Shown here: one piece after another, positions 1 through 64,000 of the stretch
Layout: each line of letters opens with the position of its first letter
Numbering within the stretch: the first letter of the stretch is position 1
IMG/VR virus record: IMGVR_UViG_3300028886_000075
Source of the DNA: a virus
Lineage: Duplodnaviria > Heunggongvirae > Uroviricota > Caudoviricetes
DNA length: 64,000 bases
Strand: one strand, 5' to 3'
Made by a program: the position numbers and the translations under genes
Notes under the pieces: model-generated
What the model was told of the DNA's origin: nothing
Database searches by the model: none
What the model saw: only the letters and a program-made list of their open reading frames with translations

Positions 1-123
1 TTAAATGCTTATAAAGATAATGAAGATCGTAAAAATAATCAAGGAAATGGACGTCCTACTGATAAACAATTAGATAAAGTAATTGATTGGTGGAATGACT
101 ATAAAAGTTATAAAATGAAATAA
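1..123 (+). CDS. 3-prime end of an upstream CDS (partial); stop overlaps the next start (TAATG)
   Basis: Open frame 1 runs from the window edge to TAA at 121-123, which overlaps the ATG at 123. Confidence 0.4.
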   Translation, partial: LNAYKDNEDRKNNQGNGRPTDKQLDKVIDWWNDYKSYKMK

Positions 124-1520
124 TGGATCATTTAATAGATAAATATTTAAAGAAGCCTGAAGTAGTTAAAGAACTATTTCAAAAGGAAGTATCAATAAGT
201 CTTAAAGTTGATGGGGCAGCATTTCAGATATCTTATGATAAAGAAAATGATAGCATAACATATCATAAGAGAGGTGGTAGTTCTAAATCTTTAGGTCCTA
301 TTATTGATGAATATACTCAGTTAATGAGAAAGAACATTAATGATGCTATTGATTATTTTGAATCTAAAAAGGAAGTAGTTAAGAAGTATAAATTCTATGC
401 TATTGAAATGTTTAATGATTCATATATTCTTTTAACTGTTATTGATAATGATGACAATATTATTGATGATAGAAACAAGTTAATAGAAATATCAAAATCA
501 TTAGGTATAGATTGTGTTCCTATTTTATTTGAAGGTAAGTTAAATTCAGAACAAATAGAATCATTATTATCTATGATGACATTAGAACCTGAGACTTCTA
601 ATGATGTTTATAAAAAATATTTAACAGATATTTTTGGTAAAGGTGAATATGAAAAGTTCTTAAATGGAGATGAAGTTGAAGGTATAGTATTAACTTGGTC
701 TATTAATGATAAAATACAACAATTTAAAATAATAAATCCTGCATTTAAAACTCGTCATGATAAGGAGATTAAAAATGGTAATGAAGAGTTTAAAAAAGAA
801 ATGGAAGATCTTAGAAAATTATTTGAATTTTTTTATGAATCATTAAATAAATATGGATCTTATCAGTCAGATAATTGGATTGAAAATTTAAATAAGAATT
901 TTATAAATATAGTTAATAAAGAAGATTCAAAATTTAAAGAATTTAATAAGAAAATAAAACCATATTTTAAAGATTTCTTTACATTACAAATTAATAAAGT
1001 TTCAAAAGATATTAAAGAACTTATTGATAATAATGGAGATCAAATGAAATTTTATTATGAAAAATTCTTATTATTATTTAATAAATCAAAGAAACGTAAT
1101 TTTACAATATCTAAAGAATTTCAAAATAAAGTAAATAATTTAATTGAAAAACTTCAATCAAAAAATGAATCACTTAAAACATATACTATACGTAAAATGA
1201 AAAATTTAAATGTTTATATAAAAGAAGAAAAGAAAACAACTGGTTCGGGTTGTGTTAATATGGTTCAAACAATTTTAGATGAATTATCACAAAATCATCC
1301 AAATTGTAAATATGATAAAGAAAAAAATGCATGGGTTGGTAAAGATGCTGATTTATGGAAAGGTGCTGGTCAGTTCTTATATGATTATTTACATGAATTA
1401 GACCAAAAGGATTTTAAAGAAATTATAAATCATTTTGGGTGGGAACAATATATTCCTGACGTAAATGATATACATCCTGCAGAAATATCAATGTGTGTTG
1501 CTTTAGCATTACATTCATAA
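123..1520 (+). CDS. RNA ligase, T4 Rnl1 (RnlA)-like
   Basis: The nucleotidyltransferase motif I region [27 protein letters not shown] parallels T4 Rnl1 [48 protein letters not shown] parallels the Rnl1 EGYV...KIK motifs IV/V. The T4 sequence is recalled from memory. Confidence 0.65.
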   Translation: [465 protein letters not shown]

Positions 1521-1540
1521 ATAAAATATAGATTAATAAT

Positions 1541-2281
1541 ATGAAAGACTTAAAACAGTTTATATTAGAATATAAAGCTCGTATAAAAAAATCTTTTGAT
1601 TATAAAACTATTAAACAAACAATAGAATCTTGTAAACCATCATTTTTTGGTAAATCAGTAAGTATGGCAATATTATGGACTCCACAAATTTATTTTAATT
1701 ATGATAAAGGGTGGTCTACAGGTAAACCTAATAAAGAACTTTTTCATGGAAAAGATTATAAAGAAATAACATTAGGTGCATCAACAGTATTATTTATTGA
1801 ATGGTTTGCTAAGAAACATATTTTTAAAGATAATGAATTTACTGGAAGATTAGGTTGTTTTTATCCTAATATTATGAATGATGATGATAAACATAATTGG
1901 GAAGAAGTTGAAAAATATTTAGAATCTAAATATAATGCAAAAACTCAAGATAATTGTGATTATATAAAATTTGATTCTTATGAAGAATTAGAAGAAATTC
2001 TTAAAGATTTAGAAAAAATCATTAATGAATATAATACTAATTATGATAAAAATAATGCAGCATATATTTATTTTGATAAATCTGAAGCTGAACAAAATTC
2101 TTCTGATAAGAAAAAACAATATCAAATATTATCTTGTGAAGAAGAAATTATTAAACTTAATAAACAATTAGAAGACACTAAGAAAGCCGCATCTGCATCA
2201 GATACAGACCTTTCAGTAGTAATTGACATGATTAATGATAAAATTAAATTCTTTAAAAATAAAAAAGATAATATAAAATAA
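1541..2281 (+). CDS. hypothetical protein with capsid-targeting-sequence (CTS)-like N-terminus (MKDLKQFILE)
   Basis: Long ORF with a conserved N-terminal motif shared with about 24 ORFs in the window. Tightly packed. Confidence 0.65.
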   Translation: MKDLKQFILEYKARIKKSFDYKTIKQTIESCKPSFFGKSVSMAILWTPQIYFNYDKGWSTGKPNKELFHGKDYKEITLGASTVLFIEWFAKKHIFKDNEFTGRLGCFYPNIMNDDDKHNWEEVEKYLESKYNAKTQDNCDYIKFDSYEELEEILKDLEKIINEYNTNYDKNNAAYIYFDKSEAEQNSSDKKKQYQILSCEEEIIKLNKQLEDTKKAASASDTDLSVVIDMINDKIKFFKNKKDNIK

Positions 2282-2282
2282 T

Positions 2283-2597
2283 ATGAAAGATATCAAACTT
2301 TATTTGGAAAGTAAATATATAAATGAATCAACTCAAGGAGAAGATTTACATGAAGAAATAGGTCTAGCTCTTAAAGAGTTTGGTAATATCAAAAACGGTT
2401 TTAAGATGGTTAAAATCGATGATATTAAAGATGCGATGTATAAAACAGGATTTGACTTTGTTGAAGAAGATTCATCAGATGAAAAATTAGTATTTGTTGG
2501 TGAATATGTTGATACACAATATGAAGTTACTCTTTATGCAGAAGATCATGTATCAGGGAAATTCAAAATTAAAAATTTCAATGAAATAGAAGTATGA
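2283..2597 (+). CDS. hypothetical protein, CTS-like N-terminus (MKDIKLYLES)
   Basis: ORF whose start lies 2 nt after the upstream stop. Carries the conserved motif. Confidence 0.65.
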   Translation: MKDIKLYLESKYINESTQGEDLHEEIGLALKEFGNIKNGFKMVKIDDIKDAMYKTGFDFVEEDSSDEKLVFVGEYVDTQYEVTLYAEDHVSGKFKIKNFNEIEV

Positions 2598-2905
2598 AAG
2601 ATTTAAATAATTTTATAAATGAATCTATAAGTGATGTTAAGTATGCTATTCGATGGTATTATTATGCAGACGAAAAAATGTCAATATCATATCAGTCATC
2701 ATTAAATAGAGCACAATCATTTGTTCAAAAAATGCAAAAACAAGGTATGAAAATATATGAAATATATGAAATACCTTCAAATAATATAAAGCAATTTAAA
2801 ACTCTTATTAATAAGAAAGGTGATAATGAAAATCAGTTTAAAGAACTTTATAATAATTATTGGAACAAATCAGATATAGAAAAATTTTTAAGTGAAAAAC
2901 AATGA
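2594..2905 (+). CDS. hypothetical protein, CTS-like N-terminus (MKDLNNFINES)
   Basis: ATGA start/stop overlap with the upstream gene. Carries the conserved motif. Confidence 0.65.
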   Translation: MKDLNNFINESISDVKYAIRWYYYADEKMSISYQSSLNRAQSFVQKMQKQGMKIYEIYEIPSNNIKQFKTLINKKGDNENQFKELYNNYWNKSDIEKFLSEKQ

Positions 2906-3195
2906 AAGATATTAATCAATTCATTAATGAAGAAATAAATAAGTATTTCACACAACAAGAAATAGGTGAAATAATGAAAGATATGTGGGCTAAAGATGGT
3001 CAATTTTATAAATTTGTTAAAGATAAAGTTGATTCATTAAAAGCTACTGACATAAATGATTATTTAGATCAATGTTTAGATGATGATAGATGTACAGCAG
3101 AATTTGCAGCATATATAGAAATGGTTATTGGTCGTCATAATTTTAGTTTAGAGCAAGTTCAGAAATTTATAAATACAGAAGATTTAAAAGGATGA
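2902..3195 (+). CDS. hypothetical protein, CTS-like N-terminus (MKDINQFINEE)
   Basis: ATGA overlap with the upstream gene. Carries the conserved motif. Confidence 0.65.
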   Translation: MKDINQFINEEINKYFTQQEIGEIMKDMWAKDGQFYKFVKDKVDSLKATDINDYLDQCLDDDRCTAEFAAYIEMVIGRHNFSLEQVQKFINTEDLKG

Positions 3196-3217
3196 AGAAT
3201 TTATAATTTGTAAACAA

Positions 3218-3769
3218 ATGAAGAACCTAAAAGACATTATATCTGAAAAGTTAATTATAAATAAGAATATAAAGATTAATAAATATAATTATTTTCCAAA
3301 GAATAGAAGAGAACTTACGGAAATTGTTACTAATAAATATAAAGATCTTAAAGATAAAAATGAAGTATTAGATTTAAATGATATTGATGTTTCAAAAATA
3401 AAAGATCTTTCTTATTTATTTGAACTTATATATCCTAAAAAAGTAGATATGAATAACTGGAATGTAAGTAATGTAACAGATATTCATGGGTTATTTTGGA
3501 ATAATCAAATTATTGAAGAAGTTCATATAGAAGACTGGGATGTACGTAATGTAGAAACAGCTTATGGTGCTTTTTATTTTTGTAAAAACATTAAAGAATT
3601 AAATTTAGATAATTGGGAATTCAACAAATGTACAGAATTTGATTTAATGTTCAAAGGATGTAAAGAGTTAGATACTCATTTTACAGATAACTGGAAAATA
3701 ACACAAACAATAACATGTGATAACATGTTTGAAGGTTGTAAATATGCTCCAAAATGGTATAAATTATGA
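3218..3769 (+). CDS. BspA-family (DUF285-type) repeat protein, CTS-like N-terminus MKNLKDIISEKLIINKN
   Basis: Repeats of WNVSNVTDIHGLF / WDVRNVETAYGAF type. First of three tandem paralogs. Confidence 0.7.
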   Translation: MKNLKDIISEKLIINKNIKINKYNYFPKNRRELTEIVTNKYKDLKDKNEVLDLNDIDVSKIKDLSYLFELIYPKKVDMNNWNVSNVTDIHGLFWNNQIIEEVHIEDWDVRNVETAYGAFYFCKNIKELNLDNWEFNKCTEFDLMFKGCKELDTHFTDNWKITQTITCDNMFEGCKYAPKWYKL

Positions 3770-4233
3770 AAAATCTAAAAGACATTATATTAGAAAAATT
3801 AATAATCAATAAAAACACTAAAATTGATAATTATCATTATCATCCTAAAGATAAAGGTGAACTAATGAAATTATTAGATAAACTTATTGAAGAAAGAGGA
3901 TGGGAAGGTAACTTTAATGATATTGATACATCTAATATAACAGATATGTCTATGTTATTTACATTCTCACGTCCAAAGTTTAATGGTGATATATCGGAAT
4001 GGGATGTAAGTAACGTTACCAATATGCGTTTTATGTTCTGTGATACAAAATTCAGTGGCGATATATCAAATTGGGATGTAAGCAATGTTAAATATATGAC
4101 TGAAATGTTTTATGGGTGTAATGATTTTAATTGTAATTTAAATAAATGGGATGTAAGTAAAGTTGAAGATACAAGAGATATGTTTTATGGATGCCCATTA
4201 GAAAAAAATCCACCAAAATGGTATAAAATATAA
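3766..4233 (+). CDS. BspA-family (DUF285-type) repeat protein, CTS-like N-terminus
   Basis: Four or more repeats of GDISxWDVSNVxxMxxMF. ATGA overlap with the upstream paralog. Confidence 0.7.
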   Translation: MKNLKDIILEKLIINKNTKIDNYHYHPKDKGELMKLLDKLIEERGWEGNFNDIDTSNITDMSMLFTFSRPKFNGDISEWDVSNVTNMRFMFCDTKFSGDISNWDVSNVKYMTEMFYGCNDFNCNLNKWDVSKVEDTRDMFYGCPLEKNPPKWYKI

Positions 4234-4245
4234 ATATATTAAACT

Positions 4246-4917
4246 ATGAAAAATCTAAAAGACATCATTTCAGAAAAACTTATAATTAATAAGAATAGTA
4301 AAGTTAAAAAAAATGTTAAGACAACAAATGAACTTAAACAACTTATTAATAAACTTATTGAAGAACGTGGTATAAATGCAGATCTTAATGATATAGACAC
4401 TTCTGAAATAACAGATATGTCATATTTATTTTCTGATTCTAAATTTAATGGAGATATATCTGAATGGAATGTAAGTAATGTAAAAAATATGACATGTATG
4501 TTTAATAATTCTAAATTTAATGGAGATATATCTGAATGGGATGTTAGTAATGTTACTAGAATGAACGGCATGTTTATGCGTAGTAATTTTAATAATAATA
4601 TATCTTATTGGGATGTTAGTAATGTTAAACATATGAGTTTTATGTTTGCTAAAAATAAAAAATTTAATGGAGATATATCTGAATGGGATGTAAGTAATGT
4701 TGAAGACATGGAATGTATGTTTGAATATTCAATTTTTAATGGAGATATATCTAAATGGGATGTAAGTAATGTTACTAATATGAAAGAAATGTTTTATCAT
4801 TCAAAATTTAATGATATAAATGGTGATATCTCTAAATGGAATATTCGTAATGGTGTAAATATGGAACGTATGTTTAAAGGATCACCTATAGAAAATAATC
4901 AACCAAATTTTTATTAA
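4246..4917 (+). CDS. BspA-family (DUF285-type) repeat protein, CTS-like N-terminus
   Basis: Seven repeats of FNGDISEWDVSNVxxMxxMF. Confidence 0.75.
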   Translation: MKNLKDIISEKLIINKNSKVKKNVKTTNELKQLINKLIEERGINADLNDIDTSEITDMSYLFSDSKFNGDISEWNVSNVKNMTCMFNNSKFNGDISEWDVSNVTRMNGMFMRSNFNNNISYWDVSNVKHMSFMFAKNKKFNGDISEWDVSNVEDMECMFEYSIFNGDISKWDVSNVTNMKEMFYHSKFNDINGDISKWNIRNGVNMERMFKGSPIENNQPNFY

Positions 4918-4920
4918 ATA

Positions 4921-4975
4921 TTAAACTATGAAAAACTTATAATTTATAAACAAATGAAGAACCTAAAAGACATCA
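4921..4975. repeat. duplicated 5-prime module (vestigial start 'ttaaactatgaaaaa' plus 37 nt matching 3201-3237 with 1 mismatch)
   Basis: Direct comparison: 3201-3237 'ttataatttgtaaacaaatgaagaacctaaaagacat' against 4938-4974 with one substitution. 4921-4935 matches the 4240-4254 start context. Confidence 0.7.
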
Positions 4976-5457
4976 TATTAGAAAAACTTTCACCATTTAA
5001 TGTTTGGATAATGGTAGGTCTTCCTGGTGCGGGTAAATCAACATATATTAAAGAAAAATTACCTAAATCAATTAATATAGTTAGTCAAGACTATATAAGA
5101 CAAGAATTGGGTATAATAAAAGATGATACTCATAAGGCAATAGGAACCACTGAACAGGAAAAAGAAGTTACAAAAATAAATGATGAAAGAGTTGAAAAAC
5201 TTATTAAAGATAGAAAAGATTTTGTAATTGATAATACAAATGTTAAAGTAGGACGTGTTGAAAATTATTATAATAGGTTAAAGAAAATTGGTGCTAATGT
5301 TAAAATTGTTGTTGTTGATACACCTATAGAAACTTGTATTAAACGTAGAAATGATTGTATACCTGAAAACGTTATAAAACAAATGAATATTGGCATACAA
5401 AATGTTAAACAACAATTCAAAGATAATAAAGATTTAGAAATTGTTCATAATACTTAA
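4954..5457 (+). CDS. P-loop nucleotide/polynucleotide kinase-like protein (T4 Pnk kinase-domain-like), CTS-like N-terminus
   Basis: Walker A GLPGAGKST. VIDNTNVK parallels T4 Pnk ISDTNLN. 167 aa, so there is no phosphatase domain. Shares its first 12 aa with the DUF285 paralogs. Confidence 0.55.
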   Translation: MKNLKDIILEKLSPFNVWIMVGLPGAGKSTYIKEKLPKSINIVSQDYIRQELGIIKDDTHKAIGTTEQEKEVTKINDERVEKLIKDRKDFVIDNTNVKVGRVENYYNRLKKIGANVKIVVVDTPIETCIKRRNDCIPENVIKQMNIGIQNVKQQFKDNKDLEIVHNT

Positions 5458-5475
5458 ATAATTTCATATATTATT

Positions 5476-5516
5476 AAAAAATGCTTAGAAATATTTAAAT
5501 ATTTCTAAGCATTTAC
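5476..5516. terminator. perfect 30-nt palindrome tgcttagaaatattt/aaatatttctaagca flanked by A and T runs (bidirectional terminator-like)
   Basis: Read directly from the sequence. Confidence 0.6.
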
Positions 5517-5565
5517 TATATTATATCTGTAAATAAAATAATAAACAAACAATAAAAATAAAATT

Positions 5566-5874
5566 ATGACAAAGGCAAACAATTATTTCAATCTGAATGA
5601 GTTTAAGGCAGGTAAGACATGTACAACAAAGCTTGGTAATCCTGCAAAGTTCATTACAATGTGCGGAGATGGTAAAATGCTTGTTCAGGTGACTCCACGT
5701 TATCGTATTATTGAAGGTCCTACAAAGTACGCAGTAGGTGGATGTACTCCATATACTTGTAAATATAATGTAAATGGAAAGAAATACAATGGCACAGATA
5801 CAGAGTTTGACCTAGTTATGGAGGCACCAAAAATGCCACGAGATGAGAAGGGTCGTTTCGTAAAGAAGGGTTAA
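5566..5874 (+). CDS. small Lys/Gly-rich protein, putatively highly expressed
   Basis: ORF bracketed by two strong hairpins. Its codon usage (AAG, GGT, GTG) resembles the capsid and SPFH genes rather than the neighbouring genes. Confidence 0.6.
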   Translation: MTKANNYFNLNEFKAGKTCTTKLGNPAKFITMCGDGKMLVQVTPRYRIIEGPTKYAVGGCTPYTCKYNVNGKKYNGTDTEFDLVMEAPKMPRDEKGRFVKKG

Positions 5875-5905
5875 CCTAATCAATATATATATCTTTAATT
5901 AGAAA

Positions 5906-5934
5906 TTGAGGGAATTTATATTCCCTCTTTTTTG
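5906..5934 (+). terminator. rho-independent terminator (gagggaat-ttat-attccctc then TTTTTTG)
   Basis: GC-rich stem followed by a T-run. Confidence 0.75.
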
Positions 5935-6014
5935 AATATTATTTAATTTATTTTTGTTTATTATTGAAATTTTTTAAATATGTACTATATTGTATATAAC
6001 AAATAATAAATAAT

Positions 6015-6443
6015 ATGTATAGTACAGAAGATCTCAAAAATCAAGAATTAATTAATGAAGTTACTGAAGCTGCAATTGGTAAAGCTCCTGGATGTCCAAA
6101 AGGAATGGATAGAGGTACTTGGCTTCATAAAGAATTGGGTTTAGATAAAGTCAAAGGAATTCGTAGAAAATCTTCAGGAATTAATTCTTATATTGATGAA
6201 GACATTGAAAGACGTAAGGCTTTAAATACTGCATATGATATAGCAAAGAAAAAGAAATGGAATCTTGCTAAAGAAGAGTTTATTATTGATGAACAGTTTA
6301 ATTTTTCCCATACAACATGGAAAGGAGTTTTTTGTAAAGGTGGAGATACTGTAATTGCAACAGTAGAAATTATCAATAAATATATTGATGAATGTAATAA
6401 ACCTTATGGAGAACGTGATTTATCATTTATTCATTTAGTATAA
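6015..6443 (+). CDS. hypothetical protein
   Basis: 142-aa ORF with coding-like composition. Confidence 0.55.
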   Translation: MYSTEDLKNQELINEVTEAAIGKAPGCPKGMDRGTWLHKELGLDKVKGIRRKSSGINSYIDEDIERRKALNTAYDIAKKKKWNLAKEEFIIDEQFNFSHTTWKGVFCKGGDTVIATVEIINKYIDECNKPYGERDLSFIHLV

Positions 6444-6781
6444 ATATAATTATGGAGTGGTACGAAAAGTTTGAAAAGATTCGTGAGTTTGTTTGTGATG
6501 AGGAAATTATCACAGAAATGGGAAATTATTTCAATTCAGACCAAATGGAAGATTTTGTAAATGAATTAATTATTAATAATGATCTAGATTCAGAGTTTCC
6601 AGAAGATGAAGATTAAATATGATATAGAAACATACGGAGATATGTTTCCTGATGGTTTTCCAATACCTGAAAACCACAATATACACGAGAGTTCAATGAT
6701 GAATGAATATCGTAATTTTTTTGAAAATTATTATAACAAATGAATATAATTACGATAATTTATTGAAGTAATATTTTAATT

Positions 6782-7282
6782 ATGGCTGATAATTTTAGAA
6801 ATAAACAATGGTTTAAAAATATGTCTCAAAATCGTAAAGATGAGATATGTAAGAAGTTTGATATTAATGAAAAGACTTTAAAGAAATGTGGAAGAGAAAC
6901 AGATGATGGTAGAATAGTAATTGATATTCTTCGTATAGATAAGCTTCTTCATACACCTGAATGTTGGGATGAATGTTATAATAATCTTAAATCTATAAAT
7001 ATTAATAATATTCATACTAATAATTTAGATGAAATGATAGTTAATTTGCAATACATTTATATATGTATGCATCCAGAATGTTCATTTCTAAAATATAAAT
7101 CATCAGTTCATAATGATTTGTTAACTAAACAGTTTTATGATAATTTTATATATTGGTATGAATATATGTCTGAAACAAATAAATCAGATATAGATCATAT
7201 GAAATATTGTTGTTATCAAATATATAATTGTAGTAAATATTTATTTGAATCCGATTTAAAATTAATTAAGAAAAATAAGTAA
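6782..7282 (+). CDS. hypothetical Cys-rich protein
   Basis: 166-aa ORF. Its stop overlaps the next start. Confidence 0.55.
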   Translation: MADNFRNKQWFKNMSQNRKDEICKKFDINEKTLKKCGRETDDGRIVIDILRIDKLLHTPECWDECYNNLKSININNIHTNNLDEMIVNLQYIYICMHPECSFLKYKSSVHNDLLTKQFYDNFIYWYEYMSETNKSDIDHMKYCCYQIYNCSKYLFESDLKLIKKNK

Positions 7283-7560
7283 TGAGTATAATGGCAAGTA
7301 AGGAGTTAAAAACTCCACAAAATTTTAATGAAATACAAAATTTAATTAATGAGTATAACTATATGCAAGACCTCATTAAGAAAGCTGAAGATGGTAGAAA
7401 AATTTTATTAGGATTTGTTTATACTAATTCTTGTGGTACTGCCGGTAAAAATCATGAAACATTGGATTATACTTGGGGTAGAGTGTTTGCAGATTGTCTT
7501 AAAGAAAGATGTAAATTTATAGAAAATTTAATATCTAAAAATTTATCTAAAAATATTTAA
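7282..7560 (+). CDS. hypothetical protein
   Basis: 92-aa ORF with an overlapping stop/start. Confidence 0.5.
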   Translation: MSIMASKELKTPQNFNEIQNLINEYNYMQDLIKKAEDGRKILLGFVYTNSCGTAGKNHETLDYTWGRVFADCLKERCKFIENLISKNLSKNI

Positions 7561-7606
7561 TTTTTTTAATATTTACTATTTTAATAAAAATTATAAATTT
7601 TAAATA

Positions 7607-8164
7607 ATGGCTTGGTATACAATATTATTTATAACAGTTTTTAGTTTCTTTTTTATTAAATTGTTTATATCATTATTTGTTGGTGATATAGATTTGGATG
7701 TAGATTTAGATGGAGATTCAGATGTTGATTCTTCCAGTGTATTTTCTTTTAAAGGTATATTACATTTCTTAATGGGATTTAGTGCATTTCTTTTTGGTAA
7801 AGCACATATGTCAAATATAACTATTGAAAATGGATATGTACAATTTACATTATTTGACTATGTATTTGCGATTTTATCAGGAATAATTTTGGTTGTTATA
7901 TTATATTTTGCATATAAAGTTGCACTGAAAGCAAATTGTGATCCTAAACAACCTGAAGATTTAATTAATAATTCAAAAGGAAAGATCTATTTAAATATGG
8001 GTAATGGAAAATATTCTGTAGAAGCGTCAACACATGCAGGAACAATTAATGTTGAAGCATATTCTACAAATAAAGATTTAAAATCTGGAGATGAAGTTTT
8101 TTTAAAAAAGAATAATGATAGAATTATAATTGATTATGATACTGAAGGATCTACTATGGAATAA
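7607..8164 (+). CDS. membrane protein (3 predicted TM segments, acidic DxD repeats)
   Basis: Hydrophobic stretches WYTILFITVFSFFFIKLFISLFV, FLMGFSAFLF and AILSGIILVVILYFAY. Confidence 0.55.
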   Translation: MAWYTILFITVFSFFFIKLFISLFVGDIDLDVDLDGDSDVDSSSVFSFKGILHFLMGFSAFLFGKAHMSNITIENGYVQFTLFDYVFAILSGIILVVILYFAYKVALKANCDPKQPEDLINNSKGKIYLNMGNGKYSVEASTHAGTINVEAYSTNKDLKSGDEVFLKKNNDRIIIDYDTEGSTME

Positions 8165-8404
8165 AACAGTTAAGAATACTGCATTAGGAATATGGATATT
8201 TACTACATCATTAGTTGTTGGTAAGGCATTATATGATTACACTATATATTCTAATTTGAAATATATTAAAAAGAAGTTAAATAACGTAACATTTGATGAA
8301 ACATAACAATAATATATTTAATTAAGTATAAAATTACACAATATGATAAAGTATATTAATAACATTTTTAATTATTAACGTTTTTAATTTAAAATTTTTA
8401 ACAA

Positions 8405-10498
8405 ATGAGTGAACAAATTATTACTATGGCAATGATCGCCGGTTTTGTATTACTTGGCATTATTACAATTTGGGTAGTTCTTTCTAGATACCGTCGTTCT
8501 GCGCCTGATGAACTTTTGGTTGTATTCGGTAAATCTGGAAAGATTAAGGTTACCGACGAAAATGGTAAGGAACAAACAATTGTAGTTCCGTCTAAGATTA
8601 TTCAAGGTGGTGGTGCTTTTGTTTGGCCAATCATTCAAGATTACAAAAAGATGTCAATGGCACCTATTCAGATTAAGGTTACTGTTGATGGTATTGATTC
8701 TCAAGCTATTCCAATGCACTTGCCTGTTGTATTGACAACTGCTATTAGTAGGGATAAGGAAATTCAACAGAATGCTGCAACACGTTTCTTGAGTGCTAAG
8801 CCTGAGGAAATTCAGAAGCAAGTATCTGAAATTCTTGTTGGTGAAACACGTGCTATTATGGCAACAATGCTTATTGAGGAAATTAATGCTGAACGTGATA
8901 AGTTCTTGAATAAGGTTCGTGGTTCTCTTGAACAGGAGTTGGCTAAGGTCGGTTATGATGTTACTAATATTAACATTTCAGAAATTACTGATGATGCCAA
9001 TTATATTAAGAACTTAGGACAGAAGGCTGCTACAAAGGCACAAGCTAATGCTGAGGCTGATATTGCTGAACAGAGAAAACAAGGTAATGTAAAGATTGCT
9101 AATACTAAAAAGGAAGAGGAAATTCAGGTTGCTGCTGCAACTAAGGAGCAGGAAGTAACTGTTAACCAGACACGACAGGAGCAGGAAGTACAAGTTGCTG
9201 AGATTCAACGAGATAAGGAAATTAAACTTGCTGAGGCTGCTAAGGAACGTGAGTCAGGTATTGCTACTCAGGAAGCAGAGAAGGTTGCTAATATTGCTGA
9301 AGCTCAGGCTGATGCTGAATCTAAGAAAGCTGAAGCTATGGCAAAACAGGTAGCTAATGTATCTAATGCTGAGGCTGATGCTGAATCTAAGAAAGCTGAA
9401 GCTGATGCTCGTAAGGTTGCTGCTGTTGCTGCAAGAATGGCTGAAGCTGAGTCTGCTAAAGCAAAATCTGAATCTGAACAGAAGAAAGCTGTTGCTACTG
9501 CTGAGGCTGATGCTGAGGCTACTGAAAATGAACAGGAAGCAAAGAAGCAAACTCGTATTGCACAAGCTAATCAGTTAAAGGAAGCAGAAATTATCAAGGC
9601 TACACAGGAAAAGGAATCTAGGGCTGCTGAATATGAATCTCAAAAGAGACAAAAGAAAGCAGAACAGGACAAGAAGGCAGGTGTTGCTGAACAAATGGCA
9701 AAGATTGAGGTAGCTCAAGCTGCTGCTAAAGCAGGACAGGCAGAAGCTGATTCTATTAAAGTTTCTGAATCTGCTAAGGTTGAGGCTGAGATGTCTGTTG
9801 AAAAGATTCGTCAAGATCGTCAAATGGAAGTTAACAAGGCTGCTGCTAAGGCTGCTGAAGAAAAGTTAAATGCTACTGAGATTATTCCTGCACAGAAAGC
9901 TAAAGAGAAGGCAGTTATTGAAGCTGAAGCTGTGAAAATGAAGGCAGAACTTGAGGCTGAAGCTATTAAGGCAAAGATTTTACGTGAAGCTGAGGCTGAT
10001 GCCGAAAAGATTCGTTTGGCTAAGAATGCTGAGGCTGAAGGTACAAGAAATATTTTGATGGCTGAGGCTGAAGGTAAGAAGGCTTCATTGCTTGCTGAAG
10101 CTGAGGCTGAACAACAGAAAGCATTAGCTCCTGCTATGGCTCTTGAACGAATGGTTGCTGCTGTTGGTGGAAATCCTGATCTTGTTGTACAGTATAAGAT
10201 GGTTGATCAATATAAGGGTATTGCTGAGGCTCAGGCTAAGGTACTTGAACACATTCAGATGGGTAATGTTACCGTTTACGGTGATAAGAACACTGGTGCT
10301 GACTTCGCTAAGAGCTTCGTACAGAACTTTGCACCTGCTCTTGATATGATTAACAATGGAGTTAAGGGACAATTCTCTGAATTGTTTGGTAAGAAGAAGG
10401 ATGAACTTCCACAACCTGAACAACAGATTAATGAGGATAAGAAACCAAAGAGAAATTCTAAAAAGACAGATGATACTGCCTTCGATGAGGTAAAGTAA
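8405..10498 (+). CDS. SPFH/band-7 (flotillin/YqiK-like) membrane protein with long Ala/Glu/Lys coiled-coil
   Basis: N-terminal TM segment, then SAPDELLVVFGKSGK...IIQGGGAFVWPIIQDYKKMSMAPIQI, which is typical of flotillin-like SPFH proteins. About 450 aa of AEADAESKKAEA-type heptad repeats. Host-optimal codons. Confidence 0.75.
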   Translation: MSEQIITMAMIAGFVLLGIITIWVVLSRYRRSAPDELLVVFGKSGKIKVTDENGKEQTIVVPSKIIQGGGAFVWPIIQDYKKMSMAPIQIKVTVDGIDSQAIPMHLPVVLTTAISRDKEIQQNAATRFLSAKPEEIQKQVSEILVGETRAIMATMLIEEINAERDKFLNKVRGSLEQELAKVGYDVTNINISEITDDANYIKNLGQKAATKAQANAEADIAEQRKQGNVKIANTKKEEEIQVAAATKEQEVTVNQTRQEQEVQVAEIQRDKEIKLAEAAKERESGIATQEAEKVANIAEAQADAESKKAEAMAKQVANVSNAEADAESKKAEADARKVAAVAARMAEAESAKAKSESEQKKAVATAEADAEATENEQEAKKQTRIAQANQLKEAEIIKATQEKESRAAEYESQKRQKKAEQDKKAGVAEQMAKIEVAQAAAKAGQAEADSIKVSESAKVEAEMSVEKIRQDRQMEVNKAAAKAAEEKLNATEIIPAQKAKEKAVIEAEAVKMKAELEAEAIKAKILREAEADAEKIRLAKNAEAEGTRNILMAEAEGKKASLLAEAEAEQQKALAPAMALERMVAAVGGNPDLVVQYKMVDQYKGIAEAQAKVLEHIQMGNVTVYGDKNTGADFAKSFVQNFAPALDMINNGVKGQFSELFGKKKDELPQPEQQINEDKKPKRNSKKTDDTAFDEVK

Positions 10499-10519
10499 AA
10501 TTTACCTAACAATATATAT

Positions 10520-10556
10520 GAAAGGTTACTGATTAATTTCAGTAACCTTTTTGTTG
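10520..10556 (+). terminator. rho-independent terminator (aaaggttactg...cagtaaccttttt)
   Basis: 11-bp stem followed by a T-run, directly after the SPFH gene. Confidence 0.7.
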
Positions 10557-10632
10557 TATATTTACATCCTTATAAATTATTTTATTATTTTTATTAAATA
10601 ATATTATAACAAAAATAATTCAATAAATTAAT

Positions 10633-11265
10633 ATGAATTACGAAGGTAAATTTGGAACAGTAGATCCTCAAGAAAAGGGTAATGCTTTAGATGATTTATT
10701 TCTAAAAAGTGAAGCTCCTGATTTACAAGATACAGATGAGGCTTTAGAAACTCCATTATTGATAATTGATATGGAGGATGTAGATAAAAGAACTTTAGAT
10801 AGAGCTACATTAATTATTGATAAATTAGCAGCGTATTATTTTGATCAAAGATATATTGATAATCATCCTTATATTAAATCAAAGATAACTCAAGAAGTTG
10901 ATAATATTCGTCGTCTTCTTAAGATGTTAATGATTAATGAAAAGGCACAAGATACATTAATATTATCTATAACATCAAATTCTGGTAGAGGAACATTATA
11001 TACATCATTAACATCTTTACAGAATTCTATGTTATCGATGCAGTCACAATTAAATTCTTTAACATCAAACCTCGAAAATATATTTAAAGAAATGCAAGAT
11101 AATTGTGATAAGACATTCCAAGAAAAGGATAAAGAAGAATCAGATGATGGTTCTATGGTTGTTCGTGGTTCTCGTGATTTCATTAAAGAAATTGAAAGAT
11201 CTTTAAATAATAAATCTACACAAGAAACAAAAGAAGAATCTCAAGAAAACATAATAGCCCAATAA
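10633..11265 (+). CDS. hypothetical protein
   Basis: 210-aa ORF. Confidence 0.55.
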   Translation: MNYEGKFGTVDPQEKGNALDDLFLKSEAPDLQDTDEALETPLLIIDMEDVDKRTLDRATLIIDKLAAYYFDQRYIDNHPYIKSKITQEVDNIRRLLKMLMINEKAQDTLILSITSNSGRGTLYTSLTSLQNSMLSMQSQLNSLTSNLENIFKEMQDNCDKTFQEKDKEESDDGSMVVRGSRDFIKEIERSLNNKSTQETKEESQENIIAQ

Positions 11266-11325
11266 GAAATTATTATACTATTTAAATTTTATTTTTATAT
11301 ATAACTAATATATAAATTAATTAAT

Positions 11326-13524
11326 ATGTCTAGAAGTTTTACAGATAATAATGTAACATTTAATAATATTAGTGCTAGTACTAATACTGGAGGAACTAAA
11401 ATAAGTTCAGGTGATTATATATATGATGAAGAAGGTAATATCATTGAAAATAATCCAGTTATTAATAGTATTGATATTGATTGGAATAGTGCAGTAGTTC
11501 CAGGTTTAGAAAATCCTATTAATTCAACAGGTCAATTATTAAATATTGTTGGAACTATATATTCAGATTTAGAAGAATCACAATCTAATTTAAATAATTT
11601 ATCTGAATCTCAAAGTGAGTTATCTACTTTAGTTACTGAAAATAATGCAACATATACAGATTTATTTAATGAAATTAAACAACAAATTCAACAAATTATA
11701 GATGGACAAACTCAAATTGGTGGTTCAGGAAATCATGAATTATTAACACTTGCTGAATATGAAGCATTAATTGAAAAGGACCCCGATACAATATATTTTA
11801 TTGTTGATGATGATTCTGAAGAAGGTGAGGAAGAATTTGTAGAACCTGTTTCAACACAACTTTATGTTAATGGTGTTTTACATACTGAATCAAATGTTGT
11901 ATTACAACCAGGTCAAGTATATACATTAGAAGGTGATGTTGTCGGTACTTTAATAATTGATACTACATCAGTAGAAAACACAAACACTTTAGAAAACACT
12001 GAACTTAGACTTCATAATGTTAGAATTATAAGTTCTGAAGATTTCGGTATTAAATATTTAACACCTGTAGAAAACAAAGGTTATAAAGATTTAGTAATTA
12101 CACTTGAAAAGAATACAAAAAACTATATAGTATGTACTCAAACAACTGGTGCTGGTGAAGATGAACCTGGTGCAGTATATTCAATGAATAATTTAACTAT
12201 ACAAGGTGCAGGTTATTTAGCAGTACATAATACCGCAGGACATGGTATTAGAGCAACAGAAGTTAAGTTATTGGCTCCACATATTTATGCAGATGTTAGT
12301 CATGATGCAATACATGGTAAGAAAATTTGGATATGTGGTGGTACATATTATGTTGAAAACGCAAATGATGCATTTGGAACAGGAATTGGTGGTACAATTA
12401 AATATGCATACGGTAAATTATATGCACGTACATTGAGAGGTAAAACATTTAATGCTAAATCAGGATTAGATGAAAATGAAGTACAAAAAACAGGTGCATT
12501 AATTAATATTGAAGATTTTGACATTGAATCTTTAGGAACATATTCTAGAACAGAATCAGTTAATATCGCTGATTATTATACAACTGGTAATGTTAAAGAA
12601 TATACATCTGCTAATGGAGCAAAATTAATGACGGGTGGTACTGCAGTTGAAGAAACTACTGAAATGTATATTATATCTCAGCAATTTGTTGTAGTAAGCG
12701 GTAAAATAACAAAACCTATTAATATTCCATCAACATTAACTGATGTAACAATATATCTTAATGATGCAGCAATTATAACTAATTGTATTACGGTTAATGA
12801 AAACCAAGTTAATGAACCATGTATTTCATACGATAGTTCAAAATCTAATGTAAAGATTTTCGGTTTTAATGATACATATAATGTAATTATTAATAATTGT
12901 CCTGAAGTACAAAACGGTTATGATTGTGATGCAATTAAATCAGAACATAATATTAAATTTGAAATTAAAAATGATTCATACATTTATGTAACATCAAAAT
13001 CTGGTGATGGTATAGATGGTACTGATGTTGAAATAACTGATTCAAAGGGTGTTTTAATGATACATAACTGTGGTGAACGTGCAATTAAAGGTACTACTAT
13101 TATAATAGGTCCTGCAGGTAATACATTAGGTACAGATATTACTTTAATAACTACTCCTACAGATCCTGAATATAAAACTTTTGATGGTGTAGTTATTGCA
13201 TATGGGAATAGTTTAATTTATGGAAATAAAGAAATTGAATTGTCTTCAAATAAAATTGCTGTAGGCACTGGTTATGCAGATATATTTGCAAGAAAAGGTA
13301 AAGCTATCGATAAAGGTACATTTATTACTTCTGCAAATGAACTTAAAGGTTTACTTATATGTGGTTCAATAGGTGCTACTATTGCAATTAATATGGATAA
13401 CTCTGCAAATATTTATTATAATAATTTGGTTATATTAGATAATGTTACACTTTCAAATATTTCCAATGCTACTGATGAAACATATGTAGCATACCCATAT
13501 AAAAACAGTCCAATTTCTGCATAA
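11326..13524 (+). CDS. tail fibre / receptor-binding protein with a parallel beta-helix (pectate-lyase-like) domain
   Basis: N-terminal coiled region with the fibre motif HELLTLAEYEALIEKDPDTIYFI. The central part is Gly/Asn/Thr-rich with beta-helix-like repeats (HNTAGHGIRA..., GGTYYVENANDAFGTGIGG). It sits in the structural module. Confidence 0.5.
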   Translation: MSRSFTDNNVTFNNISASTNTGGTKISSGDYIYDEEGNIIENNPVINSIDIDWNSAVVPGLENPINSTGQLLNIVGTIYSDLEESQSNLNNLSESQSELSTLVTENNATYTDLFNEIKQQIQQIIDGQTQIGGSGNHELLTLAEYEALIEKDPDTIYFIVDDDSEEGEEEFVEPVSTQLYVNGVLHTESNVVLQPGQVYTLEGDVVGTLIIDTTSVENTNTLENTELRLHNVRIISSEDFGIKYLTPVENKGYKDLVITLEKNTKNYIVCTQTTGAGEDEPGAVYSMNNLTIQGAGYLAVHNTAGHGIRATEVKLLAPHIYADVSHDAIHGKKIWICGGTYYVENANDAFGTGIGGTIKYAYGKLYARTLRGKTFNAKSGLDENEVQKTGALINIEDFDIESLGTYSRTESVNIADYYTTGNVKEYTSANGAKLMTGGTAVEETTEMYIISQQFVVVSGKITKPINIPSTLTDVTIYLNDAAIITNCITVNENQVNEPCISYDSSKSNVKIFGFNDTYNVIINNCPEVQNGYDCDAIKSEHNIKFEIKNDSYIYVTSKSGDGIDGTDVEITDSKGVLMIHNCGERAIKGTTIIIGPAGNTLGTDITLITTPTDPEYKTFDGVVIAYGNSLIYGNKEIELSSNKIAVGTGYADIFARKGKAIDKGTFITSANELKGLLICGSIGATIAINMDNSANIYYNNLVILDNVTLSNISNATDETYVAYPYKNSPISA

Positions 13525-13709
13525 TGATTAGATTTAAAAATAAAGAAGCAATTAGTGTATACTTTAAAGGACGAACTATTATACAAATTTATCATAAGAA
13601 TAAATTAGTTTGGCCTGATGTAGATGGTAATTTAGCATGTTTTAATAATTCATTAAATAGCTGGAATGATGATTTACCATGGTTAGATGATATACCATGG
13701 ATTGATTAA
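13524..13709 (+). CDS. small protein downstream of the fibre gene (possible fibre chaperone)
   Basis: TAATG overlap with the fibre gene. 61 aa. Confidence 0.4.
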   Translation: MIRFKNKEAISVYFKGRTIIQIYHKNKLVWPDVDGNLACFNNSLNSWNDDLPWLDDIPWID

Positions 13710-13751
13710 TAATATATAACGATAATAATAAAAAATCTAACATAAATTATA

Positions 13752-16700
13752 ATGGCAAAAAAACAAGAAACTTATAATGGTAATATTACTGAGTTTATTG
13801 ACTGGGTTAATGGTGTAGATTCAATAACTGGACGTAATAAAACAAATAATTTACAAGTATCTGGAGGAGCTATTAGAAAACTTATTCAGAATCATTTAAA
13901 AAATCCTATAACCATGATTGAAGATAAAGAAAATGGTTTATATAGAATATTCTCAAGTGAAGCTGCATATAAAGCTTGGGAAAGTGATCCGGATACATAT
14001 TCAAATTTAGAATTGTTTAATTTTGTTAGACCAAGTGATTATACAATTGAAACTAATTTGAATATTGATAATAGATATCTTATTTCAGGTTTGCATGATC
14101 AATCAATTACAAAATTAGTATATGATTGGGTTGTACAAAATGATAAAGGTACTTTTGAAGACAATATTGTTGCAACATATACAATAACCACAGCTGCAGG
14201 AGCAGTTACTAAATTCTCACAAAACTATGATACTTCTAGTAAACATGTTGAATTAGATGTTTATGATTACTTAGATGTTGGTCAGACTTCAGTAAGAATT
14301 GATTTACGTGCAGTATCAACAGGTGCTACTCGTAACTATACAATATATATTACTCAACTTATATTAGAATTAGAATCTGATTTTCCATATTATAGTGAAC
14401 ATACTCCTGGTGTTGCTATTACATATTCGTGGAATTTAAAAAGAAATAATGCAGATAATGCATCATCATTATATGTATATGTAGATGGTATTGAAGTAAA
14501 CAAACAAGATATACAATTAGGATCTGCTAATGTAAGTGGTACAGTTACTATATTAACAGATAATTTAGCTGGTAGTTTTATACCACCATTAAATGATGTT
14601 ACATCTGACGGTAGAGTTTCTCATGTATTACAGATGTGTGTAAAAACAAAATATAATAACTTTGATTTTACAAGTAACATTCTATATTATACATTTGAAA
14701 TTAAATCATCAGATAGTGGTATTAAAAACTACTTTATAAATAATTTCTTTAATTTCTCTGCAGGTACAAAGATATTCCCAATATCTTTTGAAGGATTATA
14801 TTTATCTGCTACACAATATATGCCAGTTAGTATGAATTGGGCATATTATACTGATATGTTAGCATCAGAAAATACTGTACAAATTAATTGGAAATTATAT
14901 GAAAATGATGAAGGAACAGATCTTGCTACAATGGAAGCTTCTAAAGGATATAAACCTGACCCATTAGAATTCATACCTGCTACATATTCTAAAGAAGTAG
15001 AATTTAGTCCTGCAACAGCAACAATTAAATTAGTTGGTGAATATACATCTCAAGATGGACAAACTCGCAAATTATGTTCTATACCTATGTATATTGCAAA
15101 ATCTGCATTAAATATGGTTGAAACATCTGGTTATGATTATAAATTATCTGCTTATGGTAGATCAAATGCTAGTCAAACTAAATCAATATGGAATGGAGAA
15201 AAGGCAGTTTCTAATTTAGATAATATTACAACAAAATTTACAAATATTAAATGGGATGATAATTCAGGATGGTTTGAACATTCTTTTAGAACATCTGGAG
15301 ATAATTCATATTGTGAAATATCATATAACCCATTTAAAGGTAACCCTTCAGCTGGTCGTACAATTGAAGTTGAATTTGAATCTGAAAAAATATCTGACCC
15401 ATCAGATATATTGATAACAATTGGTGTACCTTATGATCCTGCAGATCCTGAACATACAAGAGGTCCTCGTATTGAAATTGGTGCTAATAAGGCAACATTA
15501 TATGATAAGGCAGGTAATGATTGTATACATACAAACTATAAAGCAAATGAAAGAGTAAAAATTGCATTTATAATTAATCCTGAAAATAATACTTCAGATT
15601 CAGGTTTGATTTATATTGTTTCTGATGGTGTTTTGGAACGTGGTGCTATGGCTGCAGGTCATGACTTTACAACACAAAACGGTAAAATTATAATCGGTAA
15701 ATCTGCATCAGGTGTTAAATTCTATAACTTCCGTACATATTTACGTAATATTGGTTATAGTGATGAATACAATAATTTTATTTATGATAATGACGAAAAA
15801 TTAAAATTAATCAATAATAATGCAGTTGTAGATAGTAGTACACAACAAATTGATTATCAATTATGTTGTAGAAAACTTGATACAATATTAATTTCAGGTA
15901 ACCTTTCACAAATTCTTAAAGGTGAAACTGGTAAAGAAGAATCAGAAATAGATGTAACAATTGAACGTTTCTGTCCATTTGATACAACAAAAAACTTTAA
16001 AGTTGAAGGATGTAGAATTAGAAAACATGGTCAATCAACATTGAACTATCCTATCACATCAATGAAATTCTGGTTAAATAAATCAGTTAACCCTGAAAAA
16101 ACTCCTAAATTTACTTGTGAAGGACAAGCATATCTTGGTTTAAATAAAAACCGTTATAAGATGAAAGACAATTCTGTTCCAAGTAATAAGTTTATTCTTC
16201 AAGCTAACTACGCTGATTCATCAGGTGTACATAACGGAAGTATACTTCGTGCAATTAATGATAGTTGGTTTAATGCAGATATAAATGGAGAATTTAAATT
16301 AAGAACAGAACCACAGTTATTCTCAACAAATCAAACTGCTACATTAAATGATGGAACAGTAATGGGTAAAAATTCAGAAGGTCAAAACTGGGATGATTGT
16401 ACAAAGAATCCATCTACAGGTCAAACATATACATTCCCATATCAAATAAGAAATGCTCCTGATTCATTCCCTTGTGTAGTATTCTATAAAGATACAGAAG
16501 GTACAAATAAGACAACATTCTTAGGCCAGTATGTATTTATGGAAGACAAGAAATCTGATTTTACATTTGGTGAAAGATCTATTTATAAAGCAGATCCTAA
16601 AGATCCATTCTGTATGTATACTGAAAATAAAGATTATGATACAGATGATAATAAGATTTGGGATAACGATAATGTATTAAGAATTGAAGTACTTAATATT

Positions 16701-19700
16701 AATACATTCTTCACATCTTATATGAGTGATCATGATGAAAATAACATAAGTTTTGATGCTAGAATTCCTCAATCACAAGGTTTAGATATATATCGTTGGG
16801 AACAAGATTTCGAAGTTATATATCCTGACCCAGATGATTTAGCTGGTAAAGTTGAAAAAGGAACAGATAAATGGGGTACAAATTCTAAATTTAAGAGAAC
16901 AACAGATCCATTTGTTAATTGGTTTAAATGGTTAGTAAGTACTTATAATAATCATGAAAAATTCCGTACTGAAGCACCTGCACATTTAGATTTATATAAG
17001 ATGGCAGCATATTATATAACAATGCTTCGTCTTGGTCTTGTTGACTCTGGTGAACGTAACGTTCAAATTAAGACATATGATGGTGTTCACTTCCATTATG
17101 AACCTTGGGATATGGATATTGCGTTAGGTAATAAGAACACTGGTGGTATTGCATATGATCCTCCAATTAATCGTAATACTAAATTAGGTGCAGAAGAATG
17201 GGCTATATCTGGTAAATCTACAGTAACATCTAACTGGTTATGGGATGCATTAGAAGCGTGGCCATTATTTATGAATACAATTGTTCCTACAACTGCGGAA
17301 GCATTATCAAAGGCAGGATTCAATTATAATTCATTAACAAAAATGTTTGATGAAGAATATTCTGGTAGATGGTGTGAAATAATATATAATGAATCTGGTC
17401 ACTATAAATATATTGAAAATGGTGGTAGTGAACGTCAATACCTTGATTGGTTACAAGGTTCTCGTATTAATCACAGACACTGGTGGTTATCTACATCAAT
17501 GGACTATTATGATGCAAGATGGACTTGTGGAGATTTCAAATCTCACTTTATATATATTGCTGCAGGTCACACACAAACAACTGCAGGTACAGATATTATT
17601 ACAGTAACTCCATCTAATCCAACATTCTTAACATTAACACAAAATGATGGTGAAGTAAATACAGATATTGAAGTTAGTCAAGAAGGTGATTCAACGGGAG
17701 ATAATACTGAACAAGTAGTTGTTGCTAAAGAATGTTCTAGAACAAATCCTGCAACATTTGATATTTCAACTTTATCATTCTCAAATAAAGTACCTACAAA
17801 GATTTTGGGTGCAACTTATATTGAAACATTAGATATAGCTTGTCTTGCTAATCGTATCGACCTTTTGGATATTAAAGGTGCATATTCTGAAGTAAATGGC
17901 GCTTCTATTAAAACAATTAATGTTGGTAATACTATAACAAAAGATCCTGATTATAATGATAATTATCACTATATCGGTGGTGTTAATACAACATATAATT
18001 TACGTTTACAAGTAAGCCCACAAAATGATAACCTTGAAAACTTAAATACACTTAATATTAGAGGTCAATTAGGTAAACGTGGTTCTAACCCATCAGTTAA
18101 CCCTAACTCATTATTCCGTGGTGGTAATGAAAAGACTGGTCGTCCACAGATTAAGAACTTATATGCTATGGGTGCTCATTTTAACTATTTCCAAAGTTCT
18201 AAATCTGGTAATGATTTTGAAAATCTTGAATTACCTGCAATAAACTATGATGGTGTTAAAGATGCATATGAAAATCTTTTACCACTTTCTACTATGGGTA
18301 GTATTGAAATGCATAACAGTTCTTGGCAAAACATATCATTCTGGAATGGTGTAGTTGACCCTGTAACTAATAAGATTAAATATGAAAGATATAATATTAA
18401 TGGTAATTATGATTATTATGTACCTACATCTATATCATCAATAACATTTACAGGTAGTACAGCAAACTCTGCAAAAGCTAAAGATTTTATATTTAATTGG
18501 ATTAATGGTATTATTTATGAAACAACATTAGCACATGAAGGAGAAACTGAAGAACAAATACAAGCCGCTGTCGATGCTGCACTTGCAGAAAAAACATTAA
18601 TACTTAAGGATGTTAATTGGCAGAAAGAAACATGTGGTAATGATTTTGCTTTATCATATGATGACTTAATATTATTATCTAAACTTAATAATGGTGAAAA
18701 TAATAATGGTGGTACAACATATAAAGGTTATGTTATATTAACTGGTGGTGCAAAACTCACTCCAATTGAATTAACAAGATTACAAATATTATTTGGTGAA
18801 TCTGCATTTGAACGTACTGGTTCTGGTTTAATTATTGACCAAGAAAATGAAGATGTTCAAATTAATCTTGCTGGAGATGCATACATTGGAGATAATGGAG
18901 AATTCTATTTAAGAGAAGTACCAACTAATGCAACCAATAAAGGTAAAGGTGGTATTGCTGTACTTAATGCTACTAAGTTCAGATTACAAGAAATAACCAA
19001 TACTGATTATAACTGGTATGTTAAATCAGAATTTGGTTCTGATGATCCAACAAGTTCATATAAATCATGTAGAATATCTGTAGGACAAGATGGTAGAACA
19101 TATTTGACAGCATCTGAAAGTCAATATGGAAATTATCGTGTTAATGTAGGTGTTACTATTGGGCAAGAACAAAAATGGATAGTAATTAATATTATTGGAA
19201 CAACATATCCTGATAGTTTTGAAATTAATGCTAATCCAATTAATGGTCAATATCTTTATAATGTAGATGAAGGTTATATCTTTGGTAGTGGTTCTTCATC
19301 ATCTGAATTCTATATCACACCTAATAAAGAATATGATGGTACTATATATGATGTAGTTTGGACATTAAAACGTGATGCCGATAATGTAACTCTTATTAAT
19401 AAAGAATCATATAAGATTTATGAGCAAACTCGTTCATTAGAAGAAGTTATGTTAGCAGAAGCTGATTCTTATTTAAAGAAATGCTATAATGTTAATGGTA
19501 CTGTATCTAATCCATTAGATTCACCTTATGGAATAATGTTAAAGGCAATTAATTCACCTGTTACATCAGATATGTATTACTATACATTAATTGTAGATAT
19601 TATTTATGTATCTGGTAAAACAATTTCTACATCAAAGAAAATTATCATAATGGATGATCAACAACCAATTATGACAAATGGTACATTGTTATATCAATTA

Positions 19701-20318
19701 ATTAATACATTCTATAAAGCTAATCATATTACTACAGAATATCCTGAAGGTAAATCATTAGAACCAAGAGTATATAGATATCAATTATTAGATGTTGGTG
19801 ATACAATTGATTTTACAACTTCATTTATAAATCAATCAACTGGTCAAGAAACTCAGATACAACATATGATAACGGATTATTCTAATGAAACAATATTAAA
19901 GTATTTGATTAATGTTAAAAATGTTATATTTGATGGTCTTTCATTAACTAATATATATACTAATTCATCTTCAAATACAGAGATTAATCAATTCGATTTT
20001 AGTTATATGGTTAATCTTGAAACTGTTTCAATAGTAAATTGTGATCAATTAACTGCGAATATTGATTTATCTAATAACAATAAATTAGTTTCTGTAGATG
20101 CAAGAGGAACTACAATTAATATTATTGTACCTGAAAATTGTACAACATTAACTACATATAAACTAGGTACGCCAACAAGTGTAACATTACATGGATGTAC
20201 TGGGTTAGTTCCTGCTAATGTATCGACTGATGATTCAGATAATATTAATTATATTGATATTGTTAATTGTGGTAACAATCAATCATTCTCAATATTTGGA
20301 AATGTAATGGGAGTATAA
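13752..20318 (+). CDS. giant virion-associated protein (2188 aa) with C-terminal leucine-rich-repeat-like repeats
   Basis: Uninterrupted 6.5-kb ORF inside the structural module. The C-terminus carries LRR-like repeats (LSLTNIYTN..LETVSIVNCDQLTANIDLSNNNKLVSV). A central region is rich in His/Trp/Asp motifs (HFHYEPWDMD, HRHWWLS). Confidence 0.6.
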   Translation: MAKKQETYNGNITEFIDWVNGVDSITGRNKTNNLQVSGGAIRKLIQNHLKNPITMIEDKENGLYRIFSSEAAYKAWESDPDTYSNLELFNFVRPSDYTIETNLNIDNRYLISGLHDQSITKLVYDWVVQNDKGTFEDNIVATYTITTAAGAVTKFSQNYDTSSKHVELDVYDYLDVGQTSVRIDLRAVSTGATRNYTIYITQLILELESDFPYYSEHTPGVAITYSWNLKRNNADNASSLYVYVDGIEVNKQDIQLGSANVSGTVTILTDNLAGSFIPPLNDVTSDGRVSHVLQMCVKTKYNNFDFTSNILYYTFEIKSSDSGIKNYFINNFFNFSAGTKIFPISFEGLYLSATQYMPVSMNWAYYTDMLASENTVQINWKLYENDEGTDLATMEASKGYKPDPLEFIPATYSKEVEFSPATATIKLVGEYTSQDGQTRKLCSIPMYIAKSALNMVETSGYDYKLSAYGRSNASQTKSIWNGEKAVSNLDNITTKFTNIKWDDNSGWFEHSFRTSGDNSYCEISYNPFKGNPSAGRTIEVEFESEKISDPSDILITIGVPYDPADPEHTRGPRIEIGANKATLYDKAGNDCIHTNYKANERVKIAFIINPENNTSDSGLIYIVSDGVLERGAMAAGHDFTTQNGKIIIGKSASGVKFYNFRTYLRNIGYSDEYNNFIYDNDEKLKLINNNAVVDSSTQQIDYQLCCRKLDTILISGNLSQILKGETGKEESEIDVTIERFCPFDTTKNFKVEGCRIRKHGQSTLNYPITSMKFWLNKSVNPEKTPKFTCEGQAYLGLNKNRYKMKDNSVPSNKFILQANYADSSGVHNGSILRAINDSWFNADINGEFKLRTEPQLFSTNQTATLNDGTVMGKNSEGQNWDDCTKNPSTGQTYTFPYQIRNAPDSFPCVVFYKDTEGTNKTTFLGQYVFMEDKKSDFTFGERSIYKADPKDPFCMYTENKDYDTDDNKIWDNDNVLRIEVLNINTFFTSYMSDHDENNISFDARIPQSQGLDIYRWEQDFEVIYPDPDDLAGKVEKGTDKWGTNSKFKRTTDPFVNWFKWLVSTYNNHEKFRTEAPAHLDLYKMAAYYITMLRLGLVDSGERNVQIKTYDGVHFHYEPWDMDIALGNKNTGGIAYDPPINRNTKLGAEEWAISGKSTVTSNWLWDALEAWPLFMNTIVPTTAEALSKAGFNYNSLTKMFDEEYSGRWCEIIYNESGHYKYIENGGSERQYLDWLQGSRINHRHWWLSTSMDYYDARWTCGDFKSHFIYIAAGHTQTTAGTDIITVTPSNPTFLTLTQNDGEVNTDIEVSQEGDSTGDNTEQVVVAKECSRTNPATFDISTLSFSNKVPTKILGATYIETLDIACLANRIDLLDIKGAYSEVNGASIKTINVGNTITKDPDYNDNYHYIGGVNTTYNLRLQVSPQNDNLENLNTLNIRGQLGKRGSNPSVNPNSLFRGGNEKTGRPQIKNLYAMGAHFNYFQSSKSGNDFENLELPAINYDGVKDAYENLLPLSTMGSIEMHNSSWQNISFWNGVVDPVTNKIKYERYNINGNYDYYVPTSISSITFTGSTANSAKAKDFIFNWINGIIYETTLAHEGETEEQIQAAVDAALAEKTLILKDVNWQKETCGNDFALSYDDLILLSKLNNGENNNGGTTYKGYVILTGGAKLTPIELTRLQILFGESAFERTGSGLIIDQENEDVQINLAGDAYIGDNGEFYLREVPTNATNKGKGGIAVLNATKFRLQEITNTDYNWYVKSEFGSDDPTSSYKSCRISVGQDGRTYLTASESQYGNYRVNVGVTIGQEQKWIVINIIGTTYPDSFEINANPINGQYLYNVDEGYIFGSGSSSSEFYITPNKEYDGTIYDVVWTLKRDADNVTLINKESYKIYEQTRSLEEVMLAEADSYLKKCYNVNGTVSNPLDSPYGIMLKAINSPVTSDMYYYTLIVDIIYVSGKTISTSKKIIIMDDQQPIMTNGTLLYQLINTFYKANHITTEYPEGKSLEPRVYRYQLLDVGDTIDFTTSFINQSTGQETQIQHMITDYSNETILKYLINVKNVIFDGLSLTNIYTNSSSNTEINQFDFSYMVNLETVSIVNCDQLTANIDLSNNNKLVSVDARGTTINIIVPENCTTLTTYKLGTPTSVTLHGCTGLVPANVSTDDSDNINYIDIVNCGNNQSFSIFGNVMGV

Positions 20319-20340
20319 TTATTTTATTAAATATTTATAA

Positions 20341-20375
20341 CATGGGTAATTATTCAATTAATTACCCATGTTTTG
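20341..20375 (+). terminator. rho-independent terminator (12-bp stem catgggtaatta/taattacccatg then TTTTG)
   Basis: Read directly from the sequence. Confidence 0.75.
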
Positions 20376-20489
20376 ATATATAATTGTTTCATTCATAAAT
20401 ATTTTTTTTATTTTTAAATAAAATAATATATAAATTCAAATAAAATATTATTTTTTAATATATAACAAAAATATCTGTAATGTATTAGT

Positions 20490-22193
20490 ATGACAAATAA
20501 GCGTTGCTTAATTTATGAAACATTAGGCAAAGTTTCAGATCTTCAGATTGTTGAGTCTGAAAATAGCAACGAAATGCGTCTTCATGGTATATTTGGTGTA
20601 TGTGGAATAAAAAACCAAAATAATCGTGTTTATGATAAAGATAATTACGGTCAAATGGTTGAATCTTTACAAAAAGAAATTCAAGAACATGGATGTCCAG
20701 GTGAATTAGAACACCCTAATTCTATGAATATTAATTTGCAAAATGTTTCACATAAGATAGAAGATATTCAAATGAATGAAGATGGTACAATTACTGGTAC
20801 AATACTTTTGCTTAATACTCCAAGTGGTAAGATTGCAAAAGCTATTGTTGAAGGTGGTTTACCACTTTATATTTCTTCTCGTGGTGCCGGTACAATTACT
20901 AATGAAGGTCGTGTTACGTTATCTACTATTAAGACATATGATCTAGTTGGTACTCCTGGATTTAGTCAAGCTAAACTTACTTTAAAGCCAAATCAAACTC
21001 TTGAATGTCTCAATGAAGGTCTAGATAATGATACAAATATCTGGGCAGTTATAGATGAAGGTAAAGATGATGATGATTTACTTGATAGTAATAATGACAA
21101 AGATAAGGATTCTAATGATAATGAATCTAAGGATAAATCTAAAGAAGAATCTAAGGATAAATCTAAAGAAGAACCAAAAGATAATGAAAATGACGATAAC
21201 AAAAATAATGGCAATGATAATATTGATATGAAAGAATTGAAAGAAGCTATAGATAAACTTACAGAAAAAGTTGAATCTTTAGAAGCTGAACTTCATGTAG
21301 CTCAAGAATCTTTGAATGAGACAAAAGAATCAATTAAGCCAATTAATTATGAAGCAATCGAGAAGTGGTGTACTGAGGAATTTGCTCCATCTTTAAAAAA
21401 TGAATTTAATGAAGATGTAGAAGAAAAAATTCAAAACAGTATCAATGAATCAATTGAATCATTAATGGATAATGTACAAAATTGGATAGTTGAAGAATTT
21501 GCTCCAGAAGTACAAAATTGGGTAGTTGAAGAATTTGCTCCAGAAGTACAAAATTGGGTAGTTGAAGAATTCTCACCTGAAGTACAAAATTGGATAACAG
21601 AAGAATTTGCTCCAGAAGTACAAAATTGGGTAGTTGAAGAATTTGCTCCAGAAGTACAAAATTGGGTAGTTGAAGAATTCTCACCTGAAGTACAAAATTG
21701 GATAACAGAAGAATTTGCTCCAGTTGTTGAAGGTTGGATAACTGAAGAATTTGCTCCAGAACAATCACAAACTATTGAAGCTAAAGTAAATGAAAATGTA
21801 TCTGCATTTATGGAATCTCAAAAGGCAGGTCGTTTAGATGAAATTGATAGCTTATTAGAATCTATTTCTCAAGATAGTAATTCAGATGTAAATAAGATTA
21901 TTAAAGAACAAGCTATTGAAAATAAATATAAAGGAGTTTTTGTTGTAGAAAATATGCCTTCTCAATATACACCTCAATGGGAATTATTAGATGAAGCACG
22001 TCAACAAGAAATAATCCGTACATCAAAAATGTATGATTTCTCTAAAGAAGGTGTTTTAGAATCATTCTGGGCTAACCAAGATTTATCAAAAACTACTGTA
22101 ACTAATAAAGTAAATGAATCAGTTAATCCAATTAATTCATACCAAATGTCTATAGTAGAAAAGATGAAAGCTCTTCGTAATCATGCAATTTAA
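20490..22193 (+). CDS. gp21: prohead protease (T4 gp21-like, peptidase U9 family) fused to an acidic repeat-rich C-terminal (scaffold-like) region
   Basis: The N-terminus aligns by eye with T4 gp21: PGELEHP against LGELNHP, YISSRGAGT against GVSSRGLGS, and DLVGTPGFSQA against DAVWGPSAP. The C-terminus has a KD/E low-complexity stretch and 8 copies of QNWVVEEFAPEV. Confidence 0.8.
   Translation: MTNKRCLIYETLGKVSDLQIVESENSNEMRLHGIFGVCGIKNQNNRVYDKDNYGQMVESLQKEIQEHGCPGELEHPNSMNINLQNVSHKIEDIQMNEDGTITGTILLLNTPSGKIAKAIVEGGLPLYISSRGAGTITNEGRVTLSTIKTYDLVGTPGFSQAKLTLKPNQTLECLNEGLDNDTNIWAVIDEGKDDDDLLDSNNDKDKDSNDNESKDKSKEESKDKSKEEPKDNENDDNKNNGNDNIDMKELKEAIDKLTEKVESLEAELHVAQESLNETKESIKPINYEAIEKWCTEEFAPSLKNEFNEDVEEKIQNSINESIESLMDNVQNWIVEEFAPEVQNWVVEEFAPEVQNWVVEEFSPEVQNWITEEFAPEVQNWVVEEFAPEVQNWVVEEFSPEVQNWITEEFAPVVEGWITEEFAPEQSQTIEAKVNENVSAFMESQKAGRLDEIDSLLESISQDSNSDVNKIIKEQAIENKYKGVFVVENMPSQYTPQWELLDEARQQEIIRTSKMYDFSKEGVLESFWANQDLSKTTVTNKVNESVNPINSYQMSIVEKMKALRNHAI
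21474..21762 (+). repeat. in-frame 36-bp tandem repeat x8 (encodes VQNW[IV][VT]EEF[AS]PE)
   Basis: Direct repeats of gtacaaaattgggtagttgaagaatttgctccagaa with minor variants. Confidence 0.85.
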
Positions 22194-22300
22194 AAAATAT
22201 TAAATAATATTTTTCTATTCAAAAAGAAAATTTTTATTTTTATATAAAATATAAAATTCTCATTAAGAGAGATAACAAATAAATTGAAGTTTTAAATAAT

Positions 22301-24058
22301 ATGTTTAATGAACAAAATGGCGCACAGACATGGGAGAAAATGTTGAAAGAAAACTTCAACGTAACAGACCAGGAAAAACTTAACTGGGTTTCTCAATATG
22401 CTGCTATTCACGAAATTCACGAATCTCAACTTGGAATCAATGGTGGTAACGTAGTAACAAGTACAGCTTATCCAGGTGTTGGTCCTATCTATACAACTCC
22501 AATGAATACTCTTGGTATTGGTAACCCAACTGCTCCAAGTCAATTAGATCCAATGAGCACTGCTCCTTACAATCAAGCTAACCCAACAGGTTCATTCTGG
22601 GGACAAACTCCAGGTTCTGGTGATATTCCAGTATCTACACTTCCAATGGCTCTTAACGTTGCATTGTTAACTATTGGTCTTGAACTTGTACCTGTTATTC
22701 CTGCTAAGGGTCCTTGGGCTATGTTAACATACATGGACTTCCCATACGCTGGTGGTAAACTTGGTCGTGTAAATGAAACATCTTTCGATGGTAAAGGTGA
22801 AAAGAATGAAAACAAACCAATCTACATCAAGATTAAAGGTTTAACACTTCCACAAATCGCTGAAATACGTGAAGCTATGGAAGCTGCTCAAAATCCTGTT
22901 AAAGCTGACGATGCTGTAGTAGTTGCAGGTTTCAAAGGTACATTCATTATGCTTGGTCGTATGGATGCTTGTCCTCTTGTTAAGGTTGTAGAATGCACAG
23001 ATGCAAATACTTCAATAGTTGAAGAATTTAATGCTGCTACATCTGTTGTAATTGGTTCTAAGACAATTACTCTTGCTGCAGGTCAAAAGGTTACTCCTGA
23101 TTTCGTACAAACATCTGTTGATTTAGTTGACGGTTTCGCTAACTTCGCTACAGGTAAGAAAGAATCTATGACACGTGCTCAAAATGAAACTGGTACAGGT
23201 AATGTAATTGGTCTTCGTTTATTCAGTAAGTGGGTTCAAATGGGTTCATACGAAGTTACTGGTACTGTAACTCGTCAACAATTACAAGATCTTCCACTTT
23301 ATGGTGTTGATGCTGTAGGTAAAGTTATGGAAGCTCTTCAAAACGAAATTACACAACACATCAACCAACGTATTCTTGAAAGAGTATTTGCTCTTGGTGT
23401 TACAAATGCTGTACAACAAAAGGCTCGTCAAGGTGTTGATTTGAACTTGTGGATGGGTAAGACAGGTGCTTCTGTTGACATGGCAGATCATTATGCTGGT
23501 GTTCCTCACTTCACAGATATCTATGGTACAGACCATAAACCATTATGGAAAGGTATTTCTAACTCTGAAGTTAACACTTCTGCAGAAAATCTTTCAACAC
23601 GTCAACGTCGTATCATGAGCCGTATCTTAGCTGCTGCTAACTTAATCCAATTGGTAGGTCGTCGTGGTCGTCCAACATGGATCGTTACTAACGGTAAGAT
23701 TGCTTCTGCTCTTCAAGATGTATCTGGTTATGTAGTTGCTCCAATGCTTAATACAATGTCTCAAGCTAATACTCAAAACTTATATCACGCTGGTACAGTT
23801 GCTGGTCTTCAAGTTTATGTAGATCCATATATGGACTGGAATGATACACGTATCTGTATTGGTCGTAAGGGTACAGGTAATGAACCTGGTGTAATATTCA
23901 TGCCATACATTCTTGCTGATACTGTATCTATCACTGCTGAAGGTACAATGGCTCCTAAGATGTTGGTTAACAGCCGTTATGGTATCGCTGAAGCTGGTTT
24001 CTTCCCAGAACTTGCATACTTCACATTGGTTGTTGATTCAGAATTTGATTTGATCTAA
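22301..24058 (+). CDS. gp23: major capsid protein (T4 gp23-like)
   Basis: Several collinear matches to T4 gp23: DLPLYGVDAVGKVMEALQNEITQHINQRILE against LRAVHGMDADAELSGILATEIMLEINREVVD, GRRGRPTWIVTNGKIASALQDV against GRGEGNFIIASRNVVNVLASV, and the C-terminus MPYILADT...RYGIAEAGFFPE against APYVALTP...RYGIGINPFAE. Host-optimal codons. A terminator follows the gene. Confidence 0.88.
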   Translation: MFNEQNGAQTWEKMLKENFNVTDQEKLNWVSQYAAIHEIHESQLGINGGNVVTSTAYPGVGPIYTTPMNTLGIGNPTAPSQLDPMSTAPYNQANPTGSFWGQTPGSGDIPVSTLPMALNVALLTIGLELVPVIPAKGPWAMLTYMDFPYAGGKLGRVNETSFDGKGEKNENKPIYIKIKGLTLPQIAEIREAMEAAQNPVKADDAVVVAGFKGTFIMLGRMDACPLVKVVECTDANTSIVEEFNAATSVVIGSKTITLAAGQKVTPDFVQTSVDLVDGFANFATGKKESMTRAQNETGTGNVIGLRLFSKWVQMGSYEVTGTVTRQQLQDLPLYGVDAVGKVMEALQNEITQHINQRILERVFALGVTNAVQQKARQGVDLNLWMGKTGASVDMADHYAGVPHFTDIYGTDHKPLWKGISNSEVNTSAENLSTRQRRIMSRILAAANLIQLVGRRGRPTWIVTNGKIASALQDVSGYVVAPMLNTMSQANTQNLYHAGTVAGLQVYVDPYMDWNDTRICIGRKGTGNEPGVIFMPYILADTVSITAEGTMAPKMLVNSRYGIAEAGFFPELAYFTLVVDSEFDLI

Positions 24059-24125
24059 TAAATATATGTGAGACATTTCTGACTCGCCTCTATATATTAA
24101 TCACGTTCCTAAATGGAACAACACT

Positions 24126-24156
24126 GAGCAGGGTTTTTAAACTCTGCTCTTTTTTG
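24126..24156 (+). terminator. rho-independent terminator after the capsid gene (gagcag-12nt-ctgctc then TTTTTTG), preceded by a second small hairpin gttcc-taaat-ggaac (24105-24119)
   Basis: Read directly from the sequence. Confidence 0.7.
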
Positions 24157-24303
24157 TTAAAAAATATTCATTATTAATAATAATATTTGAATATAAATTT
24201 TCAAATGATATTAAAAAATTTTATTTTTATTAAATTGTATAATATTCTATTTGCATAAATTATGGTTATAGAATATATTAATACAATTAATGCATATAAT
24301 AAA

Positions 24304-24311
24304 TATAAATA
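24304..24311 (+). promoter_or_regulatory. TATAAATA T4-type late-promoter-like motif upstream of the tail sheath gene
   Basis: Exact TATAAATA lies 15-22 nt upstream of the ATG at 24326. Confidence 0.35.
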
Positions 24312-24325
24312 AAAGATATACAAAT

Positions 24326-27300
24326 ATGGCAATTCCAGTACATTTGCAACAATTTAAAGCCGCAGGTATATACCGTGTTGTATTTGATCATTCAACTGTA
24401 TTGAATATGGACACACAAATGCTTAGATTGGTTGTAGGATATTCAGAAGTTGGTCCTTTTAATGTTCCAGTTCTAGTACAAAATCCTCAAGAATTTAAAG
24501 CAATATTTGGAGATATATCTAAAAAGCTTGAAAAACGTGGTATTTATTTCCACCGTTTAGCATTACAGATGCTTCAGGTAAGTCCAGTGTTATGTCTTAA
24601 TCTTAAAAAATTCGATGGCGAAACAGTAGGTGCTGCTACTATTAATACTGAGTTTAACCCTAAGTTTACTCCAATTGATGAAGTTAAGTTAAATGTTGAA
24701 GACATATATGACACAACACGTTTCTGGACTTTGGATGCTGAACGTCTTAATAATTTACGTTCTGTAGAAGGTACATTGTTAGATCAATATATTAATATTG
24801 CTACAACTAATGTAAAGAATACTTCTGCAACATACTTTATTCGTAAAGCTTCAGGTTCTAAAGTTGCTGGTTATAATATTACAGTTAACGATTGGTATTC
24901 TGACGAAACTATGCCAGATTACATGGAACCTTATAAGAATAATTTAATTTCTGACTTCTTTGCAGAAATTTATGTATTCAAAGGAAAATTTGAAGCTAAA
25001 CAAATTCTTGCATCAGATACATTAAAAGATTATTTCATTGTAACAAATGAACTTGATGAAGATGGTAACCAAGTATTAAAACTTCGCGATAAAGTTATTA
25101 ATGCATTTGGTGAAGCTGTCGATACTCTTGATGCATTATATAGAGATGAAACATCTAATGCATTAGGTCATTATATTGGTTCTATTATTCCTTATTTCAA
25201 GAATAAACAAGGTGCTTATGCTTGTCTTGATGTAATTTTCAATACTGATCTTGATGTTCATAATATGATGTTAACATTCAATAAGGATTTACTTGAAGAA
25301 GAACTTGCTGCTAATATTGATCTTTCTGGACGTATGTTTATTCCAACAAAGTCAAATCCTAATAAAGCAAACAGTTCATTAAGTATTGATAAAATTTATG
25401 CAGGTACTGCTACAACAACAGTATTAGGTAACGTTAATGCTCCTGTTATTGCTGATGTTATTTCATTTAAATCTAGTATTTATGATCCTGAAACAGAAAC
25501 TGCTATTCAAGATTTGGTTGTTTCTCGTAATCGTATTTCAGGTACTCTTTATGTTAAAGAAATTACTGAAAATCAAATATTCCTTGCTCAAGTAGGTTCT
25601 GAACAAGAAGTTGTTTTGACTTTTTACGATGAAACCGATACAAAAGCTAAGACTGTAGCTGCAGCTAAAACTCTTGGTGTAATATTTGATGGTAATGGCG
25701 AACCAATTGATGAAACTGGTACAATGTGGAAAGCTGGGGATGCATTCCTTAACAAGATTGACCCACTCGCTGGTCCTCAACAAGTAATTACTGCTCTTTC
25801 TCGTCTTGAACATAAATCAGATGATGGTACAGAATATACTGACATTGATGAAAACATGAAACCTTCATTAAAAGAAAGTGAAGTACAAACAATAGCTAAG
25901 TATGTTAATACAAATACTGTTGGTGCTGATTCAGTTTATGGTTCTTCTATTTCATTCATTGATTTCTGTGATGATAACTGGGAATATGTAGAAGACGCTG
26001 AAATTCAAACTGGTGTTAAGCAAGCTGCTTTGATTGGTACTGCACAACATGATTCTTCATTGATTAATGTACTTCAAAAAGGTGATTGTATCTTAGCAAA
26101 AGACAATACTGTTGATGTTAATGATAACGGTGAAAATGATGATGCTGATGGATTTGAAGATAATGTTTATGTACAAGAAACAGGTACTAAGACTGATGAA
26201 AATGGTAACTTCTTATTCTATTATATTATTCTTTCTGCAGAACCTTACTTCTATGAAATATTAGATGAAGAAACTGGTGCTATGGTTAATCAATGTTTAG
26301 TTCGTGTAGATGCTGCTCTTAACCAAGAAATTGGTACAATGACTCCTCAATATCTTGAAGGTTATACATATAAGAATGATCGTCCACTTGGAACAGGAAT
26401 GTATGCTAAAGTTAAATGGCAAGAATTTATACTTTCTGCATTAACTGATTATAAGGGACTTCGTACTGGTCTTTTGAATAAATCTGAAATTGATTATCGT
26501 TATGTAATTGATACATTCGAATCATTCCCAGTAACTAGTCTTAAGAATGCACTTTCTTATTTATGTAAAGAAAAACAATCTGCATTCTGTATTGCAAACT
26601 TCCCATCAGTACAAAATTTTATTAAGTGTCCTTATACATCATTCACAGACTCTAAAGGTGTATTTAATGTAGATTATGTAGTTAAAGGATTCAATAAGAA
26701 GAAAGCTGCTTCTATGATGTTTAGTTTACCTTCTGAAATTGATGGTGCTTCATTTATCGCATTCTATACTCCACTTAAGTTTACTGATGGATATATTGAT
26801 ACAATAGTTCCATCTGCAGGTTTAGTTTCTAACTTGTTTGTAGGTAAATATTTGGGTCGTCAACCTTACTACATTGTTGCAGGTCCTAATTATGGTAGTA
26901 TTACTGCTGCCGGTTTAGTTGGTCCTGATTATAAATACTCTCAAGATGAACTTCAAATAATTGAACCATTTGGTGTTAACTGTATGGTATATCGTCCAAA
27001 CTTTGGTACATTCATTAATGCTAACCAAACTGCTAAACAAACTCCTGTTTCAGCACTTTCTAAGGTTAATGTTCGTGAATTGGTAATTTACTTACAGGAC
27101 GAAATTGAAAAAGTTCTTCAATCATATCAATGGGAATTTAATAACCCACGTACCCGTAATGCAATTCTTGATAAAGCAAATCAAATTTGCGCAGTTATCA
27201 TGGCAAATGGTGGTATACAAGCTTACCAAAATATAATGGATGAATCTAATAACACACCTGAAATTATTGATAATGAAATGGCTGTTATTACAACTCGCAT

Positions 27301-27385
27301 TGAACCAGGTATGGGTTGCGGTAAGATGGTACAAGAACTTCACCTATACAGAACAGGTCAAATGTCTTCAAATATTATAGATTAA
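24326..27385 (+). CDS. gp18: tail sheath protein (T4 gp18-like), enlarged with insertion domains
   Basis: Sheath-like N-terminus (AAGIYRVVFD...VVGYSEVGPFNVPVLVQNPQEFKAIFG). The C-terminus DESNNTPEIIDNEMAVITTRIEP parallels T4 gp18 CDTTNNTPSVIDRNEFVATFYIQP. The start is moved from the ORF-track ATG at 24290 to 24326, because the TATAAATA motif would otherwise fall inside the coding sequence. Confidence 0.8.
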   Translation: MAIPVHLQQFKAAGIYRVVFDHSTVLNMDTQMLRLVVGYSEVGPFNVPVLVQNPQEFKAIFGDISKKLEKRGIYFHRLALQMLQVSPVLCLNLKKFDGETVGAATINTEFNPKFTPIDEVKLNVEDIYDTTRFWTLDAERLNNLRSVEGTLLDQYINIATTNVKNTSATYFIRKASGSKVAGYNITVNDWYSDETMPDYMEPYKNNLISDFFAEIYVFKGKFEAKQILASDTLKDYFIVTNELDEDGNQVLKLRDKVINAFGEAVDTLDALYRDETSNALGHYIGSIIPYFKNKQGAYACLDVIFNTDLDVHNMMLTFNKDLLEEELAANIDLSGRMFIPTKSNPNKANSSLSIDKIYAGTATTTVLGNVNAPVIADVISFKSSIYDPETETAIQDLVVSRNRISGTLYVKEITENQIFLAQVGSEQEVVLTFYDETDTKAKTVAAAKTLGVIFDGNGEPIDETGTMWKAGDAFLNKIDPLAGPQQVITALSRLEHKSDDGTEYTDIDENMKPSLKESEVQTIAKYVNTNTVGADSVYGSSISFIDFCDDNWEYVEDAEIQTGVKQAALIGTAQHDSSLINVLQKGDCILAKDNTVDVNDNGENDDADGFEDNVYVQETGTKTDENGNFLFYYIILSAEPYFYEILDEETGAMVNQCLVRVDAALNQEIGTMTPQYLEGYTYKNDRPLGTGMYAKVKWQEFILSALTDYKGLRTGLLNKSEIDYRYVIDTFESFPVTSLKNALSYLCKEKQSAFCIANFPSVQNFIKCPYTSFTDSKGVFNVDYVVKGFNKKKAASMMFSLPSEIDGASFIAFYTPLKFTDGYIDTIVPSAGLVSNLFVGKYLGRQPYYIVAGPNYGSITAAGLVGPDYKYSQDELQIIEPFGVNCMVYRPNFGTFINANQTAKQTPVSALSKVNVRELVIYLQDEIEKVLQSYQWEFNNPRTRNAILDKANQICAVIMANGGIQAYQNIMDESNNTPEIIDNEMAVITTRIEPGMGCGKMVQELHLYRTGQMSSNIID

Positions 27386-27401
27386 TTTATTATTAAATAA
27401 A

Positions 27402-27425
27402 GGAGATGGGTTTAAACCCATCTCC
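27402..27425. terminator. 24-nt perfect GC-containing palindrome ggagatgggttt/aaacccatctcc between the sheath and tube genes (terminator or RNA-processing hairpin; no T-run)
   Basis: Read directly from the sequence. Confidence 0.4.
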
Positions 27426-27468
27426 ATATATAAAAAAGAATATAAGAAATACATAATTAATATAAATA

Positions 27469-28080
27469 ATGGCAACTAAATCATTAACTCATTTACCTCA
27501 TATTAAGAATGTAAAATCTGGTATTAATAAATACGACCCAGTACATAATTCAATATATGAAGTATATTTTACATTGCCTGATGCTTTGAAACCTGAATTT
27601 GCTGAAGATGAAGTTTTATTAACAGAACAAGTAACAAATGTAAGTGGTTTGGATGTATTACAAAAGACAACTCCAGCAGGTGAACAAAAATTCTATGGAG
27701 TTACTGTTTCATATTTAAATCCTGTTCTTGATACAACTGCTGCTGATATTACAATTGATTTCAACCTTAACTTACGTAATGTTACAGATAACTTCGTTCT
27801 TAAATTGTTTAAGGCTTGGGAAAATCTTTCATATAATCTTGCTGACGGTACACGTTCAATTAAGGTAGGTTATATTTCTGATAATTTAAGAATTGCTGTT
27901 GCAACTCGTAATGGTGATGTATGGAGAAGTACTATATTCCACCACATTATGTTAACTAATGTTACATCTGAACTTGATGCATTAGATTATCAAAATAATG
28001 ATGCTATGAAACTTCACTGCACATTCCGTTGTGACTATTGGGAAGATGAACTTTCTGGTCCACAAGAATCAGCTGCATAA
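27469..28080 (+). CDS. gp19: tail tube protein (T4 gp19-like)
   Basis: C-terminus LDALDYQNNDAMKLHCTFRCDYWED against T4 gp19 LQLDWDSNNEIQTFEVTLALDYWE. Sits directly after the sheath gene. Confidence 0.75.
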   Translation: MATKSLTHLPHIKNVKSGINKYDPVHNSIYEVYFTLPDALKPEFAEDEVLLTEQVTNVSGLDVLQKTTPAGEQKFYGVTVSYLNPVLDTTAADITIDFNLNLRNVTDNFVLKLFKAWENLSYNLADGTRSIKVGYISDNLRIAVATRNGDVWRSTIFHHIMLTNVTSELDALDYQNNDAMKLHCTFRCDYWEDELSGPQESAA

Positions 28081-28111
28081 TGTTGAATTTTTTATAAATT
28101 ATCTAAATATA

Positions 28112-28149
28112 AAATACACATACTCAGAGTATGTGTATTTTGTTTTTTT
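28112..28149 (+). terminator. rho-independent terminator (aaatacacatactc-aga-gtatgtgtattt then TGTTTTTTT)
   Basis: Read directly from the sequence. Confidence 0.75.
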
Positions 28150-28175
28150 ATTATTATATATATTAACAAAACTAT

Positions 28176-28183
28176 TTATAAAT
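28176..28183 (+). promoter_or_regulatory. TATAAATA late-promoter-like motif 9-16 nt upstream of the 28192 ATG
   Basis: Exact octamer in an intergenic region. Confidence 0.35.
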
Positions 28184-28191
28184 AAAAAAAT

Positions 28192-29826
28192 ATGAAACCT
28201 AATTTCTTATCATTTATAGAATCTCGTAATAAATTTATTAATGAATCATTTGATAATTCAAAAATTGATAAAGTATTTGAATTAATCAATAAAGTACTTA
28301 AAAAATATATAGATGGTTTAGTACCTTTAGTAGGATATGTAAAAATTAAACAAGGCAGTGATGAATTATATGCTAAACAATATATGGTTGTACCTAAGTC
28401 ATCACCACAAAACAGTACTGTATTTTGTATTAATCTAAAACAATCAAAAAATTCAACTGATTTTTATTCTATTGATTTCTTTAAAGATACTAATGTATTA
28501 TTCAGTGAAAAATCAAAAGCAGTTTTATCAATTTATACTTTAGGTAATTCTATATCATATTATTTACCTATTATTTGGACTATTGTTAATTCTAAAGATT
28601 ATAACTTATCTGAAAAAGAAGCTTTAAATATTGCTAGAAGTAAATTTACTGGAGTTAAAGAATCAAAATTCCAAATTGGGTCATTAAGATATATAATTTA
28701 TGAAAATCTTTCTGACAAAATTATTGAGGAAACATTTAATATTTATACTAATGAATCTATTTATAATTCTGAACAAGCAATAAATGAAATGAGTATAAAG
28801 GATTATAAAAAGAAAAAAGTTGATGAATTAATTGATGCACGTAATCATAAAAATGATTCTCCAGAAGCAAAAGATAAATGGAAACAAATAGTTTCTGAAC
28901 TTAAAGAAATTGATACTGCTATTAAAGGTGGTGCAACTACAATTGAAGATTTAAAACTTTCAATTAAACACAACATTCAAATAGTAAATGAATTAGATAA
29001 AGAAACACAAGAAGCTGAAGATAAGTTTAATGCAGAACGTGAAGATCCAGATTTAGTGTTTAAGAAAATGGATAAATACACAAAAATGGTTATAAAAGGT
29101 ATTAATCCTTCAGTAATTATTTGTGGTGCTCCTGGTGTTGGTAAAACATATCGTATTAAACAACAACTTAAAGCTAATGGATATAATGAAGGTCATAATC
29201 TTTTAACTATTAAAGGTAAATGTACACCACGTATTCTTTATCTTTCATTAATGCAATATAAAGAAAAAGGTAAGATTATATTAATTGATGATGCAGATAG
29301 CTTAGTTGGTCCTCATGCACCTGAAGATTGTATTAATATTTTGAAAGCTGCTTTGGATTCTACATCTGATGATGAAGGAAGAATTGTATCTTATGGAGTT
29401 TCAGGTCCACTTAAAGATGATGAAGGTACTCCAGTTGAAAAAAGATTCTTTTATAATGGTAGTATTATTGTTATAACAAATTATCAAGCATCTGCACTTG
29501 ATTCTGCTCTTAAAGGAAGATCATTTATTCAGGATATTAATTTCTCAAAAGACGAACTTCTTGAAATTATCAAAAAACTTATGCCTGCAATTGATCCTGA
29601 ACATCTTTCAGCAAAATCAAAAATTAAAGCATATGATTATTTAACAGAATTATCTAATACAAATCAAGATATGGAAATATCTATTCGTACTTTCGGCATA
29701 TGTGCAAAGATTTTTGAAACTGCTGCAGGTGATCCTGATTTTACTGATGATGATGCAAAATCAATGATTAAAGAACAAATGAAACTACAAGCTTCAAAAC
29801 GACAAGGTCGAGCTATTAAATATTAA
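28192..29826 (+). CDS. P-loop AAA-type ATPase with a long (about 300 aa) N-terminal extension
   Basis: Walker A VIICGAPGVGKTYRI and Walker B KIILIDDADSL in the C-terminal half. Confidence 0.55.
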   Translation: MKPNFLSFIESRNKFINESFDNSKIDKVFELINKVLKKYIDGLVPLVGYVKIKQGSDELYAKQYMVVPKSSPQNSTVFCINLKQSKNSTDFYSIDFFKDTNVLFSEKSKAVLSIYTLGNSISYYLPIIWTIVNSKDYNLSEKEALNIARSKFTGVKESKFQIGSLRYIIYENLSDKIIEETFNIYTNESIYNSEQAINEMSIKDYKKKKVDELIDARNHKNDSPEAKDKWKQIVSELKEIDTAIKGGATTIEDLKLSIKHNIQIVNELDKETQEAEDKFNAEREDPDLVFKKMDKYTKMVIKGINPSVIICGAPGVGKTYRIKQQLKANGYNEGHNLLTIKGKCTPRILYLSLMQYKEKGKIILIDDADSLVGPHAPEDCINILKAALDSTSDDEGRIVSYGVSGPLKDDEGTPVEKRFFYNGSIIVITNYQASALDSALKGRSFIQDINFSKDELLEIIKKLMPAIDPEHLSAKSKIKAYDYLTELSNTNQDMEISIRTFGICAKIFETAAGDPDFTDDDAKSMIKEQMKLQASKRQGRAIKY

Positions 29827-29831
29827 ACATA

Positions 29832-29858
29832 AAGGAGATATCTTACGATATCTCCTTA
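29832..29858. terminator. bidirectional hairpin (ggagatatc-ttac-gatatctcc) between convergent genes; overlaps the stop of the minus-strand gene
   Basis: Read directly from the sequence. Confidence 0.6.
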
Positions 29859-30214
29859 TCTTGTATTATCTTAATTGGTAAATCTTTTCTAAATAAACCT
29901 TCAGAATTAACAAATACTCTAAATGTATCTATAAATTCATCTATATCTAATATAAATAATTCATCATTATAGTTAACAGTTATTTCAGTTAAACTATCAT
30001 GAGTAAAACATTTAGTATTATCATTCTTAGGAACATGTAATATATAACATTTACTTAATAAATATTTTGGAGTAACATTCAAAATAATTTGATTAATTAA
30101 ATAAATATAATAACGATCATATTCCTTATCTGAACGTTTCATATATACATATTGATTTAATAAAGATTCATTCGCATAAGAATTAATTTTTACTATATTA
30201 TCTATTTTTTTCAT
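29843..30214 (-). CDS. hypothetical protein
   Basis: 123-aa ORF on the minus strand. Confidence 0.5.
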   Translation of the reverse strand: MKKIDNIVKINSYANESLLNQYVYMKRSDKEYDRYYIYLINQIILNVTPKYLLSKCYILHVPKNDNTKCFTHDSLTEITVNYNDELFILDIDEFIDTFRVFVNSEGLFRKDLPIKIIQDKEIS

Positions 30215-30276
30215 TTATTATAATTTTAAATTATTTTATTCTATTTTATTTTATATAAAATAATAAAATTTTAAGT

Positions 30277-31107
30277 ATGGGAAAGAAACAATTAACAGAA
30301 GAAGAAAAGAAAGAAAAAAAATTACAAAAGTTATCTATAATTTATGGACAAGTAGATAATGAATTACATATTTCTGGTAAACCAATTAATGAACAAGTTC
30401 ATATTCTTGTAGATAAATGTAATGAATTACAAGGTAAAATTTGCCAATTTGCAGATACTATTAAAATTGATGATTTAACAAAAGTACAAGATATGACAGA
30501 TATTGATAAGAAAACATATCTTGATTTTGTTAATATTTGTGCATTAAAGAATAAAGATAAATTAAAAGAAAAAGCAATTGCAAAATTTGAATCTGATTTT
30601 AGTAATAGATTAATGATTGCAAATCTTAGGCATTCATTCTTGGAATCATATATGTCGGGGGATGATTTAAAAATTACTGATGAAACAGGATATGAATATA
30701 AAGCATTCTCTGATTATAAGTCTGAAGAATTTGAAAAGATAATGGAAAATTCTGCAAAGACTCGAATGTATATTAATGATGTTCTTTATAAACAATATAA
30801 AAAATATGCTGCAGCTGCAGAATATATTACTAAGCTTGAATTAACTTATGGAGAATTTAAACAATTAGTTGATTGGGAACATTATAAGGAAGGAGGATAT
30901 CCAACTGAAAATACTCCAGCTAAACTTTGGTCAATATTCAATAGATATAATGAAGCAATTCGTTTGATGAATAAATATGAATTTACTCAACAAAATGAAT
31001 TGAATAAAGAATTTGGATTAAGTGTAGAATTAATTGAACCACATCCAGTTAGGCACCCATGGATGAAAGCTAAAGAAGCAGAATTAGATAATGAGGAGGA
31101 AGAATAA
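30277..31107 (+). CDS. hypothetical protein
   Basis: 276-aa ORF. Confidence 0.55.
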   Translation: MGKKQLTEEEKKEKKLQKLSIIYGQVDNELHISGKPINEQVHILVDKCNELQGKICQFADTIKIDDLTKVQDMTDIDKKTYLDFVNICALKNKDKLKEKAIAKFESDFSNRLMIANLRHSFLESYMSGDDLKITDETGYEYKAFSDYKSEEFEKIMENSAKTRMYINDVLYKQYKKYAAAAEYITKLELTYGEFKQLVDWEHYKEGGYPTENTPAKLWSIFNRYNEAIRLMNKYEFTQQNELNKEFGLSVELIEPHPVRHPWMKAKEAELDNEEEE

Positions 31108-31199
31108 TATTTATATATTATATAAATTTTAACATAAATTAATTGAACTTATTTAAATTTTTTCTATATTAAATTTGTAATATTTAAAATTAAATAAAC

Positions 31200-31715
31200 A
31201 TGGAAGAAATTACAATTAAAGGTAGAAGGTTTAAAAGAGTTCGTTTATTTCCAGAAACTTGGGTTTATATTGGTGATCCTAATTTAGCTCCAAAAAGGCC
31301 AACAGAATATGTCATTCGAAATCGTCCAAATTCTTCATTAAGAAATCTGGTTTTAAAATCTGTTAAAACTGCTGCTATTAAATATGATTTTAATTTTAAA
31401 GATTCTAAAGATATTCCTCATCCATTTAGTATGTCTACTGATTGGTTTGTACATTTATTTACAGCAAAAAAATATGGGGGACGATATGGGGGAAGAAATA
31501 TTATAACTTTAGATATTGCAGATATTGAAGAAGGTATTATATCAATTATGTTTCATGATATTTGGTTTACTAAAAGTGATATGCTTTGGTTGAAATATTG
31601 TTTAACTGGAATTAATTATCTTGATGAAACCAATGAAAATAAAAAATTAGTATTTTCAATTAATGATATTGATAATATTTTAACAGCAATTGCAAAATAT
31701 TTTAGAAAAATTTAA
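31200..31715 (+). CDS. hypothetical protein
   Basis: 171-aa ORF. Confidence 0.55.
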   Translation: MEEITIKGRRFKRVRLFPETWVYIGDPNLAPKRPTEYVIRNRPNSSLRNLVLKSVKTAAIKYDFNFKDSKDIPHPFSMSTDWFVHLFTAKKYGGRYGGRNIITLDIADIEEGIISIMFHDIWFTKSDMLWLKYCLTGINYLDETNENKKLVFSINDIDNILTAIAKYFRKI

Positions 31716-31717
31716 TT

Positions 31718-32155
31718 ATGACAATATTTTTAACAGGTACTCCAGCAGATACGGCTGATGATTTAGATTCAAAAAGATTTAATAAGCAGATTGTAGAATG
31801 TCAATGGATTATAAATATGGCAGAAGGAAAAACAAAACCTTCTAATCACCCTGCTTATTTAATGTATAAAGATCATATTGACTGGGTAAAAAAATATAAG
31901 GAATGTTTTATTGCATATAAAAATAAAGATTATGAATTATGTAAGAAACTTTCACAAGAAGCAGATATTATCAAACCAGATTTTTTATGTGATGAATTAT
32001 ATACAAATTTCAAAAAACGATTATATACAAAAGATCCTGAATTTTATAAAAGATGGGAATACTTAGGTAAAACCGAAGCAAATTATTATTATGTTGATAA
32101 TAACTGGTGGAAATACGAAAATGGTAAAAAAGAAATAGTCAATAAAATACAATAA
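31718..32155 (+). CDS. hypothetical protein
   Basis: 145-aa ORF, 2 nt after the upstream stop. Confidence 0.55.
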   Translation: MTIFLTGTPADTADDLDSKRFNKQIVECQWIINMAEGKTKPSNHPAYLMYKDHIDWVKKYKECFIAYKNKDYELCKKLSQEADIIKPDFLCDELYTNFKKRLYTKDPEFYKRWEYLGKTEANYYYVDNNWWKYENGKKEIVNKIQ

Positions 32156-32166
32156 AATCATAATAT

Positions 32167-32240
32167 TCATCTTCTAAGCTTATCACAATTTAAGTTAATA
32201 TAATTATATTAAAAAATTGTTTGATAAGCTTAGAAGATGA
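32167..32240. repeat. perfect 19-bp inverted repeat (tcatcttctaagcttatca ... tgataagcttagaagatga) separated by a 36-nt AT-rich loop, between convergent genes
   Basis: Read directly from the sequence. Confidence 0.8.
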
Positions 32241-32290
32241 ATAACCGCTATCTATGAATGAATTTTACTATATATTTCATAAAAAATATT

Positions 32291-32608
32291 TTACATACTA
32301 TTTTTATTATTTTCGTTAGATTCTGTATTTTGATATTTCATTAAATTTATAGATAATATATCATTCATAGTACAATCTAAATCTGATGCCATATTAGTAA
32401 TATCAAATATGATATCACCTAATGTTATCATAGTGTTCATTCGTTTTTTATCATCAAATGAACCATGATTGTTTATTAATACATCATTAAGTTTTTCAGA
32501 TAGTTTACCCATATTTTTTACTAATGATAATATAACTGAATAAGGACCTATTTCTTTTGGGTAATCTATATATTCTCTAACATTTTTTTGATAATCATTA
32601 ATATCCAT
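32291..32608 (-). CDS. small MazG-like all-alpha NTP pyrophosphohydrolase
   Basis: DYQKNVREYIDYP...GPYSVILSLVKNMGKLSEKL...MITLGDIIFDITNMASDLD matches the short MazG / HisE-like layout. Confidence 0.5.
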   Translation of the reverse strand: MDINDYQKNVREYIDYPKEIGPYSVILSLVKNMGKLSEKLNDVLINNHGSFDDKKRMNTMITLGDIIFDITNMASDLDCTMNDILSINLMKYQNTESNENNKNSM

Positions 32609-32640
32609 ATTCTTAAATATATATTTATTTAATAATTAAA

Positions 32641-33414
32641 TTATTCTGTATATAACTTATTATAAACAATTGGTATTTCTTCTATTCTTCTATCATATAA
32701 TAGATCTCCATTTATTTCCATTTGATAATAAGGAAATTCTAATTTAACTTTTTTAATAAATTCCTTAGTTTCTACATTATCATCCATTGACAATAATAAT
32801 CCACCATCAATTCTACTTATTCCATGATATTCTGCATCATATTCATAGATATCATCTTTATTATTTCCTCTTAATTTAATATGTACTGTTTTATTTCTAG
32901 AATATGATAAAGTATAAGTAATTTTTTTCAATGAATCAAAATTACCATTTAGTTTTATAATTATCTTACCTTCTAATATACTTTGTCTATATGGTTCATT
33001 ATCATAATGGTTATCTTTTGATAATTTATCTTCACGATAACTGTTATCAATATATTTCGAAAGTATTAATATTTCTTCTCTATCATCTCCACTACCATGT
33101 ACAGTATTTGTTTCTTGACGTTCTTTAACTTTTTTAATTCCTATAGACATTATTTCATCAAGAGAAGTATCCATATCATCAGCAGCTGCCCATATATACC
33201 ATAATACATCTGCAAGTTCTTTTTTGATAGCATTTTTTGTTTCTTCATCAAAATTTCCTTTATTGTCTCGTAAACATTTCTTTACTTTTTCTGCAGCTTC
33301 ACCAGCTTCACCATTTAATCCAAGAATAGGATATATAATAGGTAGACAATCATATACTTTTGATGTTGACATTACGTCATCATATATTTCTAATATTGTA
33401 GTATCTAATATCAT
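32641..33414 (-). CDS. MazG-family nucleotide pyrophosphohydrolase domain protein with a C-terminal extension
   Basis: ILGLNGEAGEAAEKVKKCLRDNKGNFDEETKNAIKKELADVLWYIWAAADDMDTSLDEI matches the MazG EExxE / ELGDVLWY signature. Confidence 0.6.
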   Translation of the reverse strand: MILDTTILEIYDDVMSTSKVYDCLPIIYPILGLNGEAGEAAEKVKKCLRDNKGNFDEETKNAIKKELADVLWYIWAAADDMDTSLDEIMSIGIKKVKERQETNTVHGSGDDREEILILSKYIDNSYREDKLSKDNHYDNEPYRQSILEGKIIIKLNGNFDSLKKITYTLSYSRNKTVHIKLRGNNKDDIYEYDAEYHGISRIDGGLLLSMDDNVETKEFIKKVKLEFPYYQMEINGDLLYDRRIEEIPIVYNKLYTE

Positions 33415-33422
33415 AATATTGA

Positions 33423-35213
33423 TTATATATTTTTATTGACTATTGTATAAGGATATTGTTCTGCTTCATATATCTTTATTTTTGCTAAACCTTGCAAATA
33501 TATCTTATTTGATATTTCTTTTCTATCAAAACAATCTATAATATCATATAATACAAATTCATCTTTGAATTTACTTAGACCTAATCCACGTCCTATAGAT
33601 TGCATATTTACTACTTCTGATTTAAAAGATTCAAATAAAACTCCAAAACAAAGATTTGCAAGAGTAATACCAGTTGATAATGTTCCGTAAGAAGCTATCA
33701 ATATACAATCATTATTATCCTTAAGCATCTGTTTTATTTCTTCACGTTTCTTGGGTGATACTGCTCCAGTAATTGTATCAATATGTCTATTAGGATAATT
33801 TTTTTTAATGATATCTGTTATATAATTGATATATTCTGTATGATGTGCAAGTATTAATGTATTCTTATCACATAATGGTAATATTGTATTAATTAGATAA
33901 TCAATTCTTTCTGTCATAAAATGTGTCATCATTCTTTCAATTACTAACATATTTGTTGATGTTGACATTTTAATATATGTCTTTAATGATTGCACCCAAT
34001 TAATTCTAGTTTCTTCAGTATCTTCATTATAAAACTGCATTCGTAATTCATTAATACCAAATGGTAAAGTTTTCTTAAATTGTATTTGAAATTCAGGATT
34101 ATCTAATTTAACCTTTTCTTTAACATTTTTACCATTTCTATTGATTCGTTCTATAGTATCAAATTCAGATAAACCGTATTCTGCACACTTAATAAATAAT
34201 TTACGTTGTTTATCGATATCCTTATAATGTAATCTTACTTGTGTAATATTAACTTTAGATATATATCCTTCATCCATTAAGAACTTAGGTTTGATTTTTT
34301 GTATAGTTGCCCCTAATTCTGCCTTAAGACAATAATATTCTATTGTTTTCTCTTTAGGAATTGTACCCGTCATACCGAAAGCAAGTTTAACGTCTTTCAT
34401 AAATGGTTGAGTAATAATTGTCTTAATCTGACTTGCAGTAGCTCTATGTGTTTCATCAACAAACACTATATCATATCCATCAAAAAAATGTGGATTATAC
34501 TTCTTATTTGGTTTTGATTTTTTACCTTTATCTAAAAATTTAATTAAGCTTTGAAATGTTCCTATTGTTAAATTTGCTGATTCAACTAATTCTCCACCAC
34601 CCCATATACATTCAGTTTTGAAAAATTCTGCATATTCTTCAAAATCATCATATCCTTGAGTTACTAACTGAATTGATGGTACAATCATTAACATACGTTT
34701 AGCACCAAGATATTCAATACAATATCTAAAAACTATATATGCTATTAATGTTTTACCTGCACGTGTAGCTAACTGTGAAACTGATTGTCTCCATTGTAAT
34801 ATCTTATATGCTGCTTCATATTGATACGGACGCGGTGTTCTATCTAATCCCCAACTATTAATAATTTCTTTGAATTCTTCAAATGTATGTTTAATATTTC
34901 TTTTAAATAAATGTTGATTTTCTAAAAGACCATCAAATTCTATATTATTTGCTTTAAAAAATTTATATATTTCCTGCCAGAGTCCAATAGCACACCAATA
35001 TACAATCTGACCTGAAGGTTGTACATATGTATATAGAAAATCTTGTGTAAATGGAGGTCCTTTATATGTTGGTCTATAACATAATGGATCTACTAAATTA
35101 ATATGTTCTTTAAGTTTCTGTAAATTTATTTCGTCAAATTCATTATCGAACTTTAAAAATAAATATCTTGTATCTGCTTCTGAAAATATAAAATGTATCA
35201 TACTTAATGCCAA
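33423..35213 (-). CDS. uvsW: SF2 DNA helicase, T4 UvsW-like
   Basis: Motif I ATRAGKT and motif II DETH. The C-terminal region CILIASYGTLSTGITLANLCFGVLFESFKSEVVNMQSIGRGLG parallels T4 UvsW GIIIVASYGVFSTGISVKNLHHVVLAHGVKSKIIVLQTIGRVLR. Confidence 0.75.
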   Translation of the reverse strand: MALSMIHFIFSEADTRYLFLKFDNEFDEINLQKLKEHINLVDPLCYRPTYKGPPFTQDFLYTYVQPSGQIVYWCAIGLWQEIYKFFKANNIEFDGLLENQHLFKRNIKHTFEEFKEIINSWGLDRTPRPYQYEAAYKILQWRQSVSQLATRAGKTLIAYIVFRYCIEYLGAKRMLMIVPSIQLVTQGYDDFEEYAEFFKTECIWGGGELVESANLTIGTFQSLIKFLDKGKKSKPNKKYNPHFFDGYDIVFVDETHRATASQIKTIITQPFMKDVKLAFGMTGTIPKEKTIEYYCLKAELGATIQKIKPKFLMDEGYISKVNITQVRLHYKDIDKQRKLFIKCAEYGLSEFDTIERINRNGKNVKEKVKLDNPEFQIQFKKTLPFGINELRMQFYNEDTEETRINWVQSLKTYIKMSTSTNMLVIERMMTHFMTERIDYLINTILPLCDKNTLILAHHTEYINYITDIIKKNYPNRHIDTITGAVSPKKREEIKQMLKDNNDCILIASYGTLSTGITLANLCFGVLFESFKSEVVNMQSIGRGLGLSKFKDEFVLYDIIDCFDRKEISNKIYLQGLAKIKIYEAEQYPYTIVNKNI

Positions 35214-35848
35214 TCTATTGTTTCATCTGGTGTTATCTTATGATCTTTAAACCAATTATATGCTATAAAAGAATGTCTAAAATTATGACTAAATACTGAT
35301 TCGTTTTTGTTAATTTCGTTTTTAGAAAATATATGATGTTCTTCTAAACCACCCCATTTGTTACGTGTCATTATATGTGAATATACATTACCAAAAATCG
35401 AATGTTCTAATATTTTCCAATAATCAAAATTTAAAATAATTGTATTATCAAAAGTATTAAACTCACTAACAAAACCATTATATAATGATAACGAATGTAA
35501 TCTATCATTATTATGTATTTCATATAATTCAAAATCTTGACATATTTCCGATTTTAAAGATATCATATAACCGTTATAATCAAATAACTTATTGACTCTA
35601 AAATCCTTTTTAATAAAAGAAATATTATTATGTTTTTGATTTAAATAAAATTTTATGATGCAATCACACCATTCATGTGTTTCGGTTTCTAATTCTATTT
35701 TATTGATGTCATAAATAATTTTACTTTGAGTAATCAACTCAAATGGAAAACTATCAAATATCATTTTATTAATAAATAATTTAATATTAAAATAGTAAAA
35801 ATTTTTTATTTGTTTTAAATAAAATGGAGATTCATAATGAATCTCCAT
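35204..35848 (-). CDS. hypothetical protein
   Basis: 214-aa ORF that overlaps the helicase start. Confidence 0.5.
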   Translation of the reverse strand: MEIHYESPFYLKQIKNFYYFNIKLFINKMIFDSFPFELITQSKIIYDINKIELETETHEWCDCIIKFYLNQKHNNISFIKKDFRVNKLFDYNGYMISLKSEICQDFELYEIHNNDRLHSLSLYNGFVSEFNTFDNTIILNFDYWKILEHSIFGNVYSHIMTRNKWGGLEEHHIFSKNEINKNESVFSHNFRHSFIAYNWFKDHKITPDETIDWH

Positions 35849-36125
35849 TTAGTTTGAAATCTATATTGCATAATCTTATTATATCATTTAATTCTTCTAT
35901 TGTTTTTACATTTGATAAACTAGATCTTTTAACTATAGCTCCTTTATCATTTGTTATCCAACATGATACAGTGTACATTAATTCATTCGATAAAGATTTA
36001 TAATCTTGTTCAACTAAAATTAAATATTCAGGATGTTTACCATGTTTCTTATATTTACAAAGTACGCGTTCTGGATGATCTGTTTTAAATCCGTTTCTAA
36101 TTAAGATTTCATTAGTTATAACCAT
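35832..36125 (-). CDS. hypothetical protein
   Basis: 97-aa ORF. Confidence 0.45.
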   Translation of the reverse strand: MVITNEILIRNGFKTDHPERVLCKYKKHGKHPEYLILVEQDYKSLSNELMYTVSCWITNDKGAIVKRSSLSNVKTIEELNDIIRLCNIDFKLNGDSL

Positions 36126-36144
36126 AATTTAACAATAGATATAT

Positions 36145-36375
36145 TTAAAGATTCTTTGGTTCTAATAATTTATATGGTAATGTTAAACTATATCTGAATA
36201 ATGAATAAGGCCATTTTCTAAATGTCTTAATGCATTTATCATTATAATTTTTATATGTTTCTTCCCAAGGACAATATCCATCCTTCTGATAAAACATACA
36301 ATTATAACATATTTTTAATTTATCATTAAAACCAAGTTTAGATGTTGGCTTTAATTGTATTTTTTTCTTAGCCAT
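36145..36375 (-). CDS. small Cys-rich (zinc-binding-like) protein
   Basis: CYNCMFYQKDGYCPWEE, 76 aa. Confidence 0.45.
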   Translation of the reverse strand: MAKKKIQLKPTSKLGFNDKLKICYNCMFYQKDGYCPWEETYKNYNDKCIKTFRKWPYSLFRYSLTLPYKLLEPKNL

Positions 36376-36387
36376 TATTTATAATAA

Positions 36388-36412
36388 AAGGTAGGCATTT
36401 ATAACCTACCTT
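36388..36412 (-). terminator. rho-independent terminator for the minus-strand gene ending at 36427 (aggtagg-loop-cctacct, with a T-run on the minus strand)
   Basis: Read directly from the sequence. Confidence 0.6.
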
Positions 36413-36426
36413 AGTTAATTATTCTG

Positions 36427-36936
36427 CTACTTTTTAGTGTCATTATCTGCAGGTTTATTTAATTCTTCAAGTTTACGAATTACAATATCGTGCTTAGAAG
36501 CAATATCATATGTAGCTTCTGTAGCATCTACATAAGCATTATGAAGTGGTTCAAAATACTTATTAATTGCAACAACTGCAGACCATTCAGCATAACCTGT
36601 AAATTGCATCTGACCTAATGTACGAAGAATAGCATCAAGTTGAGCATAAGGAATCTTCTTTGCTTTCTTTTCTGGATTCCAAAAATCATAAAGACCAACT
36701 AAACCTAATGTATATTGCCATTGTACGGTCTGCTTATTCAAAAGCATTCTAATACCTTCGGCAACTTCCTTATAGTTTTCTTTTGGTAAATCAAATTCAA
36801 GTTTTGAAACTCGAACATCATTTTCATCAGCATCCCCAATAAGTTCAGCTTCAATCTTTTCTAACTCTTCCTTTGTTTTTCCTGTTAAAGAATCTTCATA
36901 TTCTTTAAGCATCTTTTGTTTTTCCTCTATATTCAT
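36427..36936 (-). CDS. hypothetical protein
   Basis: 169-aa ORF with host-like codons. Confidence 0.55.
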   Translation of the reverse strand: MNIEEKQKMLKEYEDSLTGKTKEELEKIEAELIGDADENDVRVSKLEFDLPKENYKEVAEGIRMLLNKQTVQWQYTLGLVGLYDFWNPEKKAKKIPYAQLDAILRTLGQMQFTGYAEWSAVVAINKYFEPLHNAYVDATEATYDIASKHDIVIRKLEELNKPADNDTKK

Positions 36937-36958
36937 TTATACGTATAAAATATTTTTA

Positions 36959-37477
36959 TTAGATCAACACAAATATAATTAATGCTATTATAAAATAGAT
37001 TAATAAATGTATTGAAAATTTCTTAAATTCTTTAGCAAATCTTTTTCTAGAAACAACATCAAATATAATCAAATAATTATCTCCATTCTTTGGACCAACA
37101 TGTTTAAATTCTAAATCAATAAAATGATAAAGATTTTCTATTTTAAACAAATCACCAATTAAATTTAATTGTTTATATGTCCAATGTTTTATATATTCAT
37201 TATTATTTGTGTTTTCTCCATCTAATTCTATTATAGTTTTTGTAAAATCAAATTCTCCTTTTTCATTTATATTTGGATTAATTATTCCATAAAGACGTCC
37301 AATCCAATCTTTTTTAATATTAACATTCAAATACTCCTTTAAAACAATTTTAAATGCTTCACTATATAATGTATCTGAAATATATTCATAATCTTTTATA
37401 TAATCAGAAATATATTTGATTATATTGAAAAACTTCCCTAATAATGTATAACTAAATAATGATTTTAAAAGTTTCAT
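36959..37477 (-). CDS. hypothetical protein with a C-terminal TM segment
   Basis: 172-aa ORF with a C-terminal hydrophobic tail, LLIYFIIALIIFVLI. Confidence 0.5.
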   Translation of the reverse strand: MKLLKSLFSYTLLGKFFNIIKYISDYIKDYEYISDTLYSEAFKIVLKEYLNVNIKKDWIGRLYGIINPNINEKGEFDFTKTIIELDGENTNNNEYIKHWTYKQLNLIGDLFKIENLYHFIDLEFKHVGPKNGDNYLIIFDVVSRKRFAKEFKKFSIHLLIYFIIALIIFVLI

Positions 37478-37730
37478 TTATGTATTCCATGATATAAGAT
37501 TTATATAAAAAATAGTAAATATAAATGAAACTTTTAAAAAAATGTAAAAATTTTTAATTTAAATAAAATATATATTAAAATATTAATATTATTGAAATAT
37601 TTTTAAAATATACTATATTAGATTATCATTAATAAAATCAAACAAATATGAATATATTTATATAAAATTTTTATTTTTATAAAATCTATTTAGTATAATA
37701 AGAATTAATTCAATTTAACATTTATATAAT

Positions 37731-38894
37731 ATGAAAAGTCTTAGTCAAAAAAAGTCTGAAAATAAAAATTTTAAAGTTCAATCAAACAGTATTAATTTTA
37801 TAGATGCTGAAGATTTAAAGAAGTATCTTAAAGTTGCAAATAATTTTATCGGAGAAGATACAAAGGAACTTATTGATTGGTTGATTGTTAATAATAAAAC
37901 ATATATCAGCGATCTTTCAACTGATGACGATGAAAATGCATTAGCAGGATTTTATAAAGCAGGTGAACCTTCAAAAGGTGATTTAAAAGCGCTTTATAAA
38001 TTACTCAAAGATATTATTAAAAGTAATCGTATAATGGAAATTCCTGTTTTTCAAACTAAAGAACAGTTTGAGAATATTATTAATAAGAAAGTCCCAGCTG
38101 ATACAATTATACTAGATCTTAATTCTGAAAGCGGTCGTGCTGCAGTTGCAAAGAAATACGAACCATTAGTACATAAAATTTGTCATCAATGGGTAGGTAA
38201 GATCAATCTTCCTTATGATGATCTTCTTGGATTTGCATATGAGGGTCTTACATATGCAATGAATAACTATGGTAAAAAGAATAAGAAATCTACTGCAACT
38301 GATGAAGCAGTATTATCATATACATTTGGACAGTTTGCTGCATATTGTATTCTTAATCAAATTAAGGGTAATGGAGTTTATGCATCACATCTTGTTAGAA
38401 TTTCACCATCTCAACAAAAGAAAGAACGTCAAGAAAAGGGACATAATACAAAGAACTTCTCTTTATCTGGTGATAAAGTAGTTGGACATAATGATGAAGG
38501 TTCTAAAACATTATTTGACTTTATTGGTTCTGCTGAAAATTCATCTAATGATTTAGATAAGCAAGATCTTGAAAAATTACTTTCTGAAGCATATAAGATT
38601 TTGGAAAAGAACTTTAGTGATAAGACTATGGAAATTTGGTATAGTTTCTATGGAGTAAATGGTCATAAACAACTTTCTAATAAAGAACTTGCCGCTAAAT
38701 ATAATGTAGCTGGTTCAAATATTAGTTATTATTGTTATAAAGTAAATGCATTTATTCTTAAGAACAAAGAAATTCTTGATAAATTTAAAGAAATTAAAGA
38801 ACTTATGAATGAATGTCTTAATGATATTGACCGTGATAGTGATATGCGTGGTACAATGGTAACTAATACTGAAAATATAGATAATGAAGAATAA
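37731..38894 (+). CDS. sigma-70-family RNA polymerase sigma factor (phage-encoded)
   Basis: Region-2-like AAVAKKYEPLVHKICHQWVGKINLPYDDLLGFAYEGLTYAMNNYG and a region-4-like C-terminal HTH (NKELAAKYNVAGSNISYYCYKVNAFILKNK). Confidence 0.6.
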   Translation: MKSLSQKKSENKNFKVQSNSINFIDAEDLKKYLKVANNFIGEDTKELIDWLIVNNKTYISDLSTDDDENALAGFYKAGEPSKGDLKALYKLLKDIIKSNRIMEIPVFQTKEQFENIINKKVPADTIILDLNSESGRAAVAKKYEPLVHKICHQWVGKINLPYDDLLGFAYEGLTYAMNNYGKKNKKSTATDEAVLSYTFGQFAAYCILNQIKGNGVYASHLVRISPSQQKKERQEKGHNTKNFSLSGDKVVGHNDEGSKTLFDFIGSAENSSNDLDKQDLEKLLSEAYKILEKNFSDKTMEIWYSFYGVNGHKQLSNKELAAKYNVAGSNISYYCYKVNAFILKNKEILDKFKEIKELMNECLNDIDRDSDMRGTMVTNTENIDNEE

Positions 38895-39084
38895 TAATAC
38901 TAATTATTCAGAATGGCATGATGTAATATGTAAGAAAGACTTAACTATTGAACGTAAAGAAGGAAATATTACATTTAAAGCTAATAATGAATATAAAGCA
39001 TCAAAAATAAATACTAATTGGTGGCTTATAGACCAAATTGGTGTAAAAAATAATGATTTTAAAAAGTATTTTAAAGATATATAA
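38884..39084 (+). CDS. hypothetical small protein
   Basis: 66-aa ORF that overlaps the upstream stop. Confidence 0.4.
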   Translation: MKNNNTNYSEWHDVICKKDLTIERKEGNITFKANNEYKASKINTNWWLIDQIGVKNNDFKKYFKDI

Positions 39085-39102
39085 AAAGATCAAATAAATT
39101 AT

Positions 39103-39333
39103 ATGAAAAATATCGGAGATAAAATTAACGAAGGACTAAATGTTTCAAAATCTTTTGTCTTAAATATGAAAGAACTTGATTACGATAAATTAATTGATTT
39201 TATTAAAGATATGCAATCTAAAAACGAAGACTTTATTGAATTACAAGTTGATTCATCTCGTAAATGGATTGGATATTCATTTTCAAAAGGAAAAACTGAT
39301 AATATTAGATACAATAAAACTGAATTAAATTAA
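39103..39333 (+). CDS. hypothetical protein, CTS-like N-terminus (MKNIGDKINEG)
   Basis: ORF with a weaker copy of the conserved N-terminal motif. Confidence 0.55.
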   Translation: MKNIGDKINEGLNVSKSFVLNMKELDYDKLIDFIKDMQSKNEDFIELQVDSSRKWIGYSFSKGKTDNIRYNKTELN

Positions 39334-39334
39334 T

Positions 39335-39529
39335 ATGAAACAAATAAAAGAATTTATTAATGAATCAAACGAATGGAATCCATCATTAGATTCTCATAAA
39401 GTTGCATATAATAACTTTGTTAAATGGTATGACAAATGTTTAAAACATTTAAATAAAGAAGAAATATTAGATTTACTTAATGGAGCAATTAAAGAAATTG
39501 AAGATGATTCATTAGATATCATAAAATAA
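39335..39529 (+). CDS. hypothetical protein, CTS-like N-terminus (MKQIKEFINES)
   Basis: Conserved N-terminal motif. Confidence 0.6.
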   Translation: MKQIKEFINESNEWNPSLDSHKVAYNNFVKWYDKCLKHLNKEEILDLLNGAIKEIEDDSLDIIK

Positions 39530-39547
39530 ATATATTGAAACTAATTA

Positions 39548-40069
39548 ATGAAATCAATAACTCAATATATATATGAAGCTGTAGAAAATTATAGATTGAA
39601 TTCTGTTGAAGTTACATATAATGTTCAACCAGAAGAATTAATATTACAAGCACCTGAAACATTCCAAGAGTCAGATATCCAACAATACATAGACGATATG
39701 TGGCTCAATCAACTTCCATCTTCTCAAGACTATTCTGAAAAATTCTTTGGAAAAAATAATGATAATATATCTGATGCATATTTTGAATATGATTCATTTG
39801 AACATCTTTCAGTAGAACCTAAAGATTATATTGAATGGAATTCAAAATATGATGTTAAGAAAAGTGGAGATGACATTACATTAGAATACTTTAAAATAAC
39901 AAATCTTAAATATCATATTAATTTTGATAGATTTGATATGGTTGATGTTGATGATGATAATGTAGAAGAAAAACTTAAAGATATATTTAGAACCACAGAA
40001 TCTAATAAAGAAAATGAATATCCTATAGAAATTCAATTTGATGAAGATTCACTTGAATATAGAAAATAA
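39548..40069 (+). CDS. hypothetical acidic protein, CTS-like N-terminus (MKSITQYIYEA)
   Basis: Conserved N-terminal motif. Confidence 0.6.
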   Translation: MKSITQYIYEAVENYRLNSVEVTYNVQPEELILQAPETFQESDIQQYIDDMWLNQLPSSQDYSEKFFGKNNDNISDAYFEYDSFEHLSVEPKDYIEWNSKYDVKKSGDDITLEYFKITNLKYHINFDRFDMVDVDDDNVEEKLKDIFRTTESNKENEYPIEIQFDEDSLEYRK

Positions 40070-40129
40070 ATAAAACAAAATAAAGATATTATATAGAGGC
40101 ATAATACCAAATACATCTATGATTATCTT

Positions 40130-40339
40130 TTGATTACAAAACCTCGATCTGACTGTAATAAACATATTATTAAACGTGAACATTACTGTAAAAAAGACGG
40201 TGAATGGAAACCTAAGAAAAAGTTTAATAGTGAAGAAGAAGCCAATACATGGATAACAAAATATAAAATGTACAAATATACTGCATATATATGTAAAGTC
40301 TGTGGAAAATGGCATATAGGTATTAAAAAGAAAACATAA
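40130..40339 (+). CDS. small zinc-ribbon-like protein
   Basis: CNKH...HYCKK...CKVCGKWH, 69 aa. Confidence 0.45.
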   Translation: MITKPRSDCNKHIIKREHYCKKDGEWKPKKKFNSEEEANTWITKYKMYKYTAYICKVCGKWHIGIKKKT

Positions 40340-40359
40340 AAACATTAAAAAATCAATAT

Positions 40360-40677
40360 ATGAAAGATTTAATTAGTATAATAACAGAATCAAGAAAAGA
40401 AATATGTCCTGAAGTTCAAAATGAATTCGAAAATGATTATGCATATCAATCTTATACAACAACAAAATCAAAATTTGATTATGGATTTTTAACATTTGAT
40501 GCTAATCAAGAATTTTATTCTGTTGTTGGAGTTAATGAAAACAGTGAATTCATTGATTCTTTATGTAATGATTTTAATTTAGATGCAGAAGAATTATTAG
40601 ATTTAAAAGTTGGTGAATCAATAAGTGATAAAAGCCATGGAGATAATTATAACTATTCAATTTTAAGAATTTGGTAA
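40360..40677 (+). CDS. hypothetical protein, CTS-like N-terminus (MKDLISIITES)
   Basis: Conserved N-terminal motif. Confidence 0.6.
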   Translation: MKDLISIITESRKEICPEVQNEFENDYAYQSYTTTKSKFDYGFLTFDANQEFYSVVGVNENSEFIDSLCNDFNLDAEELLDLKVGESISDKSHGDNYNYSILRIW

Positions 40678-40701
40678 AAATATAAAATATAATCACATAT
40701 T

Positions 40702-41196
40702 ATGAAAAATTTAACTGAAAAACTTAATATACAAAATATTAATGAATCAGTCGCAAAAGATATTAAGATTCCACGTAAAGGAAGCACTGTATATCTTTTA
40801 AAAGATGGTGATTCTAAAGCAATACCTGTAAAAGTCAATAATGTCACAAAGGTTAAGAACTCTTGGTATGGACGTTCAGGTGGATATGATGTAATTATTG
40901 AATTAGAAGATAATGAATATAAATTTGATGGCTGGAAAACATCACATTATGCAGACCCAAAATTAGATGAACCTATTCAAGTAGATACAAAATCAGTACA
41001 TGGAATTGGCACTTTTTACGTTGGTACATCTAAAGAAGTAATTTCAGAATTCATAAAGAATGGTGCGACAAAGAAACTTAAAATGTTACTTAAAGAAATA
41101 GAAGATGCAGAAAATCAACTTGCAGAATTAAATCGTCAAAAGAATGAACTTCAACAAAAGATTGACACTGAAATTACAGAATCTTTAAATAAATAA
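40702..41196 (+). CDS. hypothetical protein, CTS-like N-terminus, C-terminal coiled coil
   Basis: MKNLTEKLNIQNINES. C-terminus LKEIEDAENQLAELNRQKNELQQKI. Confidence 0.6.
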   Translation: MKNLTEKLNIQNINESVAKDIKIPRKGSTVYLLKDGDSKAIPVKVNNVTKVKNSWYGRSGGYDVIIELEDNEYKFDGWKTSHYADPKLDEPIQVDTKSVHGIGTFYVGTSKEVISEFIKNGATKKLKMLLKEIEDAENQLAELNRQKNELQQKIDTEITESLNK

Positions 41197-41205
41197 TTTA
41201 TAATT

Positions 41206-41487
41206 ATGAAAGACATTAAAGAAAAACTATTAAGCCAGATTAATGAAGACAGATTTGCATATTCATGGCAAAATGCTTTCATAAATGCTATCATATCATT
41301 AAATGATGTTGATGGTGAAATTCCTTGTCGTGAAATAGTCAATAAATGGTTTAATGATGAACAAGCTCTTCATGAATTATATACATTCTTATATCGTATA
41401 GATTGTAAACCTGAAAAGAAGGATGTAAATTCTATAGTTGAAGCAATTATAAATAAATCATCAAAATTGAAAACTTACAAGATATAA
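41206..41487 (+). CDS. hypothetical protein, CTS-like N-terminus (MKDIKEKLLSQINED)
   Basis: Conserved N-terminal motif. Confidence 0.6.
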   Translation: MKDIKEKLLSQINEDRFAYSWQNAFINAIISLNDVDGEIPCREIVNKWFNDEQALHELYTFLYRIDCKPEKKDVNSIVEAIINKSSKLKTYKI

Positions 41488-41508
41488 AAATATATGAGTT
41501 AAACAAAT

Positions 41509-41772
41509 ATGAAAAATTTAAAAGATAAATTAGTTTTGGAAAATGAAGAATCTGCAATATTTACATTAACTGCTAAAGATTTAGATAAGATACTTTTTTC
41601 ATTATCATTTACTGCTGGGTGGGCTAGCGAAGTTAATTCATATGAAATGAAAGAATATAAGAAACTTTGGGATGAATTAAATAAAGGAGCAAAGAAATCA
41701 TTTGATGCAGATATGTATGTAGATGACTGGGATGATTATGAACTGGCTCATACAGGAAGCTTTAAACATTAA
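41509..41772 (+). CDS. hypothetical protein, CTS-like N-terminus (MKNLKDKLVLENEES)
   Basis: Conserved N-terminal motif. Confidence 0.6.
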   Translation: MKNLKDKLVLENEESAIFTLTAKDLDKILFSLSFTAGWASEVNSYEMKEYKKLWDELNKGAKKSFDADMYVDDWDDYELAHTGSFKH

Positions 41773-41803
41773 TTATATAATAAATTATGAGAATACTTAA
41801 ATA

Positions 41804-42154
41804 ATGAAAGACATTAAAGAATATATTAATGAATCTAAAAATTTCAAATTAGAATCTGATGAACGTCAAGCTTTAGCAGACTTAATTGGTATGTTATGCG
41901 GTAATATTGGAAATGATGAAGATATAAACAAATTAAAATCTGTAATAGATCAATTAAGTAAAGAAGAAATAAAACAATTAGATAATCTTCATGATTGTTT
42001 AGATGATGAAGAAACATATAAGAAAATAAATCGTAATATTATTATTGATGATATTCCATTGATTAAAAAAATATATAAATTAATGGATGATAATAATTTA
42101 TTAGGAGAACAATGGGATCTTATTGATGCTTTAGAGAAAATAAATGAATATTAA
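41804..42154 (+). CDS. hypothetical protein, CTS-like N-terminus (MKDIKEYINES)
   Basis: Conserved N-terminal motif. Confidence 0.6.
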   Translation: MKDIKEYINESKNFKLESDERQALADLIGMLCGNIGNDEDINKLKSVIDQLSKEEIKQLDNLHDCLDDEETYKKINRNIIIDDIPLIKKIYKLMDDNNLLGEQWDLIDALEKINEY

Positions 42155-42156
42155 AT

Positions 42157-42558
42157 ATGAAACAAATAACATCATATTTGTTAGAAGGTCTTCGTATCAA
42201 TAAAGATATTAAAGTTAATTATGAAAGAGATGATATATACAACATTATAATTGCTGCTTATCTTTCTATATATCGTCTTAAATGTTGGACTGAAACATCT
42301 ACATTTAAAAAGAAAATTTTATATATTAAATATGAAGATATATTAAATATTCTTAATGATAATTTTGAATATACATTTACAAAAGACGATATAAAAAGAA
42401 CATCAGGATATATATGGAAAATTGTTAGAAAATATTTAATACCTATTCAGAATATGATTAATGGATATAATGTAATTATTAGAATTGAAGATGAAAAAAT
42501 AACAATTAATTATAAAGAAATTAATGAAAAGTATAAAGACATTTTAAATAAAAAATAA
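42157..42558 (+). CDS. hypothetical protein, CTS-like N-terminus (MKQITSYLLEG)
   Basis: Conserved N-terminal motif. Confidence 0.6.
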   Translation: MKQITSYLLEGLRINKDIKVNYERDDIYNIIIAAYLSIYRLKCWTETSTFKKKILYIKYEDILNILNDNFEYTFTKDDIKRTSGYIWKIVRKYLIPIQNMINGYNVIIRIEDEKITINYKEINEKYKDILNKK

Positions 42559-43496
42559 TGCAATCTTTGAATAACTATATAATAGAAACAAATATAGAAA
42601 ATATTTTTTTGGATAAATTATGTAATCATATATCATTATCATTATATATTAAATATGGTTACGGAATTTATCCATATGTTTCTTTATATGAATCATTTGG
42701 TAATTTTAAGAATACTCATAAAGTATTATATCATATTATTGAAGTATTAAAAAATGAATTCAAGTCTCAAGAAATAGATTGTACTAATGATAATGTATTT
42801 TTCAAGAAAATAAAAATAGATATAGTTAATGAAGATTATATAAGTGCAAGTTATTTAAATATTAATAATGATAAAATAGATATTGAAATATTATGTTTAG
42901 ATAAAGAAATGTTTATTGATAATATTGAAGAATATACTGAATTGATATTACATGAACTTTTACATGGTTATGAAGATTTTAACCGTAAAACAACTAATAA
43001 ACCAGATATATTTCAATTATGGAATGTTGATTATGAAAAATCTTATTTAAATATAAATAATTTTGATAAGATTAAAAGATATATAAGTAGATGTAAATAT
43101 TTTTTAAATTCACAAGAACGTAATGCGTATTTTTCATCTTTAGAATTATCTATTAAGAAAATAATTAAAGATTATCATATTACTGCAGATAATTTAGATT
43201 ATGAAAAATTCAAACATGGAATTAAACGCGAAACATTATGGGAAATTTATTTTGATTTAGGAACATTTATTCTAGGATTAAATAATATAAATAATGAATA
43301 TAAAAAGGAAATAGAAAAACAATATAATTCATTATATAATACAAACAAATCATTTAACGAAATCAAAAAAGAATTAAATAATAAATGGAAAAAATTTGAT
43401 CATAAATTCAATCAGTTAATTCCTAAAATATTATGTAAAAATATACAAATAAAAGAATTTAAAAATTCTTCTTTTAGTTTGAAAAAATTATTATAA
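42558..43496 (+). CDS. hypothetical protein with an HExxH motif (LHELLHGYEDF), CTS-like N-terminus (MQSLNNYIIET)
   Basis: An HELLH pentapeptide is followed by GY. A paralogous HELNHGY is present in the 63029 ORF. Confidence 0.55.
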   Translation: MQSLNNYIIETNIENIFLDKLCNHISLSLYIKYGYGIYPYVSLYESFGNFKNTHKVLYHIIEVLKNEFKSQEIDCTNDNVFFKKIKIDIVNEDYISASYLNINNDKIDIEILCLDKEMFIDNIEEYTELILHELLHGYEDFNRKTTNKPDIFQLWNVDYEKSYLNINNFDKIKRYISRCKYFLNSQERNAYFSSLELSIKKIIKDYHITADNLDYEKFKHGIKRETLWEIYFDLGTFILGLNNINNEYKKEIEKQYNSLYNTNKSFNEIKKELNNKWKKFDHKFNQLIPKILCKNIQIKEFKNSSFSLKKLL

Positions 43497-43508
43497 AAAC
43501 TTTACATT

Positions 43509-44396
43509 ATGAAGTCATTGAACAACTATATATTTGAATCTAAAGAAGTTTCTACAAAATCTAATAAAGAACGTCGTAAGGAATTGGAAAAATGGTTGAA
43601 ACATAAAAAGTATGACGATTATGTTGATACTTTAAATAAGATGCTTGAAGATCCTAAATCAGCTGCATTATTGGAAGATGGTTTTGGGGGAGAACTTGGA
43701 GATACAAAATTAACATTTTCAGTTAAAGAAATTCCAGTATCTCAGTTAATGCCTACACAAAAAGATATAGATTTAGATAAGTCATTAAAACATGCATTAA
43801 CAGATAAAGAATCTTTAATTAAGACTTTTGCAAATCCAATTGAAATCAATAAGCCTATTGTTACTTTTAGAGAGAATTATGTTATAGACGGTCATCATAC
43901 ATGGCTACAAGCTATAGCATTAAATCCAAAAGGAAAAATATTATCATTTAATTATGACGGTGATATTTCTCCAATTCAGATGCTTAAGGCTGTACAAGGA
44001 ACTATAGCAGCAGTTAAAGCTGATAAGAATAATAATAATGGTAAACTTCCATCAAATAATGTAAAAGGTCCTAATTTCTTTGATGAATCATTTGATGAAA
44101 AGAAAATTAGGAAATATATAGAAGATAATCTTAATGAAGACTTAATAGATCAATATATAGAAAAAATAGAAGAATGCTATGATTACGATTCTACTGTTGA
44201 TTATATAGTAGAACGTCTATTAGATATTAAGTCAAATAATTATCCATTTGATACAGCACCAGATAGAAAGAATATGCCACAAGTATTTAAAGGTGGCACA
44301 GATAAAGATGATAAAAGTTCTGCATTACCTGATAAAGAAGGTTCTGCGATGAATAAACTTAAAAATGATACCTTTTATAAAAAAGCTACCATTTAA
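43509..44396 (+). CDS. ParB/sulfiredoxin-fold nuclease-like domain protein, CTS-like N-terminus (MKSLNNYIFES)
   Basis: VSQLMPTQKDID ... PIVTFRENYVIDGHHTWLQAIALN resembles the ParB N-terminal domain (L-PTQ ... DGHHR). Confidence 0.45.
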   Translation: MKSLNNYIFESKEVSTKSNKERRKELEKWLKHKKYDDYVDTLNKMLEDPKSAALLEDGFGGELGDTKLTFSVKEIPVSQLMPTQKDIDLDKSLKHALTDKESLIKTFANPIEINKPIVTFRENYVIDGHHTWLQAIALNPKGKILSFNYDGDISPIQMLKAVQGTIAAVKADKNNNNGKLPSNNVKGPNFFDESFDEKKIRKYIEDNLNEDLIDQYIEKIEECYDYDSTVDYIVERLLDIKSNNYPFDTAPDRKNMPQVFKGGTDKDDKSSALPDKEGSAMNKLKNDTFYKKATI

Positions 44397-44436
44397 ATAA
44401 GTATAAATATGATAAATTTATAAAATCAGTTACAAA

Positions 44437-44892
44437 ATGAAAGATATAGTTAATTATATTACAGAAGCATCTTCATCAAAATTTGATTATTGGAAAGATG
44501 TAATTAAATTTCCTGGATATGAACTTAAAGTATCAAAGAAATACTTAGACAAGAAAATAAATACAAGATATTATCAGGAAGAATTCTTATATCAATATTT
44601 TGGTTGGATTAACCAATGGATTGATAAGAATGTTAAAAAGATTATTAGTATAGTAACTAAAGAAAATAAAGAGTTTCCAAAAGAAATTTCAATATCTTTA
44701 CCAAGTGAATTACATGGTGTTTTACAATTTGACTGGGATTGTGGTTGGGCAGATAATATACCAACAGGATCTCTTCGTGATGTTGAATTAAAAGTAGATA
44801 ATGTTTCACCAGGATCAATGAGTCATAGTTCATTCTATCAGGCACAAGAAGATTTACAAAATTTTAAATTAAAAGATATAATTAAATTTTAG
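44437..44892 (+). CDS. hypothetical protein, CTS-like N-terminus (MKDIVNYITEA)
   Basis: Conserved N-terminal motif. Ends with TAG, a rare stop in this window. Confidence 0.6.
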   Translation: MKDIVNYITEASSSKFDYWKDVIKFPGYELKVSKKYLDKKINTRYYQEEFLYQYFGWINQWIDKNVKKIISIVTKENKEFPKEISISLPSELHGVLQFDWDCGWADNIPTGSLRDVELKVDNVSPGSMSHSSFYQAQEDLQNFKLKDIIKF

Positions 44893-44943
44893 TTTAATAG
44901 ACAATAAATAATATTTTTAATAAATAGATATTAATATTAATTA

Positions 44944-45498
44944 ATGAAAGACATTAAAACATTTATTTCAGAAGCAAAGAAACAAACACCTAAAAAAGAA
45001 TACCCTATGAAAAAGAAAGAAACTTATGGAGATTTAGGTGAAAAATGGTTTGATAAGTGTAAAGACTTTGCTACGGCAGGAAGTACACAATGGACTAAAT
45101 ACGGTATCAATGATTTTAAAGGATTCTTAGAAGATATGGATAAAGAATTCAAACCAGGTGGAGAAGGCCGTTGGAAAAAGGATTGTGAAGTTCGTTGGGA
45201 AATGTGTCAAGCACTTAAAGATAAAGATTTAGATAAATTTGTAAAAATTGCTAAAGAAAACTATGTTGAAAAATTTACTTTTGGTGCACATCCTAATGCT
45301 GATTACACTTATGGATCATATTTTTTAGATACTTATATGCTTCTTAGAACTTACGAATATATTCTTGATGGCAATATGGTAATTCGTAATGGTATTTTAA
45401 ATGCTATCTGGAGAATTGATGATACTATGGATAATTGGTATGATAAATTTATTGATACAGTTCATAAATTAGAAAAACAAGTTCCTGGACATAAATAA
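44944..45498 (+). CDS. hypothetical protein, CTS-like N-terminus (MKDIKTFISEA)
   Basis: Conserved N-terminal motif. Confidence 0.6.
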   Translation: MKDIKTFISEAKKQTPKKEYPMKKKETYGDLGEKWFDKCKDFATAGSTQWTKYGINDFKGFLEDMDKEFKPGGEGRWKKDCEVRWEMCQALKDKDLDKFVKIAKENYVEKFTFGAHPNADYTYGSYFLDTYMLLRTYEYILDGNMVIRNGILNAIWRIDDTMDNWYDKFIDTVHKLEKQVPGHK

Positions 45499-45528
45499 AT
45501 AATATATCAAACATATAAACATATAAAA

Positions 45529-45840
45529 ATGAAACATATTAAGAATTATATATTAGAAAAAAATGAAGATAAAACTTTAAGTGGATTCTGTATCATAGAT
45601 ATGACAGATGAAACATTGATATCTAGGTGGGGAACTGGTGATTTAAGAAAATGTATAACAGAATTACAAAAGCTTAAAAAGGAAGAAGAAGATAAAGAAT
45701 ATTGGATAGTTGCTGAATTTAATGAAATATATGATTTAGAAGATACTGGTAATTATAGAGTATTATCTTCAAGAGAATATAATGAAAGAGAAGATGATTT
45801 TGGTATTAATCCAAAATTTAAAGAGTATATACTTAAATAA
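45529..45840 (+). CDS. hypothetical protein, CTS-like N-terminus (MKHIKNYILEK)
   Basis: Conserved N-terminal motif. Confidence 0.6.
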   Translation: MKHIKNYILEKNEDKTLSGFCIIDMTDETLISRWGTGDLRKCITELQKLKKEEEDKEYWIVAEFNEIYDLEDTGNYRVLSSREYNEREDDFGINPKFKEYILK

Positions 45841-45857
45841 ACACATATATATGATAT

Positions 45858-47234
45858 ATGAACGTTAAAATTGTTCAAGATAATAGTAGAACTGAACGTA
45901 ATGTTTCAGATGATGTAGTAGAAATACTTTATCAAGAAACTAAAAACTATGAAACACACGATAATTCTAAATTAATTGGTAGTATTGAAATCAATCGTGG
46001 GTATTCTGATGCAGTAGAATTTTTAAATAGAAATTATTCAAATTTAACAATATCTACTAAATTTGAATCATATATAAGATTTGAAGATCCTATTGTTGAA
46101 CAATTAATATTAGATAGATTTTCAACATTAGATACTCCAGTTGGTGATGGCATAGGTATAACACAATCTGATTTAAATAGTATTAATCAAGGTTGGTTTT
46201 GGGATACTTTTCAAAATACTGAAATAACTAAATTTAATGAATTTAAATTATGTATAAATTATAAAAATTTATCAAGTGCAAGTTTTAAAAATTGTACAAA
46301 ATTAGAAGAAATTAATTTAACTAATATTGAAATCATATCTGTAGCTTCATGTTTACAAAATACCAAAATAAAAGAAGCATATTTACCAAATTTAACAAAA
46401 ATAACTGCGGGTAATATTTTTTATAATTGTACAGAATTGGAATCGTTTAATGCTCCTTTATTAGAACAAATAACTGGTGCTTCACATTTTTATAATTGTA
46501 CTTCATTAAAAACAATAAACATACCTATATTTAATGGTAGAATAAGTGAGTCTATGTTTAGAAATTGTTCTTCATTAGAAACATTAAATATAGGAAATAT
46601 TACTGAAATAGTTGGGAGTTATGCTTTTCTTGGGTGTAAAGAATTGTCTTCAATAGATTTATCTGAATGTACAAAAATACAAAGCGATTCTGTATTTAAT
46701 GGTTGTTCTTCTTTAACTAATTTAGGAGATACATCAAATATTACTTATTTTAATGGAACTTGGACATTTTTTAATTGTTCAAATTTAACTGGTACTTTAG
46801 ATTTATCTAATATTAGTAATGATTTTAATTTAACTGGTACATTTAATAATTGTTCAAATTTAACAAAAATAAAATTAGGTGTTACAAATACTATAGGTAG
46901 TAGATGGCATGGTTTTGACAATGATAGAAAAGCATTTTACGGATGTACTAATTTAGTTACAATAGATATTAAACAATTAAACCATACAGCTCTTGAGTAT
47001 AAAAGTGCATTTGGTAATAATCCTGCATTAAGAAATTTTATAATACGTAATACTGAAAATATACCTGCATTTGATAATGAACAAACAACAGTAAATATAA
47101 ATTGTTTTGGTGGATCAAATGTTAAAGTATATGTTGATGATAATTTATTAGAAACATATAAAACTACAGAAGGCTGGGAAGATATGATAGATTATTTATA
47201 TCCTATTAGTGAATATGTTCCTATAGAAGATTAA
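45858..47234 (+). CDS. BspA-type leucine-rich repeat (LRR_5-like) protein
   Basis: Repeats of the form F..C..L..I.L.N.T.I....F..C..L. Confidence 0.65.
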   Translation: MNVKIVQDNSRTERNVSDDVVEILYQETKNYETHDNSKLIGSIEINRGYSDAVEFLNRNYSNLTISTKFESYIRFEDPIVEQLILDRFSTLDTPVGDGIGITQSDLNSINQGWFWDTFQNTEITKFNEFKLCINYKNLSSASFKNCTKLEEINLTNIEIISVASCLQNTKIKEAYLPNLTKITAGNIFYNCTELESFNAPLLEQITGASHFYNCTSLKTINIPIFNGRISESMFRNCSSLETLNIGNITEIVGSYAFLGCKELSSIDLSECTKIQSDSVFNGCSSLTNLGDTSNITYFNGTWTFFNCSNLTGTLDLSNISNDFNLTGTFNNCSNLTKIKLGVTNTIGSRWHGFDNDRKAFYGCTNLVTIDIKQLNHTALEYKSAFGNNPALRNFIIRNTENIPAFDNEQTTVNINCFGGSNVKVYVDDNLLETYKTTEGWEDMIDYLYPISEYVPIED

Positions 47235-47314
47235 TTTATATGTAAAAATTACATATATTATTTAAAAAATTTAATGTTTATACTATATTATATTTGTAAT
47301 TAATAAAATAATTA

Positions 47315-47758
47315 ATGAATATGGAGAATATGTATACAACAACAAATTTTTGTGAGGGTCTGATACAGTCAATTATTAATTATATGAATGAAAATAAGGT
47401 TAATATATTACCACTTGAATTCCTTGCAAAACGTAATGATTATAGTTCTTGTAAATCTGCCCGTATTCTATTTAATTCTGGTATTAAGTATTTTACTGTT
47501 GTAAATGGAGAACTTCATGTTACTACTCATAGTAAGTATACTAATAAGGATTACGAATATATTGTTTCTGCTGTAAGACATCCTTGGCCTGATACTTCTC
47601 ATTATTCATTCCATACTCAGGATTTGGTAATTTTAATTCAGATTGCTTATGATACCATTGGTTCATCACATTTTAAAGGTTGTGGAGTTGAAAGTTATGA
47701 TCCATCAGATATTGATGAACTAGAAAAGGAATATGAAAACCGTCGCAACGAAATTTAA
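47315..47758 (+). CDS. hypothetical protein
   Basis: 147-aa ORF followed by a terminator. Confidence 0.5.
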   Translation: MNMENMYTTTNFCEGLIQSIINYMNENKVNILPLEFLAKRNDYSSCKSARILFNSGIKYFTVVNGELHVTTHSKYTNKDYEYIVSAVRHPWPDTSHYSFHTQDLVILIQIAYDTIGSSHFKGCGVESYDPSDIDELEKEYENRRNEI

Positions 47759-47780
47759 TTAAATTTAAATCTAATACTTT

Positions 47781-47823
47781 TAGACAATATTTAACTTTTG
47801 TTAATTATTGTCTATTTTTTTAT
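47781..47823 (+). terminator. rho-independent terminator (tagacaata-17nt-tattgtcta then TTTTTTTAT)
   Basis: Read directly from the sequence. Confidence 0.65.
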
Positions 47824-47852
47824 ATAATCTAAAAATAAGATAGAATTAAAAT

Positions 47853-48299
47853 ATGAATAATGATAATAAATGGCATCGTGCAAAAGTTCCATTCTTTTTA
47901 GAAGTTGAATATTATGATGAATATAATCCTGAAACTGAAAGTATAATAATGAAAAGTCTATTAAAAGGCGATGATATTCTTCCAGGATTACGAGTTAATA
48001 AAATGTTTGCAAATTTTGTAGATAAAGATATTCTTGTTGCAGATGAAATTCATAAAGATTTACATCATCTTATGGAAGAATTTGAAAAGTTTTCAATTAA
48101 GTATGCTAATTTTATGGAGGATAAATCTAAAGATAATTGTATGAATAAATTAGGTATGAATCCTAAAGATTTTTCAGATAAAGAAAAGAAACATGCTGAA
48201 GAAATTAAACAAGTAACTTCTAATGGGCAGACTCCTAAAATTAATTCAGAAACAGGAAGATATATTGCATATGATGATTTATCAAATTTTCCAACATAA
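47853..48299 (+). CDS. hypothetical protein
   Basis: 148-aa ORF. Confidence 0.5.
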   Translation: MNNDNKWHRAKVPFFLEVEYYDEYNPETESIIMKSLLKGDDILPGLRVNKMFANFVDKDILVADEIHKDLHHLMEEFEKFSIKYANFMEDKSKDNCMNKLGMNPKDFSDKEKKHAEEIKQVTSNGQTPKINSETGRYIAYDDLSNFPT

Positions 48300-48553
48300 T
48301 GATACCAGGATTTGTAACAATATATATAGATAAAGATAAAAATAAACATTTATATTTTTTTCCAGGAATAGACGATAACGGTGAATCAATATATAGAGAT
48401 ATTGATTTACCTAATTGTCCATTTAAATATGATAAAGTTATAAATGAAGATTTTTCAATTGATTATAAGTTTTATAATAATATAAAGAAAATTACGTGTA
48501 ATCTTGTTAAAATTAATGGTGAAGTAGATATTAATGTTTTAATATTTAAATAA
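48299..48553 (+). CDS. hypothetical protein
   Basis: 84-aa ORF with a TAATG overlap. Confidence 0.45.
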   Translation: MIPGFVTIYIDKDKNKHLYFFPGIDDNGESIYRDIDLPNCPFKYDKVINEDFSIDYKFYNNIKKITCNLVKINGEVDINVLIFK

Positions 48554-48554
48554 T

Positions 48555-48809
48555 ATGATAAAAGGTAATTGTATAGATAAATTTATTTCAAAACGATTAG
48601 ATAATATTTTAGTTGAAATTTTAAATTTAAGATCAAAAATTCGTCAACGTCGGAATGATAGAGAAAATATAATTGATTATTTTAATTCTGGTTGTTACGA
48701 AAAAGATTTTTCAGATATAATAGAATTAAGAAATATTTCTATTGATTTAACTAATAAATGTAATATATTTTTGGAACGTATTTCAGAACAATATTCAAAG
48801 ATAAATTGA
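48555..48809 (+). CDS. hypothetical protein
   Basis: 84-aa ORF. Confidence 0.45.
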   Translation: MIKGNCIDKFISKRLDNILVEILNLRSKIRQRRNDRENIIDYFNSGCYEKDFSDIIELRNISIDLTNKCNIFLERISEQYSKIN

Positions 48810-48843
48810 TTATTATTAATTATATTTATTTTTATAATTAATA

Positions 48844-51147
48844 ATGAATCATATTAATATACAAAATGAATCAACAAATATCACTGAATATATAGATTCA
48901 AATATTTTAGAAAAAATTTATAATTTATTTTCTGGTGAGGTTACACCAACAGAATTAGATCATATTATATTAGATAATACATCTATATTAAAAGGAAATA
49001 TAACAGTACCATCAGTATATAAATTTATATATGATTGGTTATTAGAAAGATATCCAAATACATTAAGAATTAATTATAATGATTTGTATATTTATATTAA
49101 AGATCCATATATAGAAGCAAAATTATTAGAAAACAATTTTGGTGATAGCACTAATTCACATGTAACATATTCTAAAGTATTTGCTGCAACAACATTACCG
49201 GTTTTTGGTATTACTGGTTCATATAGTGAATATGAAGAAAACATTACTGAATTTAAAGAATTGGCAGAATTCACTAATATTAAAAAACTCTCAGATAGAA
49301 TATTTAGACAATGTAGAAATTTAGAAACAGTTGATTTAATAAATGTTACAGAATTAGGAAATGCTGCATTTTATAGATCAGGTATAAAACATTGTTTAAA
49401 TTCGGGTAATGTTGAAATTATTGGGGAGCAGTGTATTGAAGATTGTACTAATTTAGAAACATTTGATTTTTCTTCAGTAAAAAAAATTGGAACACATAGT
49501 ATATATAATACAGGATTAACTGCAATACATTTTAATGGTTCTGAAGATATAATTTTAATGAACCAGGCAATCAATAATAATAAAAGTTTAACAGTTATAG
49601 ATGGATTACAAAATGTTAAGCAATTTACTGCCGGTAATATATTTTCGAATAACACTGCGTTGTTAGAATTAAGATTAGATAATTTGGAATTATGTGACGG
49701 AAATAATTTCGTTAACAATTGCACTTCATTACATACATTTTATGCACCTAAATTAGCGACAAAAATAGAATACGGGACATTTGGTGGTTGTAAAGCATTA
49801 AAAAATTTAACTATTGACTGGGAAAATATAACTACTATTAAAGGAAATGCATTTAATTCCTGTACATCATTAACATCAGATAAAGTTGATATATCTCATG
49901 TTACAGAATTTACAGGAAATGGACATTTTACTGAGTGTAGTAGTTTAACTTCATTAACGGTAAATCAAAATATAATTAATATTCCTGAATATTTTTGTTA
50001 CAGATGTACTAATTTATCAACAATTAATTTAACAAACTGTACTACTATTGGTAATTATGCTTTTATTGGTACATCATTAGTTAATGTTGACATAAGTGCA
50101 TGCTCATCTTTAGGAGCTGGTGTATTTGCTGAAGTGAATACATTGACTAGTGTTAAGTTATGTCCAAATTTGAAAACATTAAATACTGGAGTATTTAAGA
50201 GCTGTATTAATCTTTCTAACATCAACACTAATTTTGCAGTAATTACATCAATTGGTAGTTCTGCATTTGAAGGTTGTAAATCATTGACAACATTTGATGT
50301 TTCATCAGTTATGTCATTAGGTGATTGGTCATTTGCTTACTGTGACAATCTAACAACGTTAAATCTTTCTTCAGTAATAACAAACATACCTAATCAATGT
50401 TTTAGAACCAACCCTAAACTAACATCTGTTGGTGATTTGTCAAGTGTTAAAATAATAGAAAAACAGGCATTTTTAGATTGTCCTTTGTTAACTGGTCCAT
50501 TAGATTTAAGTAATTGTGAAACTATAAATGGAAGTGCATTCAAAGGATGTTCAGCATTGACAGAAGTAATATTGACTACAAAATGTACTTTAATAAAAGG
50601 TGAAGCATTTAGAGGATGTACGAATCTAGAATCAGTTGGGGATTTGTCTAACGTTACAATGTTAGGAACCCATTTTGCTAATGATATGCATACATTTAGT
50701 GGGTGTTCATCATTAGTTTCTGTCAACTTATCGAATAAATGTACATTATTATGTGGTAATACATTTAGAAACTGTACGTCATTAACATCTGTTGGTGATA
50801 TATCAGGTCTTATTGATATATATGTAGCGACATTCTACAATTGCTCATCATTGACTCAGAATTTTGATCTATCTAATATAACTGGAATAATTGGTGAAGC
50901 TGCATTCCAAGGATGTTCATCATTGACATCTATACTTGTTGGTGCTAATGTACAGAAAATTGATCAAAATGCATTTAAGGATTGCCCATTATTGACCGTC
51001 AAGTTCTTAGGAATTACACCACCATCAGATTTTGCAATCAATGCGTTCAATTCACAGATTTATAATATATTAGTTCCTAATGATTCATTGAATTCATATA
51101 AAGTAAAAATACCTGAAAGCTTACATTCAAAAATAGAAACATACTAA
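48844..51147 (+). CDS. large BspA-type leucine-rich repeat (LRR_5-like) protein (767 aa)
   Basis: About 20 repeats of CT(S/N)L..V.L....IG..AF.GC..L type. Confidence 0.7.
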   Translation: MNHINIQNESTNITEYIDSNILEKIYNLFSGEVTPTELDHIILDNTSILKGNITVPSVYKFIYDWLLERYPNTLRINYNDLYIYIKDPYIEAKLLENNFGDSTNSHVTYSKVFAATTLPVFGITGSYSEYEENITEFKELAEFTNIKKLSDRIFRQCRNLETVDLINVTELGNAAFYRSGIKHCLNSGNVEIIGEQCIEDCTNLETFDFSSVKKIGTHSIYNTGLTAIHFNGSEDIILMNQAINNNKSLTVIDGLQNVKQFTAGNIFSNNTALLELRLDNLELCDGNNFVNNCTSLHTFYAPKLATKIEYGTFGGCKALKNLTIDWENITTIKGNAFNSCTSLTSDKVDISHVTEFTGNGHFTECSSLTSLTVNQNIINIPEYFCYRCTNLSTINLTNCTTIGNYAFIGTSLVNVDISACSSLGAGVFAEVNTLTSVKLCPNLKTLNTGVFKSCINLSNINTNFAVITSIGSSAFEGCKSLTTFDVSSVMSLGDWSFAYCDNLTTLNLSSVITNIPNQCFRTNPKLTSVGDLSSVKIIEKQAFLDCPLLTGPLDLSNCETINGSAFKGCSALTEVILTTKCTLIKGEAFRGCTNLESVGDLSNVTMLGTHFANDMHTFSGCSSLVSVNLSNKCTLLCGNTFRNCTSLTSVGDISGLIDIYVATFYNCSSLTQNFDLSNITGIIGEAAFQGCSSLTSILVGANVQKIDQNAFKDCPLLTVKFLGITPPSDFAINAFNSQIYNILVPNDSLNSYKVKIPESLHSKIETY

Positions 51148-51176
51148 TTTATCATAATTGAATTTATAAATTTTAT

Positions 51177-51229
51177 AAATACCTAACTATTTTATATTTA
51201 GAATTAAATTATAGAATAGTTAGGTATTT
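51177..51229 (+). terminator. 15-bp stem hairpin (aaatacctaactatt ... aatagttaggtattt) then TTTTTT, ending 4 nt before the 51233 ATG
   Basis: Read directly from the sequence. Confidence 0.65.
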
Positions 51230-51232
51230 TTT

Positions 51233-51871
51233 ATGACAAATAATATTGAAATAATGAGAAAGTATATGGGAGACTTAGGAATTCCTGAAAGGCAGCTATA
51301 TAGAAAAGATCTTTATTTTGATGTTCAGTTGATTCGTCGTGGTAAAGATAATCCTGATATGCCAGCTGCAAATTATACCTTTAAGACTTATTATATTGAT
51401 TCATTAGAATTGTTTGATAGATATATTGAAGAAATCAAACAATGTTGTGAAATGTTTAAACTTCGTGCATATATCAGCGTTAATGCTAAATCCAAAATTG
51501 AACTTTCAAAAAAGACATTAGTTAAATATGCAGAAATGGTTGCTTTAGAAGAATCAAAGAAGCCATGGAGATTTTGTGATTCTGTAAATGGATCAATGTC
51601 AGGAAAAGAAAAACGATGGGTAATAGATATTGATGATTGTGAAGATGATAAGCAATATCTTTATTATGTTCGTGAAGCTATTGGGAGATGTTCAACTAAA
51701 TACGATAATGCAATTGTTGTTACGTTACCAACAAAATCAGGATTTCATGTTATAACTCACCCATTCAATACTTATGAATTCAATAATCATTGTAAAGACA
51801 TGGGTATTGAAATTCCAGAAATTAAAAAGAATCACATAACTTTACTTTATGAAAATATTAATTTAGAATAA
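51233..51871 (+). CDS. hypothetical protein (upstream neighbour of the NMNAT gene)
   Basis: 212-aa ORF. Confidence 0.55.
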   Translation: MTNNIEIMRKYMGDLGIPERQLYRKDLYFDVQLIRRGKDNPDMPAANYTFKTYYIDSLELFDRYIEEIKQCCEMFKLRAYISVNAKSKIELSKKTLVKYAEMVALEESKKPWRFCDSVNGSMSGKEKRWVIDIDDCEDDKQYLYYVREAIGRCSTKYDNAIVVTLPTKSGFHVITHPFNTYEFNNHCKDMGIEIPEIKKNHITLLYENINLE

Positions 51872-51891
51872 ATAATTAAAGAAATTAATAG

Positions 51892-52470
51892 ATGAAAACT
51901 GGAATAATATTAGCACGATTACAACCCATTCATAATGGGCATTTAGCATTAATTAATAAGGCATGGGAAGAAAATGATGAAGTATATATATTTGTTGGTA
52001 GTGCAGATAAATTTAATGAACGTAACCCAATACCAATTAATCTTAGAATGCAGTTAGTTGATGGTGCATTAGAAACACTTAGAGAAAAAAATAAAACACT
52101 TTCTAACCCAAAAATAATTAAAGTTGTACCATTAGATGATTTAACTGATGAATCAGATAATTCACATGATTGGGGATTTTATTTATATTCTAAAATTGTA
52201 AGTGAAACGGGTAATCCAAATTTTACTATATATTATTCAGATGGTTTTGAAATAATTACTACATGGTTTCCATCATTTATCCTAAGAAATAATGTAAGCT
52301 TATGTTTACTTGCTCGTAATGCTACAGTTGATGGTATATCAGCGACTGAGATAAGAAAGATGATACTTGAAGATAATGTTAATAAATTAAAACATTTTGT
52401 TCCTAATATTGTTTTTGATATGAAAGATACAATTAAGAAACATATTGAATTAGCAAAACTAATAAAGTAA
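51892..52470 (+). CDS. nadM: nicotinamide-nucleotide adenylyltransferase, archaeal NadM type
   Basis: GIILARLQPIHNGHLALINKAWEENDEVYIFVGSADKFNERNPIP parallels M. jannaschii NMNAT GLLVGRMQPFHRGHLQVIK...DELIICIGSAQ...RDPF. This includes the (H/T)xGH signature. Confidence 0.8.
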   Translation: MKTGIILARLQPIHNGHLALINKAWEENDEVYIFVGSADKFNERNPIPINLRMQLVDGALETLREKNKTLSNPKIIKVVPLDDLTDESDNSHDWGFYLYSKIVSETGNPNFTIYYSDGFEIITTWFPSFILRNNVSLCLLARNATVDGISATEIRKMILEDNVNKLKHFVPNIVFDMKDTIKKHIELAKLIK

Positions 52471-52472
52471 TT

Positions 52473-52760
52473 ATGAAATATAAAATTATTAAAAAGCACA
52501 GTAAAAGTTTAGTGGAAGTTCAACATAATGGGGATGAACCAAATACATATAACGTTAAATATTCAGAATGGTATGAAGCAAAACGTAAAGGTAAATTTTT
52601 TGGATTTTGGCATACAGTAGGACACGAATATGACTATTATGGAGATGTATTCCCACACACTGAAAAAACACTTGAAGGTATAGAAGATTATGTTCGTAAA
52701 TGGAATGAAGTTGAATATTTTAATGAGCCTATAGAAATAATTAAAGATTTAGAATTATGA
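52473..52760 (+). CDS. hypothetical protein
   Basis: 95-aa ORF. Confidence 0.5.
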   Translation: MKYKIIKKHSKSLVEVQHNGDEPNTYNVKYSEWYEAKRKGKFFGFWHTVGHEYDYYGDVFPHTEKTLEGIEDYVRKWNEVEYFNEPIEIIKDLEL

Positions 52761-52963
52761 AGAATTGTAATAATTGCCCACATGGTAGATATGATCCATG
52801 TTCAGATATATGTGATAATTGTATGCATGATTCAGAAACTGGTTGGTTTGGATTTACAGATCATAGAGTAGGTAAACATTTCAATAATGAAGAAGAACAA
52901 TCAGAATATTATCAAGATTATTTTGACAATGAATATGATGATGAAAATGAAAGTATAATATAG
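52757..52963 (+). CDS. small Cys-rich zinc-finger-like protein with an acidic tail
   Basis: CNNCPHGRYDPCSDICDNCMHD. ATGA overlap with the upstream gene. Confidence 0.5.
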   Translation: MKNCNNCPHGRYDPCSDICDNCMHDSETGWFGFTDHRVGKHFNNEEEQSEYYQDYFDNEYDDENESII

Positions 52964-52965
52964 TT

Positions 52966-53376
52966 ATGAATCCACGTAAAGAACGACAAGAACAAATAAG
53001 AGCAGCAGCAAAATATAATACTACTTGTAAAGATCCTGTTTCATTTGAAGCAGGAGCAAAATGGGCAGATTATCACCCTGATTGGAAAGAAGGATATCCT
53101 CAAGTTGAAGAAAATAAATATGGTTTACCACGTTTATATCTTTGTCAGATTTTGATTCTTGATATGACATTTGGTTATAGATATTCATATAGAGTAGGAT
53201 TTATTAATGAAGAAGGAAAATGGAATATTGAAAGAGAAGGATTTATAAAAGTTTTAAGATATATGAATATATATGCAGATGAATCTGATTCACAATTAGT
53301 ACAAAAGGATATTCCATCGTTTAATAATAATGAAGAAGATGAATCTGATGAAAATAATTTAAAAGATGCAGCATAA
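52966..53376 (+). CDS. hypothetical protein
   Basis: 136-aa ORF. Confidence 0.5.
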   Translation: MNPRKERQEQIRAAAKYNTTCKDPVSFEAGAKWADYHPDWKEGYPQVEENKYGLPRLYLCQILILDMTFGYRYSYRVGFINEEGKWNIEREGFIKVLRYMNIYADESDSQLVQKDIPSFNNNEEDESDENNLKDAA

Positions 53377-53511
53377 TTATGAAACAGTGGAGTGATTTAA
53401 CAAAGGGCGATGAATTATAACCTAAGTCTTTGTTACAAAAAGAAATTAGTAAAACATATTAAGAAATTGAAAAACAACAAGAAAACATAAAATATTTAAA
53501 AGGACTATTGA

Positions 53512-53949
53512 ATGAAACATATTGAAGATATTAAAGTAAACGATATATTATGGGTTATTGATGATTCTTTACATCCTTGTTTAATTGCATTACCAATTAT
53601 TAATATTGATGTTAAAAAATATCCTTGGACTAGTTATCATAATTTATTATTGAAATTTCCTGATGGTTCTGAGAAATGGATATCTTTATTTAATAACGGA
53701 TATAAACAAGATTATGATAAACCATTTTTAAGTTCTATTTTAGAAAATTTAAATGATTATGAAAATAACGATACTTATTTAGTTTGTTTTGATAGGATAA
53801 ACTTATATAATGAATATGTATCTGGTTTAAAATCATCTATAAAAAATGTTGAAAAAGTAATTGAAAATGGAAATAAAAATCTTATAGACCTTAATTTTAA
53901 GTTAGATTATATATTAACACAAATAAAATTAATTGAAGATAATGAATAA
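53512..53949 (+). CDS. hypothetical protein
   Basis: 145-aa ORF. Confidence 0.5.
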   Translation: MKHIEDIKVNDILWVIDDSLHPCLIALPIINIDVKKYPWTSYHNLLLKFPDGSEKWISLFNNGYKQDYDKPFLSSILENLNDYENNDTYLVCFDRINLYNEYVSGLKSSIKNVEKVIENGNKNLIDLNFKLDYILTQIKLIEDNE

Positions 53950-54343
53950 TTTAGAAATTGATAATCAAAATAAATCTCCAAGATTTACTAAATTAGGAGA
54001 ATCATTAGTAAAATGGATTAATAGTTATCCTGAAGATGAATTTGATAATATTAATGAAGGAATAGAATTATTAGTTTTAGGAGTAGATAATAAACATAAA
54101 GCAAGAATATGTTTTATGTTAGGAGATGATAAATATCCGATTGATTCAGCGTTTAATGCAATTAATCATGGTATTGGAGATTTTAGAAATAAAGATAATT
54201 ATTTAGAACAAGATATATTTACTGGTGTAGCAGACTATATTGCAAGAGTATGCGCAAATAATTCATATATTTGGAAACAATTTAAAGAAGGTGTAGAAAA
54301 ATACATTAAAGAAATCAATAATGATAATATTCAAGAAGGGTAA
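53933..54343 (+). CDS. hypothetical protein
   Basis: 136-aa ORF. Confidence 0.5.
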   Translation: MKIMNNLEIDNQNKSPRFTKLGESLVKWINSYPEDEFDNINEGIELLVLGVDNKHKARICFMLGDDKYPIDSAFNAINHGIGDFRNKDNYLEQDIFTGVADYIARVCANNSYIWKQFKEGVEKYIKEINNDNIQEG

Positions 54344-54836
54344 TTTATTTGATTCTAAATGTCAGACATTAGTTAATACTGTTAATTGTAATGGCATTAT
54401 GGGTAAAGGTATAGCATTACAATTTAAACAAAATTACCCAAGTATGTTTAATGAATATAAAAGAGTATGTTCAGGAAAATCATATAATGGTATTGGTAAA
54501 TTAAAAAATGGGGGTGATCTTTGGTTATATACATATATAGATTTATATAAAGAACGTAATATATTGTGTTTTGCTACAAAAGAAAATTGGTGGAATAAAT
54601 CAAAATTAGAATATATTGAACGAGGATTAAAAACATTAACGCAACATTTTGAATTTGAAGATACCTATGATACACCAGGACAATCATTTTACTTCTATGA
54701 AAAATTAAAAATCAAAAGTATTGCATGGCCTAAACTTGGTTGTACAAATGGTGGATTAAACTGGGAAGAACAAGTAAAACCACTTATGATAAAATATTTA
54801 GGTGATATAGATATTATAAATGAAATATATGAGTAA
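54321..54836 (+). CDS. macro domain (ADP-ribose binding/processing) protein
   Basis: KKGNLFDSKCQTLVNTVNCNGIMGKGIALQFK parallels the macro-domain N-terminal motif (GDIT...VNAANxxLxGGGGV.GAI). IAWPKLGCTNGG parallels the AFPAISTG(V/I)YG distal motif. Confidence 0.65.
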   Translation: MIIFKKGNLFDSKCQTLVNTVNCNGIMGKGIALQFKQNYPSMFNEYKRVCSGKSYNGIGKLKNGGDLWLYTYIDLYKERNILCFATKENWWNKSKLEYIERGLKTLTQHFEFEDTYDTPGQSFYFYEKLKIKSIAWPKLGCTNGGLNWEEQVKPLMIKYLGDIDIINEIYE

Positions 54837-55020
54837 GAAATTAGTAAAAGGAAACGATTTTGGAGAATCAAAATTATGTGGTGTGTGTTGTGGATTATCA
54901 GAGTATTTTGGAATTGATGTAACAATACTTCGATTTATATGGGTGATAGCAGTTCTATTTTATGGAATAGGATTGATTCCATATATAATTTTAGCAATTA
55001 TAATGCCGGATAAAGAATGA
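54820..55020 (+). CDS. PspC-domain small membrane protein
   Basis: KLCGVCCGLSEYFGIDVTILRFIWVIAVLFYGIGLIPYIILAIIMP closely follows the PspC domain (GVCAGIANYFDVPVKLVRILVVL...YIIL). Confidence 0.7.
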   Translation: MKYMSKKLVKGNDFGESKLCGVCCGLSEYFGIDVTILRFIWVIAVLFYGIGLIPYIILAIIMPDKE

Positions 55021-55148
55021 GAACAAAAGAAGAAATACAAAATCATATTAATGAATGCAATTCAATAATTAGCGATCTTTATGAAGAAATAAGATATTAT
55101 GAAGAACTTATTGAAGAAGATAAAGCAGATCTTTTCAAGATCGAATAA
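55017..55148 (+). CDS. small acidic ORF (43 aa), start overlaps the upstream stop (ATGA)
   Basis: Found by manual reading because it is below the ORF-track length cutoff. Confidence 0.3.
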   Translation: MRTKEEIQNHINECNSIISDLYEEIRYYEELIEEDKADLFKIE

Positions 55149-55235
55149 AACGGAATATCAAGATCATATAATTGAAGATGATATATTACCATTACAAGCA
55201 ATGTATTATAGTATAAATAAATTAAAATAAAGTTT

Positions 55236-55598
55236 ATGGGGGTAGATAATTTTACAAGAGCTATTTATGGTTGGAAAGTGGAGGGCAGTGATAAGGTAAA
55301 AAAATTTGAAAAGGCTTTAGAAAAAGTTAATTCAAATTATTATGATGATTACTGTGATTTTTTCGCAGATGATACTATGTGTGGAAATTATATTTATTTT
55401 GGAGCTAATTTAGTGTATTATGATGCTGATGAAGGTGGAGAAGCAATTATAAACAATGAATTAATTAAAGAAGCTACAGATGAATATCATAAATTTTTAG
55501 ATGAGCATCCTGAACTAAAAGAATTTCTTAAGAAACAAATTGGTAAGAAAACAACAAGTAAAGAACCACAATTATTTATATTTCAACAAATTTGGTAA
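55236..55598 (+). CDS. hypothetical protein
   Basis: 120-aa ORF. Confidence 0.5.
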   Translation: MGVDNFTRAIYGWKVEGSDKVKKFEKALEKVNSNYYDDYCDFFADDTMCGNYIYFGANLVYYDADEGGEAIINNELIKEATDEYHKFLDEHPELKEFLKKQIGKKTTSKEPQLFIFQQIW

Positions 55599-56719
55599 TG
55601 AAAGTATTAACTAAAGAAAACTTAGTTGCAAAAATAAAAGCAGCTGAAGAAAAATATTATAAAGAAAGCCCATGTCTTCATTGCGGTCCTGGTAATGGGT
55701 GTGATGATTGCAGGGGATGTGAAGATTCAAAAAGAAATTATGAATTGGAAATGATGCTTCATAATGCAAAGGAAGCATATAAAAATAGATTCGGACATTC
55801 TTATGAACAAGATTGTGATTATGATTTAATAATTAAATATGAAAATGAATTTAAACAATCTAATGATAAATGTAATGAATGTCATGGAAATTTTGGTGAT
55901 GACTGTGTTTATTGTGATGATTTTGATAAAAAATATAAAATAAAAGAACGTTTACAATGGGCAGTTAATGAATTTAAAAGAAAATATAATATTGAATATA
56001 TTGATTTTAAAAAACAAATAAATAATTTAGGTATTATGAATGATAATTTAAAAGTTAATAATGGTGTGTCAATCAAAGAATGGATTGAAAATGGAATTAA
56101 TGAGTATGGTGCAAAACAATTTCATGAAGATATAAATAATAATTGGGCATTCATTAATAATTCTATTAAAGATGCAATATTGTCTGAGATTGATAAAAAA
56201 ATTAAACCAGAAAAAATTGAAACAATTGATGATGTTGCTAAATTACTTGATGGTAATCAATATGGAGATGAATTAAGAAATGAGTCAGATATTAATATCG
56301 AAGAATTGTGTAGAAAAAATAAATGGGTTATTGTTTTTGGTTATTCTGATGATAATGTTGAACTACGTGGAGCTATTGATGATGAATTAGGAGCATGGAA
56401 TGGAACAATACTTAAATTAGTTAATAAAGGAGATTTTTATTTAGAAGATTGTGATGAATATGGAGAGGATGATGCAACATATAGAAAGGCAACATATTCA
56501 ATGTTTGTTGACATATCTGAAAATGAATTAAATGATATTAAAGAAACAAATTATAAAAATATATGTATTATTGAAGCACTTTGGTCTCCAGAAGATTCTG
56601 ATGCTTCATGGCAGTTTAATTGTAAAGGAGCTAACTATGCAAGATTCAATATCATGGAAGAAGAAGAATTATATGCTGAATGCTTAGTTATAGATTTGAA
56701 TAGTTTAATCAATGGGTGA
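55592..56719 (+). CDS. hypothetical protein with N-terminal Cys clusters (CLHCGPGNGCDDCRGCED; CNECHGNFGDDCVYCDD)
   Basis: 375-aa ORF. Confidence 0.55.
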   Translation: MVMKVLTKENLVAKIKAAEEKYYKESPCLHCGPGNGCDDCRGCEDSKRNYELEMMLHNAKEAYKNRFGHSYEQDCDYDLIIKYENEFKQSNDKCNECHGNFGDDCVYCDDFDKKYKIKERLQWAVNEFKRKYNIEYIDFKKQINNLGIMNDNLKVNNGVSIKEWIENGINEYGAKQFHEDINNNWAFINNSIKDAILSEIDKKIKPEKIETIDDVAKLLDGNQYGDELRNESDINIEELCRKNKWVIVFGYSDDNVELRGAIDDELGAWNGTILKLVNKGDFYLEDCDEYGEDDATYRKATYSMFVDISENELNDIKETNYKNICIIEALWSPEDSDASWQFNCKGANYARFNIMEEEELYAECLVIDLNSLING

Positions 56720-56972
56720 TTTTGGAATATATAAATCTTTCGGTCTAGTAATTAGTAAAAAAGAATTAGATTATAAAATAAACTATTATTTTGCACCGTT
56801 TTATTTAAAGCCATATTATAAATTTATGGAATGGATAGAACGATGCAGAAGATGGATTCACGCTGACTATAAGCTCAAGTCACAAAATCCATTTCTTGGT
56901 TGCTTTACATTCTTTATGATATTTGTTGTTATAATATTTATGATAGGTATGATTTATATAATTGGAAAGTAA
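56712..56972 (+). CDS. small membrane protein
   Basis: C-terminal TM segment FTFFMIFVVIIFMIGMIYII. Confidence 0.45.
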   Translation: MGDFGIYKSFGLVISKKELDYKINYYFAPFYLKPYYKFMEWIERCRRWIHADYKLKSQNPFLGCFTFFMIFVVIIFMIGMIYIIGK

Positions 56973-56974
56973 TT

Positions 56975-57169
56975 ATGGGAAGAAGAACAAAAGTTAGATT
57001 ATTTTTAGGTCGTTTGAATTATGCAACTGTCTATTTAGATGAGATTAAGAATCTTGAACAGAACTGTAATTATTGGTTTATTGAGATGAAAGATGGAAAT
57101 ATCTGGGAAGATGCAGACCATTTAGTTTTCACAAATGAAGATGTTCTAGTAGGATATCTTGTAAAATAA
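56975..57169 (+). CDS. hypothetical small protein (start moved to the internal ATG after the upstream stop)
   Basis: The ORF-track 56900 start overlaps the upstream gene in another frame. The ATG at 56975 lies 2 nt after that gene's stop. Confidence 0.4.
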   Translation: MGRRTKVRLFLGRLNYATVYLDEIKNLEQNCNYWFIEMKDGNIWEDADHLVFTNEDVLVGYLVK

Positions 57170-57192
57170 TATATTTTTATAAAAATACTTAG

Positions 57193-57420
57193 GTGTTAAA
57201 TATGATTAAAAGATCATTTAAAGATGTAATACGTTCTATTAAAGCAACTGGTGCAATTTATGAATATACTTCAAAAGACGGTATAACACATTATTCAAAT
57301 ACTCCTTTTACTGAAGAAGAAAAAAAGAAATATGATAATACTACAAAAAATAATTTAGATATCATAGTTAATCATTTACGAAAAGAAATTAATAAACGAA
57401 TTAATAAAAGATATCTATAA
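57193..57420 (+). CDS. hypothetical small protein
   Basis: 75-aa ORF. Confidence 0.45.
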   Translation: MLNMIKRSFKDVIRSIKATGAIYEYTSKDGITHYSNTPFTEEEKKKYDNTTKNNLDIIVNHLRKEINKRINKRYL

Positions 57421-57470
57421 AAAATAAATATTGTAAAAATTTTTTTAGATATTTTATAAAAAAATTAAAG

Positions 57471-57505
57471 TTGTTCTATATTATTGAATATATAGAACAA
57501 TTTTG
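57471..57505 (+). terminator. rho-independent terminator (ttgttctatata-tattgaa-tatatagaacaa then TTTTG)
   Basis: Read directly from the sequence. Confidence 0.65.
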
Positions 57506-57540
57506 TTATATCCCACAAAAATATAATAATGGGATAATAA

Positions 57541-58758
57541 GTGAGTAAACAGTTTAATTTAAGTAAGTCTTCGTTAAACGAAATAGAATTATTTTTTGAT
57601 AAGATAGATTCTTTTATTGATGATTATGAATTTTATGATACATTTAAAGAAATTGTATATAAAGATTCTAAAATGATAAAAGATTGTTCGGAAAAATGTA
57701 TTGTAAGTTTTTATATAGAGTCTTGTAAAGATATATTAGAAAAATCTAATTATGAAATATATGAATCTTTTTATAATGATTTAAAATATAAAACAAGATT
57801 AAAACTTGTTGATAAGTTTGTACCAAAAGTTTTATATGATAATAATATTGATATATATTTTAATGAAGTAAAAAGAGAATATATTATGCATCCTATGGGT
57901 GAATCTGAAGATATGGCGTTTGTACCAGAAAATAAAGAAGTTTTTATTAAGAATAATTTAAAACTTGTAATTGATTGTGCAAAACGTTATCAAAATTTAG
58001 GTATTCCATTGGAAGATTTAATACAAGCAGGCAATGAAGGATTATTAATAGCTTTTAATAAATTTGATGGTGAAAGATCAAATTTAAGAAATAATATCAT
58101 AAACGATATAAAGAAATCAGATTTATATTTTTTTAATAAATATGATGCAATAGATATTATTAAAAAAAATTTTCAATATACAAAAACTTTAGAATCAACA
58201 TTAAGTAAATTACCCGAAGAAGGATTTGAATGTAAAGATGATTTTATTGATTGGGCACAAGAAAACATTAAAAAAGCATCGTTTTCATCTATAGGTTTTG
58301 CGTGGATTAAGGCATTTATATTATCTGAAATTAATAAACTTGGAAAGATAATAAGAGTTCCTAAGTCTGCTCAAAAGAAAGGTGTATCTACAGTTAATGT
58401 TTTACGTTTAGATTCAATTAATCCACACACTGATGATTCATATCACGATAATCAAATTTCTTCAGTCGCAAATGAAGAATTTGCTATTGAAGATGAAACA
58501 ATGGAAAATATGGAACGTCAGAATTTATTCAAAGAAATAATTGAACGAATGCTTTGTAATGTTTCTGCATTAGATAGAAGAATAATAAAAAAGAAATTTG
58601 GAATTGATAAACCATTTCCAATGTCAATAAATGAAATAGCAGAAAATGAAGGTTTATCTGCAAATAAAGTTAAGTATAGTATAAGTAATACATTAAAGAT
58701 AATTGAAAAAAATTGTACACCAAATGAACGTAAAACAATAATATCACTTTTGAAGTAA
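57541..58758 (+). CDS. sigma-70-family RNA polymerase sigma factor (second phage-encoded copy; GTG start)
   Basis: Region 2: NKEVFIKNNLKLVIDCAKRYQNLGIPLEDLIQAGNEGLLIAFNKFDGER. Region-4-like HTH: MSINEIAENEGLSANKVKYSISNTLKII. Confidence 0.65.
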   Translation: MSKQFNLSKSSLNEIELFFDKIDSFIDDYEFYDTFKEIVYKDSKMIKDCSEKCIVSFYIESCKDILEKSNYEIYESFYNDLKYKTRLKLVDKFVPKVLYDNNIDIYFNEVKREYIMHPMGESEDMAFVPENKEVFIKNNLKLVIDCAKRYQNLGIPLEDLIQAGNEGLLIAFNKFDGERSNLRNNIINDIKKSDLYFFNKYDAIDIIKKNFQYTKTLESTLSKLPEEGFECKDDFIDWAQENIKKASFSSIGFAWIKAFILSEINKLGKIIRVPKSAQKKGVSTVNVLRLDSINPHTDDSYHDNQISSVANEEFAIEDETMENMERQNLFKEIIERMLCNVSALDRRIIKKKFGIDKPFPMSINEIAENEGLSANKVKYSISNTLKIIEKNCTPNERKTIISLLK

Positions 58759-59282
58759 TGAAAACATTTAAAGATTTAAAAATAGGAGATCATATATATT
58801 ATGTTATTGAACGTAATAAATCACAGCAAAATAATTTTATGTGTCAATTAGGTGATCCCATTATTGATTTTAATTTTATTGCTGAAAATGATTATAAATT
58901 AGAAGATAAATATAAAATATATGATTGTGAAATTATAGATTATATATATCCATCAACATATCAGACACCTGTATATCATATGAAAATGAATGGTAGTAAT
59001 CCTTACGATATAGGATCTTCTTATTGTGAACATATAGATGAACATAACGTTACATTAAAATTAAAAAATTCTTATGGAATAGGATTTATTAAAGTCCCAA
59101 TTGATACTAATGAATATCAAGTATTTACAGGATCATATTATTTTATTAAAAAAGCAGACTCATTAAAATATATTGATAATCTAATTAATAAACGTATAAA
59201 AACCAATATTAATAAAATAAATAAATTAAATAAAGAAATTGAAACATTAAAAGATATACAAAATAAAATTGATATAGAATAA
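58758..59282 (+). CDS. hypothetical protein
   Basis: 174-aa ORF with an ATGA overlap. Confidence 0.5.
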   Translation: MKTFKDLKIGDHIYYVIERNKSQQNNFMCQLGDPIIDFNFIAENDYKLEDKYKIYDCEIIDYIYPSTYQTPVYHMKMNGSNPYDIGSSYCEHIDEHNVTLKLKNSYGIGFIKVPIDTNEYQVFTGSYYFIKKADSLKYIDNLINKRIKTNINKINKLNKEIETLKDIQNKIDIE

Positions 59283-59356
59283 TATTCATATTTTTTTTAA
59301 TATTATTTAAAATTTTAATCCTAAGTACTATATTATAATTATAAAAAATAAATAAT

Positions 59357-60082
59357 ATGGCACTTAGGATTAGTTTTGCAAATAAGTATTATACTCTTTG
59401 GGAATACAATGTATCTTATCGTACTAATGAAAAGGGTATTTTATTTAAAACAGAAAGTTATAGATTCTTACATAATGCATCTAAGGATAAGGATCGTGCA
59501 TTTGCAAAATATCCTGATGCCGTATATGATGAAAATCTACGAGGAAGACATCATAGTTGGTCATATGAAAAACGAATAATTGATTATAATAAGTATCATT
59601 GTGGTAAATATATGGGTATTATGTTTACAGCATCTACTGATTATGATTATATGATGTGGTTCTATAATAATTGTGCTATTGATGAGCAGAAACCTATTAT
59701 TGAACAAATTCTTCTTGAAGAAGGTTATGAATTTGATTATGTAGGTGATACTAAGATATTTATTACACCAAAGGAGGTTGAGAAACGTAAACATTTGGAT
59801 GAACTTGGTAGTAAAGGTAAAACAAAACTTGCACAGGGTATACCGTTCGTAGTTACATTTGCTCGTTCACTTAATGAGGTTGGTGAATATTTTATTAATG
59901 ATCTTCAGATTACATTGAGTTTTGAAAACTATAAGACAATGTATTATGATGGATATTATTATTCATTACCTATTGATGCAAAAGGACATACAAAACGTAT
60001 AAAAAATAAACAGATAATGATTGAGAAATACGAACTAATAAATGAAAATAACGCACTTGTTAAATCTTGGAAGTTTATTTAA
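59357..60082 (+). CDS. hypothetical protein
   Basis: 241-aa ORF. Confidence 0.55.
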   Translation: MALRISFANKYYTLWEYNVSYRTNEKGILFKTESYRFLHNASKDKDRAFAKYPDAVYDENLRGRHHSWSYEKRIIDYNKYHCGKYMGIMFTASTDYDYMMWFYNNCAIDEQKPIIEQILLEEGYEFDYVGDTKIFITPKEVEKRKHLDELGSKGKTKLAQGIPFVVTFARSLNEVGEYFINDLQITLSFENYKTMYYDGYYYSLPIDAKGHTKRIKNKQIMIEKYELINENNALVKSWKFI

Positions 60083-60094
60083 GATTTAACATTT

Positions 60095-60140
60095 ATTCCT
60101 TCATAACTATATTATTTTAAATTAATAGTTATGAAGGAAT
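60095..60140 (+). terminator. 16-bp stem hairpin (attccttcataactat-14nt-atagttatgaaggaat)
   Basis: Read directly from the sequence. There is no clear T-run. Confidence 0.5.
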
Positions 60141-60275
60141 TATGAATATTGGAACATTTAGTATGTTAAATATGATGAGACATAACAATATGATGGAAGA
60201 ACAAAAACGTCGTCATCATAGAATGAGAGAATTAGTTGCTAAACGTAGAAAAGAAAATAATAATGAAGAAGAATG
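60141..60275 (+). CDS. small basic ORF (44 aa), stop overlaps the topoisomerase start (ATGA)
   Basis: Found by manual reading. Confidence 0.3.
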
Positions 60276-62165
60276 ACAAAGAAAATTGAAGAGAAATATC
60301 AGGAATTATCGGAAGTTCAACATATTCTTCAGCGCCCAGGAATGTGGGTAGGTTCAACAAAGTCTGAAGAAAAGGATGCCTTCATTTATAATCATAAGAC
60401 AGGAAAGTTCGAAATGAAAATCGTTAACTATATTCCTGCAATGCTTAAGGTTGTAGATGAGGTCATTTCTAACTCTTGTGATGAGTTCAGACGTAAAGAC
60501 AATATGGGTCTTACTGAACTTTATGTAAAGATTGATAAAGATAATGGAGAAATCATCGTAAGAGATAATGGTGGTATTCCAATTGTTAAGCATAAAGAAG
60601 CAGGAGTATATGTTCCTGAATTTATATTTGGACGTTTAAGAACATCTTCAAACTATGATGATACTGAAGATAGAAATGTAATAGGAACAAATGGTGTAGG
60701 ATCTGCATTGTGTAATGTATTTTCCACATTTTTTGAAATTGAGTCAGCAGATGGTAAAAATGAGTTTCACCGTTCATGGTCTAATAATATGGAGACTTTA
60801 AATGATGATCTTAAAGTTATAAAATGCGGAAAGAAGACTCATTATACACAGACACGTTTCAAATTAGATTTTAGTAGATTTGAAACTGAACTGACAACTT
60901 TTGATAATGACTTTATTAATATAATTCATAAGAGGTGTATTGATGCTGCTGCAGCTAATCCAGGTCTTAAGGTAACATTCAATAGTGGTGGCGAAGATAT
61001 TGAATGGAAATTTAAGAAACTTGATGAATACATTGATCTTTATTCTAATCTTTTGAATATATCTGATAAGATTCCATTTGAAAATGATTTATGTACTGCA
61101 TGGATATTTCCGGATAGTTCTGTTGATGTAGGTTTCGTAAATGGTGCAGAATGTTCAAAAGGTACTCACATGCGAGCTATCCGTCAAGAAATCAATCAGG
61201 CAGTTTGCGATTATCTTATAAAGAAAGATAAGCTTAAGGATTTAACTACACGTGGAGTTGATAATAAGTATTCTGTATTCATTAATATTAATGTATCTAA
61301 TCCTGCATACGATTCGCAAACTAAAGATTGCCTCACAACTCCTATTGATAAGTTTTCAAAAGATGAGAAACTAAAATGGGAAGTAAATGAAAAGTTCTTA
61401 AATAAGATCATTAAGTCTGAAATTGTTGCATTAGTAAGAGATTGGTATAAACAGAAATCTGCAGCTGAGGATGAAAAGGCACTTCGTAAAATCAATAGGG
61501 AAACAAATAAAGGATTGAAACGCCCTGATAAATATATAACATGTTCTTCAAAAGTAAGAGCAAATAAACAACTTTGGGTCTTTGAAGGAGACTCTGCAAA
61601 GGCGGGCTTTAGGGGAGGTCGTAATCCAGAATTTCAAGCAGGATTGATTATGCGAGGAGTTCCATTAAATGTATATGGAATGACTCCTGTTCAGATTATG
61701 AAGAATGAAGTATTTAATGATCTTGTTACCGTACTTGGACTTAAGTGGGGTAAAGAATTCAATATTAATGATCTGAACTTTGGTAAAATTGTTATTGCAA
61801 CTGATGCTGACGTTGATGGTGATAAGATTGCTAGTCTACTATTATGTTTCTTCAATAATTGGCCTGAACTATTTGAAAAGAATATAGTTTGTAGAAGCCT
61901 ATCTCCAATTATCATATCAAGAAAAGGAAAGGACTGCCAGAAATTCTATACAATGGATGAATTTAAAGAAGCTGAAAAGAAACTTAAAGGTTATTCTCAT
62001 AAATATGCGAAAGGTCTTGGTGGTCTATCAAATCAAGAATCAAAGGAAATGTATCAAGATCCTAAATTCTTATATTTCAAAAAAGATGAAGCTGCAGATA
62101 GTATGTTCAGAAAGTGGTTCAATAAGGGAGAATCTGAAGAACGTAAAAATATGTTGAAATATTAA
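60273..62165 (+). CDS. gp39: DNA topoisomerase II large subunit (T4 gp39-like, GyrB-type ATPase plus Toprim)
   Basis: N-terminus LSEVQHILQRPGMWVGS (GyrB/gp39 signature). GHKL ATPase motifs (IVRDNGGIPI..., GTNGVGSAL). Toprim motifs LWVFEGDSA and IATDADVDGDKIASLL. Confidence 0.88.
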   Translation: MTKKIEEKYQELSEVQHILQRPGMWVGSTKSEEKDAFIYNHKTGKFEMKIVNYIPAMLKVVDEVISNSCDEFRRKDNMGLTELYVKIDKDNGEIIVRDNGGIPIVKHKEAGVYVPEFIFGRLRTSSNYDDTEDRNVIGTNGVGSALCNVFSTFFEIESADGKNEFHRSWSNNMETLNDDLKVIKCGKKTHYTQTRFKLDFSRFETELTTFDNDFINIIHKRCIDAAAANPGLKVTFNSGGEDIEWKFKKLDEYIDLYSNLLNISDKIPFENDLCTAWIFPDSSVDVGFVNGAECSKGTHMRAIRQEINQAVCDYLIKKDKLKDLTTRGVDNKYSVFININVSNPAYDSQTKDCLTTPIDKFSKDEKLKWEVNEKFLNKIIKSEIVALVRDWYKQKSAAEDEKALRKINRETNKGLKRPDKYITCSSKVRANKQLWVFEGDSAKAGFRGGRNPEFQAGLIMRGVPLNVYGMTPVQIMKNEVFNDLVTVLGLKWGKEFNINDLNFGKIVIATDADVDGDKIASLLLCFFNNWPELFEKNIVCRSLSPIIISRKGKDCQKFYTMDEFKEAEKKLKGYSHKYAKGLGGLSNQESKEMYQDPKFLYFKKDEAADSMFRKWFNKGESEERKNMLKY

Positions 62166-62167
62166 AT

Positions 62168-63001
62168 ATGAAAAATTTAGGTGATTTAATAAAAGAATCA
62201 TTTATTAATACAGATATTAATGAATATGATAATTATATAATTGAAGGATTAAATATTGATCCTAATGAAAAAATTGTATCATTAACAGATAATCATAATA
62301 AAGGATTAGATTTATCATTAATTAATAATCCTGTATATAGTACATATAAAGGATATAATGTTATTTCTATTTTTAAAAGAACAAAATTATATGATATTAA
62401 TGATGTTCAAAGAGATGGAAATCCATTTATTTATGCATTAAAAAATAAAAATGGATGGAAATTTAAAATAACTGATAAAGAAATACATAAATATATTAAG
62501 AGATTTTTAGAAATATGTAAAAAAATTAAATCTTCATATGATACAATTATAATAACACCATCATCAAGTGATATTAATGAAAAATTTATGAAAGTAATAT
62601 CTAATCAAGTTAATTGTAAAGATATTATTAATGAATATTTTGTAAAATTATCTAAAGAAGAAATAATTGATGATGATTTAATTGATAAAGATCAAATTCA
62701 AAATGATTATGGAAATGATTATACTAAAGTTTTAGCAGAAATTAATAGAAGTTTTAGACGAATGAAAGGTGAATCATTTGAAGCTAAATATATTAAAAAG
62801 GAATATTTAAAATATATTAAATATATATCAACAAATTCAAATGATAATATAAGAGATAAAATAGATAATAAGGATATTTTATTATTAGATGATACTATAT
62901 CATCTGGAGAAACATTAAGTCAATGTATAGAAGGTATAATATCAAATTTTAATCCAAAATCAATTACAATTATAACATTATTATCACAGCTTAATGAATA
63001 A
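62168..63001 (+). CDS. type I phosphoribosyltransferase-fold protein, CTS-like N-terminus (MKNLGDLIKES)
   Basis: The C-terminal PRPP-binding motif DILLLDDTISSGETL matches the PRTase / PRPP-synthetase signature. Confidence 0.55.
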   Translation: MKNLGDLIKESFINTDINEYDNYIIEGLNIDPNEKIVSLTDNHNKGLDLSLINNPVYSTYKGYNVISIFKRTKLYDINDVQRDGNPFIYALKNKNGWKFKITDKEIHKYIKRFLEICKKIKSSYDTIIITPSSSDINEKFMKVISNQVNCKDIINEYFVKLSKEEIIDDDLIDKDQIQNDYGNDYTKVLAEINRSFRRMKGESFEAKYIKKEYLKYIKYISTNSNDNIRDKIDNKDILLLDDTISSGETLSQCIEGIISNFNPKSITIITLLSQLNE

Positions 63002-63028
63002 ACTTTATAGAAAATATATATCTAAATT

Positions 63029-64000
63029 ATGAAAACAATTAAAGAATATTTAGAAGATCAATTATATCAAGACTTATGCTATACATACACTGAAATAGAT
63101 GAATCTGGTGGGTTATATGATGGTCAATTAGAATTATCTACTAAAATTACTAATGATATAGAAAATAAGTTATCAAATACACTTAAATATAAATATAATG
63201 ACTTTAATATAAAAAATATATATTTTAATGAACTAGATATTAACATAACATATTTTGATGCAACAAATCATACAGTTAATGTCATATGTTTAATTGATTT
63301 TATATCAAGTGATAATAAGTGGGATGATTTTAAAAAATATAATTTTGATAAAGAAACAAATAGATTGAATAAAATTACTATTGATTTAAAATGCCCTAAA
63401 CAAGTAAATATATATTATGATAATATAAGATCTAGAATTTCGCATGAACTAAATCATGGATATGTATATTGGCAAATTATTAAAGATGATTTTTCAGAAA
63501 AAAATGTTGTTCCGGATAATTATCATAATAAATTACATGAATGGTCAAATAATATATATAATAAAATTACAAAACATATTAAAACCCCGACAAATAATGA
63601 AGCTGAACAAATTTGTTATAATTTAATTTATACTTTAACAAGATATGAACGAAATGCATTTTTATCAGAAATAATTACATATCTATTTGATAGGAATAAT
63701 GTTTTTAAAAATATAAATGATTTAAAAAGCGAATTAAATAAATCTACACAATATAAATTATATACTGATGAAGGACCAAAAATAATAGATATAATTAAAA
63801 AACATTGGTCTAAAGATAAACAGCAAATATTAGCAAACGCATATAATAAAATATATAATACAAAATACACTTCAGGAAAAATTATAAATTTATTAGAATT
63901 TAAAATTGAAGAAACAATTAAAAAAATAAATAAAAATATAAATACATTATCAAGAAAATATAAAAATGAAATAAATGAAACTATAAGTTATATACATTTT
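63029..64000 (+). CDS. hypothetical protein with an HExxH motif (SHELNHGYVYW), CTS-like N-terminus (MKTIKEYLED); 3-prime partial at the window end
   Basis: Open frame with no stop through the end of the window. Translated manually. Not in the ORF track because it has no stop. Confidence 0.5.
   Translation, partial: MKTIKEYLEDQLYQDLCYTYTEIDESGGLYDGQLELSTKITNDIENKLSNTLKYKYNDFNIKNIYFNELDINITYFDATNHTVNVICLIDFISSDNKWDDFKKYNFDKETNRLNKITIDLKCPKQVNIYYDNIRSRISHELNHGYVYWQIIKDDFSEKNVVPDNYHNKLHEWSNNIYNKITKHIKTPTNNEAEQICYNLIYTLTRYERNAFLSEIITYLFDRNNVFKNINDLKSELNKSTQYKLYTDEGPKIIDIIKKHWSKDKQQILANAYNKIYNTKYTSGKIINLLEFKIEETIKKINKNINTLSRKYKNEINETISYIHF

Follow-up and report, generated by a model that had tools for sequence, protein, structure and literature searches.

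A T4 gp21-type prohead protease joined in one reading frame to a probable repeat-built scaffold module in a putative huge phage

The gene considered here lies in a 64-kb window (the whole stretch of 64,000 nucleotides analysed, from the tailed-phage record IMGVR_UViG_3300028886_000075) and encodes a protein of 567 aa (64.6 kDa, pI 4.3) that opens with a domain resembling the T4 prohead protease gp21 and continues into a long, acidic, repeat-bearing extension. T4 keeps its scaffold protein gp22 in a separate gene, and the locus thus raises the question of what the extension does and whether one or two proteins are made from the frame. The explanation that we favor, and consider probable, is that of a protease-linker-scaffold head-assembly protein of a huge phage [Table 1]. 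The phage itself appears to be very large and to infect a member of the Bacteroidota; a megablast search against the phage collection returned no match, indicating that it has no close sequenced relative there.

The N-terminal domain is almost certainly a serine protease of the T4 gp21 type, in agreement with the first-pass annotation of this DNA. It matches Pfam Peptidase_S77 (PF03420) over aa 29-141 (39.6 bits, cut-off 27, E 5e-10) and PHROG 207, "head maturation protease" (E 8e-37), and its catalytic residues H75, S129 and D151 are invariant both in an alignment with T4 gp21, PAU, pT24 and PTm1 and across about 45 diverse S77 proteins. While a search of PDB sequences with the single sequence did not recover gp21, a family profile finds the T4 gp21 structure 5JBL (E 0.0023), in which the positions aligned to H75 and S129 are occupied by Ala in place of the His and Ser of wild-type T4. 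The fold was judged on an AF2 model of aa 1-190, a predicted and not an experimental structure, built from a diverse S77 alignment (pLDDT 76.4, pTM 0.72); Foldseek matched it to 5JBL (E 8e-10, TM 0.68/0.77, rmsd 3.2 Å) and next to HCMV protease (probability 0.93), VZV protease being matched as well. The comparison of fold and catalytic Ser/His that the annotation had suggested thus came out in favor of gp21, and family, fold and catalytic His/Ser/Asp all agree with T4. The full-length AF2 model is weaker (pLDDT 52.6, with the protease domain poorly modelled) because the underlying alignment was short of diversity. Peptidase S80 (PF20034) gave no match to the window protein at E <= 0.1; two close homologues (P0021, P0060) reach 24.9-25.5 bits on S80 (cut-off 23.4), always under their own S77 score.

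Table 1. Position of the protease-scaffold gene, its parts and the neighboring signals in the window (AF2, AlphaFold 2; TRF, Tandem Repeats Finder)
Feature	Position	Strand	Evidence or remark
Putative late-gene motif ATAACAAAAATATC, starting 28 nt upstream of the protease start	20462..20475	+	top PWM match in window
Protease-scaffold ORF	20490..22193	+	567 aa
Peptidase S77 (T4 gp21-type) protease domain, aa 1-165	20490..20984	+	Pfam S77, invariant catalytic residues, AF2/Foldseek
Catalytic codons	His75 20712-20714, Ser129 20874-20876, Asp151 20940-20942	+	alignments
Candidate self-release sites L174-N175-E176 (21009-21017) and I188-D189-E190 (21051-21059)	21009..21059	+	conservation; putative cleavage
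Charged D/E/K/N/S low-complexity linker, aa 191-246	21060..21227	+	TRF, AF2
Internal motif copy ATAACAAAAATAAT, within the CDS, starting 32 nt upstream of the Met247 codon	21196..21209	+	8-mer counts
Proposed nested protease-less scaffold ORF from Met247, 321 aa, 37.3 kDa, pI 4.2 (putative product)	21228..22193	+	conservation
Predicted helix aa 247-281 (KELKEAIDKLTEKVESLEAELHVAQESL)	21228..21332	+	AF2 pLDDT about 80; strongly conserved
Degenerate ninth repeat copy (AIEKWCTEEFAP), aa 289-300, upstream of the array	21354..21389	+	alignment
Eight tandem 36-bp / 12-aa repeats, aa 329-424, consensus [VI]Q[NG]W[VI][VT]EE[FY][AS]PE	21474..21761	+	TRF, homologues
Non-repetitive conserved C-terminal domain, aa 425-567, motif NMPxxYxPxWexL...FW	21762..22190	+	homologues
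Putative late-gene motif ATAACAAATAAATT, starting 29 nt upstream of the capsid start	22272..22285	+	9/11 loci, 26/31 loci
gp23-like major capsid protein, presumed partner and substrate	22301..24058	+	Pfam Gp23 E 3e-31
Candidate capsid propeptide cleavage I-H-E-I-H-E42	22406-22426	+	conserved I-x-E

The fused gene adjoins the 5' side of a gene for a gp23-like capsid protein, the position held by gene 22 in T4, and the locus resembles that of T4 in gene order (protease, scaffold function, gp23-like capsid) and in specifying an acidic, helical core protein. It differs in that protease and scaffold share one ORF. The departure from T4 had been pointed out earlier and stands, but it is no peculiarity of this genome. 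More than 100 full-length homologues, on contigs of up to 467 kb, have a common layout consisting of protease, charged linker, coiled coil, W-x-x-E-E-F-x-P dodecads (4-10 copies) and C-terminal domain; the fusion architecture was found in the 120 best full-length homologues and in most of 194 cluster representatives, where the match usually falls in the second half of proteins 470-650 aa long. The same fusion occurs in the cultured Tenacibaculum phages pT24 and PTm1, with degenerate repeats, and, together with the C-terminal domain, in Lak-B2 and LR756500. Since the fusion recurs across the homologues, pT24, PTm1, Lak-B2 and LR756500, we regard it as the norm in this phage group. Our search for literature on the architecture, the Tenacibaculum phage proteins or the upstream motif described below found nothing specific.

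Closest among cultured phages are pT24 (BPT24_140, 527 aa) and PTm1 (ORF-300, 564 aa). Their proteases are about 50% identical to the one described here, their scaffold halves are homologous to it (for pT24, BLAST E 1e-13) and end in the same C-terminal domain, and the fused gene stands directly 5' of the capsid gene. Units of the repeat type can be read in pT24 (QNWVIKEFAP and QKWTVNEFAP), but the repeats of both phages are few and degenerate, with a period in PTm1 of roughly 16-17 aa as judged by eye, and the charged low-complexity region lies 3' of the repeats rather than 5' as here. The combination of a maturation protease and a scaffolding domain in one polypeptide is in itself a known principle: P2 gpO is a self-cleaving protein with an N-terminal protease, a middle region and a C-terminal scaffolding domain (PMC7552001). 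The resemblance, in which scaffolding is predicted on our side, is one of layout, and gpO is much shorter (residues 1-284, PMC7552001) and devoid of tandem repeats.

The C-terminal 350 aa had been described as low-complexity, which is an overstatement: only aa ~190-246 are of low complexity, and aa 425-567 are non-repetitive and conserved. The linker is modelled by AF2 as disordered, with pLDDT <35 and no predicted secondary structure, its length is highly variable among homologues, and public assemblies often break inside it. Its own short repeat (ESKDKSKE), first given as a 27-nt unit at 21121-21180, has a period of 24 nt according to TRF, with 2.6 copies at 21123-21184. The helix that follows, to judge by its sequence pattern, probably forms a coiled coil and may serve as an oligomerization element. 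At the other end, the C-terminal domain is kept in all homologues as well as in pT24 and PTm1 and is also found in LR756500 and, more weakly, in Lak-B2; we propose that it is the end of the scaffold that binds the capsid protein.

Taken as a module, aa 247-567 are acidic (pI 4.2; 68 D+E vs 25 K+R) and predicted to be helical, and these two properties, together with the position 5' of the capsid gene, support a scaffold-like nature. We consider it quite probable that the C-terminal half is a scaffold or assembly module. In sequence it is unrelated to T4 gp22, from which it also differs in being built from dodecad repeats: the window protein does not match T4_CASP (PF25623), on which T4 gp22 itself scores 298 bits, and BLASTP revealed no similarity of aa 204-567 to T4 gp22 (E 1.7) or of the scaffold half to PAU gp152. 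This lack of similarity to known scaffolds would also suit another view, according to which the C-terminal half acts as a capsid-targeting tail or as an internal head protein, bringing the protease into the prohead before being cut off, the true scaffold being encoded elsewhere, conceivably outside the window, which is 64 kb of a much larger genome. Such a role has been proposed for the C-terminal regions of two giant-phage relatives of gp21 in the Peptidase S80 family, phiKZ gp175 and SPN3US gp245, which cut at A-x-E and remove their own C-terminal region, that of gp245 being regarded as the part that directs the enzyme into the prohead (PMC5694885). Those proteins, however, have a length of about 260 aa, ending in a short C-terminal tail and lacking a scaffold module, whereas the extension seen here, at about 380 aa, is far beyond the length of a targeting peptide, is helical, acidic and repeat-built in the manner of scaffolds, and holds the gene-22 position beside the capsid gene; a scan of ten neighboring ORFs found none matching a scaffold family. 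We therefore regard a targeting tail as improbable and retain the scaffold module as the preferred reading.

The most conspicuous part of this module is the repeat array. The eight in-frame 36-bp repeats reported in the first-pass annotation are confirmed: TRF finds a 36-bp unit in 8.0 copies with 84% matches and no indels, and a higher-order period of 108 bp with 93% matches. All eight units read VQNW[IV][VT]EEF[AS]PE, and the repeat region as a whole spans aa 283-424. The array lies inside predicted helices (aa 309-420, block pLDDT about 57-82 in the AF2 model). Every repeat contains a Pro, so that a single unbroken helix is doubtful. Among the 120 best homologues, 954 copies of the 12-aa unit were counted, all retaining W, E and E, and the array can therefore not be ascribed to chance. 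Tandem copy number, which the annotation had proposed to compare across relatives, does vary, from 4 to 10. The 3'-terminal units are positionally orthologous between homologues and the central ones homogenized by lineage; in the window, units 5-7 arose from units 2-4 by one recent 108-bp duplication, and a near-identical strain lacks exactly four units, a clean difference. The recent expansion or contraction read earlier from the conservation of the repeats at the nucleotide level thus applies to the central units only. The array itself is an old helix-forming module under strong purifying selection, within which central units duplicate and are deleted.

All the contigs concerned were assembled from short metagenomic reads, units 2-4 are almost identical to units 5-7 across about 108 bp, and the strain with four fewer units stems from an assembly at k=141, so that one may ask whether the array or its copy number is an assembly artefact. 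We hold this to be very improbable. All of the 120 best homologues, which derive from numerous samples and assemblers, carry in-frame arrays of the 12-aa unit, the 8-unit gene is present on two public contigs (identical on the second, L005), and the 144 bp missing from the related strain do not match the longest exact internal repeat, whose offset is 108 bp. The existence of the array is secure, with uncertainty limited to the exact number of units (8 vs 4).

A further question is whether the scaffold module is also made without the protease. What is new here is an invariant Met247 at the start of the module with a putative late-gene motif upstream of it, which is suggestive of a nested product. 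Because a rebuilt PWM penalized the flanks of the internal site, counting was done on the 8-mer core. Exact ATAACAAA is found 27-30 nt before the orthologous protease start at 8/13 loci and 26-32 nt before the Met247 equivalent at 11/13; among further loci the corresponding figures are 15/38 (29/38 with one mismatch allowed) and 26/40 (32/40 with one mismatch allowed). Over the 13 loci, 29 of the 38 plus-strand ATAACAAA matches lie 26-32 nt (in one case 44 nt) upstream of the protease, Met247 or capsid ATG. The Met247 ATG itself is invariant in 38/38 non-redundant orthologues. Synonymous-codon conservation peaks here, the top 12 of 482 windows all falling at aa 232-258 with observed/expected values of up to 1.30 (mean 1.00, sd 0.09), and the rare Asn codon AAC is used for 26 of 31 Asn at the position of the internal motif, vs 24% gene-wide. 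Conservation of the D-N-K-N-N stretch could reflect a constraint at the protein level. The case is one of conservation among related, non-independent sequences. Within the single window, ATAACAAA occurs 15 times in 64 kb of an AT-rich genome, 8 of them inside genes, and its presence in one genome accordingly means little; nor were the counts of GATAACAAA and of the 14-mer significant in the window alone. Enrichment of k-mers in upstream regions was uninformative, being dominated by general AT-richness, and scans for sigma-70-type promoters and terminators yielded nothing useful. In the most distant fused homologues (L021, L090, L104) the motif is absent both here and before the protease gene. 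A short out-of-frame ORF that ends with ATGA at Met247 was considered as a device for translational coupling and rejected, since by eye it is not conserved in orthologues.

These observations can be read in another way, namely as a plain single-product fusion in which, as in P2 gpO (PMC7552001), protease and sole scaffold are made 1:1, with Met247 and D-N-K-N-N kept for protein-level reasons such as the start of a coiled coil and the motif incidental. pT24 and PTm1 are fused and yet have no Met at the equivalent position, and ATAACAAA is also present within other genes of the window. The "scaffold-only" proteins of the databases lend the second product no help either, as they are artefacts of assembly gaps and contig ends: P0121 and P0128, which seem to start at the Met247 equivalent as standalone scaffolds, owe this to linkers interrupted by an N-run and by the end of a contig, and P0124, known from a single contig, follows an in-frame TGA at the Cys173 codon and was not counted. 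Such a fusion would leave unexplained, however, that the suppression of synonymous change peaks exactly around Met247, that a rare codon is preserved just before it, that the distance from motif to ATG equals that of both flanking late genes, and that, of the 333 internal in-frame ATGs of the window, Met247 alone is preceded by the exact motif at that distance. We view the single-product fusion as possible but not the probable arrangement, and lean, with little more than even confidence, toward a nested scaffold-only product comprising aa 247-567.

Nested protease and scaffold genes yielding a protease-less scaffold with the same C-terminus are established for herpesvirus UL26/UL26.5 (assemblin-scaffold) and lambda C/Nu3. 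The locus would share with them a protease of the same fold superfamily N-terminal to the scaffold and a candidate in-frame internal start. It differs in that the second product is here predicted from conservation, in that the scaffold halves have no sequence relationship, and in the nature of the internal signal, a short late-gene motif in a low-complexity coding linker.

By analogy with these systems, the following scheme can be proposed for the two-product reading. Late in infection, the gene would give rise to the full-length protein from its first ATG and to a more abundant protease-less scaffold from the internal one, as the conservation around Met247 suggests. Sharing the scaffold half, both products would co-assemble with the gp23-like capsid protein encoded next door, and the prohead would in this way acquire the protease as a minority component, as with UL26/UL26.5 and lambda C/Nu3. 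Proteases of the gp21 superfamily cut after Glu, as in T4, and at A-x-E in SPN3US and phiKZ (PMC5694885). Extrapolating from these three phages, the enzyme would, once the shell is assembled, cut after Glu and might release itself at L-N-E176 or I-D-E190, both of which fit the pattern [LI]-x-E and of which L174, N175, E176 and E190 are invariant in 58 homologues. The capsid propeptide would be trimmed at I-H-E: an N-terminal I-x-E, compatible with the L/I-x-E specificity of T4, is kept in all capsid orthologues and in PTm1 and pT24, and the capsid protein has no Glu from aa 43 to about 125. Finally, the repeat rod would be cut down to short acidic peptides, whose exit from the head would free space for the DNA. 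The repeat units do include motifs ending in Glu (W-[IV]-x-E and A/S-P-E) that would suit an enzyme of the gp21 type, and the chances that they are actually cut appear to us evenly balanced. The suggestion made earlier that the repeats are scaffold-like core elements is favored by the position, acidity and predicted helicity of the C-terminal part and by the Glu-ending motifs of the repeats, the digestion within them being the conjectural part.

Throughout, the array would set the length or the valency of the rod, with central units duplicated and deleted by recombination and the motif maintained by selection; that the array varies and is under selection is shown by the homologues, and the functional consequence is our proposal. 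In its widest form, which we put forward as speculation and think rather unlikely to hold in full, a large clade of huge phages would possess a herpesvirus-like nested gene in which ATAACAAA, as a late promoter or start signal embedded in the linker, and an ATG ~30 nt downstream direct the synthesis of abundant protease-less scaffold, and in which the repeat number sets the rod length and could tune capsid size.

For the annotation of these genomes, ATAACAAA offers a practical marker of structural, probably late, genes, and the frequent breaking of assemblies in the linker, or the collapse of the repeats, gives rise to truncated "protease-only" or "scaffold-only" calls in public databases. The number of repeats (4-10 or more) provides a countable variable for comparison with capsid size. 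More generally, the gene points to a scaffold function fused to the protease in a very large and mostly uncultured group of phages, to which the cultured Tenacibaculum phages and relatives of the Lak megaphages belong. Should the internal start prove real, the two-product arrangement of the herpesviruses would also be that of tailed phages equipped with a T4-type protease, adding a regulatory parallel to the structural ones already known.

The ORF at 20490-22193 on the plus strand encodes a protein of 567 amino acids whose N-terminal domain matches Pfam Peptidase_S77 above the gathering score (E 5e-10) and PHROG 207, 'head maturation protease' (E 8e-37). His75, Ser129 and Asp151 are invariant in an alignment with T4 gp21, PAU gp151 and the Tenacibaculum phage proteins, and likewise in a second alignment of 44 diverse S77 proteins. 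The family profile also matches the T4 gp21 crystal structure 5JBL (E 0.0023), whose chain carries Ala in place of the wild-type T4 His and Ser at the two positions aligned with His75 and Ser129; we read these alanines as engineered active-site mutations. The AlphaFold model of the full-length protein was poor (pLDDT 52.6). A domain-only model of the protease, built from a diverse alignment, reached a pLDDT of 76.4 and a pTM of 0.72, and Foldseek matched it to 5JBL (E 8e-10, TM 0.68/0.77) and then to the HCMV and VZV proteases. The first-pass annotation had called this domain gp21-like unless modelling should find the catalytic Ser and His missing; the assignment stands, since His75, Ser129 and Asp151 are all present and the predicted fold matches 5JBL.

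In T4, the gene order is 21, 22 and 23. The place of gene 22 is filled in the window by the C-terminal 380 residues of the protease ORF [Table], and no scaffold match was found in ten neighbouring ORFs. The module that begins at Met247 (internal ATG at 21228) is acidic (pI 4.2), its repeat block of 96 residues counting 24 acidic and 0 basic ones, and its first helix is read as a coiled coil. Earlier, the C-terminal 350 residues had all been taken for low-complexity sequence, which overlooks this conserved helix and the C-terminal conserved domain, and the linker repeat had been given a period of 27 nt instead of 24 nt. The account of what the parts are was otherwise largely right, although it made the fusion too exceptional and the repeats too recent. 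We note that public assemblies break within the linker, with a run of Ns in one related contig (L007, about 2730-2830) and unrelated sequence at the start of another (L008, 1-308). Gene callers at such broken linkers yield truncated proteases and 'scaffold-only' proteins starting at the Met247 equivalent; as candidate separate genes, these database entries proved to be artefacts of assembly gaps, and the breakage is an annotation trap for the protein family.

Features of the protease-scaffold gene and its neighbourhood (nucleotides of the window, or residues of the 567-aa protein)
Feature	Position	Remarks
2188-aa ORF	13752-20318	precedes protease gene; PHROG 14959, no assigned function
Perfect AT-rich hairpin (ATGGGTAATTA...TAATTACCCAT)	20343-20370	after the 2188-aa ORF
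Invariant motifs L-N-E176 and x-x-E190-G	aa 166-190	
D/E/K/N/S linker	aa 191-246	length differs greatly among homologues; disordered in model
Small linker repeat	21123-21184	24 bp x 2.6 (Tandem Repeats Finder)
Conserved predicted helix	aa 247-281	
Repeat region	aa 283-424	inside predicted helices aa 309-420; block pLDDT about 57-82
Conserved domain	aa 425-567	non-repetitive
Gp23-like major capsid protein gene	22301-24058	next after protease-scaffold ORF
Tail sheath gene	24290-27385	after capsid gene
Tail-tube-like gene		after tail sheath gene

Among 5.8 billion proteins searched, more than 2,500 matched, and the best 120 of these are full-length proteins (519-589 aa) on contigs of up to 467 kb; all but three align over 99-100% of the query with 61-100% identity. 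An exhaustive search with aa 247-567 alone gave 194 cluster representatives, and in most of them the matching part is the C-terminal half of a protein of 470-650 aa. Among cultured phages, the nearest relatives are two jumbo phages of Tenacibaculum, pT24 (527-aa protein) and PTm1 (564-aa protein). In both, as in the window, the capsid gene follows immediately after the fused gene, and the scaffold half is homologous to that of the window protein (BLAST E 1e-13 for pT24), with degenerate versions of its repeat unit such as QNWVIKEFAP. A protease with a long extension is likewise encoded by Prevotella phage Lak-B2 (MK250021) and by the 462-kb phage LR756500 (632-aa fused protein). The Lak-B2 gene is open over 581 codons only with TAG as sense and is broken to 76 codons in the standard code, in which the window reads cleanly. 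The C-terminal domain of the window protein is clearly related to the end of the LR756500 protein (NMPxxYxxxW...FW) and more weakly to that of Lak-B2, whereas the middle regions of both are unlike its own. PAU and XacN1, in contrast, have genes encoding the protease only, the PAU scaffold being annotated separately. Given the full-length homologues, the cultured relatives, Lak-B2 and LR756500 that share it, the fusion is the usual arrangement across a broad group of huge phages and not a quirk of the window genome; the principle itself was already known from P2 gpO (PMC7552001).

At 21474-21761, Tandem Repeats Finder identified a 36-bp unit in 8.0 copies without indels, along with a higher-order period of 108 bp (93% matches). 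Read in frame, the eight units conform to VQNW[IV][VT]EEF[AS]PE, units 5-7 being a near-exact repeat of units 2-4, in agreement with the coordinates and count reported at first pass. The 954 tandem units extracted from the best 120 homologues give the consensus [VI]-Q-[NG]-W-[VI]-[VT]-E-E-[FY]-[AS]-P-E, in which W, E and E are invariant and P occurs in 98%. The last two units (...APV / VEGWITEEFAPE and variants) keep their position between genomes and the central ones are homogenised by lineage, as seen in four identical units of contig L012 and in the 108-bp duplication of the window. The array is therefore old, is under purifying selection and turns over in its centre by duplication and deletion. 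The recent expansion or contraction proposed earlier holds for the central units, but not for the array as such. Strictly counted, tandem copy number in the best 120 homologues varies from 4 to 10. In L004, a contig from another sample, the gene is identical to that of the window at all 1,560 aligned bases and lacks exactly 144 bp, or four units. With 19 and 1 substitutions in its flanks (19 of the 20 in the 2188-aa ORF), L004 is a distinct but very close strain, and its four units against eight could reflect either true copy-number variation or short reads collapsed in assembly. That the array exists is certain. By geometry alone, an ideal alpha-helix would bring the hydrophobic residues V1, W4, V5 and F9 of the unit onto one face, with the next unit turned by 120 degrees.

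Met247 is the first Met past the linker and is invariant. When synonymous-codon identity was compared with per-amino-acid expectation in codon alignments of 13 and then 38 non-redundant orthologues, the 12 top windows of 482 all fell at aa 232-258, flanking Met247 on either side, with observed/expected ratios of up to 1.30 (mean 1.00, sd 0.09). The conserved DNA before Met247 is GAT AAC AAA AAT AAT, and the rare codon AAC accounts for 26 of 31 Asn at the conserved site (24% gene-wide). This sequence, as the motif (T)ATAACAAA(A/T)ATA, is also found about 27-30 nt upstream of the protease and capsid ATGs in the window and its orthologues. In counts that are not independent, because the loci are related to one another, the core ATAACAAA has 38 plus-strand and only 5 minus-strand matches in 13 loci (95 kb), 29 of the 38 preceding the protease, Met247 or capsid ATG by 26-32 nt, or by 44 nt in one case (8/13, 11/13 and 9/11 loci, respectively). 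Among 40 additional loci, the internal Met has the exact 8-mer before it in 26 (32 with one mismatch allowed), and the capsid ATG has it in 26/31. ATAACAAA alone is not rare in the window (15 matches, 8 within genes). Gene starts with the motif (at most one mismatch) cluster in the structural block 10633-29826, where plus-strand copies stand about 25-31 nt before the start codons of consecutive genes, and dozens of related contigs keep the motif ahead of their protease and capsid orthologues. Among 333 internal in-frame ATGs in the 78 called genes of the window, Met247 alone has the exact motif at that spacing. We conclude that the motif is a signal for structural, probably late, genes, and that in this group of phages it probably serves as the late-gene promoter or as a start signal; its fixed spacing would fit very short leaders. 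Plus-strand copies or one-mismatch variants were noted at 10606, 11299, 13716, 20462, 22272, 27440 and 28164. A weaker match (AAAAAACAAATAAATA, 56009-56038) lies within gene 55598-56719, 27 nt upstream of an in-frame ATG at 56036 that would give a 227-aa nested product; this match may be due to chance.

A copy of the motif thus appears to be maintained inside coding sequence ahead of Met247, the simplest reading being a second product, a protease-less scaffold of 321 aa and 37 kDa. The counterparts of such a product would be herpesvirus UL26.5 and lambda Nu3, both from well-established systems. The candidate nested start is absent in pT24, PTm1 and the most distant fused homologues. We note that the T4 RefSeq record annotates internal translation initiation in gene 21 (449-1087 of the T4 locus, with a start at 515 versus 449 and a smaller protein), a precedent even in T4 for two products from a head-protease gene. 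One related contig (L124, ENA ERZ28653753 scaffold_24835) has an in-frame TGA at 2226-2230, the codon of invariant Cys173 (..TLE*LNAGLD..), and is otherwise intact in reading frame, internal ATAACAAA and Met. Sequencing error, recoding and a nonsense allele are all conceivable explanations of the TGA; in the last case, the scaffold would be made from the internal start alone.

The T4 protease, as others of its superfamily, cuts after Glu. In SPN3US and phiKZ the cleavage motif is A-x-E (PMC5694885). Near its N-terminus the capsid protein carries a conserved I-H-E-I-H-E42, encoded by a 9-bp tandem duplication (22406-22423) that all orthologues share; the Tenacibaculum phages have I-T-E or I-N-E there. 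Between this motif and the conserved fold lies a Glu-free, Pro/Gly/Thr-rich stretch of about 80 residues (aa 43 to about 125), which fits a propeptide of about 40 residues cut off at an I-x-E site. Each repeat unit contains W-[IV]-x-E and [AS]-P-E, and if all of these were cut, only peptides of 5-7 residues would be left of the rod. The protease could plausibly release itself at L-N-E176 and I-D-E190; these sites, like those in the capsid and repeats, are inferred. Within the putative propeptide, capsid residues 27-33 (22379-22400; K-L-N-W-V-S-Q-Y) resemble the repeat core Q-N-W-V-V-E-E-F, and LNWV, LEWV or LDWI is conserved in orthologues. This resemblance could be a coincidence or could reflect similar helix-packing surfaces in both.

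Compared with described systems, what is new is that a very large huge-phage clade has, as its standard layout, a T4-type (S77) protease joined to a scaffold built of repeats, together with a strongly conserved dodecad unit of variable copy number and bioinformatic evidence suggestive of a nested scaffold start, with a probable late-gene motif lying within coding sequence.

Follow-up and report, generated by a model that had tools for sequence, protein, structure and literature searches.

A strongly diverged sigma-70-family factor heads a conserved island of genes with capsid-targeting-like leaders in uncultured rumen and gut phages

The 387-residue protein encoded at 37731-38894 in a 64,000-nt stretch of phage DNA (hereafter "the window", meaning the whole stretch analysed) is a genuine, strongly diverged member of the sigma-70 family, with a region 2 and a region-4 helix-turn-helix (HTH). 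We have termed it sigma-1. Phage sigma factors are a textbook route to the takeover of host transcription, and we consider it likely that sigma-1 is a functional sigma that replaces the host sigma on the host core polymerase, made early from a promoter-like element (class A, below) and acting, along with other sigmas, in a cascade like that of SPO1. T4-related jumbo phages are already known to encode sigma factors (Iyer 2021, PMC7824862), and one more sigma in a T4-related megaphage would, by itself, change nothing. What is new is the domain architecture of sigma-1 and a family-wide N-terminal leader that resembles the capsid targeting sequence (CTS) of T4.

The features discussed are listed in Table 1. 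The preliminary description had outlined a 387-aa open reading frame (ORF) behind a divergent, AT-rich gap of ~250 bp, at the head of a second island of genes with CTS-like N-termini. The coordinates, strand and start of the ORF are borne out, its ATG being the earliest start following an in-frame stop, and the setting is also as described: the intergenic gap (37478-37730) measures 253 bp and separates minus-strand genes from a plus-strand block, with a GC content of 8-12% as compared to 27-34% in the sigma-1 gene and a mean of ~25% in the window. The sign of the GC skew flips at the same gap. To the left lie the minus-strand genes (36959-37477 and others further left), a block that comprises a 172-aa and a 169-aa gene, followed by genes for a UvsW-like helicase and MazG.

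To the right, sigma-1 and the downstream block of small genes are probably co-transcribed as a unit of ~9.5 kb, of which sigma-1 would be the first cistron, since the downstream gaps do not exceed 51 nt and no terminator-like site was found in 38800-48000. The next class A site past this block is at 47261. Relatives and a sister clade share the layout of the downstream block. The gene order, kept in relatives with as little as 45-50% identity, is tail sheath, helicase (minus strand), 169-aa gene (minus strand), 172-aa gene (minus strand), gap, sigma and many small genes; the sister clade, whose sigma is ~27% identical, has the same order. The gene occurs in one copy per contig among the relatives and, being syntenic as well, belongs to the core genes of these uncultured phages, which come from rumen/gut and measure ~380-440 kb.

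Table 1. Positions of sigma-1, its domains and associated elements in the 64,000-nt window.
Feature	Position	Strand	Evidence or remark
gp21-type prohead protease and gp23-type major capsid protein, each behind a class B element	20490..24058	+	Pfam
Divergent AT-rich control region	37478..37730		
Class A promoter-like site: TTGAAA, 16-nt spacer, (C)TATATT	37592..37619	+	Conserved in relatives
Class B element TTTTATTTTTATAAAAT	37669..37686	+	Also before capsid, sheath, protease and tail-fibre-like genes
Third conserved block TCTATTTAG-TATAAT, -10-like sequence	37685..37699	+	
Sigma-70-family gene (sigma-1), 387 aa	37731..38894	+	
N-terminal 10-residue leader MKSLSQKKSE	37731..37760	+	AF2 model disordered over residues 1-11
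Family-specific helical N-terminal domain, residues 12-130; most conserved part of the sigma-1 family	37764..38120	+	
Sigma2 domain, regions 2.1-2.4, residues ~133-220; 12-residue insertion between 2.2 and 2.3	38127..38390	+	
Region-3.0-like short helix and conserved, partly disordered linker, 3.2-like motif VGHNDEGSKTLFDFI	38391..38549	+	Secondary structure, pLDDT
Sigma4 domain, residues ~274-345; unusual recognition helix S-N-I-S/T-Y-Y	38550..38765	+	
C-terminal helix and low-confidence acidic tail (...ENIDNEE)	38766..38891	+	
Downstream block, ~20 small genes and LRR protein, mostly with CTS-like leaders	38884..47234	+	Gaps <=51 nt
Second sigma-70-family gene (sigma-2), distant paralogue	57541..58758 (start 57541/57673)	+	

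The window protein does not pass the curated score cut-offs of the sigma-70 family (Pfam, TIGR02937). Searched alone, it has no match in Pfam, and it scores 23.7 bits (E 3e-5) with TIGR02937, below the cut-off of 42.9; a search of the PDB with the single sequence returned spurious helical-repeat matches only. The failure to reach the Pfam and TIGR02937 cut-offs reflects divergence and does not contradict the fold evidence. The same protein matches PHROG 351, "RNA polymerase sigma factor", with an E value of 6.6e-13. When a profile made from a 39-sequence alignment of sigma-1 relatives was compared with PDB sequences, all significant matches were sigma factors, aligned over regions 2.1-2.4 with the R-I-P motif included. 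Twenty of the 39 relatives match Pfam Sigma70_r2 (best E 1.4e-6), and 15 match the region-4-related HTH of LuxR/GerE. By hhalign, columns 122-249 of the family align with residues 346-456 of sigma70, Escherichia coli RpoD (E 2.9e-6).

An AlphaFold (AF2) model calculated from the alignment has a mean pLDDT of 75, and Foldseek retrieved with this model RpoD/SigA chains only (probability 0.99-1.00). The sigma2 domain (regions 2.1-2.4) is recognisable by profile as well as by fold, and a sigma4 HTH domain is present towards the C-terminus. PHROG 351, the family profile and Foldseek thus agree with the earlier assignment to the sigma-70 family, with region 2 and a region-4 HTH; the outcome named there as contrary to it, a non-sigma HTH family, is not what the profile searches returned.

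The preliminary description had called the protein a "full-length" sigma, and this term has to be given up. The region 1.1/1.2 module and the three-helix sigma3 domain, both features of group 1 sigma factors, are absent from sigma-1: only one helix and a linker connect the R-I-S motif to sigma4, and the N-terminal part is taken up instead by the conserved 120-aa domain, for which no neighbour was found in the PDB. We considered a fusion with an island gene as the origin of this domain and rejected it, because the domain profile matches sigma orthologues only.

Within the linker, the conserved columns are G237, S246, G247, K259, F262 and D263. The linker motif VGHNDEGSKTLFDFI is colinear with IGDDEDSHLGDFI of sigma70 region 3.2, but this likeness alone is not significant (z ~1.5), and the same holds for the sequence similarity, taken alone, of the C-terminal half of sigma-1 to sigma70. 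According to the hhalign alignment, the region 2.3 equivalents of sigma70 F427, Y430 and W433 are aromatic (F, F/Y and Y, respectively), and W434 is replaced. In region 2.2, the equivalents of Q406 and E407, the sigma70 pair that contacts the beta-prime coiled coil, are not conserved. The recognition helix of sigma4 reads SNISYY as compared to R-E-R-I-R-Q in sigma70; as it is devoid of the basic residues that read TTGACA, the target promoter is not predictable from it.

In a large protein database, we found 278 relatives of 92% to <50% identity, ~385-395 aa long, on contigs of up to 442 kb; the JGI label "sigma-70 family" is their only usable annotation. Among 1.84 billion representatives, searched exhaustively with HMMER, there are 673 relatives at E <=1e-3, 110 of which at <=1e-30, and they form three tiers: orthologues of ~390 aa; a sister subfamily of 450-490 aa that has the same N-terminal domain and an additional C-terminal domain; and proteins of 200-250 aa that match profile positions ~133-357 only, i.e., ordinary small phage sigmas of PHROG 351. 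The sigma-1 family is, thus, a phage sigma core with an acquired N-terminal module.

Neither tblastn nor megablast, with the gene and the 20-kb region, detected a homologue in GenBank phages, even at E up to 5. A homologue occurs in only two of 185,579 species genomes, both rumen or goat "MAGs"; one of these carries the label Erysipelotrichaceae and consists of just one 400-kb contig, almost certainly the genome of a phage. The sigma-1 family is found only in uncultured phages and has no cultured or GenBank representative. This undescribed family stands out by its novel N-terminal domain, by a CTS-like leader, by the lack of a sigma3 domain and by the place of its gene as the first in a conserved island.

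The window also encodes the proteins with which the kinship of the phage can be assessed. The prohead protease scores 39.6 bits with Pfam Peptidase_S77 (cut-off 27) and the major capsid protein 109.5 bits with Gp23, and there are genes for the tail sheath, the tail tube and the large subunit of topoisomerase II in addition to those for the helicase and MazG. The closest GenBank capsids are from an uncultured 462-kb phage (LR756500.1; 36%), Sphingomonas phage PAU, the Tenacibaculum phages PTm1 and pT24, and Prevotella Lak phage (30%), and the contigs of the relatives measure 376-442 kb. The stop codons in the window are TAA (68), TGA (10) and TAG (3), and the genetic code is the standard one; with these counts, intact ORFs and a capsid only 30% identical to that of Lak, we rejected a Lak phage with recoded TAG as the source.

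No homologue of gp55, gp33, the clamp or an RNA polymerase (RNAP) was found in the 64-kb window, which is ~15% of a genome of ~440 kb, and Rfam has no match in it. The "group 2" jumbo phages have no RNAP, and all encode sigma factors, minimal or RpoD-like, along with a gp33 orthologue (Iyer 2021, PMC7824862). Lak phages have likewise been reported to encode sigma factors (PMC6784885). The source phage corresponds to this RNAP-less, sigma-bearing group 2 (PMC7824862). The signs of its host conflict: the Shine-Dalgarno-less genes (1/81) point to Bacteroidetes and the MAG labels to Firmicutes.

A second sigma-70-family gene, at 57541-58758, had been absent from the preliminary description. Its product, sigma-2, matches PHROG 351 (E 2.5e-17) and reaches 25.4 bits with Pfam Sigma70_r2, whose gathering score is 24. 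By hhalign, sigma-2 aligns with the sigma-1 family from region 2.1 to region 4.2 (E 3.6e-6); because of this alignment, an insertion site common to both between 2.2 and 2.3, and the common motif R(I/V)PxSxQKK, the two are old paralogues.

Scans with the generic sigma70 consensus are uninformative in DNA of 25% GC (21 sites in the window vs 23.8 expected; 86 vs 91.6 expected), and for this reason, our promoter evidence is cross-relative conservation only. The class A pattern, TTGAA(A/T)-N16/17-TATATT with a spacer ending in C, precedes the sigma gene not only in the window but also in five diverged relatives (L001, L006, L007, L008 and L009), where it is kept at the same place between diverged flanks. 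The strict pattern has three matches in the window (0.39 expected), all of them intergenic and on the plus strand. A looser pattern has nine (3.0 expected), and five of these are intergenic, on the plus strand and 23-112 nt upstream of a gene; intergenic DNA makes up only 6.9% of the window.

Since the geometry of class A is compatible with ordinary -35/-10 promoters as well as with the TTTG/TAnnTTTG promoters of Bacteroidetes, class A reads as a host-type, early promoter regardless of the host. The opposite proposition, that class A would be foreign to a host from the Bacteroidetes and hence demand an injected sigma, was rejected: the TTTG-N19-TAnnTT geometry fits class A too, and the argument is also countered by the MAG labels that point to Firmicutes. 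A full Bacteroidetes-type promoter was not found in the window.

The class B element consists of an invariant TTTATTTTTA core followed by WWTAAAT and is situated 10-74 nt upstream of the genes for the tail-fibre-like protein, the protease, the capsid, the sheath, the LRR protein and sigma-1 (the cores before protease and capsid are at 20407 and 22233). Fifteen IMG/VR relatives, with capsids as little as 57% identical, keep it before the genes for capsid and sheath, and four relatives (L001, L007, L008 and L009) keep it before the sigma gene. The information content of class B is one contiguous block, with no separate -35-like block, and its 3′ half is similar to the late box of T4, TATAAATA; in these respects, it looks like a candidate promoter of the T4 late, -10-only type. 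The third conserved block is kept in the window, L001 and L007, at a varying distance to the class B core.

We propose that the host holoenzyme would read the conserved -35/-10 promoter, by which sigma-1 would be made soon after infection. Sigma-1 would then bind the core polymerase of the host instead of the host's own sigma, as no phage RNAP is found in the 64-kb region, and take this polymerase to a phage-specific promoter class. The class B element, which the sigma-1 unit has in common with the virion structural genes, may keep this unit on late, and together, sigma-1 and sigma-2 would make up an SPO1-like cascade of sigma replacement from early to middle or late. Precedents are SPO1 gp28/gp34 and T4 gp55 (PMC9429907). 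Class B is the obvious candidate for the phage-specific class read by sigma-1, but a gp55-like factor encoded elsewhere in the genome could read this -10-only element instead.

Whether sigma-1 is the late sigma proper is a narrower question, and we regard an affirmative answer as possible but rather doubtful. Made early from class A, sigma-1 would then read class B (TTTATTTTTA-WWTAAAT), activating both its own operon and the genes for capsid, sheath, protease and tail fibre, and replace gp55/gp33 of T4. Such a role implies positive autoregulation. Class B in the window precedes exactly the structural genes and sigma-1, and is kept in relatives, which suits a late sigma; its contiguous form without a -35, however, better suits a factor with region 2 only than one with a conserved sigma4, and the likeness of its 3′ half to the T4 late box TATAAATA points the same way. 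The 64 kb surveyed include the structural module and have no gp55/gp33 homologue, but they cover only ~15% of the genome, and gp33 orthologues and minimal sigmas occur throughout group 2 (Iyer et al., PMC7824862). Sigma-2, moreover, is an equally good candidate for the late factor.

The preliminary description had gone on to a transcription strategy unlike that of T4. This is not inferable from 64 kb of a ~440-kb genome: gp55, gp33 and an RNAP could lie elsewhere, and sigmas along with gp33 are documented in group 2 (PMC7824862).

The leader raises another prospect, which we deem improbable, namely that sigma-1 is packaged in the virion. The CTS-like leader would load the factor into the prohead core, the gp21-type protease would trim the leader off, and sigma-1 would enter the cell with the DNA and re-programme the host polymerase from the first minute, like T4 Alt. 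In the family, the leader follows the pattern M[KR]x[LIF][ST]x[ILF][IL]xE (e.g., MKNFSTFIIES, MKNLTTFISES and MKSLTQIYEA), a pattern similar to the capsid targeting sequence of T4, MKTYQEFIAE (PMC8442874). Encapsidation in T4 needs only the first 10 residues, of which 4 and 7 serve targeting and 8 and 10 cleavage by gp21, and the internal proteins of T-even phages have only this leader in common (PMC9026906, PMC3012670). The family leader fits the T4 rule of hydrophobic residues at 4 and 7, I/L at 8 and E at 10 (PMC9026906).

The leader is tied to the N-terminal domain: by the strict or the loose pattern, it is present in 100 of the 162 orthologues (62%) and in 39 of the 54 members of the sister subfamily (72%) vs 1 of the 32 sigmas without the domain (3%). 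Both this linkage and the disorder of residues 1-11 in the model agree with packaging. The window copy, MKSLSQKKSE, tells against it: L4 and E10 are kept, but with K at 7 and 8 it departs from the T4 rule, by which its leader is degenerate, and close relatives of this copy also have a degenerate leader.

The leader pattern is not confined to the sigma gene. It starts 21 of the 81 genes in the window, in clusters at 1541-5457 and 39103-45840, and in these 21 genes, it is kept at the protein level through codon changes: position 4 is L/I by way of six codons, position 7 is Y/F/I, position 8 is I/L and position 10 is E in 19. In the sister clade, the leader variants are MKxIxESIIGRKG in the island genes and MKSFTEQILENN in the sigma. 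That the sigma gene heads a leader-bearing island in two clades is in favour of packaging, as are the structural-gene element upstream of sigma-1 and the S77 (gp21-type) protease and Gp23 (gp23-type) capsid of the same genome. A targeting function of the leader in this clade is, however, proposed by analogy with T4, early synthesis of sigma-1 is already explained by the conserved host-type promoter, and in the literature, a search for a virion-borne or packaged sigma found no precedent.

We consider it very unlikely that sigma-1 has evolved from a sigma into a decoy or regulator, which would bind DNA by its HTH or else the core polymerase of the host and shut off or modulate host transcription without initiation: although the core-contact residues of region 2.2 and W434 are not conserved, the sigma4 recognition helix is atypical and the N-terminal domain could carry another activity, this role is improbable because both DNA-reading domains are conserved, and the R-I-P motif, the region 2.3 aromatics and the 3.2-like finger motif are likewise kept across hundreds of sequences, while the short relatives with the sigma2-sigma4 core alone are ordinary PHROG 351 phage sigmas.

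A functional, early-made sigma on the host core polymerase is, thus, the reading that we prefer. The work defines a large, metagenome-confined family in which a sigma core is joined to a conserved domain of unknown fold, and links this sigma to a conserved island of genes with a common T4-CTS-like leader. The two conserved candidate promoter classes make the temporal programme of a clade of ~440-kb rumen phages testable. If the leader truly targets the capsid, these phages would inject a transcription factor along with dozens of other proteins, which would be a new takeover strategy and offer a handle for engineering protein delivery. Should sigma-1 itself be packaged, the megaphage would bring its own promoter-specificity factor and the leader-bearing island would amount to an extensive injected arsenal. 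Sigma-1 would then be the first sigma known to be packaged, and immediate takeover would have a third route, beside T4 Alt and the virion RNA polymerases. The latter are those of N4, phiKZ and crAss-like phages.

Amongst known systems, the T4 internal proteins and Alt resemble the island in the 10-residue leader pattern, in the diversity of small proteins that have the leader alone in common, and in the accompanying gp21-type protease and gp23-type capsid. Alt is an injected modifier of the host RNA polymerase (PMC3012670, PMC9026906). Unlike sigma-1, none of the packaged T4 proteins is a known sigma, and the leader of sigma-1 in the window is degenerate, its packaging being suggested by analogy. 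T4 gp55 is likewise a sigma-family factor of a T4-related phage, and class B resembles the -10-only T4 late promoter TATAAATA; gp55, however, consists of region 2 only (~185 aa) and needs gp33 and the sliding clamp, whereas sigma-1 has 387 aa with a sigma4 and an N-terminal domain, and no gp55-type family in Pfam, PHROGs or NCBIfam matches it.

SPO1 gp28/gp34 (PMC9429907) are, like sigma-1, diverged phage sigmas, several per genome, that replace the host sigma and switch temporal classes. They differ in that host and lineage are unrelated, the match to sigma-1 is limited to generic region 2, and there is no extra N-terminal domain. More closely alike are the small sigmas of PHROG 351 (~200-250 aa; sigma2-linker-sigma4), which match positions 133-357 of the sigma-1 profile with E values of 1e-24 to 1e-32 and have the motifs YxPLVxKI, FxQYAAYxIRN and YG(L/V)NG...KE(I/L)AxKY in common with sigma-1. 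They are without the 130 residues of leader and domain, and the leader occurs in only 1 of 32.

From the RpoD-like sigmas of the group 2 jumbo phages (Lak, PTm1, PAU; PMC7824862), sigma-1 is set apart by its novel N-terminal domain, its leader and the lack of a sigma3 domain, and no sequence homologue of sigma-1 was detectable in Lak, PTm1 or PAU, even at E up to 5. With the group as a whole, the source phage has in common the Gp23 capsid, the UvsW-type helicase, the absence of a visible RNAP and more than one sigma per genome, and presumably also the logic by which phage sigmas recruit the host core polymerase.

The window carries two genes of the sigma-70 family. The preliminary description had placed one (sigma-1) at 37731-38894 on the plus strand, and this assignment stands; the further family member (sigma-2), which went unflagged there, is nearer to the canonical sigmas, with the Sigma70_r2 profile matched above its cut-off. 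The C-terminal half of sigma-2 aligns with sigma70 at z ~4.2, and an insertion of about 55 residues separates region 2.2 from region 2.3. Two start codons are candidates, GTG at 57541 or ATG at 57673, and a hairpin followed by a T-run lies upstream of the gene (57462-57502). The sigma-1 family ends in a low-confidence acidic tail with the recurring motif ...EN(T/I)x(I/L)(E/D)E, possibly a protein-interaction peptide.

Two kinds of promoter-like sequence recur in the window. The class B element, TTTATTTTTA-WWTAAAT, precedes the genes for a tail-fibre-like protein, the prohead protease, the capsid, the sheath and a leucine-rich-repeat (LRR) protein (48844-51147, where it lies directly 5′ of the gene). 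It is kept in 15 IMG/VR relatives (loci L010-L024), and no -35-like block accompanies it. Class B is a candidate late promoter of this phage clade. Variant forms, CTATTTTTT(T)ATATAA, lie ahead of 47853 and of the minus-strand gene 36959-37477. The additional copies of the class A site read (T)TTGAA/TTTAAA-N16-17-(T)ACTATATT; all five are intergenic, with gene starts 23-44 nt downstream, and one precedes the block leading to the topoisomerase II gene.

Features located in the window and in related loci
Feature	Position or accession	Strand	Remark
Second sigma-70-family gene (sigma-2)	57541-58758	+	Pfam Sigma70_r2 score above cut-off
Sigma-1 conserved helix YELMKECLNE-DR and acidic tail	38766-38891	+	residues 346-387
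Class B element	11288, 20407, 22233, 24220, 37670, 48825	+	
Further class A promoter-like sites	5494-5522, 5964-5991, 31143-31170, 47261-47289, 59306-59334	+	
Two genes divergent from sigma-1	36427-37477	-	169-aa and 172-aa proteins
Leader-bearing gene clusters	1541-5457, 39103-45840, 62168-63001		T4-CTS-like N-termini
2188-aa ORF	13752-20318	+	structural module
Two large LRR (LRR_5-type) proteins	45858-47234, 48844-51147	+	
Small hairpin CTC-N4-GAG and conserved box in capsid mRNA leader	~22262-22298		also upstream of capsid gene in L010-L017
Sister-clade loci (L035/L036)	IMGVR_UViG_3300032030_000028 and _000026		462-aa sigma-1 orthologue
Sigma-1 orthologue (L037)	CADBGE010000001.1, 400,076 bp		GTDB species representative, label Erysipelotrichaceae RUG13941
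Sigma-1 orthologue (L038)	JAFRDD010000111.1		GTDB species-representative MAG, label Clostridia RGIG2387

The sister-clade orthologue of sigma-1 bears an extra domain of some 110 aa at its C-terminus and has the same divergent neighbours as in the window. These two genes are found in all relatives as well; neither protein has a family match, and the 172-aa product has a C-terminal transmembrane helix. In the sister clade, the upstream gap holds three copies of TGTTTTTT(A/G) in place of the class A and class B motifs, and the downstream small-gene island shares a leader, MKxIxESIIGRKG, that differs from that of the window. CADBGE010000001.1, a single 400-kb contig under a bacterial MAG label, is probably a megaphage genome misfiled as a bacterium.

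A leader resembling the T4 capsid targeting sequence (CTS), with the pattern MK-x-L/I-x-x-Y/F/I-I/L-x-E, opens 21 of the 81 window genes, where it is kept at the protein level despite synonymous and conservative codon changes. Beyond the leader these proteins show no kinship; DUF285/BspA-like repeat proteins and a P-loop kinase-like protein are among them, and for numerous others no function could be assigned. LRR proteins similar to those in the window also follow the sigma-led block in two relatives (L001, L002). The 2188-aa ORF has no Pfam match, its sole match being PHROG 14959 (unknown function; E 1.5e-53).

Directly 5′ of the capsid start codon, the window and L010-L017 conserve the box ATAACAAATAAATTT; the sequence of the leader hairpin varies among these relatives. 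Hairpin and box together may act as a translational control element for a genome that lacks Shine-Dalgarno sites: the core is present at -20 to -4 in one of 81 window genes, and the sequence upstream of the genes is A-rich. Stop codons are TAA in 68 cases, TGA in 10 and TAG in three, and the window phage therefore uses the standard code, in which it differs from the related Lak phages, Prevotella phages with recoded TAG.

Follow-up and report, generated by a model that had tools for sequence, protein, structure and literature searches.

The stretch of DNA analyzed here (the window, 64,000 nt, ~81 genes) is part of the genome of a giant uncultivated rumen-type phage in which a 10-residue N-terminal sequence, very near to the capsid targeting sequence (CTS) of phage T4, begins dozens of unrelated small proteins. 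We propose that this shared N-terminus is probably a T4-type CTS that directs its cargo into the prohead, with cleavage and injection to follow. The proposal is based on the form of the tag, which matches the T4 CTS and the propeptide of T4 gp24, and on the presence in the same window of a gp21-type prohead protease and a gp23-type capsid protein. On this reading the system is that of the T4 CTS and internal proteins, strongly expanded and found in a remote lineage of jumbo phages, and the island at 39103-45840, where 14 tagged ORFs are packed into 6.7 kb, most likely encodes proteins that are packed in the phage head and delivered to the host. All features given below lie on the + strand, and a slash marks the putative cleavage position.

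An N-terminal tag on unrelated proteins

Of the 81 called genes of the window, 18 have M[KQ]x[IL]xx[YFIL][IL]xE, the motif in its strict form, at residues 1-10. Chance would provide 0.006 if judged by amino-acid composition, or ~0.04 if judged by how often the motif occurs internally (5e-4 per position), and it is present in 0 of the 32 non-gene ORFs. A six-frame scan of the window gave 20 strict matches, all 20 on the + strand, and 18 of these are ORF starts lacking an upstream in-frame Met. The tag is not limited to this genome, as it is carried by 125 of 557 genes (~22%) across 38 IMG/VR loci, whose contigs are 20-435 kb long. A set of 156 distinct tagged proteins gives the consensus M-K-[DNS]-[IL]-[KN]-[NED]-[YFI]-I-x-E-[SKAG], in which conservation extends over positions 2-8 in addition to the putative [IL]-x-E cleavage site, itself at a fixed place. 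The tag reads as a short exposed amphipathic helix, set apart from the folded part of the protein by a flexible linker, and it does not contain the hydrophobic core of a signal peptide.

Conservation of the tag is at the protein level, since its codons differ: position 4 is TTA, ATT, CTA, ATA, or TTG, position 7 is TTT, TTC, ATT, ATC, TAT, ATA, or TTA, and there is synonymous and conservative variation at every motif position but ATG and GAA. The commonest second codon of the tagged genes is AAA, no Shine-Dalgarno sequences are visible upstream of them, and a late-promoter signal was not detected, with TATAAATA showing no enrichment and a promoter scan falling below chance.

The tag precedes several generic domains (DUF285, PRTase, AAA, and ParB/Srx) and is absent from the N-terminus of the RNA ligase and from the helicase, topoisomerase, two sigma factors, macro, MazG, sheath, and capsid proteins. 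Tagged proteins are small (median 129 aa, with a mature cargo of ~120 aa) and the mature cargo is mainly acidic, with a median pI of 5.6, 94 of 156 being below pI 6 and 31 of 156 above pI 8. Outside the island, the window contains a first cluster of tagged ORFs at 1541-5457, including DUF285 paralogues (starts at 1541, 2283, 2594, 2902, 3218, 3766, 4246, and 4954), an AAA-type ATPase at 28192-29826 with the variant tag MKPNFLSFIE/SRNKFINE/S, and a protein at 62168-63001 that begins MKNLGDLIKE/S and has a phosphoribosyltransferase domain (Pfam Pribosyltran, 28.8 bits versus a cut-off of 26.3).

Gene content and variability of the island

A preliminary description of this region counted fifteen tagged ORFs but listed 14, which is the correct number, and the tags that it assigned are present, that of 41509 in degenerate form only. 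These are 10-11 canonical, one near-canonical, two longer-spacer, and one degenerate; the strict motif begins the ORFs at 39335, 39548, 40360, 41804, 42157, 42558, 43509, 44437, 44944, and 45529. As the same description had it, the cluster is tightly packed (gaps of -1 to 51 nt, except for 290 nt around 40130) and lies just downstream of a sigma factor, an untagged 387-aa gene at 37731-38894 that matches PHROG 351 'RNA polymerase sigma factor' (E 6.6e-13) and serves as the island's conserved anchor on the left. Between the two is an untagged 66-aa ORF (38884-39084), whose homologue in one of three related loci, L004, is 67% identical and has the degenerate tag-like start MQDIIESIKK. The island opens with a 76-aa ORF of near-canonical tag (39103-39333, MKNIGDKINE/G) that has no homologue in the related loci L004, L007, and L008, followed by a 64-aa ORF (39335-39529, MKQIKEFINE/S), the nearest of all to the T4 tag MKTYQEFIAE, and a 173-aa ORF (39548-40069, MKSITQYIYE/A) that is 75-80% identical in all three relatives, where it keeps its tag. 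The ORF at 40130-40339 had been described as an untagged interruption, and that holds; it is a doubtful ORF of 69 aa with a TTG start and CxxC-type cysteines, skipped by the metagenome gene caller and situated in the 290-nt gap.

Next come a 105-aa ORF without family matches (40360-40677, MKDLISIITE/S) and the two ORFs with the longer spacer that had been noticed before, one of 164 aa (40702-41196) with an extended 15-residue tag, MKNLTEKLNIQNINE/S, in which INE is at residues 13-15, and one of 93 aa (41206-41487) with an extended 14-residue tag, MKDIKEKLLSQINE/D, in which INE is at residues 12-14. The 87-aa ORF at 41509-41772 has the degenerate tag MKNLKDKLVLENEE/S, outside the strict motif, and the strict motif is seen again in ORFs of 116 aa (41804-42154, MKDIKEYINE/S) and 133 aa (42157-42558, MKQITSYLLE/G). 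Two larger proteins, of 312 aa (42558-43496, MQSLNNYIIE/T) and 295 aa (43509-44396, MKSLNNYIFE/S), contain an HExxH motif and a ParB/Srx-fold domain, respectively, and the second is the conserved right-hand anchor. The remaining ORFs are of 151 aa (44437-44892, MKDIVNYITE/A), with a 71% identical homologue elsewhere within the L004 island, of 184 aa (44944-45498, MKDIKTFISE/A), with no homologue in L004, L007, or L008, and of 103 aa (45529-45840, MKHIKNYILE/K), with a 51% identical homologue in L004. The claim that the island proteins are dissimilar beyond the tag is borne out by an all-versus-all BLASTP of the tag-trimmed proteins, which gave no match within the cluster.

The 43509 protein had been called a ParB-like nuclease, and the data support 'ParB-like' only at the level of the fold. 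It has the ParB/Srx alpha+beta fold but scores below the curated threshold (Pfam ParBc_2, 13.4 bits versus a cut-off of 23.6, E 0.083), with weak ParB-model matches in 19 of 95 members of its family (best E 3.7e-4). The motif DGHHRW is found in 134 of 150 representatives of the broad family, and it is DGHHTW in the window's protein and in 119 of 120 close homologues, so that the conserved active-site arginine is missing. This arginine is required for nuclease or NTPase activity in the ParB/Srx fold, and the label of nuclease is therefore unjustified. Likewise, the HExxH motif attributed to the 42558 protein, HELLHGYEDYNR, is indeed invariant, but no metallopeptidase (zincin) fold was confirmed for it.

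Orthologues in related phages retain the tag, and the loss of the tag from homologous genes that would have spoken against the preliminary description is not what is seen. It is strict in 104 of the 120 close homologues of 43509, the remainder being conservative variants, and tag-like N-termini are found in 31 of 134 distant members of that family versus 2.9 expected. The 42558 family conserves it as M[KI]xLN[ND]Y[IMV]IE[NST], also where the homologue is located in another neighborhood. Even homologues of only 30-45% identity, whose DNA is beyond alignment, have kept the tag. Position 10 is Lys and not Glu in 18 of 120 HExxH-family homologues, and the tag of a few 43509 homologues ends in YIDNI, indicating that cleavage at residue 10 is not universally preserved.

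The comparison with the metagenomic loci L004, L007, and L008 supports the earlier interpretation of the region as a hypervariable accessory island; packaging, cleavage, and injection of its products would be further steps. The anchors are shared (62-64% identity for the sigma-like gene, 75-80% for 39548, and 80-82% for 43509), 10 of the island's 14 tagged genes are without a homologue in any of the three loci, and other tagged genes stand there between the same anchors. L007 and L008 are 95-97% identical and differ by whole tagged-gene cassettes, with indel junctions that fall at the tag-coding 30 nt.

Head proteins of the window and comparison with known systems

The window encodes at 20490-22193 a prohead protease of the T4 gp21/S77 family that is fused to a scaffold-like C-terminal region (Pfam Peptidase_S77, E 5e-10; PHROG 207, E 8e-37; match to PDB 5jbl), and this is presumably the enzyme that removes the tags. 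Its catalytic triad is intact, with His75, Ser130, and Asp151 matched to those of T4 gp21 and unchanged throughout the alignment, and its N-terminal LIYE/T and IVE/S align with T4 LIE/T and MLE/S. The scaffold-like tail contains 19 [IL]xE sites and eight copies of the repeat PEVQNW[IV]xEEFA, and the density of [IL]xE is 3.35 per 100 aa in the protease-scaffold protein versus 0.5-1.6 in tail and capsid proteins, so a scaffolding core with multiple I/L-x-E sites is present, although cleavage at these sites is putative. The gp23-type major capsid protein at 22301-24058 (Pfam Gp23, E 3e-31) has an N-terminal IHEIHE/S site that aligns with T4 IAKIFE/N and is 31-36% identical to those of LR756500, PAU, and PTm1, the nearest isolated phages; the phage collection holds no isolate of the window's own lineage. 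Stretches of 25-42 kb that surround the capsid genes of PTm1 and LR756500 were sampled and showed no tags. Genes for an SPFH/Band-7 protein and an AAA ATPase also lie nearby in the window.

T4 IPII and IPIII start MKTYQEFIAE/A and T4 gp24 starts MAKINELLRE/S, and all three are known substrates of gp21. A relaxed 10-residue regular expression finds exactly these three among 113 T4 ORFs and finds 18 of 83 ORFs in the window. The T4 peptide suffices to target foreign proteins (PMC8442874). Common to both systems are a 10-residue N-terminal peptide of the form M-K/A-x-hydrophobic-x-x-aromatic/hydrophobic-I/L-x-E, followed by S, A, or G, gp21 and gp23 homologues in the same phage, and a tag that is portable between unrelated cargo. 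They differ in that at least 23 genes are tagged in 64 kb here, compared with a handful in T4; that position 4 is I/L here and Y in T4; that the protease is fused to a scaffold-like region, whereas gp21 and gp22 are separate in T4; and that the cargo, as judged from its sequences, is mainly acidic with enzyme-like domains, while T4 internal proteins are basic. The window's cargo is small yet mostly acidic, and thus does not conform to the small, highly basic, DNA-associated type of the T-even internal proteins.

In the hypervariable T-even internal-protein loci (Repoila et al., 1994, as cited in PMC3012670), diverse replaceable ORFs lie between conserved anchors and have only the tag in common. 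The window's island is similar in its conserved flanks, replaceable tagged ORFs, and cassette-level gain and loss between near-identical relatives, but it is much larger, its 6.7 kb containing 14 tagged genes, each genome has several such islands, and tagged genes also occur singly in other neighborhoods. In the phiKZ-like phages SPN3US, phiKZ, and 201phi2-1, many proteins inside the head are processed by a T4-related prohead protease, and their propeptides are thought to target them to the prohead (PMC5694885). Those propeptides are mostly of 80-160 residues, have no common short tag, and are cut at A/S/G-x-E (PMC5694885), whereas the tag here is a uniform 10-mer presumably cut at I/L-x-E as in T4.

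Proposed role of the tag and alternatives

We propose that the tag would fold into a short amphipathic helix, with hydrophobic residues at positions 4, 7, and 8, and recruit each protein to the scaffolding core of the assembling prohead, where the gp21-family protease would remove it after the I/L-x-E at residue 10. The mature cargo would then be kept in the head beside the DNA and enter the host upon infection, and region 39103-45840 would be one of several cargo-encoding gene blocks. About 25% of the genes are tagged, and this number of cargo species, far greater than that of T4, counts against the CTS reading, as do the acidic character of most cargo, the absence of tags from the stretches sampled in PTm1 and LR756500, the Lys and YIDNI variants at the end of the tag, and the failure to detect a late-promoter signal. 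A quarter of the genes is a large share for capsid cargo and, together with the mainly acidic cargo and the SPFH/Band-7 protein and AAA ATPase encoded nearby, it would fit a tag that is instead a recognition helix for other machinery, such as a phage or host chaperone, an AAA+ protease for which it is an N-degron timing effector lifetime, a membrane or SPFH platform, or export, leaving the proteins intracellular or exported and unpackaged. Many recognition systems use elements of this type, a short exposed amphipathic helix plus linker. We regard such a role as unlikely: the motif ends in exactly the I/L-x-E that gp21-type proteases cut, its length and hydrophobic pattern equal those of the T4 CTS and gp24 propeptide, a hydrophobic signal-peptide core is absent, and nothing links the tag to another system.

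The fixed place of the I/L-x-E site and the enzyme-like nature of several cargoes (ParB/Srx, HExxH, PRTase, and AAA) would also suit a simple pro-peptide that blocks enzyme activity until the prohead protease, or some other one, comes into action, with no targeting and no need for injection. Yet 10 residues beyond a flexible linker would probably not inhibit a wide range of unrelated folds, the conservation of positions 2-8 goes beyond what a cleavage site alone requires, and the same peptide in T4 is sufficient to target foreign proteins (PMC8442874), and we consider this improbable. It is very improbable, in our view, that the conserved start is a nucleic acid feature with no peptide function, be it an optimum for translation initiation in a phage that is AT-rich and has no Shine-Dalgarno sequences, or a 'cassette boundary' of 30 nt for recombination. 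The lack of visible Shine-Dalgarno sequences, the dominance of AAA as second codon, and the L007/L008 junctions would fit such a feature, but the codon variation within the motif, the lack of the motif in highly expressed structural genes (capsid protein and sheath), and the survival of the tag where the DNA is unalignable all oppose it, and a role in recombination is compatible with a CTS function rather than a substitute for it.

With the tag taken as a CTS, the island would evolve as whole cassettes of tagged genes are gained, lost, or left to decay between conserved anchors, which would make it a fast-changing arsenal of effectors that act early, likely directed against host defenses or toward host takeover. 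The 'polyvalent' effectors of phages and conjugative elements, which are packaged in virions, repeatedly contain ParB/Srx, HExxH, and PRTase domains (Iyer et al., 2017, PMC5512222), and the tagged proteins would resemble these in delivering the same kinds of effector domain (ParB/Srx, HExxH metallopeptidase-like, and phosphoribosyltransferase) with the DNA. They would differ in that one tag is attached to each small effector, whereas polyvalent proteins combine many domains in one giant polypeptide. The tag of the last island gene, 45529, also begins an ORF of 101 aa on an IMG/VR contig of 435 kb.

The N-terminal tag and its distribution

The strict form of the tag, defined as M-[KQ]-x-[IL]-x-x-[YFIL]-[IL]-x-E at the gene start, opens 18 of the 81 called genes that were tested, whereas chance would provide 0.006 on the basis of amino-acid composition or ~0.04 on the basis of the frequency of the pattern inside proteins; it opens none of 32 ORFs that are not genes. 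A six-frame translation of the window yields 20 matches, all on the + strand, and 18 of these are the first methionine after a stop codon. Chance or compositional bias is thereby ruled out, with <0.05 matches expected against 18 observed and all six-frame matches lying on the coding strand. The codons that specify the motif vary, position 4 drawing on five and position 7 on seven, and selection therefore acts on the peptide. Tagged genes include a first cluster (1541-5457, + strand) with three tagged DUF285 paralogues (3218-4917) that contain internal 72-nt repeats, a phosphoribosyltransferase-domain protein (62168, +), and, with a variant tag, an AAA ATPase (28192, +). Recognisable replication, transcription, and tail genes (helicase, type II topoisomerase, two sigma-like factors, macro, MazG, sheath, and capsid protein) start differently.

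In the flagged cluster (39103-45840), which we refer to as the island, genes are named by their start and the strict motif is found at 39335, 39548, 40360, 41804, 42157, 42558, 43509, 44437, 44944, and 45529. The tag of 39103, MKNIGDKINE|G, is one residue away from it, that of 41509 is degenerate, and 40702 and 41206 have the longer spacer previously noted, an insertion of 4-5 residues before I-N-E. The preliminary description spoke of fifteen tagged ORFs, while its own list holds fourteen, which is the correct number. Its statement that the proteins share no similarity elsewhere holds in pairwise BLASTP within the cluster, where no match was obtained once the first 16 residues were removed; paralogy is ruled out as the origin of the common start since the tag-trimmed proteins are unrelated. 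Searches of the island proteins against Pfam, PHROG, and NCBIfam gave no significant match except PHROG 2859, of unknown function, for 43509.

Several smaller features accompany the island. The otherwise tightly packed cluster has a 290-nt gap (40070-40359) containing a TTG-start ORF of 69 aa with CxxC-type cysteines (40130-40339), correctly described before as an untagged interruption, which may not be a real gene, and a hydrophobic ORF on the strand opposite to the island genes (40049-40345) is probably spurious. Directly before the island lies an untagged 66-aa ORF (38884-39084); its 67%-identical homologue in the related locus L004 (2691-2906) starts MQDIIESIKK, which resembles a tag in decayed or variant form. 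Two BspA-type leucine-rich-repeat proteins that adjoin the island (45858-47234 and 48844-51147) are without tag, and the size of the leucine-rich-repeat gene differs between relatives (458 aa in the window, 857 aa in L004). The T4-like late promoter TATAAATA is not enriched (36 observed vs 34 expected), sigma-70-type promoters are below or at chance in 37000-47500, the same interval has no intrinsic terminators, and the genes are not preceded by visible Shine-Dalgarno sequences. The RNA-ligase ORF (123-1520; Pfam RNA_ligase, residues 22-192) has an internal methionine with a perfect tag, MKNLNVYIKE|EKK, at nt 1197 (residue 359), after which 107 codons remain; this could reflect the in-frame fusion of a formerly separate tagged gene, a translation start inside the ORF, or a cleavage site within the protein.

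The structural module, the prohead protease, and T4

The window, with ~25% G+C and no tRNA genes in a scan of its whole length, contains a myovirus structural module headed by an SPFH/Band-7 domain protein (8405-10498, 697 aa) that has a hydrophobic segment at its N-terminus and repeats rich in Ala, Glu, and Lys. It encodes a T4 gp21-family prohead protease (20490-22193, +; Pfam Peptidase_S77, E 5e-10; PHROG 207, E 8e-37), a gp23-type major capsid protein (22301-24058, +; Pfam Gp23, E 3e-31), and a tail-sheath-like protein (24290-27385). There are two sigma-factor-like genes in the 64 kb (37731-38894, PHROG 351; 57541-58758, Pfam Sigma70_r2). The nearest deposited relatives of the capsid protein, at 31-36% identity, are those of the uncultured phage LR756500, Sphingomonas phage PAU, and Tenacibaculum phages PTm1 and pT24, and that of the Lak megaphages is ~30% identical.

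The N-domain of the protease can be aligned with T4 gp21 and the crystal-structure sequence 5jbl, with an invariant triad of His75, Ser130, and Asp151 (window numbering), and in its N-terminal part the sites LIYE|T and IVE|S occupy the positions of LIE|T and MLE|S in T4. The protein continues into an acidic, scaffold-like region of 370 residues with 19 [IL]-x-E sites in all and eight tandem copies of PEVQNW[IV]xEEFA, encoded by eight tandem 36-nt units (21474-21761). The density of [IL]-x-E is 3.35 per 100 residues, compared with 0.5-1.6 in tail and capsid proteins; in PTm1 a protease-scaffold fusion is likewise annotated, with such sites in equal abundance. Residues 36-41 of the capsid protein, IHEIHE|S, align with the invariant Glu of PTm1, LR756500, and T4 gp23. 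Because of the triad, the N-terminal sites, the [IL]-x-E-rich region, and the aligned capsid site, the specificity of the protease is, as judged from sequence, most likely of the T4 type.

Among 156 distinct tagged proteins from the window and its relatives the consensus is M-K-[DNS]-[IL]-[KN]-[NED]-[YFI]-I-x-E-[SKAG]. The capsid targeting sequence (CTS) of T4, MKTYQEFIAE, is removed by gp21 and suffices for packing foreign proteins into T4 heads (PMC8442874, PMC3012670, PMC5694885). Read directly, the T4 genes for IPII and IPIII begin MKTYQEFIAE|A and that for gp24 begins MAKINELLRE|S; a relaxed 10-residue motif retrieves exactly these three from 113 T4 ORFs and, when applied to the window, 18 of 83 ORFs. 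Each scaffold-like repeat ends in I/V-x-E and resembles the tag core N-[YF]-I-x-E. A position-specific matrix made from the tags did not score these repeats highly and Trp is absent from all tags, so the resemblance is a visual lead only. We speculate that the tag might represent one unit of the 12-residue scaffold repeat (...Q-N-W-I/V-x-E-E-F) and co-assemble with the scaffold.

Turnover of the island in related phages

A DNA similarity search of the island against isolated phages gave zero matches. Many metagenome assemblies hold copies of the genes, identical or 80-90% identical, among them a 245-kb scaffold named SHIW14, which from its naming we take to belong to a sheep-rumen data set, and the exact window sequence is found within a 289,687-bp contig. 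Three related metagenomic loci share anchors with the window, namely the sigma-like gene at 37731-38894 (62-64% identical), the tagged 173-aa gene 39548 (75-80%), and 43509 (80-82%), and the proposed hypervariability is borne out between these anchors, as 10 of 14 tagged genes have no counterpart in the three relatives and other tagged genes occupy their place. Two of the loci, L007 and L008, share 95-97% identity throughout the island and differ in two complete tagged-gene cassettes, with one cassette junction lying within the 30 nt that encode the tag. Such turnover illustrates how this conserved stretch may double as a recombination joint. A 172-aa tagged gene, intact in L008 (8764-9282), is split by a frameshift in L007 (8746-9265), which is gene decay inside the island.

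A degenerate DNA pattern of the tag run against IMG/VR recovered 38 stretches on contigs of 20-435 kb, in which the strict tag opens 125 of 557 genes, a fraction that is biased upward since the loci were selected via the tag. The strict tag is present in 104 of 120 close homologues of 43509, with conservative variants in the remainder, and the HExxH family of 42558 keeps the start M[KI]xLN[ND]Y[IMV]IE[NST]; in another phage one HExxH homologue has untagged nucleotide-metabolism genes as neighbours and still bears the tag. Relatives without the tag on homologous genes would, according to the preliminary description, have counted against its reading; homologues of both proteins retain the tag, and therefore this is not what we find. 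In the small parts of two more distant genomes that were sampled, 25 kb around the capsid gene of PTm1 and 42 kb around that of LR756500, no tags were seen.

A putative delivery system and its candidate cargo

We infer that the tags probably constitute a greatly expanded CTS system of the T4 type, in which the flagged region would be one hypervariable island of cargo genes. Weighing against this are the unusually large number of cargo species, the loss of Glu10 in some homologues, and the predominantly acidic nature of the putative cargo (median pI 5.6), whereas T4 internal proteins are basic. In the AF2 model of 43509 (295 aa) the tag is a short helix (residues 4-11) followed by a linker and then the folded domain, and the tag could also be a recognition helix for another system, which we consider less probable than a T4-type CTS. 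The same ranking applies to a mere pro-peptide. Conservation at the DNA level alone is ruled out by the inconstant codons at the motif positions, and a nucleic-acid-level feature is similarly placed below the CTS.

CTSs and hypervariable internal-protein loci are textbook T-even biology, and to our knowledge the mechanism has so far been demonstrated in T-even phages only. Ejection proteins of phiKZ-like giants carry long propeptides (PMC5694885). In the literature searched for rumen, Lak-like, and other non-T-even phages, neither a short CTS of the T4 kind outside the T-even group nor a system of such scale came to light. Should the tags function as they do in T4, the system would span a quarter of the gene content, and gp23/gp21-type phages that are very distant from one another would share the CTS mechanism, since the capsid protein here is only ~30% identical to those of T4-like and PAU/PTm1/Lak-like phages. 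More tentatively, and with slightly more doubt than belief, we put forward that these rumen-type jumbo phages, known from contigs of 20-435 kb, may as a lineage have turned the CTS into a general delivery address, such that dozens of unrelated, rapidly exchanged effectors per genome, each with its own 10-residue tag, would be loaded into the head and injected, making the capsid a re-programmable device of high capacity for protein delivery. For uncultivated huge phages the injected proteome would then be readable directly from sequence, a simple rule predicting which proteins are packed and injected; the resulting candidates for early effectors and anti-defence proteins would number in the hundreds, and almost none of them has a known homologue. 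An expanded CTS-type system such as we infer is of interest for research on phage assembly and anti-defence, and a very short natural tag could serve engineering in the loading of foreign proteins into large capsids.

The domain types fit an effector role without proving it, by analogy with virion-delivered polyvalent proteins, in which ParB, HExxH-peptidase, and phosphoribosyltransferase domains all recur (PMC5512222). Protein 43509 (43509-44396) belongs to a large family (711 cluster representatives) that has D127, G128, H129, and W132 as invariant residues, is frequently embedded in much longer proteins, and has tag-like N-termini in 31 of 134 members vs 2.9 expected. Against isolated phages, tblastn gave one weak match only, to Microcystis phage Mel-JY01. 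The Pfam ParBc_2 match is under threshold, and the family sequence DGHHRW is altered at residue 131 to DGHHTW, both in the window protein and among its close homologues (119 of 120). An arginine is regarded as the active-site hallmark of the ParB/Srx superfamily (PMC5512222), and as it is missing here the earlier label "ParB-like nuclease" is justified as to a ParB/Srx-fold protein and not as to a nuclease. The fixed Thr suggests that catalysis may be altered or lost in this lineage in an otherwise well conserved protein.

In protein 42558 (42558-43496, 312 aa) a helix that comes after a four-stranded sheet bears the invariant motif HELLHGYEDYNR, and the protein is a candidate metallopeptidase only; a fold search gave no zincin match. 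Among its homologues, 18 of 120 (P0271-P0390) start MKSINEYIIKN, with Lys for Glu at the presumed cleavage position; such proteins might enter the head without being cleaved or might have dropped out of the cargo pool.

Follow-up and report, generated by a model that had tools for sequence, protein, structure and literature searches.

The 64,000-nucleotide stretch of tailed-phage DNA analysed here (Caudoviricetes; IMG/VR record IMGVR_UViG_3300028886_000075) is referred to as the window. Its + strand carries two genes for BspA-type leucine-rich-repeat (LRR_5) proteins, P1 (45858..47234, 458 aa) and P2 (48844..51147, 767 aa), which an earlier note made from the DNA letters had called at these same coordinates. 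Three DUF285 proteins, also listed there, are present at 3218-4917.

Fold and architecture of P1 and P2

Membership in the Pfam family LRR_5 (PF13306) is defined as a score above the curated gathering threshold of 27.7 bits. P1 scores 91.8 bits (E 4.2e-26) in two stretches and P2 311.9 bits (E 3.3e-94) in seven, which bears out the BspA-type assignment of the earlier note. By sequence, P2 matches the BspA-like LRR_5 structures 4fs7, 4gt6, 4h09 and 4fd0 in the PDB, as well as TpLRR (6mlx). An AF2 model of P2 forms a solenoid (pLDDT 89), and its top Foldseek matches are the LRR_5 proteins already matched by sequence (4fs7, E 9e-11).

The two proteins do not consist almost entirely of LRRs, as was first claimed, since each opens with a separate, conserved non-LRR stretch of ~120 residues in P1 and ~150 in P2, referred to as the N-module. 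In P1, the N-module (residues ~1-120; 45858..46217, + strand; profile A1) is followed by ~10-11 LRR turns of 23 aa at residues ~121-415 and by a C-terminal cap at ~416-458 that includes VYVDDNLLETYKTTEGWEDMIDYLYPISEY. The corresponding layout of P2, for which the ORF, Pfam, AF2 and Foldseek were used, is an N-module at 1-149, ~25 LRR turns at ~150-745, and a helical C-cap at 746-767. The "C..L" anchors of the repeats occur at intervals of 23, 46 or 92 residues, many DNA repeat spacings of the LRR genes are equal or close to multiples of 69 nt, and the LRR scaffold positions show no change among orthologues.

Eight orthologues of P2 (P0001-P0008) are set apart from cellular proteins by a clear score gap (E 1e-123 or better versus 1e-77 or worse). 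Beyond these eight, the best full-length matches are cellular LRR_5 proteins ~1,000-1,300 aa long, whose sources include Clostridia and Bacteroidota. P1 and P2 belong to the same repeat family and have the same fold as BspA-type surface proteins, such as BspA of T. forsythia, TpLRR of T. pallidum and BACOVA_04585 of Bacteroides ovatus (PDB 4fs7), with which they share 23-residue Cys-containing repeats, a solenoid and a C-terminal "...YVP..(x)YK...W" cap. Unlike those proteins, they are phage-encoded, begin with the N-module, and lack a signal peptide, lipobox, T9SS C-terminal domain and Ig-like stalk. Hydropathy reveals no signal peptide in either protein (first-50-residue peak of 0.17 in P1 and 0.81 in P2, with charged N-termini) and no transmembrane-like window anywhere along them, and Pfam finds LRR families only, with no stalk or anchoring domain such as a T9SS C-terminal domain, Big_2 or Flg_new. 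The likeness to cellular surface adhesins drawn in the earlier note extends to the fold only and, because they have neither a signal peptide nor a transmembrane segment, P1 and P2 are not exportable by the host. As had also been noticed, neither P1 (MNVKIVQDNS...) nor P2 (MNHINIQNES...) carries the tag MK..x..[YF]I.E, which in T4-type internal proteins of the prohead precedes a protease site, whereas ~17 other window ORFs have a CTS-like start, MKxIxxYIxE, of the T4 capsid-targeting-sequence type.

Flanking genes and transcription signals

P1 and P2 lie in a long + strand block with small accessory genes and macro-domain, sigma-like and topoisomerase genes. A nucleotidyltransferase gene is also found among the non-structural genes nearby. 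Located 17 nt upstream of P1, and probably co-transcribed with it, is a conserved 103-aa gene (45529..45840, +) with the CTS-like start MKHIKNYILE, whose orthologues in the related contigs L001 and L004 are 72–75% identical and occupy the same position. The unit containing P1 probably ends at a terminator-like hairpin with a U-run (47781..47821, +; -14.3 kcal/mol, z -6.5) that follows the ORF at 47315-47758. A sequence similar to its stem occurs in the hairpin that follows the one LRR gene of contig L035. Between this hairpin and P2 is a conserved trio of small genes (47853..48809, +; 148, 84 and 84 aa), which is always found before the P2-type LRR gene. Orthologues of the trio are 57–72% identical in L001 and L004 and keep the same order in L036 and L035; none of the three has a Pfam or PHROG match above threshold.

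A promoter-like motif, ATTTATTTTTATA, is situated at 48824..48836 (+), 8 nt before the P2 start codon, and is kept upstream of the P2 orthologues in L001, L004, L036 and L035. When up to one mismatch is allowed, TTTTATTTTTATA has six intergenic + strand matches in the window versus 1.0 expected, a count reached in 2 of 2000 shuffles. Apart from P2, these sites lie upstream of a tail-tip gene (11326), the prohead protease (20490), capsid (22301) and sheath (24290) genes, and a gene at 37731. Judged by sequence, this candidate promoter links P2 to the capsid, sheath, protease and tail-tip genes, although the gap to the ATG is 8 nt at P2 versus 27–72 nt at the structural genes. P1 has no copy of the TTTTATTTTTATA motif of its own. 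The P2 transcription unit is closed by an intrinsic-terminator-like hairpin with a U-run (51177..51229, +; -22.5 kcal/mol, z -7.7), the strong hairpin that had been remarked on after the second gene; equivalents occur 3′ of the orthologues in the same four contigs, with compensating changes that preserve pairing.

The N-module and a giant tail protein

A profile of the N-module (A1) matches 986 metagenomic cluster representatives, nearly all from residue 1, and LRR_5 co-occurs with the module in 99 of the 110 members scanned. So far as it can be placed, the module appears to sit on phage contigs. Two parts of it can be told apart. Residues 1 to ~40 are matched only in free-standing proteins, which match the profile from residue 1, while fused forms share the cap domain made up of residues ~41-120, their match beginning only at profile position ~39-41. 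Such fusions are common: of the 26 IMG/VR loci that the N-module profile picked up, 22 have ORFs of 1,790–2,200 aa in whose C-terminal part lie the module, from position ~40 onwards, and LRR_5. The fused giants scanned (L010 and L029) match phrog_24896 and phrog_14959.

The latter is also the family of a 2,188-aa protein encoded in the structural block of the window (13752..20318, +), between a tail-tip-domain gene and the prohead protease gene, which is proposed as the virion partner of the LRR proteins. It is a distant homologue of the fused giants (20–23% identity over only 400–500 residues), and the N-module is absent from it. Its identity to gp54 of cr272_1 and cr273_1 is 36% over 2,148 aa. 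In the crAss-like cr272_1, an N-module LRR gene comes immediately after the gp54 gene, and gp53 of these two phages, annotated as a "leucine-rich repeat domain-containing protein", has the same N-module plus LRR_5 architecture as P1 and P2. Unlike the phage of the window, cr272_1 and cr273_1 are podoviruses with recoded stop codons and a single LRR copy directly downstream of the giant gene.

The window giant is likewise a distant homologue of the tail fibre targeted by the diversity-generating retroelement (DGR) of Hankyphage. In Hankyphage, genes for the tape measure, baseplate hub and minor tail protein come before the one for this fibre, whose C-terminal end holds the DGR variable repeat (PMC6199706); mass spectrometry of particle preparations detected the protein (PMC12135933 S6 table). 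Genes neighbouring the giants in L010, L029 and L025 match tail, tail-fibre and collagen-repeat families. The giant protein family is tail-associated, and a Klebsiella P2-like prophage, in which the baseplate protein gpI has a long LRR_5-like extension, is a precedent for an LRR on a tail. The suggestion in the earlier note that P1 and P2 are virion adhesins or fibres thus gains indirect support from the giant fusions, the gene adjacency in cr272_1 and the Hankyphage mass spectrometry. Against it stands the position of the two genes, 25–30 kb from the giant and tail genes and outside the main structural block. The binding of glycans or mucosa and the decoy role that the earlier note also raised gained no support.

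Diversification and the proposed role

The LRR genes vary considerably in number and sequence. Related megaphage contigs have one to four LRR genes at the locus (copy numbers 1, 2, 2, 3 and 4), and between contigs the LRR genes are 35–52% identical versus 70–94% for flanking genes. Regional identities of P2 show a clean mosaic breakpoint near residue 400. Fast divergence, copy-number change and mosaicism of this kind would fit a host-range gene. In contigs L025, L011 and L022, inverted LRR_5 cassettes are located just downstream of the giant gene; those of L025 are 5′-truncated, with 64-nt inverted repeats that encode the module/LRR junction KFQGNSEITSFDEF. As judged from this arrangement, the tip is a switchable element in these three relatives. 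The arrangement is similar to that of invertible tail-fibre segments, of which the G segment of Mu and the C segment of phage P1 are examples, in having silent inverted cassettes and repeats at the junction with the constant part. In contrast, the window has its two LRR genes in the same orientation, and its 45000-52000 region contains neither long inverted repeats nor inverted cassettes. The DNA examined showed no invertase gene, and the surroundings of the P1/P2 locus no DGR or reverse transcriptase.

Diversified tips are known from other phages as well. Mtd of Bordetella phage BPP-1 is the paradigm of those diversified by a DGR. The giant tail fibre of Hankyphage (Bacteroides phage p00), which belongs to the same family as window ORF 13752-20318, has a C-terminal tip that is the variable ligand-binding element. 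That tip is a retroelement-diversified C-type lectin fold, whereas here an LRR_5 solenoid is encoded by separate genes, and diversification in the lineage of the window appears to proceed by recombination and gene turnover. In T-even phages, detachable adhesins (T2/T6-type gp38) are separate gene products with a conserved N-terminal part and a variable recognition part, are located at the fibre tip and undergo mosaic exchange. P1 and P2 have the same combination of a conserved, putatively attaching part and a variable, mosaic distal part that is seen in tail-fibre adhesins, and a position at the tip of a giant fibre is proposed for them. Unlike gp38, whose completely different fold has glycine-rich motifs, they are LRR solenoids with several paralogues per genome; in the window their genes stand apart from that of the proposed partner, and their attachment is putative.

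Because comparative evidence ties them to the giant tail-fibre protein, P1 and P2 are probably swappable host-binding tips. At somewhat better than even odds (a probability of roughly 0.55), they would be late-expressed, detachable tail adhesins, or receptor-binding tips, with the giant tail protein as their docking site, in a giant myophage that infects gut Bacteroidota. They would be synthesized in the cytoplasm without a signal peptide, and the N-module would dock them on the tail chiefly through its first ~40 residues, those confined to free-standing versions, with the 2,188-aa protein (13752-20318) as the most likely partner. The long solenoid (~10 turns in P1, ~25 in P2) would then serve as a variable surface for a ligand on the host cell, and host range would be tuned by gain and loss of LRR genes (1–4 per genome in relatives), recombination between paralogues and rapid divergence. 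Counting against a tail adhesin are the distance to the giant gene, the weak identity among giants, the lack of an N-module in the window giant, the spacing of the motif at P2 and its absence from P1. In addition, classical fibres are trimers, whereas an LRR protein usually binds other proteins as a monomer.

This general role of LRRs in protein binding also suits an unlikely explanation, in which P1 and P2 are non-virion cytoplasmic effectors: they would bind host proteins to take over the infected cell or counter its defences, and an arms race with host defence proteins would drive their diversification. It would account for the location of the genes among small accessory and non-structural ORFs away from the tail module and for the missing signal peptide; anti-defence loci, too, typically diverge fast and change in copy number, and in a 441-kb relative (L038) the LRR genes are located elsewhere, beside an AAA gene. 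An effector role fits less well with module and LRR_5 forming the C-terminal end of tail-region giants at 22 loci, with the LRR gene immediately after the giant gene in cr272_1, with silent inverted cassettes downstream of giant genes, an arrangement of the tail-fibre type, or with the motif that P2 has in common with capsid, sheath and protease genes.

Alternatively, P1 and P2 could decorate the virion and bind animal mucosa or matrix rather than a bacterial receptor. T4 Hoc is a model for such decoration ("adherence to mucus"), and BspA-type LRRs have a known affinity for host matrix proteins. BspA-like surface proteins of bacteria from gut and mouth have this fold, the source metagenomes are of gut or rumen type with relatives from pig and human faeces, and a similar role was proposed by Benler et al. 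for the C-type lectin tip of Hankyphage (PMC6199706). Strain divergence, mosaicism and tip switching by inversion or DGR in relatives better fit a variable bacterial receptor than conserved animal ligands, and a mucosal decoration is accordingly improbable. A more remote proposal, by analogy with what is reported for BspA, is that the ligand itself is not a bacterial receptor but a protein of the animal mucosa or innate immune system.

Two further explanations have very little probability. One is that P1 and P2, like the many CTS-tagged products of nearby genes, are capsid-internal proteins injected with the DNA. In its favour, four successive ORFs with a T4 CTS-like start end 17 nt before P1, and the phage has a prohead protease of T4 type and a gp23-like capsid protein. 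Against it, P1 and P2 lack the tag, have a different, conserved folded module at the N-terminus, and have homologous units fused to tail proteins. Recent capture of bacterial surface-adhesin genes, as morons or decoys with no virion role, is just as doubtful: the best full-length matches beyond the eight orthologues are indeed cellular, but the signal peptide and anchoring domain are missing, the score gap is clear, and the N-module is widespread, nearly always at residue 1 and paired with LRR_5.

No description of phage receptor-binding proteins of this LRR kind was found in the literature. A broader proposal can tentatively be made, at a little under even odds, that phages of gut Bacteroidota share the proteins with an N-module plus LRR_5 as an exchangeable receptor-binding cartridge. 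One binding unit may be used across megaphages (myoviruses), crAss-like podoviruses and ~50-kb contigs with a Hankyphage-like giant, either fused to or non-covalently docked on one conserved giant tail protein, with gene turnover and recombination, and DNA inversion in some lineages, as the sources of its diversity. If true, this cartridge would be to LRRs what the DGR-diversified tips are to the C-type lectin fold, and phage receptor-binding proteins would gain their first class with an LRR fold.

LRR_5 repeats and the N-terminal module

Two ORFs of the window, P1 (45858-47234; 458 aa) and P2 (48844-51147; 767 aa), lie where an earlier note had placed them, and its assignment of both to the BspA-type leucine-rich repeats (LRRs) is borne out by Pfam LRR_5 matches with E-values of 4.2e-26 for P1 and 3.3e-94, in seven stretches, for P2. 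All three defining features of the LRR_5 repeat family are present in both proteins. Their "C..L" anchors are spaced 23 residues, or multiples thereof, apart, and many of the spacings between repeats in the DNA of the LRR genes are multiples of 69 nt or close to them. Sequence searches of the PDB return BspA-like LRR_5 structures of Bacteroides, Faecalibacterium, and Eubacterium, together with TpLRR of T. pallidum, and the BspA-like structures are again the top Foldseek matches of an AlphaFold2 model of P2 (pLDDT 89), in which residues ~150-745 are predicted to form a long solenoid. The proteins do not consist almost entirely of repeats, as had been claimed, since an initial stretch, ~120 residues long in P1 and ~150 in P2, is free of LRRs. 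Phase analysis of the repeats finds scaffold positions conserved and x positions variable; it separates these two kinds of position only, and therefore no binding face was assigned.

No signal-peptide-like or transmembrane-like hydrophobic stretch occurs in P1 or P2. Because they are without an export signal and an anchor, the two fall outside the BspA class of exported cell-surface adhesins, with which they had been compared.

The N-terminal region, or N-module, is recognizably common to P1 and P2, and is also found in every LRR paralogue of related contigs and in gp53 of the crAss-like phage cr272_1. In P1 (residues 1-190; AlphaFold2 pLDDT 92 from a 36-sequence alignment), it is predicted to fold as a small alpha/beta unit against the first LRR turns. 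A word-indexed protein search with the N-terminus of P1 alone gave zero matches, and the family became visible only by exhaustive profile search of 1.84 billion cluster representatives, which retrieved 986 proteins at E<=1e-3, of which 449 reached E<=1e-10. Nearly all match from residue 1 and are 300-900 aa long. LRR_5 was detected in 99 of 110 representatives scanned, with no other domain type recurring, and all ten clusters checked were both unnamed and metagenomic.

Giant tail proteins and their proposed tips

When IMG/VR was scanned with the N-module, 26 loci were found. At 22 of these, the first ~40 profile positions go unmatched, and the match falls at residue ~1,500-1,800 of ORFs of 1,790-2,200 aa. 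These fused giants end, at the C-terminus, in an N-cap, LRR_5 repeats, and a C-terminal cap shared with P1 and P2. The first ~40 residues of the module are thus restricted to free-standing forms, which makes them an obvious candidate for a docking segment.

The two fused giants that were scanned against phage protein families (L010 and L029) match phrog_24896 and phrog_14959, and a 2,188-aa ORF of the window (13752-20318) also belongs to phrog_14959. This window giant shares 36% identity over 2,148 residues with gp54 of the crAss-like phages cr272_1 and cr273_1, in both of which the gene for an N-module LRR protein immediately follows gp54. A 2,245-aa protein of Hankyphage belongs to the same family. 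Its gene follows those for the tape measure, baseplate hub, and minor tail proteins, and its C-terminal end carries the variable repeat of a diversity-generating retroelement (DGR) (PMC6199706); the protein has been named a tail fibre and detected by mass spectrometry in particle preparations (PMC12135933). Genes beside the giants of L010, L029, and a third giant-protein locus, L025, match tail, tail-fibre, and collagen-repeat families. A role for the giant as a crAss-type virion RNA polymerase was considered and dropped, its homologues standing at the tail-fibre position in 40-46-kb temperate Bacteroides siphophages. The 2,188-aa protein gave no PDB sequence hit at E<0.1, and its last 372 residues had no Pfam match.

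Siphophage, podophage, and myophage genomes thus share one giant scaffold whose C-terminal binding tip varies. It is a DGR-diversified lectin in Hankyphage, fused LRR_5 repeats in many gut phages, and a separate LRR_5 protein in cr272_1; the window, by inference, would likewise supply a separately encoded LRR_5 protein. Full-length alignment of window 13752-20318 with NC_055903 16180-22716 (36% identity) places the giant in both a giant myophage and crAss-like podophages, and its central region also occurs in Hankyphage-type siphophages and in gp353 of Bacillus phage G, an unusually wide exchange across morphotypes. Under the standard code, gp54 and gp53 of cr272_1 each contain three in-frame stops in the DNA examined (L005, 1-7548), and this phage therefore apparently uses a recoded stop codon; the window reads cleanly with table 11.

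Inverted LRR_5 cassettes lie downstream of the giant gene in three relatives: L025 (10205-12439), L011 (10979-12152), and L022 (10930-12219). Those of L025 match Pfam LRR_5 at E-values of 1e-28 and 2e-49. The inverted repeats of the cassettes (63-108 nt) match a segment within the expressed gene, where its constant and variable parts join; in L025, where the cassettes are 5'-truncated, the repeat encodes KFQGNSEITSFDEF, the junction of the cap and the first LRR. This layout resembles that of invertible tail-fibre segments, and in these ~50-kb gut phages the cassettes look like an invertible host-range switch. No recombinase or invertase gene was found near the L025 cassettes or in the DNA examined from the three loci. 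LRR_5-like repeats also form part of a long extension on the baseplate protein gpI of a Klebsiella P2-like prophage, ST16-OXA48phi5.4 (NC_049450, 2624-5650), where gpI reaches 1,008 aa through Ig-like and LRR_5-like repeats. About a dozen Kp48xx prophages have a gpI extension of this kind.

The phage and the LRR locus

The window (GC ~25%) encodes a protein that combines a tail-tip domain with a carbohydrate-binding beta-helix (11326-13524), a T4-type prohead protease (20490-22193), a T4 gp23-like major capsid protein (22301-24058), and a 1,031-aa tail sheath protein (24290-27385), in addition to a type II topoisomerase. The closest relatives of the capsid protein are from huge uncultured phages (LR756500, 462 kb, 36% identity), followed by PAU, Tenacibaculum jumbo phages, and Prevotella Lak megaphages, and an AAA protein is 62% identical to its counterpart in a 441-kb metagenomic contig, L038. 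The window is thus a piece of a giant myophage, and its homologies suggest a member of the Bacteroidota in the animal gut as host. No GenBank phage matched 45000-52000 by megablast. The structural block begins with a 697-aa protein (8405-10498) containing an SPFH/Band-7 domain, which is unusual for a phage structural region. Two ORFs, 62168-63001 (277 aa) and 63029-64000 (at least 324 aa), follow the GyrB-like topoisomerase subunit gene where only one gene, of at least 460 aa, is called in the related contig L001; gene splitting, an insertion, or differing gene calls may explain this.

Some 17 ORFs, within 1541-5457 and 39335-45840 and at 62168, begin with MKxIxxYIxE (e.g., at 3218, 3766, 4246, 4954, 43509, 44437, 44944, and 45529), closely resembling the T4 capsid-targeting sequence (CTS), MKTYQEFIAE. 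As the earlier note held, P1 and P2 do not carry this tag, evidently the one it called CTS, and three DUF285 proteins are present (3218-4917). The latter belong to the tagged set, as do an AAA_33 kinase-like protein and one of 295 aa that looks ParB-like by eye. Taken with the T4-type protease, the tagged ORFs suggest that a very large number of proteins are packaged in the head and injected.

Eight P2 orthologues are 711-777 aa long with 36-91% identity, and are clearly separated (E<=1e-123) from cellular LRR_5 proteins (>=1e-77). Four related contigs keep the gene frame: genes for a 295-aa protein and a ~101-113-aa protein, the LRR gene or genes, a 148/84/84-aa trio, and an LRR gene. The exception is L035, whose one LRR gene stands before the trio; there are two LRR genes in the window and in L036, three in L001, and four in L004. 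Between contigs, LRR proteins are 35-52% identical, as against 70-94% for flanking proteins. Three orthologues (P0002, P0003, and P0006) are 59-98% identical to P2 over residues 1-400 and just 22-23% over 401-767, whereas in P0004 and P0005 the similarity lies in 401-767 and not in 1-400. In L038, the LRR genes are located elsewhere in the genome. On sequence comparison, the LRR genes thus behave, in their divergence, variation in copy number, and mosaicism, as host-range or arms-race genes do.

A U-run follows the hairpin after P2, which is indeed strong (-22.5 kcal/mol, z -7.7), and its equivalents 3' of the P2-orthologous genes of four related contigs differ in sequence while keeping the pairing. 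A 13-mer, TTTTATTTTTATA, occurs with <=1 mismatch at six + strand intergenic sites, upstream of the tail-tip (11287), prohead protease (20406), capsid (22232), and sheath (24219) genes, of gene 37731, the first of a long + strand block (37669), and of P2 (48824). Only 1.0 is expected in intergenic DNA of 14% GC, and six or more arose in 2 of 2,000 shuffles. P2 has the motif TTTATTTTTAT in common with the capsid and sheath genes. P2 orthologues are also preceded by a conserved TTTTATTTTTATA copy, at distances that vary, and the P2 copy, identified as a sequence motif alone, is only 8 nt from the start codon. TTTTATTTTTATA probably serves the phage as a late-promoter element; the upstream motif together with the terminator makes P2 likely to be a separate transcription unit, probably a late one. 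A sigma-like gene is located at 57541-58758.

P1 has no TTTTATTTTTATA motif. A CTS-tagged gene ends 17 nt before it, and only a weak hairpin comes behind it, the first strong terminator-like hairpin past it being behind ORF 47315-47758. This 147-aa ORF has no homologue in L001 or L004, which there carry an extra LRR gene (709-720 aa), and the hairpin behind it resembles that after the L035 LRR gene. A generic sigma-70 scan was uninformative in DNA of 25% GC (172 promoter-like sites where 186 were expected), and a generic terminator scan of the window missed AT-rich terminators.

Possible functions of P1 and P2

The reading with most support, to which we give a probability of roughly 0.55, makes P1 and P2 adhesins attached to the virion. 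The N-module would dock them onto the giant tail protein, and their LRR solenoids would offer alternative binding surfaces to the host cell. The candidate ligand may be a protein, capsule, or other glycan, a glycan not being specifically favored. This reading as a whole is drawn from comparison. Its main rival, that both proteins are cytoplasmic and bind host proteins, fits the location of the genes among accessory genes and what LRRs do in general, yet seems unlikely, as it leaves unexplained the fusions to giants, the adjacency of LRR and giant genes, and the inverted LRR cassettes. A mucosa-binding decoration is more doubtful still, and we give very little credence to either a capsid-internal protein or captured bacterial adhesin genes.

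As adhesins, P1 and P2 would be functionally like the T-even gp38-type detachable adhesins and the variable tail-fibre tips switched by DGRs or inversion, although the folds are unrelated. Phage records already bear "leucine-rich repeat protein" annotations. Literature searches on BspA or LRRs in phage tails or crAss-like phages found nothing relevant, and no description was found of an LRR-fold phage receptor-binding protein, of the N-module, or of a connection between that module and the giant tail protein; an LRR_5 signal in the SPLASH preprint proved to be an unrelated MITE.

To our knowledge, host recognition is the least understood step of the dominant gut phages (crAss-like phages, Hankyphage, and Lak-type megaphages), most of which are not culturable. 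If the LRR family is a swappable receptor-binding tip, it would provide a sequence marker of host-range determinants in three phage morphotypes, and a testable pair of proteins, giant scaffold and LRR tip, for structure and binding assays. The monomeric LRR solenoid would then be a new scaffold with which to engineer phage specificity, and the frequent "bacterial adhesin" genes of gut viromes would be accounted for.
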